Shown: in pieces, positions 1 through 64,000 of the stretch
Layout: every line of letters starts with the position of its first letter
Position numbering within the stretch: the first letter of the stretch is position 1
NCBI GenBank assembly: GCA_047495785.1
Contig: JBLDXI010000066.1
Location: 434,001 to 498,000 of the forward strand
Direction: 5' to 3'
Length of the DNA stretch: 64,000 nt
Origin: Lepidodermella squamata
Lineage: Eukaryota > Animalia > Gastrotricha
Made by a program: the position numbers and the translations under genes
The notes under the pieces: generated by a model
Databases searched by the model: none
Seen by the model: only the letters and a program-made list of their open reading frames with translations
Told to the model about the DNA's origin: nothing

Positions 1-634
1 GCTGACTCGCTTCTACAGGCCGCCAGTTTCTGGCACCAGAGCGATCCGGACAAGATTTCAGGTAAATTTTGTTCCCAACGTTTCGAGTCTGATATTTATG
101 TCTCTAAGTTGACGTCAGAGACCTGAATGGTGTTTTCTGGATAAAAATTGTCGTTCGCCCGGAAAATACACTTTTGCTCGATACAATTTACGAACCTTTC
201 GATAGCCATTCGATGCCAGCGCGAAAATCCGCCTTAATTTTTTCAATCCTGCCCGCGAAATATTGACATTTGGCATAGAATTCTCTCTTTCGAATGATGA
301 TAGCGAGACTGTAGGGTGCGAATTAAAGGAATGCTAGGGTGTCGCGGCGCCCCAGCTAGCAGCTCTGGGACCCTAAACATAGGAAGGCTCAACAAACCAG
401 AGGGGGGGGGCCCTTTGGTTTAATCGGCTGGGTGCTAGAAACCTGCTAGAAAACAACCCAGCTACCGGATCCTACTTCGCACACTGCGAGACTGCATGCG
501 ATTTCAAGGAAACCATGTCTCCTGGAGCGATTTTCGCCATTGTTCTCGGTTCTATCCTAGCGTTGCTGGGCGTGGCGAAACTGTTCATTGGAATTTGCAG
601 TCGTAACAAACAAAATTACAAACAGTATTTGTGA
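1..634 (+). pseudogene. Type-I membrane protein family, A-type copy (paralog of 14484-15118), disrupted; 5' end lies outside the window
   Basis: Aligns by eye to 14515-15118, with the same intron (GT at 62) and the same TM/tail (PGAIFAIVLGSILALLGVAKLFIGICSRNKQNYKQYL*). Exon 2 has a large internal deletion near 192 and a MITE insertion at 312-486. Confidence 0.8.
312..486. mobile_element. MITE with 8-bp TSD (hAT/P-type)
   Basis: TSD CGAGACTG at 304-311 and 487-494. Ends read TAGGGTGCGAATTA and, reverse-complemented, CAGTGTGCGAAGTA. Absent from the paralog at about 14972. Same family as 61549-61710. Confidence 0.9.
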
Positions 635-1174
635 AAAGTTTGAAAAATGATTAATTTCAATATATTGAAGAATTTTTCTGCAAGTAAAGAAATATCCCGT
701 TCTGTAGCTTTGCGCCTTTTGCTTTTATCATTCATTTAACAGACTCAGCAATACCAAAGCCTACAATTGCGTATTAATGGTTAATGGATTGTTCTTTACT
801 TATGCGAAACATTTGATGCCCCATCGTAAAATTTGATGAAAAACACGTGAAAAAATACTACACACACTTATAAATTCAGCGCGCACGAGAAAATTCTACA
901 TCCATATGTTTGCATAACACATGAAATAAGGCATGAATTCAGTTTCAAACCCATGAATTTGGGGAAAAAATTGAGCCCTAAATGGTAGGCTTTTCACTAA
1001 AGCTTATACAACGTGTGCTTAAGTTTCATTCTCTTTCATAAAAGCTTGTAATTCATGGGGTAGATTTTCATTCTTTTATTGCATGTTTTATAACTTTAAT
1101 TCCTCAAATCATCAAGCTAATGACGTTTTCTTCATGGTGACAGGCCTGAAAAACGTTCAGTTTTCAAATGGCTT

Positions 1175-1620
1175 GTGCTAATTGACATGCCTATTGTCAC
1201 CAATAAGCCGAAGAATTGTATCAGAGTTCTTCATGAGATTTTCAACCTGCGAGTTAAGCTATTGCCTGAATTTACAATATCGCGGAAACTCACCGAAGTT
1301 GGGACCAAGAAACTGAAGCTAGATCTCATCAACCGCCAGTTCGTCGTCTACAAGTTCACATGTGGCCAGTGTGACGCTGGAATGACAGCCGGAATGACGG
1401 AGAAGCACCTTCAAGAGCGCGCTGAAAAACATTGGCTGAAGTCAGGCTCGATCGGATAGCATTTGCGCTTACATGAATAGCCTGATGGCTTCAACCTGCA
1501 CGCATGTTTCAAGGTTTTACGCAGTAATGCAGTAACAGATGGGACTGTTTATTGCTTGTTGATAGAGGAAATCAAACTAACATACTCGCAATCAAACGCG
1601 CAATCAGATTATTGAAGCTA
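1175..1620 (+). mobile_element. Penelope-like retroelement 3' remnant (GIY-YIG endonuclease), decayed
   Basis: FVVYKFTCGQCDAG..GMTEKHLQERAEKH matches the PLE GIY-YIG pattern VVYxFxCxxCDAxYVGxTxRHLxxRxxEH. Stops and frameshifts follow. Confidence 0.7.
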
Positions 1621-1639
1621 TATCAGTGCTATTCCTAAT

Positions 1640-1859
1640 TTTGCTGTGGAATTACCATCAGGGCGGTTTTACCATGAGGTACGCACTCGAGAATTGTGCC
1701 CTGTGCCCTTGGCTCCGTAGCCGGCGACACGTCTTCCTGTCAGCTTGATTAACGGTCCCGGAAACGCCGCATTCAATGCGTGGAAGAATGATTGGTGTTG
1801 GCGGAACCCGTGCCTCTTCGCCGACAGTGAGGTGCTTGGACCGCTCGACCACTTGCTCC
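1640..1859 (-). mobile_element. Probable tRNA-derived SINE
   Basis: Minus strand starts GGAGCAAGTGGTCGAGCGGTCCAAG (A-box-like, tRNA-Ser/Leu-like head). A degenerate B-box (ACGGGTTCCGCC) follows. GC-rich relative to the flanks. Confidence 0.45.
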
Positions 1860-1884
1860 TCCTCATAGGACTCGCATTGTTATA

Positions 1885-2069
1885 GACTCGCTAACGGGTG
1901 CTGGCGTCACCAGCTTTTTCACCCGCTCATTCCGCATTGATGTATGACGTATGAAGTATGACAATTTGCGTCATTTTGGCGCTCTCGCTTGCGTCTTATT
2001 GCTTTTCCACTGGGGGAAGTGTCTCATGGTAACCAAATTTTACCATGCCCCTCACTAGAAGCTTCATTA
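1885..2069 (+). repeat. Dispersed repeat that received the 2070-5372 insertion; second copy at about 60835-61060
   Basis: GGGTGCTGGCGTCACCAGC...TACCATGCCCCTCACTAGAAGCTTCATT here versus GGGTGCTCACGTCACCAGC...TACCATGTCCCACACTAGAGACTTCATT in the 60.8-61.0 kb copy. Confidence 0.65.
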
Positions 2070-5000
2070 CATAGAGCGAAGTACTGCTAGGGATGGTAGG
2101 GATTATCCCTGCCAGTTCCATCGGTCCGCAAGGTGAGCTCAGACAAAGACCAAAGGGGGGACCCTTATGCTGATTTTTGTTCCGCGGTTCTACTTCGCTC
2201 TACGGTCTATGATTCGCACTATGGATCAAGAAATGTTCATAGTTGCGCCGGGTCCGTCTTGTCTTCGATTTCGCCATTTCCCTTGTTGGCGCTTGGTCGT
2301 CCATGATGTCGCCCATTACCGGCGCTTTGTCACTAATCAATTGAGTGGTTAAATGGTGACTTAATCGCATATGGGATGCTAAGCACCACAGTCATGCCAA
2401 TTTGCAAACAAGCTTATCGAGCAGGATCATGAAGATTTCAGCTACACTAACTACCTCGGCGATCATGGCTAGGCTCAGGAGGGAATGGAGGCTGTTTGTC
2501 GATGAATGAGGTCAAAACCAAAATTACAGCGTTTTGGACTCAAAAGCTAAGAACAACTCTCAGGCCAGCTGCCTAATCGCACTAGCAGTGGGCGACTTTA
2601 CATTAATGCCTAATAATAATAATACTTAAATTTTTTGCTATTGGATGTTCAAGAATAATATTTAAAAATTATAATTGTTATTATATTTACCACTGGTGCT
2701 AACAAACAATTGCTTCGCATCGTCCCCCACAACCAAGCTAATTTCGGATAGAATGTATGCTCAGTTGTCGACGAGTTAAAAATAAAACTGTCCATAAACA
2801 TCCTCAAGCTGCTCGATCATCCAAAGTTTCATCCAGTCATCCATCCGCTTTTCGTTTTAATTAAAATTGTCAATTAAAACCTTGGTTATGGCTTTCAGAC
2901 TGGCTGTTATCGCGGCGACATTAGGCATTGTCGTTAGTCGTAAGTTACCGTCTCTCTAATCCTTCCAAGGCTCATGTCGATTTCGTCTTTTCAGAAACAA
3001 CTGTCAGCCCTGCGAAGATTGTCGAATGCTCGACTGGAGTGAGCACGACCGACGCGTTCAATACCGACGGCATGCTGTACGATCTCAACTATCGGTATGT
3101 CTACTGCCCCGACGGCAGCTACCTGACCTCGTGGAAGCTCAAATTCACTCCGAATGCGTCTGCTTCGTCTGCCCAGTATGAATACAAGTGCTGCAAGGCG
3201 CCGTCTGTCGGAAAGTGCAGACAGGTTACGAACGACCTGACGGATGGTAATGGCTTTGCTGCTGTCTCCCTCGAAAAACAGGATATCAAGTGCAACGCGA
3301 ATGAGTTTCTGAAAGGCTTCCACCTGACCACATTGTGGAGTCAGATCAGGTTCAACTATGCATGCTGCCAGGTTAGTATCGAGATCGTGTACCAAATTTA
3401 CCTACGAGCTCGTCCCACTTTGGGGGAGGTTTCTGATGGCCAAGGCCTAAGAGTCCAGGAAACGTTCAGATTATCAGGCGCCATCTCACCATCTCACATG
3501 TTTATTTTTCATTTCCAGATTGAAGGCGAATTCGATGTTATTCCCAGGGCGCTAACAACCGATTACGACAAGGAAAGTAACAAAACGACGACCTTAGACC
3601 GCCACAATCTCGCCTGCGCGGACGGTGAGCTCATGCAGAGGTGGCACCTGCAACGCGATGTAGACCAGGGTATGGTGCGCTTTGAATACACATGCGCTAA
3701 AATCAATCTGCGTGAGTTGCAATCCGCACAAGACAGGTTTAAATTGAAAAATATTGCTTCTATGTAGCTCCGAAGTGGTACGAGAAGTGCTCTAATGCCA
3801 CCCTGAAAACCAGACTGGCCGATGACCCTGATGGCAAAACGTACCAGCTCAATTTGCAGACCGTGCAATGTCCCGAGAGGAACTATATCACTTCCTTCGG
3901 ACTGGCCAGGCCTAGCGCAACCACCGTCCAGTACGCGTACACGTGTTGCGCTGCCCCCATGATGCCGGTGTGCCGCGAAATCCAGAACGCTTGGACCCCT
4001 GGCTACTACGGCGACACCAACTTTCTGGACAGGCAAGCTGTCACATGCAAAGCTAACGAAGTCCTGAACCGATTTGTCCTAGTTACCGACCGTCTCACAA
4101 TTGCCGAAGGTTCAATTTCCTACTACTACACCTGCTGCTCGGTGCGAATTTCAGAATTCAAACTGCTACTGTTTTAATAAAATGTGTTTACAGGTCACAG
4201 GTAAGGTCACCACTACCAACCATGTGACTGATGAAATCGACCACAAGGGCAAAACGTTTGCTCTCGCCAACTACCGCCCGACCTGTCCCGACGGCAGGTT
4301 GCTGCAACAGTTTCAACTGAAGCGCGGTCCTGGCGGCAACCACCGATACGAGTACACCTGTGCTAAGGTCGAGGAGTGAATCGGACAAGAGGAGCAGGTT
4401 GCAGTTTAGTCGAGAAATTGATGGTAAATTATGGTTGAAGGGAATAAATCGTAATCATTCATTAATCGAGGCGGTTGATAGTCAGCAGATTAATGATCAG
4501 CGTTGAATAAAATATAACAAGACATAATGTGTGAACATTTTGATTCAGGAAGTCCTCCCATCTCGTGATTCCTAGTCACCCTCTTGTCTATCCTCTATTT
4601 ATTCGTACAGTTCTGAGCTAGCTTTCGACGCACGGTTTATAAGATTTTTCGACCTCCCGAAAACATACAAGGGATATTACGAAAAATTCCGGGCACTTGG
4701 AGCGTTAACAGAAACTTTGATCAACACTATGTCTAGCACCACCTGCGAGGAAATACTTCCAAACCATGTTGCTAATCACCTAGATAGCGTGGCGAATGCT
4801 GTCCCCAATGTGAGTCATGAAATATAAAGTAACTGTACCTATTTATTGATTCTCATGATTCTGATAATTGATCCTCATTTATTCAAAATATCTGTGAACG
4901 ATCTAGGCCTAGTTTTTAAACATCCGAAAATTGGCCGAAAATTCTTCGTAAAAATAAAAAAATACCACTCAGGGTGTATCTCAGGGAGCTCGAACTGACT

Positions 5001-5372
5001 GGGTTTGGTGTAATCCTAAAATCCGACTCCCTTTAACGAATGAACGATATCCAATTGGAATAAATCTATGCCTCTGACTCAACGAGAATCTGAACTTTCG
5101 AAGAAGCTCAATAATTTTAACGTTAATGTGGAGCCAATGTTGTTGTTGTTTTGTATTGTCAATATCAAAATGGACAAATGGAATTTGAACCGGACTGAAT
5201 TTAACTCTGATTTTTCTGCCGGCTATGAGTGGATTGCCCGATTAACATTGTTGTGAGCGTTCGGCTTAAGCTCTTAAATAAAAGACTTAAGCTCTTAAAT
5301 GAATGAATAAAAGCTTCCCTTATGTCGATTTTCCTTATCCCTATCAGTTCCGCGGTCCTACTTCGCTCTATG
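2070..5372. mobile_element. Non-autonomous 3.3-kb DNA transposon (hAT/P-type) carrying a complete host-like gene
   Basis: Perfect 14-bp TIRs: CATAGAGCGAAGTA (2070-2083) and TACTTCGCTCTATG (5359-5372). Perfect 8-bp TSD CTTCATTA at 2062-2069 and 5373-5380. No transposase seen inside. An internal second right end sits at about 2190-2204. Confidence 0.9.
2888..4379 (+). CDS. Secreted Cys-rich protein of about 393 aa with six ~50-aa repeats (two three-repeat domains; lectin- or dermatopontin-like organisation is inferred)
   Basis: Exons 2888-2939, 2995-3371, 3519-3711, 3768-4141 and 4194-4379 join in frame with GT-AG introns. Signal peptide MAFRLAVIAATLGIVVS. Repeat consensus T-x(8-10)-L-[DN]-x3-C-x5-L-x2-[FW]-x-L-x(7-12)-[YF]-x-Y-x-C-[CA]. 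AATAAA at about 4443. Confidence 0.85.
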
Positions 5373-6566
5373 CTTCATTATATCCAAGTTGTTAGCAAGC
5401 TAGACCGCTTCATTAATTTCCCTTCACCTACTTAATATCACAGGACCTTTGATAGCGGAGGAAAGATGAAAGCATGGATAGACGGCCCCTAATTTCGCGC
5501 AATTCTATACCACTCATCGTGAACTGAAAACTGAAGCGAATCAGCCCGCGGAGCAGTTCATGGCGGCCGGGTGGTGCGGAAGTTGGCCCATTTTCGACTT
5601 GGCATTTTCAGCTGAATCGACGGTAAAAAGCTCGCTTCAACCGCGAATATTACTTCACCAGGGTCCAATTTGACACTCGTCAGCAATTTTCATCATTTTG
5701 GGCTAAACATGAAGAGCAATTAAGTGTATTTGAACAGTCTAGTGAAGTTGAACAGTCTAGTTTAGGCGTTCAGGAGAAAAGCTTTAGAGCCGCTGAAGCA
5801 ATCGCTTGTCTTGATGGTAAAGGAAATTCAGAGTAGGGAGGATGTCAATCGTTCATAGAATTTCGAATGAACATCAATAAGAACCCAAGCGTGCAGTGAT
5901 TTAAGAAAAATAATCTACCATCGGTATGATTGAGAATTTACCAAAGTATTTCTGCATTGTTTCTACCGCATCAGATGAAAAAAACAAAAAGCGAGAAAAT
6001 CGCTGATGTTTTCAAAGCGCATCAATGTCAGACCGCGTTCACTGTTCGTTGACAGAAGGTTCAGCTTGAGAACATGAAATAAAGCCAGTGGAAGCTGTGG
6101 AATCGGCTTGAAGCAGCACTTCATTTATGGGCGTAATATTATAGGGTGGTAGTAAATCAGGTCGAAAAGTTATTAATAACATGAATCATCACTCACTATC
6201 GAAGAGGTATTGTTAGAGCATATACTATCGCATGTTTTTAATATTCAGCGCATCGACCACCTTAATGAATCAATAAAAGTGTCGACCGAAAAGTTCCTAT
6301 GTTCTCCAAGTATATTATAAGCAAGATGTCCAACCACCGCAGACAAAACGTCGTTAGCGACGCGCTAAAACAATGCTTCGATGACTCATTCGATCCTATA
6401 AGGAGCCTAACAAAATGATGCAATGCATTCAGTTTTTCGAGCACTAGTCGTGTAGATCATCATTTTAATTTACGTTCAAGTGTCTCACATTTCGTTAAAA
6501 GAACTAGAAATTATTAAGTTCTTCTTCTTTGGGACTTCTTTCGGTTCAACGCTATAACGATAAACA

Positions 6567-7193
6567 ATGCGATTTTTGCTCTTGGTATCAGCACTTTTAT
6601 CCGTCACTCATGGCTCAGAAAAAGCTGACTATTCAAGTGTGTCGTAAATTTTTGAATTATCCCCGGGGTTAGCTAATTTTGTTGTAGTTGACTTCTCAAA
6701 CAGTTCCTGGTGCAAGGAAGAGCCTCAGACACTTAAAATATACCGTTATGCAAATATCGCAGTTAATAACGCCGTAACCTTGCCCTACTGCTCAGTAATC
6801 ATTGCTGATGACGACCAATATCACTTCAAAATAAAATGGCTCACCGAGTTCGTCCAAACCAATTACATTAATGCTAGTTTGCAACTGGCGACTCGATCTA
6901 GGGATATCGAAAACTGGGCCGAGCTGACGTCCGAAGAAACGAAGCAATTCGCCAAAATTACGCTGCTCAATCCAAATCAGGAGCCTGTTAACTTCGGCGT
7001 GACTTTTTCCACGACGAAATCGAGCGCGCACAGTCCGTTGAGTACTGGTCAAATAGTTGGGATCGCTATTGCAGTGATTTTTCTGCTTTTCCTGATCGGT
7101 TTCTTATTCTGGTGTTGTTGCCCTTGTGGCACTTGGAGCAAGAAACAGAGGGACAAAATGTTGGCCTGCTGCTGTAGATGCTGTCGTACATAG
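6567..7193 (+). CDS. Type-I membrane protein family, B-type copy 1 (signal peptide, two-Cys ectodomain, TM, Cys-rich tail)
   Basis: Exons 6567-6636 and 6688-7193 with a phase-1 intron. MRFLLLVSALLSVTHGS...DFSNSSWC...PYCSVII...TM...WCCCPCG...ACCCRCCRT*. Confidence 0.85.
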
Positions 7194-7430
7194 ACAACTC
7201 TATACAGATCGGAAACTAGCGGAATATTTATTGGACAAGTTTTATATTGCCAGATAGAGATTTTCTCTGGGAATTTTAGAGAATAATTAAAAAACGAAAA
7301 AATTACAATGGGTGGATAGGGCGATGAGTGAATACAAATAAAGGTCGCGTGCCAACTTTTTCACGTTTTGGTGTGAATTTATTTACTATAGGAAGATCGC
7401 TAGTTTCCGATCTGTATAGAGTTGTCTATG
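7189..7430. mobile_element. MITE with 33-bp TIRs and 8-bp TSD, overlapping the stop codon of the upstream gene
   Basis: TIR CATAGACAACTCTATACAGATCGGAAACTAGCG at both ends. TSD CTGTCGTA (7181-7188) and CCGTCGTA (7431-7438). Confidence 0.9.
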
Positions 7431-7590
7431 CCGTCGTAGATAAAATTATATTCATTACATGATCATTGTTGAAAATGCTTGATTAAACCCTTGTACTCTC
7501 TCATTCCGTCTATGTACCATCTTTTATAGGCATTGTTTTATCTAGCTAGCCTGTCCTGTAGAACATTAAAATTATCATATTATAAGTATG

Positions 7591-7830
7591 TCTCCGTTGA
7601 GCTCTTGTTGAGCACAGGTGATAGGTTATAGGTATCGAGTGCTCAATATCGTTGTGCACCATTGAGCACCAGTTGAGCACCTCGGAGTTTCTCGCTAAAG
7701 GCCAAGAAACTCCTTTGAAAAAATTTAATCAGGCAAATCCGATGCGTGCTCCATTGAGCACACGTTTTTGAGCACTCGTTGACAAAATTGAGCACAAGTT
7801 GCGCACTTGAGCAAAAGTGCTGAACGGAGA
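7591..7830. mobile_element. MITE-like element with repeated TGAGCAC motifs
   Basis: Ends TCTCCGTTGAGC and GCTGAACGGAGA are inverted. Many internal TGAGCAC/GTGCTCA motifs. No clear TSD. Followed by a (TAT)n microsatellite at about 7831-7890. Confidence 0.55.
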
Positions 7831-8638
7831 TTTATTATTATTATTATTACATACTACTATTATTATTATTATATTATATTATTATATCATTTCGTATTTT
7901 GTTCTATGTGTTACTGTTTTGCGAATGTGATGAACATAAGATGTTGCCCCTAGCGAAAAAAAACATTAATAAAAGGCTATAATTGAGAGAATTTCAGCGA
8001 TTTTTAGCTGACAAATAATAGCTCATAAAGCTATTGCTTATTGCACCTCTATAATGAGCCTCAATTGGCCATCGCAAAAAACGAAAGTTTGGAGCTCTAT
8101 TATAGCATATTATAATGTCATGGAAGGCGTCAAGGTACTTTTTTCTTAATTACTTACGCCTGTCAGGCACCACCACCACCGGGGCCTGGCCGACTGGTCG
8201 GGGTCTGCCAGGGTGCCCTTGGGGCAGCTGACCGGCAGCGGCAAATGGGACTCGGGCAGTTAGGAACCAGGGACCTCAAACTTGTTAAATAAATAGCAAA
8301 ATATTACACGTTTTGAAACTTGATCGGGTCAAGAAGTGAAATTTATGCATGCGTGTTTTCTCATTTGCATGCACAGCGACCTCGCGGCCACAAAATCATG
8401 AGATTTCAAGATGTCTGTAATAATCAATTTTGGAGACTCGTGTAGAAGACGGTCTTCGAACCTATTATTGACATCTGAACCAAACTCTTCTATTATGATT
8501 TTTCACGGTCTCTATTATTGATATAAAATGAGAGTTAGCCTCTAACGCTCGCCGTCACGGTCTAATTTAAAGAAGAAATTTTCACTAGGGTGATAATTAT
8601 AGCTAGTAAATTTTGTTTATTAAAAAAAAATTGTGACT

Positions 8639-9387
8639 AAAGTATGCGTAATATTTTTTTGCATCGCATTTTTTCAACAACTTTTCAACCATGAGGAATT
8701 TTTTAAAGTGGTTTTCACCAGTCGATAGATCTAGTCTGCGGTAAACTTTCCTCACATTTTCATTTGAATTGGGTGCGAGAGAAAAAATTGGTGACGAAAG
8801 TTCTGTCCGCGATTTTTACTGAAAATTCTCATTTTTGAAAAATGGCATTTTACAGGATTTGAGGTTGGAAGACATCATCCTGTTGAAAGGCTTTATCGGA
8901 ATTTTTTTAGCAGGGAATTAGGTCAATAACGCGCTGTCAACAAGGAAATTCAACTTAGCGGCCACAAAGAAGGTCTTATCCACCAAACCCGATCCGAAAT
9001 GAATTTTCGGAATTGTTTGAATGATTTGTGCCAATTTTATGAAGCCTTCAGTTTTGGATGGTTGTACAATGTTTTTTCAGGAATCGGTGACGTAGATCCA
9101 TTACGGACCATCCTCTCAAAAAAGCTTGAAGCCTCTGGTAAGAGAGACAATCAATTCAGACCAAATAAGATGCAAAAATGCCATTTTTCAAAAATTAGAA
9201 TTTTCAGTAAAAATCGCGGACAGAACTTTCGTCACCAATTTTTTCTCTCGCACCCAATTCAAATGAAAATTTGAGAAAAGTTTACCGCAGACTAGATCTA
9301 TCGACTGGTGAAAACCACTTTAAAAAATTCCTCATGGTTGAAAAGTTATTGAAAAAATGCGATGCAAAAAAAATATTACGCATACTT
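8639..9387. mobile_element. Long-TIR (about 215 bp) non-autonomous DNA transposon / foldback
   Basis: 8639-8851 is the near-perfect reverse complement of 9175-9387 (AAGTATGCGTAATATTTTTTTGCATCGC...). Flanked by TA, or by degenerate TTAA. Confidence 0.85.
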
Positions 9388-9836
9388 TATAATTCGAGCT
9401 TAGTCCATTGGCGAAAAAGGAAAATGATTATAGAGCAAAAACGAGATTGAGGACAAGGTGCTTCGATCCTTGTTTGCCGTGCCAAAGTTAATCTGATCTC
9501 CATGGGCATGAGCTTACAATCAAATTGCCTAATTATTGAAAATAAATGAATTTCTGCTATGTTGAAATAAATCACTTTGACGAAGATGGAAAACTTGTAC
9601 AGGTTAATCCTTGGTTCGTATTTGCAACGACCAAAAGAAGCTACAAAGTTTCCTCCCTTTACTGCGCTTTACTTCTCATATAATGATGAGATATTGTGAT
9701 TTCGGAAATTGAATCGCACAACACAGGTTCATAATGGCTTCACGATCGATATAATAATATGATGACAAAATCACATCAGAGAACCAAATCTTCAACTATT
9801 AGTTCAGCCGAAACTCATGGGCATCAGAAGCAAATT

Positions 9837-10100
9837 ATGAAATCCGTTCTACTTCTTTGCATTACAGATTACAGCAGACTCGCTTCTTCAGATCGCCGGT
9901 TCCTGGCAACAGAGCAGGTCGGCCGAGATTTGGGGTAAATTTACTTCCCCAGCAGTATCTGATTATGATATTCCTGTCTCTATAGTTGACGTCTCTAGAC
10001 CTGAATGGTGCACTCAGATGAACAAACTGACATTCTCGCGAAAAATACAGTTTTCCTTAAATAATTCGACAACCTCGTGTTTTTGCGGCGGAAAATAACT
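9837..10100 (+). pseudogene. Type-I membrane protein family, A-type truncated copy
   Basis: ATGAAATCCGTTCTACTTCTTTGC matches 14484. A 7-nt duplication (ATTACAG twice) shifts the frame in exon 1. Exon 2 begins DVSRPEWC, and similarity is lost after about 10100. Confidence 0.75.
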
Positions 10101-10317
10101 CCCATATTGCTATTATAAATTGCTTTTTGTTATTTTATTTCTTAAACTTCTCGCATCTTAGCATGAATAATTATCGAATTACAGATCGAAAAAATATTGC
10201 TTTCTCAAACGCGTATCAACTCCTTCTCATCTCTATCCACAGCCCTTTCTCCGCTCTGTGACCTTGAGGCGAATCACTGACATTCAGTGATGCGGAATAA
10301 TTAATCTATTATATATA

Positions 10318-10598
10318 TCACTGCAGTTCGGCCGTCGAATTCCTTTGGACGAATAAATGAAGCGCACTATTCCTTGTTTGACATGTAGTACGTGGATGAT
10401 GAGCCTAAACGGTATGCAGCGCATTCCAAGTCGGCCTCACATGCCTTGCTGCATACAGATGATGGAATCCACGCTTCACGCGCTGATTAGTAGCGATTAC
10501 ACTGTTGTGGAACATGCACTGTCAACAAGGATCCAATCATCAGGTTGTTGCATGACGACGTTTGCTAGAAGGAAAGTAGCAGCGATCTTGTAGAACAT
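10318..10598 (-). pseudogene. Small secreted Cys-containing (PAN/apple-like) protein pseudogene, paralog of 61908-62463
   Basis: MFYKIAATFLLANVVM signal-like start. After a frameshift it reads QQCNRY*...CSKACEADLECAAYRL...SNKE*CA, with stops. Confidence 0.55.
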
Positions 10599-10899
10599 GT
10601 ATAATTCGAGAATAAATAAAATATTATGTGAGAAATGCGGAGAAAAATGTGTAGAATGCTTAACCCGACTGATATATTGCTTCCTTGTGGGGTTTTCGAG
10701 TTTATTGAACCAGTTGTTGGCCGCTAGAGGGCGAAACGAGCGAGCGAAAAGCATTATTACCCTGTTTATAAACGAAAGCCATCGATCAGTTGGCTTCGTT
10801 TGCGTTAACTTGGAGCGGCAGACCGTGAAAACAGCGCAATCACGAAACAGCGAACGCGACAAAACAGCGCCAATAGTATAATTCGGTATTTGTCTTTTT

Positions 10900-11560
10900 T
10901 TTTAGCTCAAAATGTAATATGATAGTGAAAAGATAGGCTTGTAGTCTAGTTGAATCTTTAATCGGATCTTTGTTAGCGATTCGCAATTTTTTTCAAGTGC
11001 CAGGTTGTGCTTGACTTCCTGAGGGCTGAGGGTAGCTCCTCTTAAACGGCTGGCCGCTTGAACGCTGAAACGCGATTCGCATAGTTCTTGTTTGCGCTTG
11101 AAAAAATCAATGATTTCGTAGGGCGAAGGATGAGGCTTGTCACAGAAGTCTTGGAATGCTTTATGCCAAACCTCGGCCACATTGTCTGTTAGAGGAACCC
11201 AGACCGGCACAGGCAATGCCGAACAACGGCAAATACAGTGGCTGAATTCAAATCGAATTGTACTGAGCTGTTCGGGTGTTTTGGAGACAATTCAGCTATT
11301 TTTGCATCATTTAGTTCAGCGGTGTTCGGAGAGAAGGCGTGTTCGGACTTGTACGGACTTGAGGTCATCAAATTGTTAGCTGCTCTTCGCCTGCTTAATT
11401 CTTGCCACTGTTCGGGGTTGTTCAAAGTGTTCGAACTAGTTCACCGTTTCTGCTTCTCCTGCATATTTGTAATAAAATATAGAATTGTCCCCAGAAATAT
11501 AGGTCGAGTAGCTTTGACAATTCGATATTTTACGGTATAACATTCGTAAAACGTTCATAT
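10900..11560 (-). mobile_element. Mutator-like (MULE) transposase C-terminal remnant
   Basis: LTDNVAEVWHKAFQDFCDKPHPSPYEIIDFFKRKQELCE resembles the invertebrate MULE motif TNNxxEGWHxxF...HPxxxxFIxxLKxEQ. Upstream SYSTYISG resembles YFxxTYIG. Interrupted by stops. Confidence 0.6.
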
Positions 11561-11900
11561 CTGAACTCGCCGCACTCGATTTACTCATTGCAACTCGCCT
11601 CCGGCTCGTTTCGATTCGTAAATCTCGGCCGGCCCCGTTCAGATATGAACGATTTACGAATGATATACCATACAAATAGAGCATTCGCTCAAAAATATCA
11701 AAAATATAGTGTTATTACCCATGCTCATGTACCCATGCTAGTCCCATTGCGAAATTTCAGTCTTCTTCATTTCGTTATTAATTATTAACTTCACACAAAA
11801 AATGAACCGTTACCTGCTCTTAGTAAGCCTGGTAAGTTTTAACAATTGTGCATTTGATGTGAAACTTCTTCCCATATACGTCCCATAATATACGTCTACT

Positions 11901-13292
11901 ACTATCGGACACGTTGGGCGAGGCGAGTCGACGCCGTAAAACCACTGCGAAGGCAAATTGAAGTTTTTCGAAAGGCCCTATCAACTATCAGTGAGGATTC
12001 CAGCCAAACGCCGAAAACGCGATACGAAGCTGGGTGCATCTTGCGAAATCTCGAAAGCTTCGAAATGGCATTAATGATAGTTTTTTGGGATCGAGTCCTG
12101 GTGCGATTTGACCGCGTCAGTGCTGCCCTGCAAAGCCCTACGCTTGTCGTAGGTGACGGGGTTAAACTACTTGAATCCCTTGAACACTTTCGAGATTTGT
12201 GGTGATGTGGTCTCAAAGAAGAATTCGAAGCAATCGAATGCGAAGCCAGACAGATTACAGACAGACAGAAAACGCGCGGCAGGCCTTCAGTCTCCGAGAA
12301 TCGCAACGATCCGCGGGAGTTTTTTAGATCAGAAACTTTCGAAGTCATTATTTTCAATCTCGAAGCTGATGTTGCAAAACGGAGGTCAGCTTACGCCGAA
12401 ATCCGCTTCCTTCGGCTTCCTAACAGGACTTCAGTCGCTGGGTGAAGCCGAGCTGCGCGAAAAAGCGCAGAATTTCGCGAAAAAATACGCCTCGGATATC
12501 GAACCTTCATTTCCCGACGAACTTATCCACTTGTAGGTTTCGTAAATGGAGAGCAAGACTTGTCCGCTATCAACCTATTGAAGATAATTCATACGAAGCA
12601 ACTGCTAAGCGTTTTCCCAAATATCGAGATCGTTTTACGGATCTATTTGTCGCTGTTTATAACTGTTTGTAGCGGTGAACGCAGCTTCTCTAAATTGGCT
12701 TTAATGAAGGGCGATCTTAGATCAGGAGTACTCAAAGTCTGCCCCGCGGGTCACGGGTCACCCGTGACCCGCGGGGGGATTCGTGATCATGACCTGAAAA
12801 ACAGCCTTTTTTCGACAATTTGCAGCTAAAATTACCGCAAAATACCGTATATACATATCGCGAGTATATACATAAAACTATGTTTTCTGGGACCTTTTCA
12901 ATCAATTGTTCGTCAATTTAGGCTCTTGCGAAAATGGGATAATATGTCAAAATTTTGGCTAATTGCAGTTGTGACCCGCGGGGTTGTCCGCGGGTCACAG
13001 CTGTGGCCCGCTTGGCAAAAACTTTGAGTACCGCTGTCTTAGATCCTCGATGGGCCAGGACAAGCTGAACAATCTGATGATTCTGGCATTAGAATCTGAC
13101 ATCTTAAGGTCATTACATTTTGAGCGTATTATTGACATTTTTGTCGACAGAAAATTTCTAAACGTCTTTCTAACCTCCCATTTATGTCACATTAAAAATA
13201 AAAATTGTTTCGTTTTTTTTAGAAATTAACAAAAAAATGGGGCTGCCAAACGTCAAGAGCCCAGGGGCCGCCGGAGGGTTAATCCGGCCCTG
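11901..13292 (+). mobile_element. hAT transposon (ZMYM1-like transposase), 5'-truncated and decayed
   Basis: Translates TRWARRVDAVK...LESFEMALMIVFWDRVL...VSAALQS, then the dimerisation domain FPNIEIVLRIYLSLFITVCSGERSFSKL...LRSSMGQDKLNNLMILALE. Right TIR TTAATCCGGCCCTG ends at 13292. Confidence 0.85.
12723..13036. mobile_element. hAT (Charlie-like) MITE nested in the hAT dimerisation domain
   Basis: TSD TCTTAGAT at 12715-12722 and 13037-13044. Ends CAGGAGTACTCAAAGT and ACTTTGAGTACCGCTG. Removing it restores LRS-SMGQ. Confidence 0.92.
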
Positions 13293-14483
13293 ACTATCGA
13301 TAGGGGTCCTCGGTGTTACATTAAGGTACGTTAAGGTAAGGCGATGTCCTTCATGATAAGTTAACTGTTTAATAAAATGGTCGAATTCTCTGAGTGATGC
13401 AGGATGCGGTATCACCTCAGGGGATTCCATATTATTATTATGCTGGATTCAATACGATCGTAACTACTCTTCTTGACAAGATCCTGATAAGTTGTTTCTT
13501 GTGTTGGGCTGGCATGTTATGTCATGTCATGTCATGTTCAAGAAAACGCTACGATATGTAAACGTCAGCATCTGAAGAAAGCAATTTTTTAAAAGATGCC
13601 TAGATTTTGTATCTTCTTGATGGTTTGCACAACAAATGATTTGACAGACCGGCTGCATTCTTCGTTGCGGATGCAGTTTCCGCTAGAAGGCGAGGAGTCT
13701 GGAACTTTGCGCCATCCTTCCCGCACGACCTCGCAGAATCGGTGAATGAAACGAACTTATGAAACGAAAAAAATTAAATGCCGTTAAAGGCTGCTTTTTT
13801 TATTTCTTGCTTTCGAATGCTCATGTGACTCGTCAAATATTTCAGCTGTTCGTTAAGCATTGTCGTCATTCTGACTAAAGAATCATCTTCGTATTGATCC
13901 AGCTGCTTGCATCGAGCTGAAGCTGTATATGATGCTCAACTTTTATTGTTATCAATACCTAGCTAGTAAGCACAAAAATGCGACCAGAAAAACAGACAAA
14001 AACGACGTAGATTGATTACAGTCTCGAGCTGCTATACGTTGTATAGAAATTTCTGCTGATATCTGATATTCAGTCGATTCTAGAGGCTGTTTTTGCTGAA
14101 TCAAACCTATCACCCGTTAACATTCAGAGAGAAAAAATTTAATAAAACCGCAGCACCTGAGAATATTGCCTCTTGCTTTGATAAATCTTCTGAAAATCTT
14201 CTGATGGAAAAAGTTTAAGGCAAATCCTCGGTCCGTATTGGCGACGTCCAAAAGAAGCCAACAAAGCGTCGTGCCATTTTACTGCGTATTACTAGTTAAA
14301 TCGTTAAATCGCAGAACGCAACTTCGTAATGGCTTCGTGATCGATGCAAAAAGTAATGTTCCTTTTCCAACATCTAACAGCCTCCGCCGATCAGTGAATA
14401 ATAGATGATAACGTTAGAATAACATCAGAGAGCCAAAACTCGACTGCCAGCTTAGAAAATCTATAAGCGCCAGAATTCAAGTA

Positions 14484-15118
14484 ATGAAATCTGTTCTATT
14501 ACTTTGCATTACAGCTGACTCGCTTCTCCGGATCGCCGGTTCCGGGCAACCGGGCGATTCGGCCGAGATTTCCGGTAACTATAATTCCCCCGTTTCCAAT
14601 GTTGATATTTCTGTCTCTATATAGTTGACGTATCCAGACCTGACTGTTGCTTTCGGGTGAACGCATTGACATTCTCCGGAAAAGTACACCTTTTCTCGAA
14701 TAATTCGGTAACCCCACGGTTTTGCTCGATACAACTTACGGCGGCAAATAACAGCCATGGAGTCGTTATTCCGACAAGTGACTTCAACTCTTCTGCCTAC
14801 AAACGAGCTGCGATCAATCTTGAGACGACACTGCCAACAGCTGAGAACTGGTCGAGTGTAATCTTCGGAAACCCTTTTGAGACCGACGCGATATTCCGCC
14901 TTAATTTTTCTAATCCTGCTCACGAAAGATTGACGTTTGGTCTGAAATTCTACCTTTCAAACGATGATAACGAGACAGCATGTGATTTCATGGAAACCAT
15001 TTCACCTGGAGCAATTTTCGCCATTGTTATCGGATCTCTATTAGCATTGCTGTGCGCGGCGAAACTGATCATTGGAATTTGCAGTCGTAACAAACGAGAT
15101 TACAAACAGTATTTGTGA
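14484..15118 (+). CDS. Type-I membrane protein family, A-type intact copy
   Basis: Exons 14484-14574 and 14625-15118 with a phase-1 intron. MKSVLLLCITADSLL...VDVSRPDCC...PRFCSIQLTA...TM AIFAIVIGSLLALLCAAKLII, tail RNKRDYKQYL*. Confidence 0.85.
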
Positions 15119-15876
15119 AAATTTGACAAAATTTAAATTTCAACTATCTAAGAGTTTTTCTGTAAGTAAAAATTTCCCATTTTGTTGCTTTGTGCCTTTT
15201 GGTTTCAATCATTCAATTAACAGACTCGCCTACTTCAAGTAACCAAAGCGTATTAATGGTTAATGGATAGCTCTTTACTTATGCGAACCACGTAGGTATA
15301 TCATTTGATGCCCCATCGTAAAAATTGATGAAAAACACGTGGAAAAATACTACACACACGCCGCACACACTCATAAATTACACGCGTCAAAGCTCGAACA
15401 AACATATGCTGGCCGCACTGCATCTATGGATGTACTTCTATCATCGTACATAGTATATAGTAGGGAAACAGCTCAAAAAGGCTATTCACAAGCGTAAATT
15501 GTTAATCATCACTCTCAAAGCAGTATTGTTTTCACATGTAATTTTCTTTTCTAGGCATCATAGCATCATAGCAGCTTAAGATACATTTTAACTCTGCGGC
15601 ATAGTAGTAAGATCATCATTCAGCATTCAGCGAGGGATCATTTTACGGAATTTACATCTCCCTAAGGGCTGCAATTTTGCGTGTTTCTCCATCGATCTTC
15701 TATCAGCACTCATGTTTTTAATATTCAGTATATCGACCACCTTAATGAATCAATATAAAGTGTCGACCGACTAATTCATATGTTTGCAACGTACGCCGTG
15801 CTTCTCATTAAAATTCAGAAGATTTTTTTAGATGATTTTTCTTACTTTACGGGACACCTGGATGTAGTTCTCAACG

Positions 15877-16530
15877 ATGAGACAATTTTTCGTCTTATTA
15901 TCAGCACTATTTTCAGTCATTTATTGCTCCGAAAATGTAGCTCAAGACTATTCAAGTGAGTAATGAATTTTCAGAACTTTTCCTGAATTTTCCCGAATTT
16001 TTCTAGTTGATTTCTCAAACAGTTCCTGGTGCAAGAATTCAGTCGAAGAGCCTCAGATACTTACAATTTATCGTTATGCAAATATCGCGGTTCATAACGC
16101 CGTAACCTCGCCCTACTGCTCAGTCATTGTAGCTGATGAAGACACTTACCGGTTCGCAATAAAATGGCACACAGAATTCGACCACGCCAATTACACTGCT
16201 GTTAGACTGCAGCTGGCGACTCGATCTCGGGCGAAAGATAACTGGACTGAGCTGCCGTCGTACGAAGCCAAAGATACGAAGCCGTTCATCAAATTTACAC
16301 TGCTCAACCCAAAGCAGGAGCCTGTTAATTTCAACGTGACATTTTCCTCAACGAAATCGAGCGCTGACAGCCCGTTGACTTCGGGCGTTTATGCTGGCCT
16401 CATTGTTATAGCGATTATGCTAGTTTGCGTGGTCTTCTTCGGCATTTTCAAGTGTTACACGGATCGGTCGGCTCAACGGCGAGCTGGCTACAACTTACCA
16501 CCAGAACATCATGCTGACCAGCGGTTATAG
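15877..16530 (+). CDS. Type-I membrane protein family, B-type copy 2
   Basis: Exons 15877-15955 and 16007-16530. The ectodomain is close to 6567-7193, but the TM/tail differ (…RRAGYNLPPEHHADQRL*). Confidence 0.85.
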
Positions 16531-16612
16531 AAGACAATTTTATTTATTTTCACAAATTCGAAATAAATTTGACAACAATTGCGATTTCCTTTGATGAATT
16601 CAATATCTACGT

Positions 16613-19311
16613 TCATCGAGCCAAAACAATTGAGGACGAAGTACTTTGATTCTCGTTTGCCGCACCCGAGGACCACCAAGCCCAATACAGTTTCATAGCT
16701 TTGATTTTCTGTGAAAATCGTTAATTTTTCCATGAATTAAGGGTTATTTGATTATTCTTACCGGTGTTGTGATCGAACCACGTTGGGCAAAGTCCAGTTC
16801 TTCGAAATCTCGCAAGCGTTGAAACATTGATTGGGATACTTGAATTTTGTCGCCTAGACCAGTTGCATGAACTACGGCGGCTGTTGTGACAGCCTCGCCG
16901 AAAACCATGAGGCGTGATAGTTTGAATCGCATGACGTAGGACTTGGCCGGTCCAAGGTGAACGCCAGCGCGTAGACGCATTATCTTCCGAGAGTCCTCTT
17001 GCCCGGCTTGCATTACAGCCATTCGCTCTTGAATGTCATTAGCTAATGCCACAATCTGAAAAGTGGAACAAAAGGATATTATAAGGAGTATCCTTACCAA
17101 TATCTATTCACTGAGAATCCTTCACCTTCGATACTTTGTATTTCTTGTAGAAATTCTCAGAAAACAAACCTCGAATGCATGATCAACTGAATGATATTCG
17201 CCTGTAATCAAGTTTAGAAGAGATTTGAAAGGAATATATAGCTTTGATCTTACCAACTCCAGCGGCTATCACCATAGATTCTCCGAACACATAGACCTGG
17301 AAAAGCATTTCTGAATAATTTTGTAGAGACATTAGGGTCTAGACGTACCTTGTAACAGTTGTACTTCATCATCTCGACTTCAGCCATTTCGTAAAACTCG
17401 GAGACCAAGTTCATGAATTCGTCCATTTCCAAATGTTGCATCAAGTCGTCAACATTGAAAATGTCCAAGATCAACACGGCGGTATCTTAAAAACAAAATT
17501 CAGCGAAGATTTTGGAATATTTCACCGATGTTTACCTTTAAAAACTCCCTGAATCTCGTGAACTCTCATAGCTGCAGCTTTGACTTGAAATTGATGTGGG
17601 ATGAACTCGTACAACAATTCAAGGGCCTGTAATACGCAAAATTAAGGCAATTTCCTATGTAACACCTCATGTTAGGTAAACCCTGTTCAACTGGTCCAAA
17701 CTGTGATGGGACTGTCGTATAAAAGTTTGCAATGAAACAGTAGCATAAGCATGGACAACAATTGTCCCGCCAGCTATCAACACAGAAAGTGTTGAAAGCA
17801 CAGCAGCTAGGAATACATTTAGTGAAACTTCTCCAGCTAAAATTCAAAATTTGTTACATAGGACGTCTCTCCCCATCCATTGACCAGAGAATCGGTTCGC
17901 CGCAGCCAAAGCCGCAGGTTGGAGGGAGTGAAGAACGTAAAGAACGCTCGCGTCATGGGTACCCATTACAGCCGCCCATTCTTCGCCTTGCATCGAAATG
18001 AAATCTTGGTTCAAGACCTAATCCAAATTTCAATTGAAAAAAGTTTCAAGCGCGGTATCATACGTATCCAGCAAGACGATCGAAATCTTTGCCAGACTCT
18101 TGATCCGAGAAGTTCCGGACCTTAGCCGCGGCCAAGTCACTCGAAAGCGCGGTGATTTTGAGGTTCTCTTGGAACATGAAGAGAGAGCTGACGATATTTT
18201 GATATACAAGTTCACGAATGTCGGAAATTGTTCGATCTGCAAAGAATTACGCCACTACAATGAATCCAGACATTCCGGAGCATAACTCACTTTCGGCCGC
18301 AAGTTTCCTTCCCAACAATGCGAATTTCCTTAGGTTCAGATACTGAAAACGATTGGAATCAAAGTTCAAAGTTAGAATCGAAAACTTCGCTTACAGCTTG
18401 GAAAACTTTATCGGCCGCCAGAGATTCTCGCCATCCTTCGTATCTGGGTCCGAACAAAAGGCCGTCTCTTGCTAGCCCGGCAAGACTGTCAACGATTCCA
18501 GAATAGAAATGGACAACATCTTCCTCTGTTAAACTATGCGGTTTTTAAGTGATCAGATTCGAAGAAGAAACTTCTACCATTCGTGTCGTTGGAAGTTTTA
18601 CGAACATCGCGTTGGTTCTTCAGAGCGAGTTTCAGCGCAAGCGAAGAAGATATGTTGGCGCGCATGTCCTCTGGCACAGAACTTAGGTCTCGCGGCCAAG
18701 TTTGCATGGTAAGCAATTTCTTGAAGTAAAAAAATTAAACAAGACTTCACGGATAAAGCTTGGCTTTACCGAATCAACATTCCGCATAGCGATCTGAGCT
18801 TTTTGCAAGAACACTTCGTAAGGTCCAGTGTTGAATCTTTATCAAATCAAAGATCAATTATTTTCATTGTAGTTCCAAATTACAGGACCTCACTCGAAAA
18901 ATGGCTCCATTTCTAGTGCGAGAAGTAGCGCTAGGTCGTAGATTTCAAAGTTAAGATGGGTTGTTGCCTTTAATACAACGGCTATAACTGAAGCTTTTCC
19001 AACAATCAATTTGAAATGCGACTTACACTGACGTAATTTCCGACTTCATTGCGAATTCGAGCTAATTCAACGTCAGTGTAGACTTGGACGATGGTACCGG
19101 AGAACGCGAGCACAGCGAACAATGCCACCTGTATCGAAAATTTGGGACAAGTAATTCTAGGAAATCGACATACCTGAATTAGTAGAATGATCCGCCCTGA
19201 TTTCACCTCAACATTTGCGATGAAAAACTGTCGCAAAATGCCCGGATCGGCGACATGGATGATGGGTTCCCCGTCCTCATAATGGGAGCCTTCGCTTGGG
19301 TCAATTCTCAT
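16613..19311 (-). CDS. Two-TM NIT-GC-like guanylyl cyclase with a degenerate catalytic domain (multi-exon)
   Basis: N-terminal TM, helical extracellular region, TM2 (VFLAAVLSTLSVLIAGGTIVV), S-helix ELLYEFIP, then the class III cyclase motifs ILDIFNV, YKVYVFGES, LRAGVHLGP, LMVFGEAVTTAA, KIQVS, RGSI, MKLYW. No kinase-homology domain. The NIT assignment rests on architecture only. Confidence 0.75.
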
Positions 19312-20224
19312 GGCTAGGAAAATGCTTGCGAATTATGAGTGAGGAAATCGTCCCTCGGCGTGCCTTTTATTGGGTATCAGGCCGGGTAGCTAGACATCCC
19401 GCAAAACTGACCTTAATTGCTATTGAGACGAGCGGATAATCTGCACTGGCCAAATGACTCCGAGCGTCATACTTTTAGGTTTTAGTAATTGATGTCTATG
19501 AACTACTAATGACGCCTATGCAGCCTGTTTGTTTCTACTTGGGACTTCCGATAGGCAATTACAAAAAGAAAGTATAATCCTCCCTTGATCTCGCGGACTT
19601 TTCTGACCTGGTTTTCACGGGCGAATGTTTACATGTACCTGTCTTTGATAAACAAAGAAACGGGTGTGTTTTGGGTGCGCACCCTGAATCTAAGGTTCGA
19701 TAGCTTTATTTGGGACTGCAGCTCTATAGGTTTCCAAATGATATAGCATTCAATCCTAAAAGATGGATCTCACTATTTCGCCTATTTTCAGCTATCAGCA
19801 GTCAGTTTACGAGTTATACTCCAACGTGCGGGACCGATATCGATATCCTAGTATCGATTTTACAGATTTTTCCGATCAGCAGTCTAGGATACCACTATTG
19901 AGTATGCCTGAGGGTACAAAGTGGCTAAAATACAAAATCTAAGAGTTACAGGTTACAGGGGCGTCATCGTCGTTATTTTCATCTTTCAGCTTTCAGTTCG
20001 CGAATTTTAGGAATTTACGCAAATCTGCTGTCGATGAAACAAATGTTTCCACCCACTGCTATTGATAAATTATTTACAACTCGTACCCCTTGGCTGCAAG
20101 CTTTACGTGATGTTGTATGCTGCTAAATAAATCGATCGCCATTGTGCTGGCGCTTTCTATACCGAAAAATGCTTCTGGAATAGTGAAACCGTGAGATAGT
20201 ACCTAAAATCTATCATCGTTTAAA

Positions 20225-20937
20225 ATGTTGATTTTCCCATCTTTACTCGTTCCCATTTTTGCGGCTTATTATTACATGCCAACTGATGCGGAGCCAGAAC
20301 AGGAAATTCTCCTCAGTAAGAACGTGAACTCATTCTAGATTTTCACTATTTTTCAAATTTTTTTCGATTTTTTTGAGGTTATCATTAAACCCGAGAATCA
20401 ATTCTTCCTATCATAATTTTGAAAACATTTTTTTTAACAGTTGACCTGAAGTATCCAAATTGGTGCCGGCTATTGACCCCGATTCAGGTCGAACCGGATC
20501 AAAAAGTTGTAGTTTACGCAAACTCCAGCCTAACGCCGCCAAGCTGCTCAATCCAACTCATCGCCGGGACGAATGATAGCAACTACCGATTTGCCATGGA
20601 TTGGACGCGAAAATGGAATTCAAGCCTATACAACCAAAAAACGAACTTCAACCTAGAAACGCGATGCAAGCTAAACGACAATTGGACCTTGGTTACGGGC
20701 GATAACGAGCCGGATCAATATGTGAAAATTACCATCAATAACCCGTTGAAGCAACGCGTTGATTTCGAACTTGTGCTATCGGCTAGGCAAAAGCCGCAGA
20801 AGCAGGAAATGAATTATTTCGCGATTGGCCTAGCTATTGGCCTCGTTGTAGCTGGTTTGCCGTGTATAATCATCGGAATTGTCGTTGGTATCTGGCTGTT
20901 TCGAGTTAACCGCCGCAATTATCGAGGATATTATTGA
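20225..20937 (+). CDS. Type-I membrane protein family, divergent member C
   Basis: Exons 20225-20315 and 20441-20937 with a phase-1 intron. IDLKYPNWC...PPSCSIQLIA...NW...ITINNP...DFELVLS, then TM, tail RRNYRGYY*. Confidence 0.85.
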
Positions 20938-21766
20938 AAATTTCGAAATAAAATAAAATAAAAATCGAATATAATTACGTTTCATTTTAAAAAATGAGTT
21001 CCTATCCCTTATTCCAAATTTAAAAAAAACAAAAGTTGGCTATCAATAAAAATTAATTTAAAAATTAAATTGAATTGGGAAAATGCATGGGAAAATATTT
21101 TCGAAATTTCGAAATTAATTTTAATTAAAAATTGAAAATTAAATTAATTTTGAATTTTTTATTCAATTTTTTGAAATTTCGAAAATATTATTTTCACGTG
21201 ACCTTTGTTTAATTCGTCCATTCCCAGGGATGAGTCACTTATTGCCGAGATCTGAGGCCTATGTTAATTGGTCTGACATTCAACCTAAACAGATTATCAT
21301 CATGTGTGTCACTTTTGAATCAAATTACTGCAAATATTATTATAACTATCCAACTCATCGGCCGTTATTCATCCGTGAAAGCAAACTCCTGCATTCGTAT
21401 GGTGCTATACACATATGAATGTACCATGAGAGCCGTCAGTGCATCGTATAATATTAAGGCTATAGACCTTTTATTATACTATACATTTTTAGGTATACAA
21501 GCATACACACACGTTTTTTATGCGTAAATGCCATCTGTTGTGAAAACCTTGTATAATATTAGTAATAAGCACTTGTATTGGAATAATTTCCACTATTCTC
21601 ACCTTATCACACCGCCTTACAGAAAACATGTGTGTGTGTAATAACAAAATTTCAATCCCAACATTTCTATTTTCAATACGATTTTTGTTTTATTTAGGAA
21701 TGATTTTAGAGTAGTTGGTTTTAGGTCTTTTCTTTTGGTATTTTAATTTTCTTTCTGCTTTCAAAG

Positions 21767-23643
21767 ATACTGGATTGGAGGGAACTTTTATCGCTGCATC
21801 GGCTCGCCATCACCAGTTTATTATTTCTCCTTTTTCGGGTTTGCCGCAGCGATGACTACACAGAACGTGATCTTCAAGGTAAAAATGGCTCTTTTTTTTC
21901 AAAATCGTAAAAAAGTCCAATTTTTAGAGACAATTTTTTTACGACATTCACGAAATAAAATAAAATTATTTGTAATTTTCACACATTAAAAAAATCCACC
22001 TAAAAATTTGACCCAATTTTTCTGTAAAATTTTCAAAAATATTTTGAAAGAAAAATTCGTGGGGCGTCAACTCATCCGCGGTCAACTCGTCCGCGACAAC
22101 TCATCCGCGACAACTCGTCCAGCGACAACTCATCCGAAATTAAATAAATATGTTAATAATTATTTTTAGTGACAACTCATCCGGTGACAACTGGTCCGGC
22201 CCGGCCAAGTTGTCGCGGATGAGTTGACACTATAATTAAATAATTAATATTTTTTTAATTTTTACAATTTTCGGACAACTCGTCCACGGACAAGTCATCC
22301 GCGACAACTCATCCTGAATTTACTAACTCATGTTATATTTCGAATTTCGGACGAGTTGACCGTGGACGAGTTGTCCGAAAATTGTAAAAATTAAAAAATA
22401 ATTAATTATTTAATTTTAGTGTCAACTCATCCGCGGCAACTCGGCCGGGCCGGACCAGTTGTCACCGGATGAGTTGTCACTAAAAATAATTATTAACATA
22501 TTTATTTAATTTCGGATGAGTTGTCGCTGGACGAGTTGTCGCGGATGAGTTGTCACCGGATGACTTGTCGCGGACGAGTTGACATTTCACCGAAAAATTA
22601 TCAAGTTTTGAATTAATTTACAAAAGAAATTTTCTAATATTCCTTGAATTTCGACGAATTTCGTCTTTCAAAGGGACCACAATTAGCAACACGCCCCAAT
22701 TAAATCGAGATTCCAGCACTGAATTATCCATGCGTCCTAACTGGCACTGAAATTTCTTGGATTTCAATTCTTTTATCGATACTAATTGAACCTATGACCC
22801 AATTTAATTACCAGGTCCGAGACGGACGCATTGAAAATGATTCCACCCATCGGATATCGGATATCCATCACATGCTAATATCGGAAAAATCACCGATTTT
22901 TGAAATCGATATCGATATATTATAAAGTATAATTCATCTTAATTGACCGCCGTTAATAAATTATTCCTAGATCCAAAATAATTTTTACTGGAACCCTAAA
23001 TTTGGATTGTCAACTTTTCAATTTCAAATTAAATTTTATTCAAAGTTTCAAATTTCAATGTCAATTTTTTATAATTTACCTTAATTTTTAATAATTTTAT
23101 AACTTTTGAAAATGATCGATTTTTTTTGCTGTGATTGCAGTCGATCTTTCAACCAATTCCTGGTGCAATAGGCCCGATCCGGTTACAATAGTTCCCTTTC
23201 AGTTGGCTTTCATCTTCTCAAACAAGGCCGCCACGCCGCCGCGGTGCTCGCTAACGTTCCAAGCCGGCAAAAAGACAACAGGATCGCTCTACCTCAAATG
23301 GCGGCGCGACTTCAACGACCAAGCCGACCTAATAGTCGAAACGCGGCCGTCTATCAACGACTCGTGGTCTAGCTTGAAGCTGAACGACAACGTGCGAAGT
23401 GATACATACCTTAGACTAACACTGGTGAACGACGCGAGGCGGCGGCTTGATTTTCGAGTCGATTTATCAGCCGAAATGCGGGATGAGTACATTGGAATTA
23501 GGGTCATGCTGTTTTTCGTCGTCATGGGCCCAACTCTCGTATTGACAACGTTCATTTTTGTGTACTACTGGCGCAAAGATCGAGTCTACAACCAAGGTTA
23601 CTTACCTGTAGCTACGTCAGATAGCTTCTATGAAGATTTCTAG
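21767..23643 (+). CDS. Type-I membrane protein family, divergent member D (start codon not resolved)
   Basis: Signal-like exon ending at 21878 (LAITSLLFLLFRVCRS-DDYTERDLQ), phase-1 intron 21879-23140, exon 23141-23643 VDLSTNSWC...PPRCSLTFQA...TM...GYLPV..SFYEDF*. Confidence 0.75.
22058..22592. mobile_element. Palindromic foldback MITE with about 15-bp subrepeats (GACAACTCRTCCGC), inside an intron
   Basis: The left half is the reverse complement of the right half. Flanked by (G)AAAAATT on both sides. Confidence 0.85.
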
Positions 23644-24730
23644 CAATTTCTCTAGCATTTTTCCTCAATTTTTCGCTCACTATATATTTTAAATTGAAAT
23701 GCTAATAGTCTTTTTCTATCAAAATTAGAGATGAGAATAAAATCGAAGATAAAATTTTACTTTTTTTCCGAATAGACCACGGTTATGGCTCAGCAGCTGA
23801 TAGGATTCGATCGATCTTTCGCAGAATAATTGACTGATTTGTTTGAATTAAAGTAACAAAAATTGATGTTTGTTTTTGCAAAAAAAATAATAAAATTAAA
23901 ATTGGACATTCTTTCTCCTTGATGAATTTTGAATTGTTGACACGGCCAGGTAAATTGCATCAAGGCAGCAGAAAATCGCGGCGGAAAAATTCTAATTTTC
24001 GAACTTCAAAAGATTTCAACATCGGAAAGCTGCAAAATTCACCCCAAATGTACAGCGTTTCCCATAAAAAATTTTAATTTCGAATTTTTTTGTAGAAAAT
24101 TCCTCCAATTTTTTTAAATTAAAACTGCCGGGAGAACCTTCTATCACTTATCAACGATTATACCGGACAATAAAAACAATTTACGGGTAAATCCCGATGG
24201 TAAATGGTTTGGTAATTTTCGGTATTTTGCCCTGTCACATCAAATTTCCGTGGAATTTTTTAATCCCGTTGCAAAGTAAAATACTTCATCGCTATTTTTT
24301 GCACTTTGAAAATTTCCAAGGATTTTTTGACATTTCTGATTTTAGAGTTTCTGATTCATTTTCCGTGTGAAAAAAAACTAAAATTTTGTACGTATACTGG
24401 TCAACAATTGTTTAGGTCACGTCAGAACTTAATACACGGTGAGCGGAACCCAATTTGCTGTAGCGGAACCAAACTCGAAATATGCAACGAGTCACTTTTC
24501 GAATAATTTCAGGAATTAGAGGCATGACAGAATTTTACGCTGAATTTTACGGCAATTACATTGGTCAACCATAATATACCCTTGAAAGTTCCGAAAAGTT
24601 GTATTCATCCCATTAACCATTTCCAAGTTTGCATGCCAATTTGGTTCCACCACGGCAACTTAGGTTCCGCTCACCGTAAATTTTTAGTTTCGACAAAAGG
24701 ACGACCCATTTTAAAAGGGAAAATCTTATG

Positions 24731-24899
24731 CCGGTACCAAATTTCATTTAATTCAATACCTAACCATTTTATTCGTTTTTTAACTGGTTAGGGTTAGTGT
24801 TAGGGCTAGGGTTAGGTTAGGGTTAGGTTAGGGTTAGGTTAGGGTTAGGTTAGGGTCTTCAAATTGGGGATTTGAACTGTTGGGAATAATTTGGTACGG
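24731..24899. mobile_element. Small MITE-like element containing telomere-like repeats
   Basis: Ends CCGGTACCAAATT and AATTTGGTACGG. It sits among GGAACC/GGTTCC-rich inverted repeats at 24435-25100. Confidence 0.5.
24786..24856 (+). repeat. Interstitial telomere-like tract alternating TTAGG and TTAGGG
   Basis: GGGTTAGGTTA repeated about four times plus degenerate units. Confidence 0.85.
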
Positions 24900-26323
24900 A
24901 ATTCAATGATGTTTGGTAATGATTTCACTAAGTATATCCCATTTTTCAATTCAGCGGAATTTCTGCGCAAGGCTCAGCGTTTACTTTAGAAATCCACGTT
25001 GCCACAAATTTTGAGAATTATTTGAAAATAAAAATTTGGCCTATTTTGAGTTAGGTTCCGCATGATACAAATTAGGTTCTGCTCACCGTGAATTGGGTTC
25101 CTCTAAAAAAAATCCTGCAATTTATTTTCTATAATTATTTCTATTAACGAAATGCTCCCTTAAACGCGAGGGTAATTTTGAATTTTTTTCTCGAGGATCA
25201 AAAACCAGTCTTAATTAAAGGAAATTCAATATTTGAGACAAAGGTGCGCAAGGTTATTTTTTATTTATTTTTTGTAAAATTTAGGTGATTTGAAGGACCA
25301 TATTTTTTTCTTCAGAAAAATATTGTTTTCTTCAGAAATGTTTTTTTCTTGCAGAAATACATTTTTCCGCCAGAAAACCTATTTTTATTACCAGAAAAAG
25401 TTCAATATATTTTTAATGTCAAATCGTCATCTAACATTAATCTGACTCCCGGCAACTGTACCAGTTACTCAAAAAATCGAAAATCGAATAATTCCTGATC
25501 GCCTGATTCTGCGAAATCTGCGAAACCATTCAGCGATTAGAAACCCTCGTCTAATTTGTGTAATTCCTAAGACACAAAACAATGTTGCAAAAACCCAATA
25601 TATGATTATCACTAAGGCTAAGGCTAAGGCTCAAGATATTTAGGACATATTGTTAGGTCACGTGATTACGATGAAAAAGGTCTAATAAATAAAATTTATA
25701 CCTGGATGCCCCCGTTCTGGTGGTTTGCACCCAGAGGAAGGCCCCGGACCAGATGGATTAACGGAGTACATAGGAGTTTGTTTAAAGTATGACTCACTAA
25801 GAACATTTCTTTCACATCCCCAAGTTGGTCAATCTTTAATGAACGAATATGGGCGTGTTCGGCGGCCCCAATCCTCATCTATCAGAATAAGTAAGATTCC
25901 CAAGGTTTGGAGATGCTAGGAAAAAAAACAAAAAATTAATTTGCTTCGGATTAAATCATTTTTCGAAGCCCCGGACGGTACTTCTTGCCCGGCACTAACG
26001 GAGAATGAATAATCCGAAGGGTTGGCGATGAGTATAGCAAAGATAGCACACAAACTCAGCTGCCCGGAGTTAGAATGTAGCGCTGTCCGGGGTGAACATC
26101 GGATTCCTTGACAAAGTAGGTTCCTCCCTTCACCTCAGAACTTGCCTTTCTTGGAATGATCTCCCCGCGAAAATGAAGCACCATGACTAGAATTCTCGAG
26201 TATTTGAGGGAGTTGTAACCTTGAAATAACAATTTGGCTAATATTTTTCTTTTCTGGCAGGAAAAATATGTATTCTGGCGGAAAAATGTCTTTCTGTTAA
26301 AAAAAATAATTTCTGAAGAATAA

Positions 26324-29300
26324 CGGTGAATAGTAAGTTCGTACCCGCAAATTCGTAACGTGATCTTTTCGTAACAAACAGGTATCTTTTCGTACAACAT
26401 TTAGTGATCTTTTCGTAACACATTTTCGTATCAAAATCAAATTTTTCAAATTAATTTGGTGATCTTTTCATAACAAATTAAGACGAAGTTGTGATCGATT
26501 CGTAACGCTTTTAATATTGTTTAATAATAGCATCCCAGAGCTCTGTTGTTCCTGGTTGTAGTGTAGAACCTATCGGGAATTAACAGGGATTGGGCAGATT
26601 TGGTCTCGGGAGTTGAACTAAGGCTGCTTGGGGCGCGACTTCGGCTGTCGAGTTTGAGGAGGCTGGCGGAAGCGGAACTGGCTGAACAAATGGTTGAACT
26701 TGAGGTTGAGTAGTAGCGTTGCTAAGGGTTACACTTGCTGCCGAGGATGAAGCGGTGTTATCAGAAGGATTATCAGCAGTATCTATAGGGCGACTTCGCT
26801 CCCTCGTTCGCTCCCGCCCAACTCAGGGAGCGAACGAGGGCGAACGAGAGCGAACGCAGGTGTAAACGCGTGCGCGCGCACCAAGTAGATCGATCTAACG
26901 CAATTTCATTAAAAATCACCGATTTATGTCATTTTGCGCTCTAAATTTGCGGAATTCATATGCACAATGAATGTTTTTTAGCCAAGATTTTCGAAATTCT
27001 ATCGAATGGTGTCAAATTGAGCAAATTTCACGAAAATGAGCAACATTTCAAGTTAGCTAACATTTGTAGCCAATCGATAAATGCCATTACTTAGAAAATA
27101 ACTGTGAAAAAACGAATATATCACTGTACGAATTTACGGTTACGAACTTACTATGAATCATTTACTTTGGATTTTTGGGTGATTTGATTTGAAATGATTG
27201 ATTTAACAAGACCTGTGATTTACTGAAGAAATCAAATCAAAGTCACTGGTTCAACGAAAAATTCTGAAATTTGAAGCAAAGGTGGACAAGATGGTTTCCG
27301 ATTTGCCTACCAAGGTTGAGAATTTTTGCCTGATTTTTGATCATTTCAAACCAAAAATATACCGGAAAAATCCGGAAAACACCGGAAAAGCATTTTTCAG
27401 GGTTTTTTAATCCCATAATATTTTCGCACAGCTCTCAATTTGCTAGAACTATGATTCTAGGCCGAGATCCGAGATTATGCTTGCATACCTGGACATTGCT
27501 TCGAGTAGAATAAATATAAAGCCAGTAAACCTTACAGGTAACGAAAACGAGCCCCATTTAGCTCCGAACTAAAAAAGTTCCCCCTTAAATTATTTTATGC
27601 TTTATTTTAGAAATAAATTGCGTAGTGTTGTTTCGGAAACCTGTGTTTGATCGTTGCCGACTTGGAATACAAAAACTAGATACCTAGTAGTATTGTGTAA
27701 GTAGTAAGTAGTAGTATTGTGCGTGAATTTTTTGAAATTTATAAAAATTATTGTTAAATTTAAAAAATTCAATTCGACTAAAAAATAAAATTTAATTTTT
27801 CCTTTCCAACGCTAAAAAAACTCAAGTATAGGACTCGCATGGTCAGAACTGTGACAGGTTCCAGTAAAAATGAGAAATAACTAAACGGAAACAATGATAT
27901 GGAATAGCCGCGAGTTATATAAGGAATATATTTGTCCCTTGTGATAAGGCTAAAATAATACGATCGGCTTTATCGCATGTGTATAGCAAGTCCCACCATT
28001 GAGCTTATAATATTACAAACCAATTTTTGTGTTTTTTTGATAAAAAAAAAAGGTGCAAATGGCTCGTTCCGCTTATTTTGTGATACTGGTTGCTGCTTTA
28101 ATTGCATGCACAGGTAATAAATACTACCTATAATAATTTTTAATTGTGCCATCTTGTGGGTGAAAATTTTATTGATTAAATTGATAGCAAAATTAATCGG
28201 GCATTCCAACGAATTATTCACTTATTCCAAGTAAAAGCTGAAAAATAAGCTTATTTATTTATTTATTTTTCTATGAATTTAGCTGCCATCAAGTGCTATC
28301 AAGGAACTAGCGATACCAAGTATGACGAGGTTGATGGCTGCGTAGTTTGCCAGAAAATCGTCGCTGAAATAGCCGGCCTCGAAGGCACATCGAAGGCGTG
28401 CATGAAAACCGATCCCGGACTAGGGCTCGACTGCAAAACAACGACGATTGCAGGCGCCACCGACACGACGTGCTACTGCAACACCGACCTGTGCAACACC
28501 GCTGGTCACGTGGCTAGCGCCAAGGCCGCAATCACGGCTGCGTTAATCATCGCTGCTTATTTCGTGATGTGAACATACGCGCGCGAATTATTCGTGATTA
28601 TTTTGAAATTTAAATAATTTTGATTTCTGCTCATTTGCAATAATGTGCTGATTTGATATGATACGAATTACGCTTATTTTCACAGGCGTATATTTCGAAC
28701 GGAATCAGAAAATAAACAGCTATTTTTGAATAAATCGACGTTTTTTAATCACAAATAAAATTGAGAATTTTTTTACCCATCCAGTGGCGCTTCAGGAACA
28801 TGTTTGACAATCATCTGTCGACATTTTCTCCCGAAATTTCACTTGAAAATCGTTCAAATCGAAGAATAATTTTCTCGTCAGAAAAATATTCTTTTTCTCA
28901 GAAAAATATGTTATTCGATTCATAGTAAGTTCGTAACCGTAAATTCGTACAGTGGTATATTCGTAACAAATCATTTTCATACAGAGTAAATTCGTACCAA
29001 TACATTTTCGGATTTAAAGTAGTGAACTTTTCGTAACAAGAAAAAATATCATGATTTTGATTCGAAAGTGGTGATCTTTTCGTAACCAGGCGGAAATAAT
29101 AACACAGAAAGGTGGTCTTTTCGATGCGGACGGGTGATATGATGTAACCTTCTAGCATTTGAATACCATTAAATCACTAATAATCTAAGCCCTCATTCAT
29201 CTGCTATTCCGGAAGATGCGTTGTCATATTTGTAACCATACTTGTAATAGTGCACCCGGGTGCTCCCTAACCGCCCGGTTGATTCTCGATTTTTTTTTAT

Positions 29301-30045
29301 GTTATTCGATAGCCAAAGATCTAAATTAGATGGCAGGCCACAAGCGCCGTTCCAGAAAAAATCACCCAGCGAGAAAAACCCCGCAAATGTGGCCCTATTT
29401 CGCGAACTCGAGCCCACTCTCATTTTTAGGACGGGTTTGATGAGGCCTAAGGCGCCTTGGAGCCGGTCTAAGGCGCCTTGCATCATGATTCATCATTCCA
29501 AGGCGTCTTAGAGGGCTGTGATTCACTGTGATTCACGTCTTACGAAAATACAGGGCGCCTTAGGCTAAGACGCCTTTATGCGGTTTTTTTGCATTACGCT
29601 AGCCAAGGATCTAAATTAGAAGGCAGGTCACCAGCGCCGGTCCAGATAAAACTAACATCACCCGCACGATTTTGTGGCATAAAACCCCTAGCGGTATCAA
29701 GCTATTCCTGGTGACCTGCTAAGGCACCCTTAGTAAGGAAGTTCAACATGACGGAACTACGAGCAATGACAACAACAGTTTTTCCAACATGTTTAGCCTC
29801 AGCCTCACGTTGAAAACTGTTATTATTGCTCAAAAATGCTATTTTCAATCAATATTAAAAGCGTTACGAATCGATCACAACTTCGTCTTAATTTGTTATG
29901 AAAAGATCACCAAATTAATTTGGAAAATTTGATTTTGATACGAAAATGTGTTACGAAAAGATCACTAAATGTAGTACGAAAAGATACCTGTTTGTTACGA
30001 AAAGATCACGTTACGAATTTGCGGGTACGAACTTACTATTCACCC
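26324..30045. mobile_element. Pair of about 195-bp near-identical inverted termini (MULE/foldback-like) with a second inner pair of related ends
   Basis: 26325-26519 is the reverse complement of 29850-30044 (GGTGAATAGTAAGTTCGTACCCGC...). Inner ends 27110-27159 and 28917-28965 (GATTCATAGTAAGTTCGTAACCG) are also mutually inverted. No TSD found. Confidence 0.75.
28283..28572 (+). CDS. Ly6/uPAR (three-finger, Quiver-like) GPI-anchored protein, main exon
   Basis: AIKCYQG...CVVCQK...KAC...C...TCYCNTDLCN followed by a hydrophobic GPI-type tail. Phase-1 acceptor at 28282. No convincing signal-peptide exon found. Confidence 0.85.
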
Positions 30046-30779
30046 CTGAGGGGGATTTTGCGATCAAAAGACGCGGTTTTGCCGATTCCTTTGAAAAATT
30101 TTTTTTTACAATTTTCCGCTCAACAATTGAAAAACCGGAAGTGAATTTTGATTTTCCGATATTTTCGTTAGATTTGCGAATTATGTAGAGATATTTGAGT
30201 TCTAGGGGTAATCTGAGGCGCTAAACACGCTGGGTGCATCTGTTTTTACACTGGGAGTATCGGTTGTCGAATATCGATCATCGATTATACAGTGAATGAT
30301 TGATTTTTTTCGAATTTGGCCGAATCTTACTTTTAAAATGATCCTTCACGCTTAGATTCATAGCTGATTATCATAACTACCGCAACTCCTGATCTTGTAG
30401 CTGAACTTTGTGCCAACACTTTCAGCTAGGACGACATATTCCTGGTGATGTCTTACTATCTAACCGTCGGATTAGTCTGTTCAATTAAAACCGCGGTTTT
30501 TATTGTAATTGAGAAAAAACCGGTTTTTACCGGCACCGGTGTAAACTGGTAGAAACTGGTTTGAGTTTAAACCGAATACCCTGACTATAGTAGAGACGCA
30601 AGCTTGATAGTTAACAGTATTTACATGGCTTGCCAATAACGACTTCGTTTTGTTCTCCGAAATGAACGTTCGAAAATCACAAAGGAAGTGTTTCTTTGTT
30701 GTTCTCCTGATTAAGGCTCAGCAGTTTTTCCTCGTCTAGACAACCCCAAGCTTTTGCCATGAGTCATTCATAATTAGCT

Positions 30780-31200
30780 CTGACGGTAATTGCACTCTGG
30801 AAATAGCAGAATGGGTGCAAAAAGCCGGGTCGTGTAAAAGCTGGGGCATTAAATACATTTATAAAAAGTAGTATCCCTGCTAAAATGAAGGTGAAACGAG
30901 AAGTAATGACTCCGACATTCCTCTACGCCTGTGAAAACTGGAATGCAACCGTAGCCCACCAAATGAGGCTGTGGGTGGTTCAGATGAGGTGGCCTAGGGC
31001 TATAGCCAACGTCACAATCATGGACGAAGTCGGAAACGAAGACATGAGGTAAATTTGCGCGGGCATAGAACCCATCTCAGCTCAAACAGAACATAACTGA
31101 CTACGTCTCTTTCTTTCTTTCTTAGAATGAACGACACCCGATCCATGAGTGGCAGAGAAAGTTGGGCAAGGGGCAAGCCAAGGGTAGGATGGGATTAATG
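30780..31200 (+). mobile_element. RTE-type LINE reverse transcriptase C-terminal remnant
   Basis: PTFLYACENWNAT...RLWVVQMRWPRAIANVTIMDEVGNEDMR resembles the RTE motif LLYGCETW...RL...EMxxLRxIxGVTxxDRIRNExIR. Confidence 0.75.
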
Positions 31201-31967
31201 TAGTGCTTAGAGCTTACTGCACGCAAAAAATCTCGAAAATTAACAGAATCTTTTAAGCGTCTACATTGAAAATTGTCTGAATTGTGACAAAATTGAAGAG
31301 ACCACTCGTGATCGGTCTAATTAGAGGGCGTTCATTCGCGAACTTTTGGTCTTCAGGTTGCGGGGAACGGAATCATGCATATCATGCATATGATAATTGC
31401 ACGTCAATAACGTTTAAGTTTAAGTTTAAGTTTTTAAGTAACCCATCACCATTCGAGGAGTAACCCAGTGGACTAATTATCCATGTTACAAGAGTTCTTG
31501 CCCATGCATGAATCAGATATGCTAACCTTTTCATAAATCCACATTTTGATTTGGGCTTCCTTATCAAATCCACCATGTTGACGACGATTCTTACGTGTGT
31601 TAACCTCAGGGACGTGTCTTTAGTTGAGAATTTAGAACCCCTCAGTGCAGTCGACGCGGTTACCAGTGATCCGAAATTTGAGAAATTTCACCTTGAGTAT
31701 ACATTGGCGCCCGCTTAGCAGGCGCCTGTTGTTTTACTAGTAGATGATGTAATAGATCGGACACTCGCCTATTATTGCTAATTATGAAATTTGCACACTA
31801 AATTGAATGCATTTATTTAAAAGGTGAAAATAGTCGTGAGCCTCAAATAGCCTCAAACTGTTTGAAACTTATCCTTCAAGGATGCTAGTGATATCGTTAG
31901 CGACGTTGAATAACTCGGATTTAGGCTTATTTACGTCATTTTCAAGGTACCGGTGACAAGTAAAAAG

Positions 31968-32755
31968 TAGGGATGAGCCGAATATGATTTTAACAAACCG
32001 AACCGAACCGAACCGGTTAGTTTATTGAAAAAATTTCAGTTCATTTTGAATTCATAGAATTTAGGATTTAGGAAAATAATTTCAAAATTCAAAATTTTAA
32101 TTATATTTTTCTTTTTAAATTTAATTCAACACTCATTTGTGGACAAAGTTGAACGCGTTTACCGACGTGGACGCCGTTCGAGCACAACTAAATGCCTATC
32201 TGGCCTTGTCTCCAATCGACTTCGACGCAGACCCGCTCGTTTGGTGGCGAGATCACCGCGCGGAATTCAAGCTATTCGCCCCCCTGGTCCGAAAAGTTCT
32301 TTGTTGTCCCGCAGGTAGCGTCGACAGCGAGAGGCTGTTTTCCGTAGCTGGCAACGTCATCTCACCAGAACGGTACAGCCTGAACGGTGACAAAGCCGAG
32401 ATGCTCATTTTTTGCAAATACAATCTTCCAGTGATCAAATTCGACTACAATTTTAAGCCATAATTTCATATATATTCGAATTGAATTCTGAATTTTATTA
32501 TATTCGTCAACTCATAATTTGTAACATTGTAACAAGCTAATTTCCTTTATTACTTATTTTATCGATTCTTCATAATAAAAAGCAATCAACCTGCACGCGT
32601 TTTTCTTTTATTTAAATTTTAAAAAAATTCGGTTGAAATTCGGCTATTTTCTGCCAAACCGAACGGAATCCCACGAATTTCAGACCCAACCGGAACCGAA
32701 CCGAATACGTGTATTACCGAATAATTCGGTTATCCGAAATTCCGGCTCACCCCTA
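31968..32755 (+). mobile_element. Internally deleted hAT (Ac-like) element retaining only the dimerisation-domain coding region (32137-32463)
   Basis: TSD GTAAAAAG at 31960-31967 and 32756-32763. TIRs TAGGGATGAGCCG and CGGCTCACCCCTA. AACCG subterminal repeats. ORF DPLVWWRDH...VLCCPAGSVDSERLFSVAG...YSL...AEMLIF. Confidence 0.92.
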
Positions 32756-33895
32756 GTAAAAAGCGCTGTTTTTTACTTGAATAAAAAAGCAAAAACAAAT
32801 GACTTTTCACTTGCCACAGTTTACCTTGAAAGTGACGTAAACAAGCCTAAATCCGAGTTATTCAACGTCGCTAACGAAATTAAAACCTCAATGTGCGATT
32901 TCTTTTTCCTCGGGACTCTGACGCGAGCTACTGGAGGACGATAGCGGATAGAGTTCACAAGTTTGATTGGTGCTACGTAACATGGACGGCTGAATTGATT
33001 GAAGAGCGCCATGCAGCACAAAGGCAGCTGTTTATTAACGACCATTCTGCCAGAGGGCGATTTGTCGAGTTTTTCACTTCGTTAGCACAGACACGCTCAT
33101 GAATATAATATAACATACTTCATAGTGCATATTGTTCGCTTGCTTTGCCTTTTATTAAGAAGCGCGAAATAATGCTTTTTCCATAAATAATGCTTTTTTT
33201 ATCCTTCAGAGAAATTATCGAGCGGAAGTATCCGAAAATGAACTTTCAGGTTTTTAGCATTGCTTTAACATTTGACAGTGAGGAGGTACCTTGTCTCGCA
33301 GATAATGACAGCCTCAAAAGGGTTCACGACATTGCATTCAGCAAAGCAACAAGAGAAGGTTGTATCCTCGACCCAACAATCCAGTTTGAAAAATCAGCCG
33401 AAAAAATCAGCTGAGGTCCACCCGGGAAAGCGCGCTCATTACGAGCAATGTGGCGAATAATTTAGAGAAAAATACAACCTCGTCTCAGTCGAAGTGATCG
33501 GAAGTCAGAGCCCTAATGGACATTGTTATACTGCCGAGAAATAGGGCAAAGAGGGGGTTTTGAGCTTTCATTTTGGTAGTTGTTTGAACAACCAAAACAA
33601 CCAGCTGGTTACGCCACCTGGGGCAATCAATAATTTACATTTCTATAAATAGATACTCATCAATTCATTATTCATTATTCCCATGATTTTGAACACGCTA
33701 GCAGAATGTGTCGCACCTTGCCTAAACCTTTCATGCAAGAAAAGTAAAATTTTTATGAGGTAAATATAGTTAAGAGTGAACAAGTCACGCCGTTGACGTC
33801 AGTTAACCATTTGCCTGGACAAAAGCCAAGGTCTATTTTTCTCCCACCTTCTGCAAAACAGTTCATGCAAGAATTCAAAAAACGAGCAACTGGAA

Positions 33896-36372
33896 ATGGC
33901 AAAAGTTCTCAAAATTCTCATAGTAACGATTGCCTCCAATGTTTCCGCTGAATTCATATTCAGAGGGAAGTGCTCTAATTACTTCCTCGCCCAAGATATC
34001 GCGTTGAACGTTGATACAACCGATTTAGCTTGGAACCTCTACGTGATAAGAGGCACGAGTCGAAGCGTCGCAAATCAAGAACAATGCGAAACGCGATGCC
34101 TTGCGACCTCGTCACCACCGTGTCGCACGGCTTTCTATGTCCCTAGCCGCTTGGAATGCTGGCTTCTCAGGGCAGATAAGGACACAGCGATTGGGTTTGA
34201 TCGCGATCGCGAGGATGTAACTTCGGGAATTTTGATCGCTCCGCAGACGATAGGGGAGGGTGTGTCGGACCGAACCACGGGTATTGATGGCTGCGACGAC
34301 TTCTGTCCTGCAATCAGCCAGCCCTCAGCCGATGCCATCTCCCCAGTTTGCTTAAAGGATTGTCCAAACAACGAATCTTACTGCGCTGGTAGGGGATCAT
34401 ACAGTTATAGGTTTGTGACGAATTATTTCACGCGTTGTTATAGGTGAAATGGCTTCGTGCTTTGATGTCCCGAGGCGAGTCACGGTCATACAAAACAGGG
34501 CCGTATTTTCGCCTCGATCTGCCAGCGCCTATCCCTTTCAACTTTGGGTGAGTCATGAATCTATTTGAGACCTAAACAAATAATATTTTTCTCAGACAAT
34601 GTCCGTGACCAAAAAGCATGACTTCACCCATTTCCGCATTCATATATCAATCGGGGCTTGGAATAATTTCAATTCAAACCCCGGATGTTGCCCGCTACGG
34701 GACAGCTACGTCTATGTTACAATTAACGGTATCAACTGCGCTGGGGATGACAATATCTTCTGGGTCCTAGAAAGCGAATTCTACGACACACATAGCAGCG
34801 ATACTTTCAGCAAGTCATTGCACGGTGAATTCCCATGCACGCTCACAGACTTTCCAGCTGGAACTTATCAAGTCGTTTTCTATTACGACTATCGCTCCTT
34901 CGGCATGAGCCAGGGCAATGGAGCTAATATCGGCATGACTGTTAATGGCGTTTCGCCTCCCCACTTCATTTGGGTCGAGGAGTACATACCCTCAGACTAT
35001 TTCTTTAAATTGGGTTTGCAAAGTTCGTGAAAACCTCAGGTTTTACAATTGACTTTCGACAGATGACACGGCTAGGTGCCAGAGCGCGACTGTGAGTGTT
35101 CCCTACTGTCCATAGTTTGATCTTCTCGAAATATTCCCTAGGTCTATAATACAGTTTCTAAGCAATGGAAAGCTTTGAATTTCAATGGATGGCTTACTGG
35201 TGGAATGACTGACTGGGTTGGCTGATTATTTGAAATTTCAATATAATTTCAAGATTTCCTCCTTAAAAGGCAATTTGGAAGTACAAAAAGCGATCTGATA
35301 CTTCGTTGCTGCGAATTTACTGGCAAGGGACAGTTCTTCTGAACCTTTACGACCGCTGCATACGATTTTACTTCACAATCAACGACCGACTTTGCACTGA
35401 CCCTTACTCTATCGAAACTGTCTATAAGGAATTGACGTACGGAACTGGAACGAGCCGAGTTGGTCCATCCGGCTACACAATCGAACGTTGGTATCTCTTT
35501 ACGTAATTCACAGCTGAGGTACCTTTTCATTCCTTAGTTGATGGCGTGTGTCGCAATTTGCCAGCTGGGAAGTACGATATCAGGTTGTGGTGGGACCACA
35601 ATTGCGCCTACTATACAGATGGAGGCTCTGGGGGTAGCATCGATATCGGGAGAACGAAGCCATCCGGGATGATAGTCGAAGAAATTCACGAAAATCTACC
35701 CATCAACGTCTGTAAGTCTGATACGTTAAGGCTGATACGTTAAGGCAGTGATTATCTTGTTGCCATTCAGTTTTACTCAATGATGGAAGTGCCCTTCTTC
35801 TGCCCTACTTCAACAGGCGATATTATTCGATTACTGAAGGATGCAGAGCGCTGGCTGGTTCAGCCTGTTTAAGCCCTATCACGGTGAGCCTATTCAAGCA
35901 TCGGGTACATGTTTAACGTTTCCTGATTTTTTCAGACAAGGACGTATAACAAACTTCAAAACGCATCCTCCCTGCACGTAAAATGGTACGGAATGCAAGA
36001 AATGTGCACGAATGGAAATAATAATAATGAGGGGACGCGCTTCTACATCACAATCAATGGCGCTGATTGCACGAGCCCACAGCGCATCGAGTCCTGGTGG
36101 TACTTATACGGATTGGCTTACGGAGTATGTCGAGCTATGCCGAGTGTCGGTAAGCATGTTTAAATTCGATTCAATTCGTTCATTCGTACAAATTTGAAAT
36201 AGTGGAGGGCATTTGTCGCGGTCCGATACCAGCTGGGGCTGTAACAATAGGACTTACGATCGGCAAGGTCGACACAGCTGGTGGCTGGGGATCTTTCAAC
36301 AAGATTTACTCGGCTACCCTTGGTGGAGCGTCCTACTTAATGGTTGAAGAAACCTACGATGGGAATCTGTAA
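33896..36372 (+). CDS. Secreted protein: signal peptide + PAN/apple domain + three CTHRC1 C-terminal-like domains (multi-exon)
   Basis: PAN: EQCETRCLATSSPPCRTAFY...ECWL. Three repeats of K-x4-S-x-L-[RH]-[IV]...R-F-Y-x-T-I-N-x2-C-x2-P-x2-I-E...[DE]-G-x-C-R-x-[LI]-P-A-G...V-E-E at about 34600-35000, 35270-35700 and 35936-36372. Some exon borders are approximate. Confidence 0.75.
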
Positions 36373-38128
36373 CTGAACGCTGAAGGCTGCGAAAGGGATT
36401 ACAGTGTGACTATCATTAATGTATTATGATGAAATTATGCGGTAATATCGCTGTGCGATAATTAACAATAATACCTGTGAGGTCATATGGATTAGGACTA
36501 TTGTAAAGAACAGGACTCAAGCTTGATATACAAGATTTACATGGTTTGCTAGCAAAGCCTTTGTTTTGTTCTCCGAAATAAACTGTCGGATTTAATAAAT
36601 GAAGAGTTATCTTCTTTTTCTTCTGATTTAGGCTCAGCTCTCGTCAGCAGATTTTTCCTCGCCCAGGCAAACTCCGGATGTTGCCATAAGACTGGTCTAA
36701 GGCTGGTTCGATGGCGTCTAAAGTTAATGACCAATGCCAGCCGAGAACAAAGTTTTTGATTCAGTGGTATCACAACGATGTTATTCCAAACAAAGTTCAT
36801 TCAAGTCGTCAATACTTTTTGCTCAATGTATAATTACGCTATTGTTAGCTTGACGGAATGCCTGTTAACGTCGATTGAGATGATGAAACTGGGTTAAATC
36901 ATGAGACGTAGGTAGGACGCGGAAGCTTGAACCCTGCCATGCTGACTGAAGTGTTGGCGTTTGAATACGCATGAATATTCTGCATATTTTACAGCTTGAA
37001 AAATAAAAATGACAGGGTTTAATAATTATATTAAAATAAATAATTACTGACAATTTGTATAAAAATTAGAAAGGTCAAGTTCTAAAAGCTACAGGAAACT
37101 GTAAGGTTCCATGGTAACCAGGCTGGATCCAGGTTCCCGGAAACCGTTCAGGTCAAGATCTTGGAGGACGATGGCAAACGATGGTCTAAACTGTTGGCTG
37201 ATGAACATGTTTGCATGACATGTTTTGGAATAAATTCCGCTTTGATTAATTGACACATGGCGTAGTTCTAGGTTTGTTACGCAATGAACCGGGAACACAG
37301 CCTAAGTAAAAAGTAATTCGTCTGCGAGTATTTTCTAGTGGATTTTCCTCAATTGATGAGTAAATCCCCATTGAAAGAAGGCCTGTTTTTTAAAGCGTCC
37401 CATCATTTATATCGCCCGTTTGTAGATCGGCCAAGTTTTGCCTGATTTCACCCCGAAGACAAGGCAATTGCAGCCTAGGCGATCGGCCACCAGATTGGCC
37501 ACCGGATTCTCAAATTTGACTGGAACTAGCTGCTATTCATGCTATTACATCGCAAAAATGCAGTTATTCTTTCGGCCTTTCAATTTACTGAGGCGAGTTC
37601 CAGCTAAAATGAGCCAAAAGCTGCTCATTTGCTTGTCAAGTTCGTCGACAAAACTGGAGCATAGATCTCAATTCAGCCCAGCCTAAGGTTATTTCAATCG
37701 TTTATTTATTTTTCTCTAGTCATGCCAACTTAAACTTTTTACCTGAAACATGAAAGTTAGGCGGGAGCTTATGCCGGATTTTTCATTTCGACTTTCGATT
37801 AGCTACAGTAACTAGCTAATAGAAAGCTGACAATTATTTCATTTATGAATAAGATTCCCGACTGCAGATTCAAGGGAAATTTCATGAATTTGCTATTTTT
37901 TCTGGGAATTTTCTGGATTATTCGTATAATTCAAGGGATTTTATTCAGCCACGTTGATTCCCGGATCCATTTTGTCACGAGGTCAACAAGCAACACAGAT
38001 ATTGGTTTTATTCAGCAATTTTATTTACAAAATAATTTGGATATTTGTTTCATCTCGCCCGAAGGCTCTGCCCGGTTTTTCACTTATAATGCTAAGCATT
38101 TGTTCGATTTAGCTATATTTTATTCTAA

Positions 38129-41100
38129 ATGTTACTGACCACATTGAATTTATTCTTTGTGGCTGTCTTCCTCGGCGAGGATCCTCTCGCCTTGCTGGAT
38201 TTGGGAGCTACGATTTTTAGCCTGGTTCTCATTGTCGTTTCAATTTCCCTGCTCGTCACTGGAGCTGTTCTCTTGTTTGCCTGTGTATGGATTTATTCCG
38301 GTAAAGGAGGGTGGCGAAAAGTCTTGTTATTCGCCATTCTATGCCAGGCTGGTACGGACTTTGACTACCAGCGAAACTCCATGAGAGTTTCGGATGAGCA
38401 ATACGAATGTTCGCATTCGCCGCAAATACTGTCGCATTCTTGCAGTTCGATGGATCTCGGGTAAATTAATCAAAAATTATGATATCCAACATGTTATTTT
38501 TCGATTTTTACGTGAAGCATCGGATCTTGTGATCCATTTGCATACAGCTACTTCAAAGCGACGTTGCTTTTGCGGAGTGGCGATGTAATTTATCTGTGGA
38601 ATTAAGACCATTTGAAAAAATATAATTTAACCTTGCTTAGGTTCAGTCGAACCCAGGCCCCGCGATAAAGTTCACGTCATTATCGCATGGCAAAAGCATT
38701 GCTAGTTCGAGCGGCCTAGCGTTACCCGGAAATACGTCTTGGCAACAGGAGGAAACGACACCTCGTGTACCTCATACCCGAAAAATCAAGGATGATACGT
38801 TACCTGGTAAAATATTTCTTCCCTTTATGATGGTAAGATGCATCCTAATGTTATAGAAATTCCGGAAAAACGAATTTTTGTCGAACAACCTGCTGCTGCT
38901 ATCATCCTTCAACCCAATTTCGCCACCAAGAGAGCCGCAATAGCAACAGCCGAAAATACTAGACTTTACGCGCCAACAGTCGCTGAATTGAGAGCGGCTG
39001 GATTTTCTGGTAAACCCGACGAAAATCTTCGAGTCGTTAGACTCACTCAAGCCAAAGGGAAACAGCGCATGGTGACGAATTCTACCTGTAAATCAAGCTG
39101 CGCATCCGTTGTGAAAGAAAATGCTAGATTGCGAAGGGAAAATCGATCATTGAGTAATACTCTGGCTACTTATCGAAGTAGAGCGAAAATGCGTAAAATC
39201 AAGTCGAAATGCCGGAAAAATCGTCGATTTACTAGCACTGCGACTCAAGCTGATATGCCTATCGAGATAGTCCACGCCCCGAAAAAGCACTTGACAAGTG
39301 ATGAGTTACAGGAACTGCTGACTCTTCAACACCGCCTTCGAAATATTGAATCAGTACATGCTATCAGGTATTCAAATAAAGCCGGCGAGATTCTCATGAG
39401 GGTAGCCTTAACAATCCACTCCATCAGTTCGAAGGCGTACGATTTTCTCAGAGATTCAGCAATCCTAATGTTACCTCACTCCTCCACCATTAACGCGGTC
39501 ACACCAGTCGATTACGAACCCGGAATTTCGGAAAGCTGCTTGATAATGCTCGCTGAACAAATCAAATCTTCTACTAAACCTGAAAGTTATCGACTGGGCC
39601 TGATATCATTAGATGCCATGTCAATATCAGGCGGCTTAGAGATTGTTGATAAGGGTAATACAATTGTGGGGATGTCCCTGGATGAACCTGGAACACCAGC
39701 TACGCAGTGTTTGTCCATCGTCCTGAAATATGTCGAAAATGTTACTACTGTAAACGTCGCCAATTTTCCAATGGTTAATATGCCTGTGGACAGAATTTCT
39801 CTTTTCTTGAAAAAGACAATCGAGAAATTGTTTCAATTGCCAACCCCAGTAATTGTTATCGCTGCGACGTGGGATGGCGCTGGAGAAAACTGGTCGTTGT
39901 ACAATGGCCTGGTAAAACACTTCGGATCTGATGGTTTTCCTCATCCTTTCGCTGAAGGCGTGAAAGTTCACCTGCTATTCGACCCGCCTCACATTTTGAA
40001 AATTTGTCGAAATGCTATAATTCATAAAAAGGTAGGCTCATGGGTTTCCTGAATGTCTTTCTAACGCCAATTTTTCTATGTGATTTTTTCAAATTAATAG
40101 ATTTGAAACGTAATTAAATTTAGTTTAAAAAAAATAAAATTTTAAAATTTTAAAAATGTTATATTTCAAACATACTTAATTAAAATTGAAAATAAACCAT
40201 TTAAAATAAAAAATTAGAATAAAATTCCTGGAAATATCTATAGGATAATTTTTTGAATTTCCAACTGTCATCCAATATTTTCACATTTTTTGTTATTTAT
40301 TGGACATTTTATTTGTAAAAATTTACAGTTGATCATCAACTTCGCAAATATCGACTGGCCTAAGTACTCAGCTGTGATGGAGCAGAAGCTAATCGATAAG
40401 TTTCCGAAAATTGGGAAAGGTCGTGTAAACTGGGCCTACATTGTTGAGATATTTGAGCGAGATCGTAATCGCCTCGTCCAAAGGAGCACCAAGCTATCTC
40501 GCCATAGTGTTTATGCCGTCCAACGGAAAAGTGCGCCACAAAAAATGAAAGTTTCGTATGCGGCCCAGACTTTGTCTCGTTCTGTTGCCATTGAAATTCT
40601 TCTTACTCACCCCGATGATTTGGACGCAGCAGCAACCGCGTTTTTTTGTCTTCTTATCGACGCGTGGTTTGATTGTTTCAACGGAGAGAGTAACTCCCAG
40701 GGTACGAGCAAGCCAGAATCCTACACCTGGAAGCCTAACCTGGCTCCATACGAAGACCCGAACGACAAAAGATTAATTTGGCTCTTGGAAACATTTGTGC
40801 CGTTGATCAAAACTATAAATGCTGATAACAAATCAGACAAAACCACTCTTTCCTGGCAGGCGAATCGAGCCTTAATCGAGACTTCTACCAACATGGCTGC
40901 TCTCATTAGATTCGCTTTATCGCAGGGTGTCCAGAGATTTTACCCAGCCAGGGCTAACCAAGACGCAAACGAAATGTTATTCAACCAGTTCCGGCGGGAC
41001 GGAAATTCTTCGAAATCAAATCCCACTTTTCGGGCAATTCAGAGACGTGCCGGCACATTGCGAGTTGCAGGTGGTTATTGGGGAGTTTCCCGCGGTGGTA

Positions 41101-41609
41101 ATGTGGAATCTAGGGGCGCTGTCGGATCCTTAGACTTGAAATGTGCCCGGAAATTGAAGAAAATGGCCTGGGAGAAGGCGAAGATGTCCAGTGTTCACCG
41201 GATTCATTTACCAAGCCACCTTACGTTTGACCATAATACAATCACTTGGATTGCGGGCTTCCTAACGAAAAAACTGGGCCTGAAACCAACCGATGCTTTC
41301 CACAGTGATTACGTGGAACTTCGATCGAGAGGCGGTGCCACCCAGCCAAATGGCGATGTTTTGTGCGTCGTTAAGGTCGCTCTGTCGGCCTGCTATCGAG
41401 AAGACCTTGTCATCTTCAAAAAATTGGACGATGTAGCCCTGCGTTTGGGACATCAAGTAACAAAAATTAAAGACAAATCTATAATTTTACCAATTTTATG
41501 CCGGCTTAAGTATATTCTTGCCCGAAGAACTGTACGATTTTATCGCGAGAAATTCGGGGCATCCTCTGTGTCTCTTCGCTCGAGCTTGAAACAATTCAAG
41601 AAGGACTGA
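38129..41609 (+). CDS. P-element (THAP9-like) transposase of about 1006 aa, preceded by a signal/TM module and a 2A-like peptide; no THAP domain
   Basis: Exons 38129-38460, 38518-38584, 38641-38806, 38857-40031 and 40329-41609 are phase-compatible and stop-free (3021 nt). P-transposase motifs LISLDAMSI, TWDGAGEN, FDPPHILKICRN, KMKVSYAAQTLSRSVA, WFDCFN, NQDANEMLF...NPT, WIAGFL, SRGG. The transposase identity is firm; the 5' exons are a manual model. Confidence 0.85.
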
Positions 41610-43020
41610 AAATTCTCTAATCTGTTGAATTCATCTCAGTTATGTGTTCAATTTATCGAATTCATCAAATTTTCAATTAGCCAATTAGTCTTCGATTTTT
41701 CCTCTTTATTTTCGGCTTTATTAACTTGAACTGTTTCACTTTTGAGACCTAGGCTTGGCAAATTGTGTTGCGAAATCTCATCAGCCTGATCTTTACTCTA
41801 CTGTACCACTTTATTTAGTTTCTTCGTATTTCATTTTCACGGCGAAATTAATGTAATATCCAATGGGAGAAGTGACATTGTTGTGTTTTATCCTTCCAAT
41901 TTTGAAAAGGCAGTCTAAATCTGTCGCATTGAGCAATTATTGTGGCGAAGTTTCAAATTTCCACGTCTCGATTTTTATTCAAGCGAAAAATAATAAAAAT
42001 AAAGAAAACGTGTTTTTATGAGCAGTTGACTCGTTGCCATATGGCGATCGGCGTGCAATTTAATGAGATGATTCATCTCATTATTTTCTCCAAGTGATCT
42101 TTGACCCTAATTATCTCTGCCAACACTTTTTTCTCGTAAACAACCCAGCTGCGGCGTCCTAGCTACGTCTCATGCTTTTTCCTGGTTTGAAATTACGACC
42201 GATGATGTATGATCATCCAACGGCTTTACAACAGCTGCTCGTTTCAAAGCAGCCATTGATTTAAATAAATTCTCCTGAAAAATATTTAGAAAAAAAACGG
42301 AATTGAAATTACTTTTGGGATAATAAAAAAATTAAAATGTACTTGTCTTTAGTTAATTTGAGCGCTTTGAGACGTGATGTATTGAGCTGTGATAAAAGCT
42401 TGCTATTCATGCCTCACTTAGCAACCTCGCACTTGAAAAACCCAGAAAAAAACCGCTAAGGTAATTCTCGCTCTGGGCAAACATGAAGCGGGAAAAATGA
42501 AAAAGCCAAGAATAATCTGAAAAATTGCTTCATTTTATTGAAAGGTGTCTAATAAATGAGCTATGAAAAAGGTAGAAAATTGAAAAATAGCTAAAAATAT
42601 CATCTATAGATGAGCGATTAGTTTCATCGAGCAGTCACGTTTCGTCGTTGTTGTTGTTGTTGTGATGGCGTTGTAGTAGTGGCGGGTGGCTTCTTCTCGG
42701 CTGGTTTCTTTCGCGGCCACAACGAGTACAAGATGATAGCATTTATCTCGCCAATGAGCTTGAATAAAAAATTAAAAAATATTAAGAGTTTTTTTGGAAA
42801 ATTTGGAAGTGTCATCGATATCGATTTTGCGCGAACCTGTGATCTAACCGCCGAAAGCATTTCGCATTTCGTAGTAAATCTCATATTGCCGATGAATTTT
42901 TTCTTTGAGAGCGGCTTCCTAGCTATTTCTCTAATCTATTAGTGTCAATTCGCGTATCACGTGACCGAAAAATGTGAGAATATAAAATTCTTGCTCCCCA
43001 ATTTTTTCTCTATACACAAA

Positions 43021-44437
43021 TTACAATAGGGTCAATAGGGCAAAAAAAAATACAAATCATGTTATATTCTGGGCTTTGATCTTTCATTGATTTTTCACTT
43101 TTTTTGAAAATCATGAAAAAATTCTTAAAGTTGCATACCATAAGGAGAGTGACGATTCCAATAGCTATGCCGAGCCAAAACAAGGCCGTTGTATCGATGT
43201 AGTTTTTAATCACGTACCAACATCCGAATGATTGCTGTAATATACGCAAATTTATTCCACAATTTTGGCGAAAAAATAAAGCAAACCTGGTAATCCTCAA
43301 CTGCGTATTTGCAGACATTTGAATAGCCGAGTTCTCTATCCGTTGCGGCATTCCAGCCCTGGATGCCGCAGCATTCGCCGTGGTACTGAACGGCGTCGAT
43401 GACGATTTTCGACGAGCTGCAAGCGCCGTTTTCGAAAAAGCCATACCGCCCAACGCCGAGCATGTAGTCGAACGAGTTGTAAATCCAACTCATAAAATAG
43501 TCGTACAGCTGCTGCATGTAGTAGACGAGGAGGTAGAAAATAGGCAGGGCAACCATGATGATTGTTTGAAAAACAGAATACTAGAAAAAATTAATCATTA
43601 TTAAATCATAAAAATCATAAATTAATTAAATATTGAAAATAATTTTTTTCCAATTTTAATTCTAAATTCTAAATTTCAAAAATATATTGTTATATATTTG
43701 AAATTTAATTGAAATTTAATTTTTAAATTTTTTTGGAATTTATTTGAATTTTTAAATTTTTTATTAAATTTTTGAAAAATGACTCACGACAACGAGAAAA
43801 GCTCGGTTGCAGCATCGGGCTAGTGAAACCAGGCCCAAGAATGCTAAAATAGCAAGATAGCCGCCGAAGCAAACCGTGCAGAGGAGGAGAATTGCTGAGA
43901 GTGAAATTTGCCACCACTGTATCACGAGGTCATTAACGCCTAGGCCGTTTCCAACGCACATCCTTGTGTTGCCTCGCTCTGAAATATCAGCGTACATAGC
44001 TTCGAGAATCGGGCCATAGGAGCCTAGCATATAGGATGGGTAGACTATCGCGAGGATGGAGGTAATAACCATGAAAAGGCCAATCATCTATTTAAAAAAA
44101 ATTATTAAAATTATTAAAAAAATTGAAACATTTTTGAGAAATTCAAATTTCATTTTATTGTATTAAAAGGCGATCAATAGTTTTATATTTAAAATTAATA
44201 ATCGCTAAAAGACCAAAATATTTCAATAAAATTATTAAATTGATTAAAAAATAGGAATATTATCGAAAATTGAAATTTCCCTAAATTTAATTAAGTTGCC
44301 AACATTATTTTATATATTGACATTTTTTCAATTTTTTTGAAAATTTCAATCAAGCTTACCAGTTGCAAAGCATTAGCTAAGCAGAAAAAGACGATGCTGG
44401 CGATTAGGCAAGCATCCCATCCGGTTTTCCGTTGCAT
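43021..44437 (-). CDS. Tetraspanin-like protein (multi-exon)
   Basis: Four hydrophobic segments and a large loop with ECCG ... C ... GC before TM4. Exons at about 44437-44360, 44087-43788, 43582-43289, 43234-43139 and 43068-43021. Confidence 0.8.
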
Positions 44438-44684
44438 TGTCTCGTTTTAGACACGAAAAATTATGAATAAATGTGAGTAAATTGCCAGTAGTACCCTCGG
44501 TGCAAACGATTGTTTATACTCAGGTAAGAACGTGTACCTTTATTACTATCAACTTTTGCATACTCACCGCAAGTATTTTTCTCTCATTGTTTTCATGATA
44601 TATATTATTTCAATTTGTTTTCTTTATTTTTTTCACGTCATACACCTAAAAACGCGTTTTACTACGTGCACGTATAGCTAGATA

Positions 44685-47600
44685 CAGGGTGTTCCTTTCA
44701 CAACCGAACATCCTGCCGTAGTCGCGAAAAAAAAATCTGCCGGTTAATTTGAGAAAATAATTTACTAAAGTAATTTTTAAACACTTTTAATAATTATTTT
44801 TAATTTTATTTTCAGTTGCAAAATGCCCTTGAATTTTAGCGCGCGTTACCACGTCGACGCGTTGGTTTTCAAATTTTAGCCGTTAAAACGCCTGAAATCA
44901 GGGTTTTCTAACCCAGTTCTTAAGATAGTCAGCAAGCGCGTAGCTCTACGTCTGACAAATTTTAAGTCAGTAAAGCGAGCTGAATGCAATAGCCGCGTCC
45001 TTTTTTCTTAATCTATCCCAGTTTCCGCGATGTGATATACCCAAAATCGGTAAAAAGAGCCTTAAATTGCGGTTTTTTGCCGTTGAAATTCACCGCTGGG
45101 ATCAAAACGAAATCGGTGTAATGTGGTTTTCTGCTGTCATTGACGATGCTAATGGTATATCCAGCGGCCCTGATAAATTATTGCTCAAGTTTGAGTCCGC
45201 GGATCAGAGAAATGCACCCTTTTATTGCCAAAGTGCAATGCAACAAGCTGTTTCACGGTAAAAATGGTAGTGGCATCATATAAATGGATGGAAAGACGGG
45301 TAACAAAGTGTCGCGATTACATCTATACATGTCGCTGATCTGAGTAAGACATTTGCTCCTTCTTCATAATTAATAATTCCACATCCTGGTGTTGTTATAC
45401 CAAGTCATCCGCATTGATGCCGCAGTCCCCTATTCCCGATTGATCAAAGCTGATCTCAAGGGCTTTGCCGCGATTATATCGAGCATTTTCTCTTAAAATT
45501 ATTTTACTCACATAGCCTAACGATAAAATAACAAGGCAAGGTGATCATAGATTTGATTGGTATAGTTTAGCCGCTAAACTTCTGCCGCTCATATCGGCCG
45601 TTCGTAATGTCGTCATGTTAAACTTCCTTACCATAGATAGTGGTTCATATGCCTTTTACTATGCATAACCCTGGCAACTACATGCTTAGTAAGGACTGCC
45701 TTCCTAAGGATCGTATGGACTGCATTCCGCGTCATTTAAGGTGCACAGCTCTATCCGAGATCACTTCCTTAGATCGCTTAGACGTTGAGGCGGAGAATTC
45801 TGAGTATGGATCGTCTCAGGTAGCCACCCTTACTAGGCGGACCAGTGACGCTGCATCCTTACTGAAAGCCATTTTGCTAAGGATGTCCTTAGCAAGTAAC
45901 GCATAACAAAGACGAGCGTCTCCATAGCGTCTCCATAGCGTAACTAATTTAGCATCCTTAGCACCCTTAACAAGGAAAATCAACATGGCAAGACCATTCG
46001 CACCATTCAAATCAAGTTAAGTGTCTAACAAAGCGTCACATAAGCTGCACTTGCATACTAATTTGTAGCATCCGGGGGCGGAGCACGTCGTTAAAAGTGA
46101 GATAATAGCACCGTTTCAGTGAAGATTTCACTGATATCACCGGATTATAGGACAGCCAGGATAACTGAGACAACGCTCAGAGACTGATAACTCGTCTGTG
46201 GCAGCGCGGGGCGGCTACCGGAACAGTTTGATAACAATCAGTGGTTTCTGTGTTCTATTTCATTGATTTCCTTGCGGCAACTAGTAGTCGTGGCCTGCGT
46301 AACTGTTTTTGACTGTGGCATTCCCAAGTTCAGCACGATGTCAGTCTTTCTCTTTTGATAAGCGTCATTTCGATCTCCGTAACTGCACACGTTCAGTAAG
46401 ATCAGTCCAGCAATCTCACATAGATTTACTGTTTCTTGACAATCAGAGAAGCTTTCTGATGGTAGAAGATATTGAGAAACCGTACCTTCCGCCGGCCTTT
46501 CGCTAGATATCTAGAGAAAAACCAGTTAGAGAGTGAGTTTAGGAACGCTTTTATGCTTTCATGCTATATCAGTCCCGCGGGGATTTAAACTTGTCGTGAG
46601 ATTTAGTTGAGTCTTCTGCAAAATTTTAACACGCTTATAGCTATATATTCAAATAATGAATAAAATTCATGCATGGAACTCTACTGACCGCTACATCACG
46701 AAGGAATGCGGCTACAACGCGTTGAGACGTCCTCTAACAAGGATGAGTATGACATAGGAAAGCCGACCCAGCGCTCGAGTTATGGCGGCAACACCAGCTT
46801 TTTTCTGCTTTATCGTCAAACTGAAATAGTCTCTAAGCAAATTAAATTGTTTCAGCCGCAATCTAACCGCTACATTGTCAGCTAACATCAAAAATATTCC
46901 GAATAACCCGAAAAAACCCGAAAAAGGCATGCCAAGTCACTGAAATTGAAAAACCGCGCCGATCAACCTACAAGTAATGGTAACTAAGATATATACACTA
47001 TATTCTACAAGAAAACGATGAGAAAGATTGTTCTTGCCAGATTATTTTAAGAGATGGACCATCTTTAAGGTAGCTGATCTGGCCTAATGATGACGTCTAA
47101 CCGGAGTGGGTATGGCAGACGAAAGTCGATCCTGCGCTCGAATTACGGCGGCAAAACCAGCTTTTTCCTGCTTAATTGTCATACTGATATAGTCTCTAAG
47201 AAAAATCAACCAATGTTACCGCAATCTGACCGTTGAATGATTTGCTAACATCAATAAAGTTCCGATAAACCCGAAAAACTCCATTTCAACGTCTAAATGC
47301 ATCCTAAGCCATAAAACCTGAAAAACCACGGTGACCCCTCAAAAAGACATGGTAACTGAGAAATATACGCTCTGTTCTACAAGAAAACAGTCAGTAACAA
47401 TGCAAATAAAGCAGATTTCATCATTAGGGGCCATCTTGAAGATTGTTCATCTGACCAGATAAAGAGATCTAACACAGCAGGTATGGCAGAAGGAGATCAA
47501 TCCTGCTCACGAGTTAGTATGGCAACACCGACTTTTTCTTGTTTTATTGTCAACTTATCTATGTCTCTGAGTAGATTCACTCATTTGAGTGCCAATTTGA

Positions 47601-48399
47601 CCGCTGAATTGTTTGTTAATATCATAAATGTTCCGAATATACCGAAAAACTCCATTTTCTGGACAGAATGCATCCATAGCAGCAGCAAGTGAAAAACCGC
47701 GGTGACCCCCCAAAAAGTCACGGTAGCTAAGAAGTATTTACTCTGCTTTACAAGAAAACATCGAGATGCAGTGTTTTTTACGGGTGATTTGTAGCCATGG
47801 ACCACCTTGAACATGGTGATATTGAGATCTTTACTCTGAAAGACCGATTGGCTGTTCGGGCAAGCTTGCTAAAAATAACCATCATCCTAAAGAAAGGCTG
47901 TGGTCATCTTGTAGAGAATACATAACTATACTTAGAAACACTGTTTCCGCAAGGTATTACCGCACTTAGGTTAAAGTTTCTGGGGTTAAACGCCCAAGAA
48001 CTGCGAAAAACGTCACAAAAAAGGCTTGTTTAGGCTTAGCGGTTACATCTAATTGAGCCATATTTAGAAAAAAAGACGCCGGCTGCCATATTAAATGCTT
48101 GAAATGCTGTCAGAAAAACACTAACAAAGGTGTCGTCACCGGTGATAAAATGCGGAATTACGGGGGAGAAGTTGCGCGCCAGGAAACTTGCGGTGCGCGG
48201 AGCGGCTACAACGCGAAAACGCGCGGCATCGCGCAGCACGCTTTTCCGTAGCAACAAAATTGTTATTTAAAAAAAATTATTAATATAATAAAATAAAAAT
48301 ATTTTTAAAAGGATATTTAATTTTGTGCATAAAATTTTGCGGTAGCACGCGATTTTCCAACGCGCGCGGCGGATGTTCGGTTTCGAAAGGAACACCCTG
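44685..48399. mobile_element. Tc1/mariner-type non-autonomous 3.7-kb element with non-transposase interior
   Basis: TA|CAGGGTGTTCCTTTCACAACCGAACATCC ... GGATGTTCGGTTTCGAAAGGAACACCCTG|TA. No DD34D/E ORF inside. Confidence 0.85.
46712..47830 (-). repeat. Three diverged tandem ~370-bp units encoding a decayed hydrophobic protein segment
   Basis: Each unit reads FLV[EK]Q..Y...GVT.VF...[EG]FFG.[FI]G...[MI]L.[ND]...V[RK]L.L...LLRD...[LM]TIKQ[EK]K[AV]G, with internal stops. Confidence 0.75.
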
Positions 48400-48604
48400 T
48401 ACAAAAAAACTGGCAGTAAAAAATCGTTAATTAATTGACTGATTGGTAAAAGATGTGATAAATTGATCGAACGAGGTTTCTAGACGTCATTTATTATTCC
48501 GCTGTGTGGTGGTATGTAGCGACAACAAACCTTAGACACAGTTGGGTAGTGATCGATCGAAACGCAACACGCTGCAGTATTCAGTTTAGATTCAGAGAAA
48601 AAAG

Positions 48605-51087
48605 ATGGCTTACTACGGCCAACCACCGCCTCAACAAATGTACCCGCAGGGTGGCTACCCGGGTGGGCAGCCCATGATGCAACAACAGCCTATGATGCAA
48701 CAACAACAACCCCGACCACAGGGGTACTACCCTCCCCAGCAAATGCCGCCAGGGCAGTATCCACCCCAGCAGCAAGCTCCGCCCCCTCAAAGGGAGCCTC
48801 TCCCGAGCGGGTTATGGCCGCAGGATGTCCCGCCAGGTCAACCCGGTCCGCCTAAACCCGTTCAACGGGAGCCACTCCCTGCGGACATGTGGCCTGCTGA
48901 CATCCCGGAGAGGCAGCCGCCGAAATCAGCAAGGCGCGAGAGACCACCGGAGAATGTGTGGCAGCAGGGCCCGCCTCCTCCCCAAATGCAACAAATGCCA
49001 CCGCCACCACCGCCTCAACAAATGATGATGCATCAGGAGAACCTTCCGATTCCTGAGCGGTCGAAAACCGCGAAGATCAACTCGATCCTGTACAGGCAGG
49101 AGCATACGAAATCAGGCCGGGTGAAGGTCAAAACCGTGAAAGCCGAAGAGTTGAAGGATCGCTACGACATTTTCGAAGATGAGGAAATTTGTAAAAAGTT
49201 CAACAAGCTGCCGGCTGAGTTCAAGGAGAAGTTCCTACGCAACCTGGACGTATTCATCGAGGAAGAAAGCGAGGACATGATCGAGTTCATTGAGCAGAGC
49301 CGCAACGAAATCGCTGATATGTGCGGGAGGACCTATGACGAGTCTGAAGAAGAGGTCGATGAAGAGAAAGCCAAGATGGGTAAGCTCATGACTTCCCAAG
49401 AATAGTCTATTCTTAAGTTTCCCTTCTCCTAGAGCGCAGAAGAAGACGTAAGGATGACAAAGCAGTTCAAGAGTACTTGGCAGAGCGTGAGCGGCGTTTG
49501 CAAGAGCAAAAGGAGGTCAGCACAACTTACCACGCTGGAGCCGACGATGAGAAGAAAGCTATCGAAGAGGTTTGTCATTTTCTAAATGTTTGGATTTAGG
49601 ATTCCACGAATTTCTGTGAATCGGTTGACTGAAGGAGCCGACTTGAACAACTAGTTTCACAGGGTTCTAATTTAGGGATGGAACTTCAAGTTTAGTGTTC
49701 GGACCCGATTTGAAGCTCTGAGACTGACTCTGAACCTTTTTTAGTTTGGAATCCTAAGATTCAGCTGCAGATTTACCCCATTACTAACTTTCCATCTCCC
49801 CCTTAGTATCTCGCTCAAAAGCGGAAAGAAGAGCTTCGAATTATGCGTGAGAAGGAGAAGGAGCGTCTTGCAGCCGAACGAGCAATGGAGGCCTTTGCCG
49901 AGAGTCAGCAAACTATCAATGACATTATGGACCCAGCTGAGCGACTCGATGCCGAACGAGAGCGCCAACTTGCTGAAATCGCGAAGAAGAAGGCGCGGAA
50001 AAAGGAGAAGAAATCTGAAGTTCGCGATAAGGCTAACGAAATGTTGGACGAGCTCATGTTCACGCAGTCAAAAGTCGAGAGAGCGTAAGTCTTAATTCCT
50101 AAAATTTCCTAATTTCAGGCCCATGTCCTCATTTCAGACAATCTGCGACTCGAGAACGGCAAGAACAGTTGATTCAGGAGCAGCTTCGGAAGAAACGAGA
50201 GGCTTCAGGCGTGGCACATGACCCGAATAAGCCGAGGGAGTTTTCGGAATTCGACAAGCCCCCAGATGCAGTTCAGGGCGATCCGAAAGCTCCGCCTGAA
50301 GAGCCGAAAAAGGAGAAGGTCAAGAAAAAGGCGAAACCTTCATCCGAACAGCCTCCACCCGAGGCTGCCCCTCCGCCCCCACCTCCACCTGCTGAAGCTG
50401 CTCCGCCACCTGAGGAAGGCGAGAAAAAGAAGAAGAAGAAAAAGGACGAGGAGCCTCCGCCACCTCCACCTCCTGCTGAAGCTCCGCCCCCTGCAGAGGA
50501 TGGCGAAAAGAAGAAAAAGAAAAAGAAGAAGGACGACCAGCCGGAAGATCCAACGCCAGCTCCTCCGCCAGAAACTCCTGCTGGGGAACCCGGCGAAAAG
50601 AAGAAAAAGAAGAAAAAAGACGCTGAACCTGAAGCTCCACCGCCGCCACCACCGCCAGTCGAACCGCCACCTGAGGATGGCGAGAAAAAGAAGAAAAAGA
50701 AGAAGAAAGATGCTGAGCCTGAGCCTCCCCCGCCCGAAGAGCCACCCGCTGACGAGGGTGAGAAAAAGAAGAAGAAAAAGAAGAAAGATGCTGAACCAGC
50801 CGAGGAAGCTCCCCCTCCACCGCCCGAAACACCAGCTGAAGACGGGGAAAAGAAGAAGAAAAAGAAGAAGAAGAAAGGTTAGTCACTGTTCGGAATTTTA
50901 TCATTCTTAAAATGTTTGCTGTTATTTTACAGAAGACGAACCAGCCGAAGCGCCTCCACCTCCCGCCGAAGAACCCCCAGCTGAAGAGAAGAAGAAGAAA
51001 AAGAAGAAAAAAGGCAAGTTGAATGAATTTTCTGTCCCTCCAACCTTCAACTTCTCACTCTTTTCTTCATCAGATGGAGCTGAGTAA
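48605..51087 (+). CDS. Low-complexity protein: Pro/Gln-rich N-terminus, acidic/coiled-coil core, C-terminal polyPro-Glu / polyLys repeats (multi-exon)
   Basis: Exons at about 48605-49379, 49432-49569, 49807-50084, 50139-50877, 50933-51013 and 51074-51087. About seven repeats of EAPPPPPxxxPxEDGEKKKKKKKKD. No family recognised. Confidence 0.8.
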
Positions 51088-52332
51088 CATGCGTGGTGCT
51101 GGACTGTGAAGCAAGACAATTCAAATTACTGACAATCCTCACCTTCAATTCTCATCTTTGATCTCTGTCTGCTATACCTATCTAAACAAACAACTCTTTT
51201 AAATAAAATAATTTCGAGTGTTTGAATGCACAGTTTTCCATTTATTATTTCGCTCGCACTGTTTTCCTAGTTGGTAGCATATCAAAATGGCGAGTAGAAG
51301 AAACGGTATGAATTTCGTAATTTACGCAACCGATAAGGGCGACACAAGCAGCTGAGCAATTCAACCGATGACTCAGCTTCACATTTTCATAATCATAAAA
51401 CAAAACCCCTCTTTAACCATCAGTTCAGTAAAGCATCAAAATTTCAAATGAGCTTGAGGAATGTTGTGAAAAGCCATTAACTTTATTGGGGAGCTAATAG
51501 GGAATCAGAATCATTAGGTACTCATACGATCTTAGTTCAACCCCTATCTTAATAATACGAAACCTATAACAAAATTCAAGTTTTTTTCAGGCTTACGTCT
51601 TCAGTCTTCAGCATCAACCTCGCATTTTCAGTATTTGGGCTAAGAAAGTCAGAACATCGCAAAATACTGAGCGTACGACGCCGAAAGCAGAGCGGGGATA
51701 ATTGCACGGAAACCCGGTTTCGGTATGTTTATTTGCTGAAAGATGTCTTTATAGAAGCAAGTGGGATGAAAGCCTCCCTGCTGTAAAGAGCTATATACAG
51801 GATATGGCTTACTTTATGCTAGCTTTTCTAGCTAGCCGTTTTTATATCATAGCCATATGTCTATCGGATTTCAGAATTTCAAAATGTAACTAATTTTGAA
51901 CAAATAATTCTAGCGAAGGTTTGGCAGCTTTCAAGGCGTAGGTTGTAGTCCATCCAATAGAGGTGTCCGCATTTCTAAGACTTCAGCTACAATGTTCTCG
52001 GTGACAAACTAGCCTTTCGGCTGATATGTAAATCTGTCTTGCCCCAGGTCAAAGTTTATTTACCATATAATATAGTTGTAGTAGCATGAATTGGCACGTA
52101 AATCATCATAGAAAAAAGCTATGCGTCATTGGCGCCATGGGCAGCTGAGTACTTGAAGCTACTAAACATATTGTTTTCTCACTCTTCTTTCTTGAAAAAA
52201 CCTATTACCAAAGGCTTATCCTCTCAAACACGACTAGAAGGGCGCAAGCTATAAAACCGCTTTTTACCACTATTCTAGAGCTCAACTAGTGAAATTGTAA
52301 CGTGAAATTGTAACTTGTTTGAATAATAGAAA

Positions 52333-53094
52333 ATGAACTTTACTCACGCAGCTGTGCTGCAAATTTTGTTTTTCGTTTCGCAAGTCTTGTTAGTTGCTTC
52401 CCTCCCAGAGTACGCCGCCCTGATACCAAATGGAGACAAAGTTCCTAATCCATGCGAAAACGGTACCTGGTCTGGTAAGTAAACTCCTCAGATTCTTTGT
52501 AATCTCGTGCTAATATCAATTTTATCAGCGGTTGGTCATCGCTTGCCTGGAGAAGGCGGGAACGGAAGAACGCTGAATCCGTTCGGTCGTCAATTTGACA
52601 GGGCGAAATTCAAATGGACAGTCGAACTATGCAAAAATGACAGGTATTTTAAAGCAGACGTATCAAATCCGTCCGTTAATTGTTTGTTTTAAAAAAGTGA
52701 CGGGGACGGCTTGACGAATGGGCAAGAATTGGGAGATCCGTTGTGCGTATGGCAGGGGTCTGGCCTCCCAGCTTCTTCGGTTAACATCACGCATCCTGGA
52801 ATTTGTGAACCACTTGATTCAGCTCTCTGCCAGTCGATGAACACTTTCCTGAGTGCAGCGAATTGCAAGCTATTGATAAACGCGACAGTCCCCGCTTCAA
52901 ATGCAACTACACCTGTTGTTCCGGTGTCAAGTAATTCGACGGTGAATTCGACTACAACACAGGGCTTGCCTGCTTCTACGACGACCACGTCAGCTATCAA
53001 ACCGGTTGCCAAAAATGCATCTCAAGCAAAATATGGCCTATTGCCTGTATTCTATCTGTTCCTGATAATCTACTCGGTTTATTCAATCCTCTAA
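52333..53094 (+). CDS. Temptin-like protein 1 with Ser/Thr stalk and C-terminal hydrophobic (GPI-type) tail
   Basis: Three exons. IPNGDKVPNPC...W.AVGH...GG..RTLNPFG..F...KWTVELC..DSDGDGLTNGQELGDPLCVW...THPGICEP is the temptin motif set. Confidence 0.88.
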
Positions 53095-53665
53095 AATGCT
53101 GCTAAATACATTTAAGAATAAAATACTACTATTCCTAGGTCAATGCCTGAAGAAATGAAACATGATGGAATAGAAAAGGTCTATAGTTGGTTTCATGGAC
53201 AATAGAACAATAGGACAAGCAGGCCATTTAAAGCTCAGACATCCGTACAGACATTGTGCCATCACAGGTCAAATGTTGCATTGGACCGAATTCTGCAATC
53301 GGATGCCCACTGACAACTTTCATTCTCGAGTACTCAATCATTTTCATGCCAATTGGATTGGTATGCCAAGAGAAAGGGTATCGCTTATCATTTCAGGCTT
53401 TCCGAGCCCTTGTCGTTGTATTGTCATTTCTGCGCTATTTTTGGGATACATCGTTCTACTGGGTCTAATTCTCACTTTTGTAGAGTTGAGCTAGCCTAAA
53501 ACGCTAATAGGATGTGAGTTTTAGTTTTTTCCCCGAAATTACAGTGCTGCACGCAATGCGAATATGGCACATCTGAGTTTTGTCATACGAGGGCTTTTAA
53601 CAACGCTCGCACTGTCTCGTTTTTTACATCGGCCCGTGCATAAATTCAGAGATCGTACCGATAAA

Positions 53666-54310
53666 ATGAGTCGTCATTTACAAGGCTGCTTGCTGATTGT
53701 AGCTTTCATAACTTTGCAAAGTGCTCTTAGCAAACCTGGATTTCAAGTTTTCCTACCGAACGGAAGATCAGTGCCTAACCCGTGTCAACCTAAAAACCCG
53801 AACAGCACCTGGTTTGGTAATTAAAGATTTGTGAAAAACTTTTTAATAAGTAAATTGAACTTCAACCCAGCCATTGGGCATGTTAGACCCGCAGAAGGAG
53901 GCAGTAACCGTACTCTGAACCAGTTCGGCCGCGATTTTCTTGCAGCTGGCATTAAATGGACTGTAACTCTTTGCAAGCAAGACAGGTGAAATGATTCATT
54001 ACCCAATTTAATAGTAAACAGAATGAGAATTTTGAAAAGTGACGGTGATGGTTTGACAAATGGACAAGAACTCGGTGACCCGATGTGCGTATGGCAAGGA
54101 ATGGGCGAACCATCGACAAAGCTCAACATTTCGCATCCTGGAATTTGCGAACCGGTCAACTCACCCAACTGTCGTATGAAAAACATGTTCCTCAACGAGA
54201 AAAACTGCTTGGCCTTAGCCTCATCCGCTTGCCGAGATTTCCAACATTCACTTGTCGCAGCATCGTTCAGTCTTTTAAGCCTGATATTCGCTATGCGTGA
54301 GCATTTCTAA
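53666..54310 (+). CDS. Temptin-like protein 2 (tandem paralog) with hydrophobic tail
   Basis: Same three-exon structure. LPNGRSVPNPC...GHVRP.EGG..RTLNQFGRDF...WTVTLC..DSDGDGLTNGQELGDPMCVW...SHPGICEP. Confidence 0.88.
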
Positions 54311-54423
54311 TTACAATGCCTTGTTAAAAAGCTTCCTTAATTACAATGAAAACAATGAAAAGCTGAAGCAGGGCTATTAAAAAAGCTTCATTGTTAAATG
54401 CAAATAAACTTCCAGTTTTTAAC

Positions 54424-55230
54424 ATGCTATTGCATCTCACGATTGTTTTTACTTTAATTACGCTTGCTTTCAACGAAAACACAGATTTTTGCTTAGATGA
54501 TGGTCAAAATACTTGCCAGACTGGTTCTGTCCGTCTAACAGGAAATTATTCTGGAAATGGATATGCTAGACGTTATGTACTCGATGGCCTTTTACAGGAA
54601 GACCAGTGTAAACGGCTTATCAAAATCATAGACCGACTTGGCATGATTGGGAATGGATACACTCATGAGAAAACGAAATCTCACGGCTCACCTTGGACAG
54701 ATTTCGAATATTTCAGAGGCCTGAATTCTATTCAATTGCAAAAACTAGCGAGTGACCGTAATTCTGGGATAAATCAGGCTGATATCGATTTAGTATCAGC
54801 CACCTTAAAAAAGGCGCTGAGCCAAGCTCGATCCGTGTTTAATCGACCTGGATTACAGGAGCAATTCACTCATATTGTATGCCGTGAAGCAGTCGATGGT
54901 ATCCAGCATCTCAGGCCGAAAGAGGATGAATTCAGCCACAGGATTCACGCCGATAACTGCGCGATTCAAGAGAATGGGCAGGACTGCTTACCTCACGAAA
55001 ATATCCCAACTTTAGGGTTACGAAATGTCTCAGCTCTTCTGTATCTCAATGAAGGATTTCAAGGCGGAACCTTTTTCTTCGCAAATCGACCCACATTGAA
55101 GAAGGAACTTGAGATCAGGCCAGCATGCGGAAGGATGGTGACCTTTGACTCTGAGGAATATCACGGGGTTGAGGCTGTAACTCGGGGCAAACGATGTGCT
55201 TTCGCTATGTGGTACACTCTTGAGCAATAA
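54424..55230 (+). CDS. Prolyl 3-hydroxylase (leprecan)-like 2OG-Fe(II) oxygenase, catalytic domain only, single exon
   Basis: Signal peptide; SPWTDFEYFRGL, FTHIVCREA, SHRIHADNC (HxD), SALLYLNEGFQGGTFFF, CGRMVTF, HGVEAVTRGKRCAFAMWYT (distal His and the 2OG-binding Arg). Confidence 0.88.
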   Translation: MLLHLTIVFTLITLAFNENTDFCLDDGQNTCQTGSVRLTGNYSGNGYARRYVLDGLLQEDQCKRLIKIIDRLGMIGNGYTHEKTKSHGSPWTDFEYFRGLNSIQLQKLASDRNSGINQADIDLVSATLKKALSQARSVFNRPGLQEQFTHIVCREAVDGIQHLRPKEDEFSHRIHADNCAIQENGQDCLPHENIPTLGLRNVSALLYLNEGFQGGTFFFANRPTLKKELEIRPACGRMVTFDSEEYHGVEAVTRGKRCAFAMWYTLEQ

Positions 55231-55311
55231 AGTTATCAATATACAAGGCAAGCTTGTTTTATTAAGGAAAATCAGCGTACAAAATTTAAAAACCGGAAAG
55301 TGCGATAGGGT

Positions 55312-58300
55312 TCAGAAATCAAACGTGTCTTTGCTAAGTTGCCGCCGCGGCATAGGCTCGACAACAATGAGGGGGATCTTGCGACCAGATGGCGTGCCAA
55401 CAACCTGGTCCTGGTCGCTTTTTTCATCGTCCTGGTCCTTCGGCGCCTGAACATTGCCAATACTGCGCCGGCGCATCATTCGCGTTTGGCTGAAAGAGGG
55501 CGGAACCAAGTCGCTGCCTAGCAAATTCTCATCCGGGTTCACAACGCCCGGTTTCACAACAATGCCTGCGGTAGCTCGACGTTTCGAGAGGAACGCCGCG
55601 ATGCTAGACGCTAATTCGCCCTCGCCCATAGATTTTCTCGCCGATTCAGTCGATCGGACCTCCTCGTCGTCGGAAAACGCGACAGGAGGTAAGGCTTTCA
55701 AGTCGTCCAACTCAGCCATTGGGACAAGTTGCGACCGACTCGTATGAGTTTTCGTCGCATCTAACGAGGCCTGGCGATCTGGCTGTTTCGTTGGTTTGAC
55801 ACTGGACTTTCGCCGGTTAATCGCGTCCACCCCCTTCTTCTTCTTATCGTCCATGCCAGAATCTACGGAGGAGGAGGTCGAATCGTTGCGTTTCGCGACT
55901 AAGTTAGTTTTCGAGTCTTTGCTATTATTTTCCTTCTCTAAATCCTGTTTCTTCTTCTCAGCAGCTGCAGCTTGTTGGATTTCGACGAGAGTTGGCACAA
56001 ACATCGTTAGAGCCGCGAGTTTGTTCAAAAGCTTAGTCGCCCGTCGTTTCGGCCGCATCTTCGCTCGAGTCTGAGCGTGGGAGTAGTACAGCGAGAAGTT
56101 GTTGACAACGATCGGGACAGTGAAGGCGATCATAAGGACACCGAAAATCGCAGCAACGCAGCCGATAACGAAGCCTCCAACCTTTGTAGGCGTGTAATCA
56201 CCGTAGCCGACCGTTGTCATGGTAACCAGGGCCCACCAGCACCCTATTGGGATGTTCGAAAACGTCTCAGGCTCGACGTAGTAGACGAGACAGGCGAATA
56301 TCACGACACCTATCATGAGGAAAATTATCATTAGAGCCAACTCTTTCGCCGAGACTTTGATCGTATAGACCAGGACTTTAAAAGCTCGGTAATGCTTCAT
56401 CAACTTCATAATTCGAACGATTCGAGCGAATCGGACTGGGATAAGGACCCGGAGGTACTTGCTTCGGGGAATTTCATTGACCAAAATCACTGCAATTGTC
56501 TCGAAGCACATTGCCATGAGAACTAGCAGGTCGAGGTTGTTAAGCATTGATTTCATGAACTCCCTCTTATTAGGGCAGATCAATAGGCGGAGGAAATACT
56601 CCATTAAGAACCAGCCGAAGCAAACGAAATTGATAACGCTCAACCACCAGACAATTGATGAGTTAGATTCGGTTAATTCAAAGAAATCCTGATCATCACC
56701 ATCGTCATCAGTTCCATTCGCAGCCTGGGTGGCGTTCGTTGAGAAATTGAACATCTGGACTATATAAGCGGCAGTAGAGTTATCAGGCGATGATGTGGTT
56801 TTATTGCGTGGAACTCGAAAGTTCGGATGCGTCTCTAAAACGTAGGAACAAATCGATAGGACAACGAAGAATATCGATAGGGAAGCGAAAATTTTGCCGA
56901 CGATTGAATAGGACGGGTCTTCGATGTGGCGCCACAATCTTCGCTGGAGCCGTTTCCAGCCGGATTCATTTTCAGGTTCGGCAAACACGTCTTCATAAAC
57001 TGCGAAGCTGTCGTCAAGCATTTTGAGGGTTTCTTTGTTTTCGAGGAATTTCGCAAACTGGGCCCAACAACAGGGTTCGATGTCATTCGGATCGATTTGC
57101 CAAAAATCAAGCTCCTATACAAATTAAAAGGAAAATTTGATTTAGCCATATTTTAACAATTTAAATCAATTTTTACGATTTAATCATCTTTCATCTTTCA
57201 GCTTACGTTTTTAATTGCATTTCCGCAGATATTGTGATCGATATGCAACTCCCCAGTTCGATAGTATTGAATAATCGATGTGAAAATGAGGGGGTTCCTA
57301 TTGAAGAAAAATGTCCCTGTCTCCGGATCAAAAGCCTGATCCCTGTCGTAGTCTTGCGCCAACTTTGCTAATCGCGTCTCAGGCAGTCGATTCAGGGTGG
57401 CTAAGAAAGTCTCATGAATCTGCCCGCCAACGTTGAGGATAATTCTCTCGTTGAGGTTCGTCTGAGCAATCAAGCCACTCAGTGATTTGTCGGCCATAGA
57501 TGCCATGTCCTCCTCATCACTATCGTCTTCGTCATCGCTGAATTTCGGAGGTTTCTTAACAACGGGCACGCCGGGTTGGCTTGATGGTTTCCGGACAACG
57601 ACCGCGCGCCCGCCTACAGTCTCGGTCACTCGGTCCCAGCTCGACATGCGGCGAGCTAACGCGATGTGCGCAAATTCTTTAAGCCTTGGGGTCGGGGAGC
57701 TTGAAGAAGTTCTCCTCTATAAAAAAAATCGCAATTAATTAATTAATCAGTAACATAATTAAATTAGAAGAAATAAAGAAACAGAGCATTAGGAGTTTTT
57801 CAAAATTAGTAGGTTACGGATCAATATCACACAAATCTTAAAGCCAATAGACCACGCCTCTGGAAATCACTGAAGGCGTGATTTTTGAGCGGGAGGGATT
57901 AGCCTAAATTAGACCCTGCGGCATATTTTTTTGGAAATTTAATTGAATGAGGGACAAAATAGTAGGTAAGTGCTTGTTTATGTATTTACGCCACCTTAAT
58001 TTTTACGACTAATAGCCCCATTGAGTCACCCGTAACCATAAACAAATTTTCGCTGATCTTTGCATTCTGTAGAATGCAGTACGCGGTGAATTGAAATAGA
58101 ACGCGCGTGCTATTAACGATGATAATAGCGCTGCTAATACTTACGCGCAGGGCTTGTCGACTCGGCGGCCTCAGCAAGTTGTTATCTTGCGTCGGTGGCG
58201 GAATGTTCGTTAATTCGTCCAGCGACAGGTCGGACGCCATTGACTCACGACTGACATTGAGTGGCTTCACCTAGAATAATGCTTATTTTTGTAAAAAATT

Positions 58301-58373
58301 TAGGTAATCGACGCATTTAATCGCTAACCATTAGAGCTGTTGGCGAGCCAGGCGGGCGCTGTGAAAGAGCCAT
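55312..58373 (-). CDS. Voltage-gated potassium channel, Shaw/Kv3-like
   Basis: T1 domain IILNVGG...FFFNRNP...YYRTGELH...ELDFW...EPCCW, then S1-S6 with pore TMTTVGYGD. Exons at about 58373-58329, 58270-58142, 57716-57207 and 57114-55312. Confidence 0.92.
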
Positions 58374-60381
58374 TAAAGCCGTGAAAAACTTTTTGCTGCT
58401 ACCTGGTCGGAAATTATTTGAAGAACTACGCCATGGTAACTCTGGGCTTGATTCGAGAATAATTTATCCTGTGCCTTCTCATACCGTCAGGTTGATGTGC
58501 ACTTGAAAGCGCGCTATTCAGCGTTTTGTCAACAAAACGACTTTTGGCAGATCATTTTGATGGGCGAATGCGCTCGCTGAATGAGCCTTGACATTGAGCT
58601 GGCAATTTTCAGCGAGCTGCTGCTGTGATGTGTTAATTAAGTATCATACAAAAGCGCGCGCACTTCAAAAGCCGCAGAAAAGTCCTAAATGTTGATAGGT
58701 ACTTTCTTTCGCTGAAAATCAATGACGAAGTTCGACGGCTTTATTTATAAAATGGGTCATAATAACATGCCTGGACACATGCTCATTCCGCGTTGATGTT
58801 GCGGTTACATGAAAGAATTGTGTCAGTAGGTTGTAGTTCAATTTTTGAACACATCATGAAAGCATCCTCAAGAAAAATTGCGATGATATTGCGAGATGAG
58901 TAACATGAATGGTATTTGAATACTTTACAATTTGCTATAAATTATCATACTTCATTCTCGAAGTTTGATCTGGAACAGTTGAAAATAAAATTGACCGGAA
59001 ACAAGTGAAAAGTGGGGTTTGGTATATTTTCTTTTCCAGCAAATGGCAAAAGGTGTTTTGACTTAAATTGGGACGATTCTGGGATTCTTAGCCAGTTTTT
59101 TATGGTGATACAAACCTCTAGGAGGCACTCATCCACCTCGGTAGACGTGAGACCTCAAAGTGTCGCCGAAAAATCATATCGCTTTAGGTTGACGTGGAAG
59201 CACTGATCTTCCATTCAAATTGTTGAACATCTCGCAAGATTCATCACCTCAGATTGCCCAAATAAAACTTGACTGAGCATAAGAAACTAGGAACAGAGGA
59301 ATTTGTTGCGCGGCGAATTTTTTAGCAATAAACAACTCAATTTTTTGAGCGCGCATTTTTTAGAAGTTAGAAATTTTCACCCGTACACTTTGAAGCTGAT
59401 GATTTTCTCAGCAACCCTGATGGCTATCGACCTCTTTTTGATATCGTTCGACGCTTCGTCCATTGGCCTTGAAATAGGCATCAAAATCTTACGATGTCAA
59501 AAATGTTTGCTTCTTGATGTTGACTTTGCTCGTATTTGAAGATTTGCTTATTTGTATTTGACGGTTGACGGGACCCATGCCACAAACGAACATTCAAATA
59601 CGCTAACTCAAAGCTATTTTTGCTATCGCATGTCGAATCAGCACCACCCTCTGACACTGTATGGTGATCTTAGCAGCTGCCTGGTTGATGACTGATCGAG
59701 CAGATTCAACTTCTTCCTTTGGCCTTGGACAGGGGCAAACGGCGACAGTTATCAGAAAGAGAAGGAATCATTCATCTTTTAATGCAATGCTTGAACTATC
59801 ATAACTAACCAAGCACCATATAGCGGATCATTTTCTGAGAAAATTCCAGAAGAATTAAGAGAAGAAAAAGAATGAACTGCCGCTAAACCCTGCTAATTGA
59901 TATGAGCTCGCTGCAGGCTGCGGGTTAAAAAGCTGTGATTCTTGAAATGTCACTGATTATCAGCTAAATTAGACATGAGATCAACAGCGGGTAGTTTTTG
60001 AATAATTTATTATGCTGGGTTAACTGAATATATATTCTAACATCAACCAAATAACTATTCCACAGAATATTATCGCACAGTTTTGCAAATGCACGCGTGG
60101 TTATAATGATAGCTGAAAGCGTAAATGATTCCGAACCCGCAGTTTAGCGTGTACTCCCGGTTAAAGACCGTGAGAATTCGAAGCCAAATAAAGATGATAC
60201 TATAACACTTTTCAGAAGAAACCAAGCATCAAACACATGTTTCATAATAAAGGCTTAACGGTTCTCTTCAAGTAAGCCAACCAATCATTTCCGATCGCGC
60301 ACTGTCTCCTGTCCTCTATTGGACAAAGTGCTAAAGTCTCACAATGTCGTCGTCGTCGGACGACGACCACGACGATGTGAA

Positions 60382-60640
60382 ATTCGAGCAGATTCCTCTG
60401 CCTCTTGGCGAGGGCGGTTGGCAGCTGCGACCACGCCGATTATTCGAGCAGATTCCTCTGCCGCTTGGCGAGGGCGGTTGGCAGCTGCGACCACGCCGAT
60501 TATTCGAGCAGATTCCTCTGCCTCTTGGCGAGGGCGGTTGGCAGCTGCGACCACGCCGATTATTCGAGCAGATTCCTCTGCCGCTTGGCGAGGGCGGTTG
60601 GCAGCTACGATCGCGGCGACGTGTCCTCCAGCAGATTCCT
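60382..60640. repeat. 60-bp tandem repeat, about 4.3 copies
   Basis: ATTCGAGCAGATTCCTCTGCC[T/G]CTTGGCGAGGGCGGTTGGCAGCTGCGACCACGCCGATT repeated head to tail. Confidence 0.95.
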
Positions 60641-61548
60641 CATGGAATTGCTTCTTGCATTCGACTATTGCGATCTACAGTCGTATATAGGGAGAAGTTT
60701 CAGATGTAATGCCCAATCGTTAAAACTTACCAAGCTAACCAAAAGTAGGTAACGGTTCATTTTTTGTATGAATTTAATGAATTTAATTAACAAAATGAAG
60801 GCGACTGAAATTTCGTAATGGAACTCACATTTTTATAGGCTCGCTCCCGGGTGCTCACGTCACCAGCATGTTCACCTGTTCATTCAGCATCGATGCATCG
60901 CGCATGATAATTTGCGTCATTCTGACGCAACTGCTGGCGTATTGCTACAGCTGTTTCTAATGGGCGATTGTCATATCATATCCCAAATATTACCATGTCC
61001 CACACTAGAGACTTCATTCCTTAGCTGTATGACAAGCGAGCTAAACATCTCACTACCGCTCTATCAAATGCACAGGCGAGTCAAAGTTTCGCACCAATTT
61101 GTTTCGCCATATTCGTAAACTGAAAATCGTTGATCCTGTGTCACTCACTTCATAGATTAACCGAATCGGCCGGCGGGACGCTTTATAGCGATTGGAATAA
61201 TACGAGTTTCAGATCTTGTAGGCGACATCCAAAGGTAGTATTCTGCAAAATTCGAAAAATTGGCCGAGCTGTGAACTTGCTAAAAGTCAGAATTCCGCAA
61301 TCGTCCTTATGGTCATGAAAGGGTTAAATGCAAAGCTTGAACTATCACAAGTATGACAACAAATAGCGCATCATTTCCTGAGAACATTAGTAGTGATGAG
61401 TTTTGAAAAGGCTACAACTTGATATGATTCCTCCCAGCTCGGCCCAAGGCTTGGCCAATAAAATGAAACTTTAGCCCGCTGTTTAGTAGCAAATATTCAC
61501 AATTTCCTTCGTGGATTAGGGTTGCCTGCCCGCGCACTGGACTTCACT

Positions 61549-61710
61549 CAGAGTGCGAAGTACAGGGGTGCTGGGGTGTCGCACCCCAGCTCAGGGACTC
61601 CAATCAGAGGAAGGCTGAAAAAACCCCAGGGGGACCCTTTGGTTTCTTCGGCTGGGTCCTTGAATACAAGTAGAAAACACCTAAGCTCCCGGATCCTACT
61701 TCGTACACTG
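61549..61710. mobile_element. MITE, same family as 312-486
   Basis: TSD ACTTCACT at 61541-61548 and 61711-61718. Ends CAGAGTGCGAAGTAC and CCTACTTCGTACACTG. Confidence 0.92.
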
Positions 61711-61907
61711 ACTTCACTCGAGATAATGATAGAAAAAGACGCAATGTCCGTTTTATGTTATTTTATTTCTTCAACTTTCTGTATCTTTCGATAATTTAAT
61801 CAAATCAAATATTGCGTTCTCAAACACTTATTAAATCATCTCATCTCACAACAGCTGTCAGCAGTCACCTCGAGACTAATCACTGAAATTCATGGATGCG
61901 CAGCTCT

Positions 61908-62463
61908 TCAGTTCCTCCTCAATATTGCAGTGACGCCGCTGTAGCTGCTTTGCGAAACCAGCTTAGCGCACTGTTCCTTGTTTGAAAAGTAACAAGCAAA
62001 GCTAGCTCCTTTGTAGCTGTAACGGTATGCAGCGCATTTCACGTCAGACGTCATGACATGCAGTATATTGTCGCATTAGTTTCGCCGAATAGTAGCCGTT
62101 ACAATGTTGTTGAATAGGCTCTCCAGTGTGCGACTTTCAGGGGGGGAGGGGGGGGGGATCATCCCCCCAGCTCGGCCAAGCCAGACAACAAAATGAGAAT
62201 TTATCCCACTGTTTTGTTAATTTTGGAAGGTTCTGGGGCGTGTTTTAGTGGAAAATATCCAAAATTTTCTCGCTTCCTCGCTTCGCTCGGTTATTAGCCG
62301 AAATGACTCGTCATTTTGGCACAAACAGCAAAAAAACATTTCCATCCCCGGGAGCTCGGGCATCGAAGATCACACCCTGAGGCTCTCTCTTTACGGATCC
62401 AGCAGCCGCCTGTTCGATGACGACGCTCACGAGAAGGAAAGTAACAGCGATCTTGTAGAACAT
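61908..62463 (-). pseudogene. Small secreted Cys-containing (PAN/apple-like) protein pseudogene interrupted by a MITE
   Basis: MFYKIAVTFLLVSVVIEQAAAGS signal peptide. After removing the MITE it reads QQHCNGYY...TAC, then after a frameshift KCAAYRYSYKGASFACYFSNKEQCAKL...RRN*. Confidence 0.6.
62124..62379. mobile_element. hAT-type MITE
   Basis: TSD AGGCTCTC at 62116-62123 and 62380-62387. Ends CAGTGTGCGACTTTC and GAAGATCACACCCTG. Confidence 0.88.
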
Positions 62464-63840
62464 GTTTTTGTTCGAGAATTAATAAAAGAGAAATAATGAA
62501 ACCTCCTGACAGAGCAAGATTTGTACAATGCTCCACCCGGCTGATTGAGTTTATTGAACCAGGTGCTCCATATTGAATCTACGTCACATGCTGGTCACTA
62601 GAAGGCGAAAGGGGTAGGCGTAAAGCGCAATGGAAACTCATCGATCAGTTCACTTGACGGTCGCGTAAACTTCGGGCTTGGCATTACACGATGAAAATGA
62701 TAAACAGTTATTACTCATGCCCATCATCACTAGACCATCCATCGCGTATTTGTTGTAACATGTGCTTTGGGATCATTGACGTCATTGACGTGGGACCATC
62801 TACTTAATTGTTGATTTTAACTATTTTACTATTGTTTTGACTTCCCACGATCTGACAACGCCTCTCTGCACGATTTGTTTTTTACATGCACCTTTTTTCC
62901 ACGTAGAGCTCTCAACATTGGGATTATGCTCGATAAATAAATAAATAAATAACGTAAAAGCGCAACTGTTGCAAATATTGCTTTCGGGAAAGCACGTTTT
63001 GTTTGTAATGCCAGAGTCATGGGTAAAACCAAGCTGTGAATGAAGTAGGTTGTTAACCAACCGAATTCCTCCTCACATATATCGCCGACAAAATGAAGTG
63101 GAACTAATCAGTTTTCAAAGGTCAGTATTCACCTTTGCCAGTTATTGCAGCACTTCGCCAGTGTGAGACGTAAGGCTGAGAGGATATCAGGGCGATTTCG
63201 ACCGGTTTGATAACCTTCCAATTGTATCCAGCTCGAAAATATTCGCCTGAAAGCGAATGATTTAAAAACGCTAATCATTCTTCATCTTTTCGCTGCGATT
63301 TGAAATTGCTTTTCTCACGCCCGTGCCCATCAACATGGATCACATCTATTTCGCGCAAAGCGTGAAGTCTGAAGTCTATCTCTCAAATCGTGAATTCAGC
63401 ACCAGCACCAGGCCGTTCAATCTTAGAAGCCATGCTGCTAATACGCAAGAAGAATTCCCAGTCATTCAATCGGCGAAACGGTCTCGGCTCGCGACTTGTT
63501 AGCTGTAACATCCCGTGAAGGATTAAGCCAAGGTCAGATTTAATGTCAGCTTCGTTTATCAATTTAATTGGATCACACATCACACTGTAATTTTATTACG
63601 CAATCTACCAACCGTGCCATAGCATGTGGCAACCAGAGTATAGCGTTCGAGTTAAAATTAGAGTTCAAGCATCGAGCGGAGTACACAAAGCTGAGAGTTA
63701 TAGGTAATAGTGTAAAATCATCATATCCGATCAGGAAACAAAGCCAAGCAAGATATTACTAGCCAGGAGGATTTTGAACAAATAAAATGCGATCCGTCAA
63801 CTCAAAGTGTTATCCCGCTAACACTTGGTACTCATCATTG

Positions 63841-64000
63841 ACCATTAGGCGGAATTTTGAAGGCTCCAAACGACCGAGCAGATGCCTCTTTACTTTTACC
63901 ATTGGGCGGGATTATGAAAGCTCCAAACGACCGAGCAGATGCCTCTTTACTTTTACCATTGGGCGGGATTATAAAAGCTCCAAATGATCGAGCCAATTCC
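63841..64000. repeat. 57-bp tandem repeat, about three copies, reaching the window end
   Basis: ACCATTGGGCGGGATTATGAAAGCTCCAAACGACCGAGCAGATGCCTCTTTACTTTT units start at 63841, 63898 and 63955. Confidence 0.9.

Follow-up and report, generated by a model that had tools for sequence, protein, structure and literature searches.

A cut-and-paste transposon that seems to have copied a whole dermatopontin-like gene to a new site in Lepidodermella squamata

The pickup of host DNA by DNA transposons is known in animals, but the documented cases are nearly all short fragments within other transcripts. A survey of 100 animal genomes reported 370 Pack-TIRs, in which TIR-family ends and a target-site duplication (TSD) surround host sequence without a transposase (Tan et al. 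2021, PMC8277862). Most of these inserts are short fragments; they usually occur in one copy and form chimeric transcripts with host genes, and hAT elements are their commonest carriers (PMC8277862). Multi-copy animal cases are very rare. A few families are both multi-copy and protein-coding, for example Ssk-FB4 in Drosophila (PMC8277862). The survey pipeline drops cases in which the parent is linked to a transposable element and may therefore, according to its authors, miss products of end bypass, to which the element described here would belong (PMC8277862). The Pack-MULEs and Pack-TYPE elements of plants are also non-autonomous TIR elements bearing host coding DNA (PMC8903248). These carry mostly gene fragments and shuffled exons, and have TSDs of 9-11 bp and parents unlinked to transposable elements (PMC8903248).

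Two further systems move longer DNA. In P-element end bypass (Tsubota and Huong 1991, as summarized in PMC8277862), a transposon and its flank move together by means of a second end downstream, and the TSD is found at the outermost ends only. The case summarized there was induced in the laboratory in Drosophila, and the distal end was a fortuitous sequence. In maize, the account given in PMC9910405 (Huang and Dooner 2008; Wang et al. 2022) describes Ac macrotransposons, in which a 5′ end and a 3′ end from two different elements, directly oriented, move the DNA between them with an 8-bp TSD. By the same account, these composites of an autonomous Ac and a fractured Ac measure 10-28 kb and can excise, reinsert and multiply.

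Here, we describe a locus of the gastrotrich Lepidodermella squamata where a cut-and-paste transposon has apparently placed a copy of a whole working gene at a new site. The window, which is the whole stretch analysed, comprises 64,000 nt (GCA_047495785.1, contig JBLDXI010000066.1, positions 434,001 to 498,000, forward strand); all positions below count within it. It was compared with contigs assembled from the DNA of a second individual (run X1), whose depth gives a rough copy number only, and with contigs assembled from RNA (run X2), from which transcription is read at the species level. The element joins the known animal Pack-TIRs, as its termini belong to a bona fide TIR family, a TSD abuts them and a host gene without transposase fills the interior. 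It also has the layout of a macrotransposon, with a complete element on one side, a compatible distal end on the other and a TSD around the outermost ends only. Unlike most animal Pack-TIRs, it carries an entire gene, complete with five exons, a promoter of its own and polyA signals. Compared with the plant Pack-MULEs and Pack-TYPE elements, it holds one contiguous intact gene within an 8-bp TSD; compared with Ac macrotransposons, it is an animal element of 3.3 kb built from a 135-bp MITE and a 56-bp solo end. In contrast to P-element end bypass, this is a natural and probably hAT-like MITE whose distal partner is a true end of the family. The features are as follows:

1860-2061, + strand: multi-copy host repeat around the insertion, probably SINE-like (X1 depth 1000-1900 against about 70 in single-copy flanks)
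2062-2069, unstranded: left TSD copy, perfect 8-bp CTTCATTA, non-palindromic, part of the host repeat
2070-2083, + strand: left TIR, 14-bp CATAGAGCGAAGTA
2070-2204, + strand: complete 135-bp MITE (left end and inner right end), with a 12-nt perfect inverted repeat, 2072-2083 / 2191-2202
2161-2204, + strand: degenerate inner right end, R′
2205-2887, + strand: upstream region and promoter, transcript 5′ end near 2838-2842
2888-2939, + strand: cargo exon 1, start codon and signal peptide; intron 1 (2939 to 2995) absent in X2 RNA
2995-3371, + strand: cargo exon 2; intron 2 absent in X2 RNA
3519-3711, + strand: cargo exon 3, in which the first dermatopontin-like domain ends; intron 3 placed from GT..AG and reading frame only
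3768-4141, + strand: cargo exon 4; intron 4 absent in X2 RNA
4194-4379, + strand: cargo exon 5 and stop codon, from the ORF and X2 RNA splice
4380-4511, + strand: 3′ UTR, AATAAA at 4443 and 4506; RNA depth stops near 4440-4470
4512-5316, + strand: cargo non-coding tail, of which 4867-5316 is repeated elsewhere (raised depth, loose ends at 4867 and 5112)
5317-5372, + strand: outer right end, a solo end of the MITE family (56 bp), with the subterminal block at 5337-5351
5359-5372, + strand: right TIR, exact reverse complement of the left TIR CATAGAGCGAAGTA
5373-5380, unstranded: right TSD copy, second perfect 8-bp CTTCATTA
60813-61018, + strand: second, unbroken host-repeat copy (about 73% identity), which bears on the left flank alone
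61549-61710, + strand (61541-61718 with TSD): related 162-bp MITE, TIRs CAGAGTGCGAAGTA / CAGTGTACGAAGTA, perfect 8-bp TSD ACTTCACT

The span between the TSD copies, ends included, is 3,303 bp. The perfect 14-bp TIRs and perfect 8-bp TSD lie exactly where an earlier, sequence-only reading had placed them, and this observation is confirmed. When the whole window was scanned for inverted repeats of at least 10 nt, within 6 kb and flanked by identical 8-mers, this pair was the sole result with a non-palindromic flank, and the same scan of shuffled windows (n = 20) yielded zero comparable TIR/TSD pairs. X1 contigs from other loci part from the window at the same limits, six of them before 2073 and seven right after 5372, so both termini are exact ends of one family. 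This family is a high-copy MITE of about 150 bp, with an X1 depth of about 9000 against about 70 for single-copy sequence (about 100 times). An autonomous partner would be expected to have ends of the pattern CA[G/T]AG[A/T]GCGAAGTA and the subterminal motif AGGGAT/ATCCCT.

As also proposed from the letters, the first ~135 bp are themselves a full MITE whose right end is repeated at 5317-5372. Canonical MITEs at other loci, seen in X1 contigs, join about 2154-2177 directly to 5317-5343. The TSD belongs to the outermost ends alone: GTCTATGA, not CTTCATTA, comes after 2204, whereas CTTCATTA is present after 5372. The near end had been called mutated for its tip, CTACG instead of CTATG, in which CG replaces CA. 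R′ indeed has this tip, and it has also lost the subterminal ATCCCT..CAGTTCC block, which is present at the left end and at the outer right end alike.

Could the gene instead be a resident, with a full MITE that landed upstream, an unrelated fragment downstream and 8-mers that match by chance? MITEs of this family are abundant, and a 14-bp inverted repeat alone is unremarkable in 64 kb, where each shuffle gives 486 chance pairs of at least 10 nt. However, the probability that an 8/8 non-palindromic match directly abuts both termini by chance is about 1.5e-5, and the shuffles never produced one. In addition, no separate TSD brackets the inner MITE, the left-flank repeat extends right to the TSD, and the interior, its non-coding parts included, is multi-copy while the flanks are single-copy. 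We disfavour a resident gene and regard it as extremely improbable.

The host repeat gives a view of the site before insertion on one side. The left flank (1860-2068) matches 60813-61018 at about 73% identity, with an alignment that ends in CTTCATT (61012-61018), and these matching letters in another repeat copy show that the left TSD copy is host-repeat sequence. The copy at 60.8-61.06 kb had been suggested as a diverged empty site; the suggestion is supported for the left flank, but the right flank aligns with the sequence from 61019 no better than shuffles do (103/300), so the contiguity of the two flanks is putative.

The cargo encodes an intact, secreted protein with two dermatopontin-like domains. 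Its five exons give a 393-aa ORF, all introns are GT..AG, and X2 RNA contigs remove introns 1, 2 and 4 exactly (three of four), which bears out the earlier description of an intact five-exon gene with an upstream region and polyA signal. One RNA contig carries a template-switch oligo tail immediately ahead of 2842, placing a capped 5′ end near 2840. The suggested check of cargo expression succeeded for the species, in which spliced transcripts exist, but not for this copy in particular, from which the RNA contigs differ by 1-2%. Synonymous changes make up 7 of the 12 listed coding differences, against 22% expected (P = 0.008). A putative extra first exon at about 4731-4811, in the tail, was rejected, as X1 copies have frame-breaking indels there and no RNA covers it. 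The remaining interior ORFs contain no transposase or other Pfam domain that could be found, in agreement with the claim that the element holds no transposase. Rfam and tRNA scans of the window gave no match.

Protein searches with the cargo used single exons and an in-frame read-through of intron 2 as queries, not the spliced 393-aa protein. The first half was modelled with a pLDDT of 74.6 (above 85 in the ordered parts); the top Foldseek matches of this model were dermatopontins, with probability 1.0 and TM scores of 0.40 (query) and 0.46-0.60 (hit). The best structural matches comprised human, bovine, mouse, pig and snail dermatopontins, the Limulus hemagglutinin/aggregation factor and Millepora cytotoxin-1, and the first half is predicted from this model to have the dermatopontin fold. 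The cargo resembles the dermatopontin family in these matches and in its sequence homologues, 6 of 40 of which match the Pfam DERM profile (PF14704; best 2.4e-07). It differs in having two three-repeat domains in tandem and in falling below the Pfam DERM threshold, with no exon matching the profile at E up to 1. An exhaustive search of a 15-billion protein collection returned distant relatives only, at identities of at most about 32-41%, which indicates that the proteins of L. squamata itself are absent from that collection; a word-indexed protein search gave no match.

In the second individual, the interior is multi-copy. X1 contigs from 2703 to 4917 have depths of 237-373 against 69-71 on both flanks, a rough excess of 3.3-5.3 times. 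These near-identical contigs span upstream, exon, intron and downstream sequence and show at least three variants at some sites. The X1 interior contigs differ from the window by 1.1%, the flanks by 0/754. Together, the X1 and X2 contigs imply that diverged paralogues and near-identical copies of the cargo exist elsewhere. Neither tblastn of the cargo nor a sensitive blastn of each part of the element revealed a further copy within the window, and metagenome contigs matched neither a protein pattern nor a degenerate DNA pattern of the right end.

In one X1 contig at flank depth, exactly 30 nt (k-1) of cargo tail, which stop at 5155, are followed by 8 filler letters and then by the sequence from 5399 onward. 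This allele thus has a 243-bp deletion between the cargo tail and the right flank of the window; it also places the cargo at the same locus in the second individual, and other copies extend past 5155. The same contig bears on the integrity of the assembly. A multi-copy interior with high-copy repeat ends is where a gene from elsewhere might be stitched into a simple MITE insertion through MITE copies, and only two of the six sampled words of a 100-nt right-junction query are present in X1. Such a chimera is nevertheless very improbable, because this X1 contig, independent of the assembly, ties the cargo tail to the single-copy right flank, modern reads easily cross a 135-bp repeat, and the TSD and both junctions would require two coordinated mis-joins.

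How did the gene come to lie between these ends? We favour, with moderate confidence, a non-autonomous element of composite make-up that moves by cut-and-paste (a Pack-TIR or small macrotransposon) and derives from a hAT-like MITE through use of a distal end. At the donor locus, a dermatopontin-like gene would have had a 135-bp MITE about 0.7 kb upstream of it, with a right end crippled by CG for CA at the tip and by loss of the ATCCCT..CAGTTCC block. A transposase supplied in trans may then have combined the good left end with a solo right end 3.1 kb downstream, the next good one. All 3,303 bp would have integrated at CTTCATTA inside the repeat, with duplication of 8 bp. Promoter, four introns and polyA signals would thereby move along with the gene, which would allow each new copy to be expressed. 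That a transposase skipped the near end and mobilised the gene was already the view of the sequence-only reading. The anatomy of MITE, cargo, solo end and outer TSD fits; we infer the order of events, the end bypass and an origin of the extra interior copies by transposition. Against this account stand the right flank that does not match the second host-repeat copy, the X1 interior that departs from the window more than the flanks do, the CATAG ends, and a window in which no second full copy, donor locus or autonomous partner was found. The multi-copy family ends, the two-way defect of R′ and the multi-copy interior in the second individual go beyond that reading.

The same order of parts (left end, R′, foreign flank, right end, single TSD) is also predicted by in-situ gap filling. 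A MITE would have inserted at CTTCATTA and later suffered a break or excision that was repaired from another MITE copy; synthesis would have passed the template's right end, now R′, continued through 3.1 kb of gene-bearing flank and rejoined the resident end at 5317. Canonical copies do resume where the outer right end begins (5317), and in animals, according to Tan et al. (PMC8277862), the majority of Pack-TIRs are single-copy and arose by gap filling. On the other hand, published gap-filled inserts are mostly short fragments from within 15 kb (PMC8277862), and neither the 59 kb downstream nor the 2 kb upstream was found to contain a parent copy. The X1 interior, at about four times flank depth and with at least three variants, suggests earlier or later spread. 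We consider gap filling rather unlikely; even if it is correct, the gene would lie between functional ends all the same.

If the favoured composite element is real, cut-and-paste elements can duplicate working animal genes, as retroposition and segmental duplication do. The locus would also give the end-bypass or macrotransposon route, shown experimentally until now for P and Ac, a concrete case in nature, and the defective R′ beside an intact distal end yields a testable prediction on the sequences that a transposase requires. The sequence-only reading had called whole-gene capture rarely documented in animals. The 370 Pack-TIRs qualify this statement, though they are mostly fragments and mostly single-copy (PMC8277862). 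We advance only tentatively that the transposon is active now, or was very recently, and is spreading an intact, self-promoted gene to several loci. Were this true, whole-gene family expansion by cut-and-paste would have been caught in progress in an animal, and the 243-bp deletion with filler in the second individual would be the scar of an abortive excision.

The superfamily of the element is probably hAT, and assignment to P is less likely. A P-type transposase at 38838-41609, the only one of its type in the window, was rejected as a partner, since its ends (CATGAGACGTAG..) differ and it has no subterminal similarity to the MITE. No autonomous hAT transposase partner with matching ends lies within the window. 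hAT elements are marked by an 8-bp TSD and TIRs starting 5′-YARNG. Both the gene-carrying element and the related MITE at 61549-61710 have a TSD of this length. The window element ends in CATAG, which departs from YARNG at position 3; in X1 contigs, the letters of other copies ahead of 2073 end in CAG, giving the end CAGAG, and the related MITE has CAGAG / CAGTG.

The element at 2070-5372 (3,303 bp) holds a whole gene between MITE-type ends, and its parts are laid out as follows.

Parts of the composite element, in window coordinates
2062-2069 and 5373-5380: the two copies of the target-site duplication (TSD), CTTCATTA
2070-2083: left TIR, CATAGAGCGAAGTA, directly inside the left TSD copy
2070-2204: complete MITE, made of the left end and an inner right end
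2205-5316: non-transposon DNA
2888-2939, 2995-3371, 3519-3711, 3768-4141 and 4194-4379: exons of the cargo gene (393 aa)
5317-5372: solo right end
5359-5372: right TIR, the exact reverse complement of CATAGAGCGAAGTA, directly inside the right TSD copy

The perfect 14-bp TIRs and 8-bp TSD reported in the sequence-only reading are thus present, at 2062-2083 and 5359-5380. The window was scanned for inverted repeats of at least 10 nt within 6 kb that are flanked by identical 8-mers, with 20 shuffles as the control. A 14-nt inverted repeat by itself is unremarkable in 64 kb because each shuffled window yields ∼486 such pairs of at least 10 nt. No shuffle (0/20) gave a pair with identical flanking 8-mers, and in the real window the element's pair alone has a non-palindromic one; a chance pairing of ends is unlikely. 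Pairs of at least 12 nt with palindromic outer 8-mers (TAGATCTA, ATAATTAT and AATTAATT) occur at 8734-9292, 22164-22485 and 26457-29912, and are candidates for further TIR elements or foldbacks.

Three further claims of that reading held: a full MITE with a mutated right end in the first ∼135 bp, a TSD at the outer end only, and no transposase. The inner right end (2161-2204) has the tip CTACG in place of CTATG, has lost the terminal CA, and lacks the block TTATCCCTnnCAGTTCC found in the left end (2103-2119) and the outer right end (5335-5351). It is followed by GTCTATGA rather than a TSD, and no ORF of the element outside the cargo gene has a Pfam domain. From left to right, the element is a complete transposon whose near end is crippled, followed by flanking DNA and an intact distal end, all within a single outer TSD. 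End-bypass and macrotransposon models predict just this structure, and we favour an origin by this route as moderately probable. End bypass has been demonstrated with an induced P element, according to the citation of Tsubota and Huong (1991) in PMC8277862, and maize Ac is known to form macrotransposons (PMC9910405).

The family behind these ends was characterized by comparing window 1500-5900 with DNA contigs from a public run of another individual (X1). Many contigs join ∼2154-2177 straight to 5317-5343 with a few variable letters between, which indicates that the usual member is a ∼150-bp MITE comprising the left 90 bp and right 56 bp of the element. The match ends at 2073 in six contigs and at 5372 in seven, and what lies beyond differs among them; these positions are the true termini of the family. 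Left-end depth is ∼9000 versus ∼70 in single-copy flanks. The loose letters ahead of 2073 end in CAG, so that CAGAG is the probable usual left tip. Two other elements in the window bear on the superfamily.

Other transposon sequences in the window
61549-61710 (61541-61718 with TSD): related 162-bp MITE with tips CAGAGTGCGAAGTA / CAGTGTACGAAGTA and a perfect 8-bp TSD, ACTTCACT
36886-42188: P-superfamily remnant with ORFs 38838-40052 and 40290-41609 (Tnp_P_element HTH, TNP-like RNase H and GTP-binding insertion domains)

Internally, the related MITE is laid out like the element's own. The 8-bp TSD and CAGAG-type tips point to hAT; TSDs of this length otherwise characterize the P superfamily. The two ORFs of the P remnant lie between imperfect 42-nt inverted repeats (core CATGAGACGTAG), and a clean 8-bp TSD was not seen. 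Its transposase (38838-41609) was rejected as partner of the MITE, as the CATGAGACGTAG ends and subterminal sequence do not match.

Within the interior, near-identical X1 contigs cover exons and introns as well as sequence up- and downstream of the gene, at depths of 237-373, versus 69.4 and 71.4 in two flank contigs, and the depth at several interior sites splits among at least three variants. Because the excess is uniform across non-transcribed parts, it argues for a DNA copy number of ∼4 in X1, not expression. The main rival is gap filling in situ, whereby a resident MITE would be repaired from another MITE copy plus flank. It would arrange the parts identically, and no other origin is as common among animal Pack-TIRs (PMC8277862). 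Here it is the less likely route, as a multi-copy interior and the lack of a parent copy nearby count against it.

One flank-depth X1 contig opens with cargo tail up to 5155, exactly 30 nt of it (k-1), and runs through eight filler letters (GCCATTTT) into 5399 onward. The cargo is therefore present at the same locus in X1 with a 243-bp deletion (5156-5398), and other cargo copies extend beyond 5155; misassembly is unlikely. Lost with it are the right TIR, the TSD and 18 flanking bp; it could be the scar of an imprecise or abortive excision, or a simple deletion. Only two of six words sampled from the intact right junction were found in X1, which fits the deletion. Mismatches between X1 and the window number 0/754 in the flanks and 20/1856 in the interior. 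No X1 copy equals the window's, whose letter is absent from X1 contigs at many interior sites; this interior-only divergence might reflect gene conversion among copies. In intron 2, X1 copies are also 34 bp longer than the window, by an insertion at 3413.

The cargo gene is intact, as claimed, with its five exons, upstream region and polyA signal. In contigs of an RNA run (X2), introns 1, 2 and 4 are spliced out exactly at the predicted GT..AG sites. One contig has a template-switch oligo tail just ahead of 2842, which places the transcript start ∼50 nt before the start codon and 630 nt into the element, and RNA depth stops near AATAAA at 4443. Promoter, introns and polyA signal thus all lie within the element. 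The gene is transcribed and spliced in this species; the RNA contigs differ by 1-2% from the window's copy, so expression is established for the gene, not for this copy. Seven of the 12 coding differences listed are synonymous, versus 22% expected (P=0.008), and the remainder are conservative.

The encoded protein is hydrophobic at its N-terminus, contains 20 cysteines and is internally duplicated (28-35% identity between exons 2-3 and exons 4-5). A Pfam search with the protein itself gave no match. Its 462 distant relatives share a YLDRH..C...Y.Y.C unit, repeated three times, and 6 of 40 match Pfam DERM. A model of the first half (pLDDT 74.6; the sole low-confidence stretch is read-through intron) best matches dermatopontins, a Limulus hemagglutinin and Millepora cytotoxin-1, with weaker PDB matches to the PCSK9 C-terminal domain.

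Tan et al. described 370 Pack-TIRs from 100 animal genomes, mostly hAT and Tc/mariner (PMC8277862). Nearly all are fragmentary and single-copy, whereas the present element carries a whole, self-sufficient multi-exon gene and is probably multi-copy. By the authors' own account, end-bypass products may escape their pipeline (PMC8277862). As a whole gene in a MITE-derived composite, the element is thus a new and unusually clean case of an already known phenomenon.

At the insertion site, the left flank (1860-2068) shares ∼73% identity with a second copy of the host repeat (60813-61018), which has CTTCATT at the position matching the left TSD copy; the latter is ordinary host sequence. A B-box-like GGAACCCG in the left part of the repeat (1750-1860), replaced by GGGGATTGAACCCG in other copies, suggests a tRNA-derived SINE; loose ends occur at 1804. 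ARAGORN and Rfam gave no match in the window. A 60-bp tandem repeat (∼2 copies, 60500-60620) lies just upstream of the second copy.

Elsewhere, AT skew is strong (+0.19 to +0.20) and GC content raised at 48000-52000, where long ORFs (48605-49405 and 50169-50910) have no Pfam match. A PAN-domain ORF lies at 33896-34447. An intronless Kv-type potassium channel ORF (55312-57021, minus strand), adjoined by a 2OG-Fe(II) oxygenase ORF (54391-55230), fits an animal genome.

What the first reader, a model, noticed from the sequence alone, without database searches (positions are those of the whole stretch)
38129..41609. Membrane module - 2A-like ribosome-skipping peptide - intact P-element transposase in one spliced ORF
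Seen: five exons splice in frame with canonical GT-AG introns into about 1006 aa. The N-terminus has a signal-like peptide (MLLTTLNLFFVAVFLG), a long TM segment, a second hydrophobic stretch and a Cys-containing spacer. It then reads YFKATLLLRSGD|VQSNPGP, a motif visible only after removing intron 38585-38640. A coiled coil and a P-transposase core with the D/D/E motifs intact follow, but there is no THAP zinc finger. Established: D(V/I)ExNPG-P peptides cause stop-go translation and occur in invertebrate non-LTR retroelements and NLR genes; P transposases normally begin with THAP. Inference: one mRNA could yield a ~139-aa membrane protein plus a ~867-aa nuclear transposase. The E-to-Q change may make skipping partial, leaving some transposase membrane-tethered as a built-in control. 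I do not know of this architecture in P elements. I found no TIRs, so the gene may be domesticated.
Basis: partly seen in the sequence, partly recalled or inferred. Interest (0 to 1): 0.92.

Follow-up and report, generated by a model that had tools for sequence, protein, structure and literature searches.

The report
P transposon with membrane leader and 2A
An apparently intact cut-and-paste (P-element type) jumping gene puts a greasy membrane peptide and a virus-style "ribosome-skipping" 2A site, formed only after an intron is removed, in front of its transposase. I found this layout described for retrotransposons and immune genes but not for DNA transposons.

Summary
Exons 38129-38460, 38518-38584, 38641-38806, 38857-40031 and 40329-41609 splice GT-AG into a 1006-aa ORF. 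It encodes a hydrophobic leader, then YFKATLLLRSGD|VQSNPGP split by intron 38585-38640, then a THAP-less P transposase with an HTH, an RNase H core, a GTP-binding insertion and an intact D441/D528/E795 triad.

The gene lies in a 5,275-bp element (36900-42174) with 28-bp inverted repeats starting CATGAGACG. That terminus occurs about 147 times in the genome. Sister copies carry 8-bp target duplications. So this is a transposon, not a domesticated gene.

Five further diverged lineages in the same genome (52-79% identical transposases) keep the leader, the mini-exon ending LLLL(R/Q)(S/C)GD, the phase-0 intron and (V/I)(E/Q)xNPGP. Their codons differ synonymously. Leader dN/dS is about 0.2.

Whether the ribosome actually skips is untested, because no RNA data were available. 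Published E14Q mutants keep 26-56% activity, so partial separation is plausible.

The scan had already noted this family on other DNA of this genome (s1-401898, s1-373955). This window holds an apparently intact copy. I rate it a new variant of known kinds.

The parts
36900..42174 (+). Whole P-superfamily DNA transposon, 5,275 bp
   Evidence: Homology to the C24 copy (98.7%) and the C29 copy (76-90% in patches) starts exactly at 36900. Homology to C29 ends at 42174. The two ends are inverted repeats of each other.
36900..36927 (.). Left terminal inverted repeat, CATGAGACGTAGGTAGGACGCGGAAGCT
   Evidence: It matches the reverse complement of 42147-42174 at 25 of 28 positions. The 21-mer core occurs 147 times in the genome (up to 2 mismatches) against 0 for the control.
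42147..42174 (.). Right terminal inverted repeat
   Evidence: Contig depth jumps to about 3,246 at 42043-42200 against about 40 inside the element, so the subterminal sequence is high-copy. This copy has no matching target-site duplication: GGTTAAAT on the left, CTTTTTCC on the right.
38129..38460 (+). Exon 1: hydrophobic leader. It has a signal-like N-terminus, a TM-grade stretch at residues 18-59, the basic/hydrophobic WRKVLLFAILC segment and a Cys-containing spacer.
   Evidence: dN/dS against the C29 copy is 0.17-0.21. No Pfam family matches. The protein atlas gives only weak hits to TM fragments.
38518..38584 (+). Exon 2: mini-exon ending ...YFKATLLLRSGD, the N-terminal half of the 2A-like peptide
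   Evidence: The same mini-exon ending LLLL(R/Q)(S/C)GD occurs in the C29, C25/C46/C60, C4, C16 and C7 lineages.
38585..38640 (+). Intron 2 (56 nt, GTAATT..GCTTAG, phase 0), which splits the 2A motif between D and V
   Evidence: The position is conserved in all nine copies examined, with introns of 53-64 nt. Unspliced reading gives ...GDVIYLWN followed by a stop.
38641..38806 (+). Exon 3: VQSNPGP (2A C-terminal half, 38641-38661; predicted skip between the G139 and P140 codons) plus a conserved KFTSL..PGNxSWQ..PHxRKIKD linker
   Evidence: (dN/dS 0.16). Exons 2 and 3 contain no ATG.
38857..40031 (+). Exon 4: linker, coiled coil (39108-39203), Tnp_P_element HTH (about 39282-39494), RNase H N-terminal half (about 39516-39911), with catalytic D441 (39612-39614) and D528 (39873-39875)
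   Evidence: Pfam, alignment to 6p5a, residues invariant in the paralogue alignment A1, coordinates.
40329..41609 (+). Exon 5: GTP-binding insertion domain (about 40413-40700), RNase H C-terminal half with catalytic E795 (40971-40973), the C-terminal domain and the stop codon
   Evidence: Pfam GBD E 3.5e-14. NQDANE aligns to NQDIVE (E531) of 6p5a. dN/dS 0.03.

Best explanation
SHOWN. Window 36900-42174 is an apparently intact, autonomous-type P-superfamily DNA transposon. Its single spliced gene encodes three parts in one frame:
- a 139-aa hydrophobic, membrane-type leader;
- a 2A/StopGo-type peptide at the leader's C-terminus, which is assembled only when intron 2 is spliced out;
- an 867-aa THAP-less P transposase with an intact D/D/E triad and a GTP-binding domain.
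The layout is ancestral to a set of diverged lineages in this genome and has been kept by purifying selection. At least two of these lineages have moved recently.

INFERRED. During translation the Leu-rich tract and GDVQSNPG in the ribosome exit tunnel block formation of the G139-P140 bond. The leader is released and probably inserts into the ER membrane as a small protein with a cytosolic tail. The same ribosome continues and makes a free transposase that begins with proline and can enter the nucleus. Position 14 is Q instead of E here, so separation is probably partial. The unseparated fraction would be a leader-anchored transposase kept out of the nucleus. Because the motif exists only after splicing, unspliced or mis-spliced transcripts would yield only a truncated leader and no transposase.
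For: - Gene model and motif.
- P-transposase domains and catalytic residues.
- TIRs, copies and TSDs. The TIRs are 28 bp and the terminus has 147 genomic matches against 0 for the control. The C24 copy is 98.7% identical with a different left flank. The C25 and C46 copies are 99.9% identical at different loci, with TSDs CTTAACTT and GAAATTTG. Internal-deletion derivatives exist.
- Conservation across lineages: C29 has LLLRSGD|VESNPGP, C25/C46/C60 have LLLLQCGD|IQLNPGP, and C4 and C16 have LLLLRSGD|VERNPGP. The intron position is the same and the Leu, Arg, Ser, Gly, Asp, Asn and Pro codons differ synonymously. The conserved residues (L6, L7, G11, D12, V/I13, N16-P19) are the ones that mutational scans find essential for StopGo (bioRxiv 10.64898/2026.09.24.754024; PMC12846837).
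- Selection: leader dN/dS is 0.17-0.21 and exon 3 is 0.16, with saturated dS.
- Start codon: exons 2 and 3 have no ATG, so the conserved exon 3 can only be translated from the leader's start.
- Leader hydrophobicity: four of the five leaders examined have a TM-grade hydrophobic segment.
- Activity of similar peptides: E14Q retains 26-56% activity (PMC12846837). A sea-urchin peptide...LLLRSGDVEQNPGP, scored as skipping in a high-throughput assay, and one natural DIQLNPGP peptide did as well.
Against: - There is no RNA evidence. The only public run that holds this sequence is genomic and its contigs retain the introns.
- Skipping has not been measured. Q14 lowers activity, and one DIQLNPGP peptide in the screen did not skip.
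- The C7 lineage reads VERQPGP (N16Q), which is probably inactive, yet its transposase frames are open.
- The only foreign relative found (L025, 51-55% identical) begins at a similar TIR and shows no leader or NPGP in its 1.25-kb 5' region.
- This copy lacks a target-site duplication.
- Leader topology rests on hydropathy alone. The AF2 model was uninformative (pLDDT 46).
Confidence: 0.62

Rival explanations
1. The leader-2A cassette is mainly a translational damper. Stalling or fall-off at the Leu-rich 2A lowers the amount of transposase, limiting damage to the host. The leader peptide has no function of its own.
For: [quoted passage not shown] The motif here is very Leu-rich (LLLL/LLL). Transposons generally benefit from limiting their transposase dose (established knowledge).
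Against: The 110-180-aa leader upstream of the roughly 20 residues needed for StopGo is under purifying selection (dN/dS about 0.2). It keeps TM-grade hydrophobic segments and a basic-hydrophobic motif across lineages. A pure damper would not need either.
Confidence: 0.2
2. No skipping occurs. The protein is made as a fusion and the 2A-like string is a relic. The leader acts as a signal or anchor, so the transposase is membrane-bound until some other cleavage frees it.
For: Q14 (this copy, C25/C46) and Q16 (C7) weaken or kill canonical 2A activity (PMC12846837; bioRxiv 10.64898/2026.09.24.754024). One natural DIQLNPGP peptide scored as non-skipping.
Against: The residues essential for StopGo are precisely the ones conserved, through synonymous codon turnover, in lineages whose leaders are otherwise only 20-60% identical. 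Three lineages have the canonical DVExNPGP. A relic would have decayed at saturated dS.
Confidence: 0.08
3. The leader and 2A exons are not part of the transposase mRNA. The transposase starts from an internal ATG, for example 38838 inside intron 3, which is in frame with exon 4.
For: ORF 38838-40052 starts with an ATG in the exon-4 frame. The C29 copy has an ATG just after its 2A (GIMKFTSL).
Against: The 38838 ATG is not conserved in C29, which reads LYENFLEIPEKR there. Exon 3 is conserved coding sequence with no ATG of its own in this copy. The leader and 2A exons lie inside the TIRs in every lineage and splice in frame.
Confidence: 0.06
4. It is a domesticated, immobile host gene derived from a P transposase.
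For: This copy has no target-site duplication. The gene is intact and under purifying selection.
Against: The element has TIRs. A 98.7% identical copy lies at another locus with a different flank. The terminus has 147 genomic matches, including short paired derivatives. Internal-deletion derivatives exist. Sister lineage copies with distinct 8-bp TSDs are 99.9% identical.
Confidence: 0.03

Closest known systems
Drosophila P element / THAP9-type (P superfamily) transposases (structures 6p5a, 6pe2)
   Same: - HTH, split RNase H fold with a GTP-binding insertion domain, and the D/D/E triad.
- A coiled coil precedes the HTH.
- TIRs of about 30 bp that begin CATGA.
- 8-bp TSDs in sister copies.
- Internal-deletion derivatives.
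   Different: - There is no THAP zinc finger in any frame of the element.
- The N-terminus is replaced by a membrane-type leader, a 2A site and a roughly 130-aa linker that the low-confidence model left unresolved.
- Sequence identity to the fly protein is very low (E 0.013).
2A-like sequences in the N-terminal region of APE-type non-LTR retrotransposon ORFs (L1Tc, Ingi, CR1, Crack, L2, Rex1; PMC3708506; bioRxiv 10.64898/2026.06.17.732966)
   Same: - A mobile element places a class-A (Leu-rich, GD(V/I)ExNPGP) peptide near the start of its enzyme ORF.
- Variants at the E position occur naturally, for example CR1-20_NV ES->QL.
- This genome also has such a non-LTR element (L028:5061-8462).
   Different: - Here the host element is a class II cut-and-paste transposon.
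- The motif is split by an intron.
- A 110-180-aa hydrophobic leader lies upstream.
- In the text and supplement portions I could read, the surveys list no DNA transposase.
'2A-like' signal sequences of sea-urchin NLR proteins giving dual protein targeting (Roulston et al. 2016, PMC4981915)
   Same: - An N-terminal hydrophobic targeting element is combined with StopGo.
- Skipped product is cytosolic and non-skipped product follows the leader's targeting.
- The ratio is set by point changes in the motif.
   Different: - There the roughly 20-30-aa 2A-like peptide is itself the signal sequence.
- Here a separate long leader with TM-grade segments precedes the 2A.
- The cargo here is a transposase.
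- Nothing about this element has been tested experimentally.
Picornavirus 2A (FMDV F2A) and its E14Q mutants
   Same: The core G-D-V-x-S-N-P-G-P with upstream Leu residues. The window copy is in effect a natural E14Q form.
   Different: - It is encoded by a cellular, intron-containing gene.
- The upstream context is LLLRSGD rather than LLKLAGD.
- Its activity is unknown. E14Q in F2A keeps 26-56% activity (PMC12846837).

Membership tests
P superfamily DNA transposon | Transposase with P-type HTH, RNase H fold and GTP-binding insertion domain | tested here: met
   Pfam PF12017 (30.5 bits, cut-off 23), PF21787 (29.3, cut-off 24.6) and PF21788 (53.6, cut-off 24.8).
P superfamily DNA transposon | Catalytic D, D, E triad | tested here: met
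   SLD441AMS and TWD528GAGEN align to D230 and D303 of 6p5a. NQDANE795 aligns to E531. All three residues are invariant among the paralogues.
P superfamily DNA transposon | Terminal inverted repeats of about 30 bp | tested here: met
   36900-36927 against 42147-42174, 25 of 28 matching. The C29 copy matches at 27 of 28.
P superfamily DNA transposon | 8-bp target-site duplication | tested here: inconclusive
   Absent at this copy (GGTTAAAT against CTTTTTCC). Present at C25 (CTTAACTT) and C46 (GAAATTTG). C29 has a 9-bp direct repeat.
P superfamily DNA transposon | N-terminal THAP (C2CH) DNA-binding domain | tested here: not met
   No Pfam THAP hit. No C-x2-4-C-x30-60-C-x2-H pattern in any of the six frames of 36900-42174. 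A distant P-like family in the same genome (L010) also lacks it.
2A / StopGo peptide (class A) | C-terminal N-P-G|P in frame with downstream sequence | tested here: met
   NPGP at residues 137-140 of the spliced ORF.
2A / StopGo peptide (class A) | Core D-(V/I)-E-x-N-P-G-P | tested here: not met
   This copy has DVQSNPGP, with Q at position 14. C29, C4 and C16 have the canonical DVE(S/R)NPGP.
2A / StopGo peptide (class A) | Upstream Leu-rich tract and G at position 11 | tested here: met
   ATLLLRSGD here, and LLLL(R/Q)(S/C)GD in the other lineages.
2A / StopGo peptide (class A) | Demonstrated failure to form the Gly-Pro bond (two products) | not testable with these tools
   This needs translation or reporter assays. 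No RNA or protein data were available.
2A-like dual-function signal sequence (Roulston type) | The 2A-like peptide itself is the N-terminal signal sequence | tested here: not met
   The 2A ends at residue 139. The signal-like and TM segments are at residues 1-16 and 18-59, separate from the 2A. This element may work like the Roulston type but it is not a member.

The most novel reading that the evidence does not exclude
A DNA transposon family uses a membrane leader plus a tunable StopGo site as a built-in partitioning switch. The skipped product is free nuclear transposase and the non-skipped product is ER-tethered and inactive. The two lineages with signs of recent transposition (C66/C24 and C25/C46/C60) carry Q14, a substitution that attenuates canonical 2A, through different codons (CAG and CAA), which suggests two independent changes. 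In addition, the hydrophobic-leader plus intron-split-2A cassette would be a shuffled exon module, since unrelated genes in this genome (C1, C9, C28) carry ...L(L/I)CGD|IExNPGP with an intron at the same place.
Probability: 0.25. Interest if true: 0.88.

Novelty: new variant of a known kind. Interest (0 to 1): 0.78.

Why it matters
[quoted passage not shown] I found no report of one in a class II transposase.

Here the site is conserved across diverged lineages, and at least two of them moved recently. It is preceded by a selected membrane-type leader, and it forms only after splicing. That gives a natural system for three questions:
- how a transposon controls the dose and location of its own transposase;
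- how attenuated 2A variants (Q14) are used in nature;
- whether 2A cassettes spread between genes by exon shuffling.

It also yields new natural 2A contexts (LLLRSGDV(E/Q)SNPGP, LLLLQCGDIQLNPGP, LLLLRSGDVERNPGP) for the 2A toolbox. It shows that motif searches on unspliced DNA or poorly annotated genomes will miss intron-split 2A sites.

Tried and rejected
- RNA evidence. The one public run holding this sequence (X1) consists of genomic contigs that run through the introns, so it says nothing on splicing or expression.
- Cross-species relatives.
  - An exhaustive HMMER search with exon 4 gave only one close cluster: P0001, 51% identical, a 3.1-kb Logan contig.
  - None of the 150 best hits contains NPGP or QPGP.
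  - P0001's contig starts at a related TIR and shows no leader or 2A.
  - A word-based search with exon 5 found nothing at E <= 1e-10.
  - An ML tree leaves the foreign relative in a polytomy with the two 2A-bearing subclades, so gain and loss cannot be told apart.
- Structure. AF2 on the post-2A N-terminus plus core (alignment A1, 6 sequences) gave mean pLDDT 46, with residues 1-104 unresolved. I ran no fold search, and I make no claim about a replacement DNA-binding domain.
- Leader identity. There is no Pfam family. The protein atlas gave only 0.86-score hits to MatE-like TM fragments, which means generic membrane character and not homology.
- Literature.
  - Full-text searches for 2A-like or StopGo together with DNA transposon or transposase found nothing relevant.
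  - The supplement of the eukaryotic screen is stored truncated. In the held part, 'transposase' appears only as LINE-1 ORF1p names, and our peptides are absent.
  - The Cell Reports supplement is not held.
  - Absence from the literature is therefore not proven.
- Domestication is rejected on the TIRs, the copies and the TSDs.
- A separate upstream host gene is rejected because the leader exons lie inside the TIRs in every lineage.
- Procedural notes. 
Full report
**What is in the sequence**

Reading 37500-42300 and joining the proposed exons gives one open frame of 1006 codons plus a stop. The exons are 38129-38460, 38518-38584, 38641-38806, 38857-40031 and 40329-41609. All four introns are GT-AG: 57, 56, 50 and 297 nt.

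The string YFKATLLLRSGD ends exon 2 and VQSNPGP opens exon 3. The 2A-like peptide therefore exists only in the spliced message, with NPGP at residues 137-140. If intron 2 is not spliced, the frame reads ...GDVIYLWN and stops.

The leader has three hydrophobic features:
- a signal-like segment at residues 1-16;
- a long TM-grade stretch at residues 18-59, with a peak 19-residue Kyte-Doolittle score of 2.88;
- a basic-hydrophobic segment, WRKVLLFAILC.

**The transposase**

Pfam assigns exon 4 to the Tnp_P_element HTH and the TNP-like RNase H N-terminal domain. It assigns exon 5 to the TNP-like GTP-binding insertion domain. All three matches are above the curated cut-offs.

Against the solved Drosophila P transposase (6p5a), SLDAMS and TWDGAGEN align to the D230 and D303 motifs. 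NQDANE aligns to NQDIVE, which contains E531. In the full protein these residues are D441, D528 and E795, and they are invariant among the paralogues.

There is no THAP domain. Pfam gives no hit, and no C2CH pattern occurs in any of the six frames of the element. A distant P-like family in the same genome (L010, about 30% identical) also lacks THAP. It starts with its own basic N-terminus and has no leader or 2A.

**It is a transposon, not a domesticated gene**

Comparison with other copies shows that homology begins exactly at 36900 and ends at 42174. The two ends are 28-bp inverted repeats, CATGAGACGTAG(G/C)TAGGACGC....

The 21-nt terminus occurs 147 times in the 121-Mb genome (up to 2 mismatches) against 0 for the reversed control. 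Many hits are +/- pairs 0.4-2.6 kb apart, which indicates MITE-like or deleted derivatives. Contig depth over the right subterminal region is about 80-fold that of the interior.

Evidence that copies have moved:
- A 98.7% identical but deleted and truncated copy sits on C24 with a different left flank.
- The C25 and C46 copies of a sister lineage are 99.9% identical, lie at different loci, and are flanked by 8-bp duplications CTTAACTT and GAAATTTG.
- The C29 copy has a 9-bp direct repeat at its ends.
- Two C73 loci join part of the leader exon directly to the 3' end, which is the classic form of an internal-deletion derivative.

The window copy itself has no matching target duplication. I cannot explain this.

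**Conservation of the leader-2A layout**

A search of the genome with exon 4 finds diverged relatives at 79% (C29), 65% (C25/C46), 55% (C7) and 52% (C4) identity, plus a decayed C16 copy. Each has, upstream and in frame, a hydrophobic leader exon, a short intron, a mini-exon ending in GD, a 53-64-nt phase-0 intron, and an exon opening with the second half of the motif:

| Lineage | Motif across the intron |
|---|---|
| C66 (this window), C24 | LLLRSGD / VQSNPGP |
| C29 | LLLRSGD / VESNPGP |
| C25, C46, C60 | LLLLQCGD / IQLNPGP |
| C4, C16 | LLLLRSGD / VERNPGP |
| C7 | LLLLQCGD / VERQPGP |

The codons for the conserved Leu, Arg, Ser, Gly, Asp, Asn and Pro residues differ between lineages. Conservation is therefore at the peptide level.

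The retained positions (L6, L7, G11, D12, V/I13, N16, P17, G18, P19) are the ones that the cryo-EM structure and deep mutational scans identify as essential for StopGo (PMC12846837; bioRxiv 10.64898/2026.09.24.754024).

Between the window and C29 copies dS is saturated. dN/dS by segment is:
- leader: 0.17-0.21;
- exon 3: 0.16;
- exon 4: 0.14;
- exon 5: 0.03.

Four of the five leaders examined contain a TM-grade segment; the C7 leader does not reach the threshold. The leaders share a basic cluster followed by a hydrophobic LL-rich motif.

Exons 2 and 3 of the window copy contain no ATG. The conserved exon 3 can therefore only be translated from the leader's start codon.

Genome-wide, AG|[V/I][E/Q]xNPGP occurs 11 times against 0 for the control, and 8 of those sites are in this family.

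**State of the copies**

- Window (C66): all frames are open.
- C46: transposase frames are open.
- C29: a roughly 970-bp MITE with an 8-bp TSD sits inside leader exon 1.
- C25: internal deletion.
- C7: N16Q in the 2A motif.
- C4: no second half of the transposase within reach.
- C16: carries stop codons.
- C24, C60 and C73: deleted derivatives.

**How it most likely works**

Shown: the architecture, its conservation and the mobility of the family.

Inferred from established 2A biology: the ribosome fails to form the G139-P140 bond and releases a 139-aa leader. It then continues into an 867-aa transposase that begins with proline.

The leader's hydrophobic N-terminus and TM segment, together with positive charges after the TM (K59, R63, K64), suggest a small membrane protein with a cytosolic tail. 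The continuing ribosome would then make cytosolic transposase that can be imported into the nucleus.

Published E14Q mutants keep 56% or 26% of activity (PMC12846837). No E14 substitution except E14H reached 0.6 in the F2A and P2A scans. Natural DVQSNPGP and DIQLNPGP peptides occur in a eukaryotic screen, and one DIQLNPGP peptide scored as skipping while another did not.

Partial separation is therefore the most likely outcome for this copy. The unseparated fraction would be leader-anchored. This parallels the dual targeting shown for sea-urchin 2A-like signal sequences (PMC4981915).

The two lineages with evidence of recent movement (C66/C24 and C25/C46/C60) both carry Q14, through different codons (CAG and CAA). 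This is suggestive, but it rests on only two cases.

The main rival is that the cassette chiefly lowers transposase output. This fits the report that most retrotransposon-associated 2A-like peptides reduce protein abundance.

**Limits**

- No RNA data exist for this organism in the resources I could reach. The single run is genomic.
- The family is almost absent from protein databases.
- The one foreign relative lacks the cassette, and its place in the tree is unresolved.
- The structure model was too poor to use.

**Comparison with what is known**

The element is a P-superfamily member by transposase domains, catalytic triad, TIRs and the TSDs of sister copies. It fails the THAP criterion.

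The peptide is a class-A 2A-like sequence with a non-canonical Q14 in this copy.

[quoted passage not shown] I found no report of one in a DNA transposase in the texts and partial supplements available. That does not prove absence from the literature.

The scan had already flagged this family on two other pieces of the same genome (s1-401898, s1-373955). I re-derived the result independently here. This report adds:
- the apparently intact copy and its TIRs;
- selection estimates;
- the MITE-disrupted C29 copy;
- the Q14 pattern in the recently mobile lineages;
- further non-P genes with the same intron-split 2A.

**Verdict**

This is a real, well-supported and unusual architecture, and a new variant of known kinds. 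The StopGo mechanism is plausible but untested.

Noticed in passing
L027 (G000:C9:3387000-3396900, minus strand, 2A acceptor at C9:3393278-3393299); L028 (G000:C28:106000-115900, 2A at C28:109310-109331); L026 (G000:C1:4936000-4945900, 2A at C1:4939549-4939570): Three non-P genes carry the same intron-split 2A: MRLPVLFAVNLLQLCGD|IESNPGP, ...FFNWLLLCGD|IEANPGP and ...FLLLICGD|IESNPGP. The C9 and C28 genes continue into related 430-480-aa ORFs with no Pfam family, and the genome holds about 7 diverged matches to them. This may be a shuffled leader-2A exon module.
   Followed up: partly
L028:5061-8462 (+): A non-LTR retrotransposon ORF (APE endonuclease-like, 1134 aa open) carries a degenerate N-terminal 2A-like peptide, MRGFILILLLISGVQPNPGP.
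   Followed up: no
G000: C2:1720945, C15:2777444, C42:2172366, C7:3991258, C10:322697, C33:2002418, C55:1993668: Seven contiguous (unsplit) GD-I-E-x-NPGP coding sites occur in three sequence types, against 0 for the control. I did not determine which genes hold them.
   Followed up: no
L018 about 4722-5690 (G000:C29, inside leader exon 1 of the C29 copy): An unrelated MITE of about 970 bp (ends CAGCGTAGAAAGTAGG...CCTACTTTCTACACTG) with an 8-bp duplication GCTGGAGC interrupts the leader exon of the C29 paralogue.
   Followed up: partly
window 42043-42200; genome-wide TIR hits: The right subterminal ~130 bp is very high-copy: contig depth is about 3,246 against about 40. A variant terminus, CATGTGACGTAGATAGGACGC, forms many +/- pairs about 420 bp apart, which indicates MITE families probably mobilised by this transposase clade.
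   Followed up: partly
L015 (G000:C73:240531-243708), L016 (G000:C73:279356-282440), L029 (G000:C60:138000-141500): Internal-deletion derivatives. They join part of the leader exon, or the 2A exon, directly to the 3' end of the transposase gene, in the manner of deleted P elements in flies.
   Followed up: partly
window 36892-36899 and 42175-42182: The apparently intact window copy has no target-site duplication (GGTTAAAT against CTTTTTCC), although sister copies do. This is unexplained; ectopic recombination between copies or a flank rearrangement is possible.
   Followed up: partly
window 38838-38840: An ATG inside intron 3 is in frame with exon 4. It could start a leaderless 795-aa transposase if transcription began internally. 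It is not conserved in the C29 copy.
   Followed up: partly
L010 (G000:C24:1516298-1520056, minus strand): A distant P-like family (about 30% identical) in two long ORFs. It also lacks THAP and has no leader or 2A, and it starts with a basic MPRKPKSK... N-terminus. It is a useful internal control.
   Followed up: partly
L025 (Logan contig from SRR21620664, 3148 bp): This is the only close foreign relative (51-55% identical). The contig begins with a related terminus, CATGTGACCTACCCAGGACGC, and shows no leader or NPGP in the 1.25 kb upstream of the transposase. The source organism is unknown to me.
   Followed up: partly
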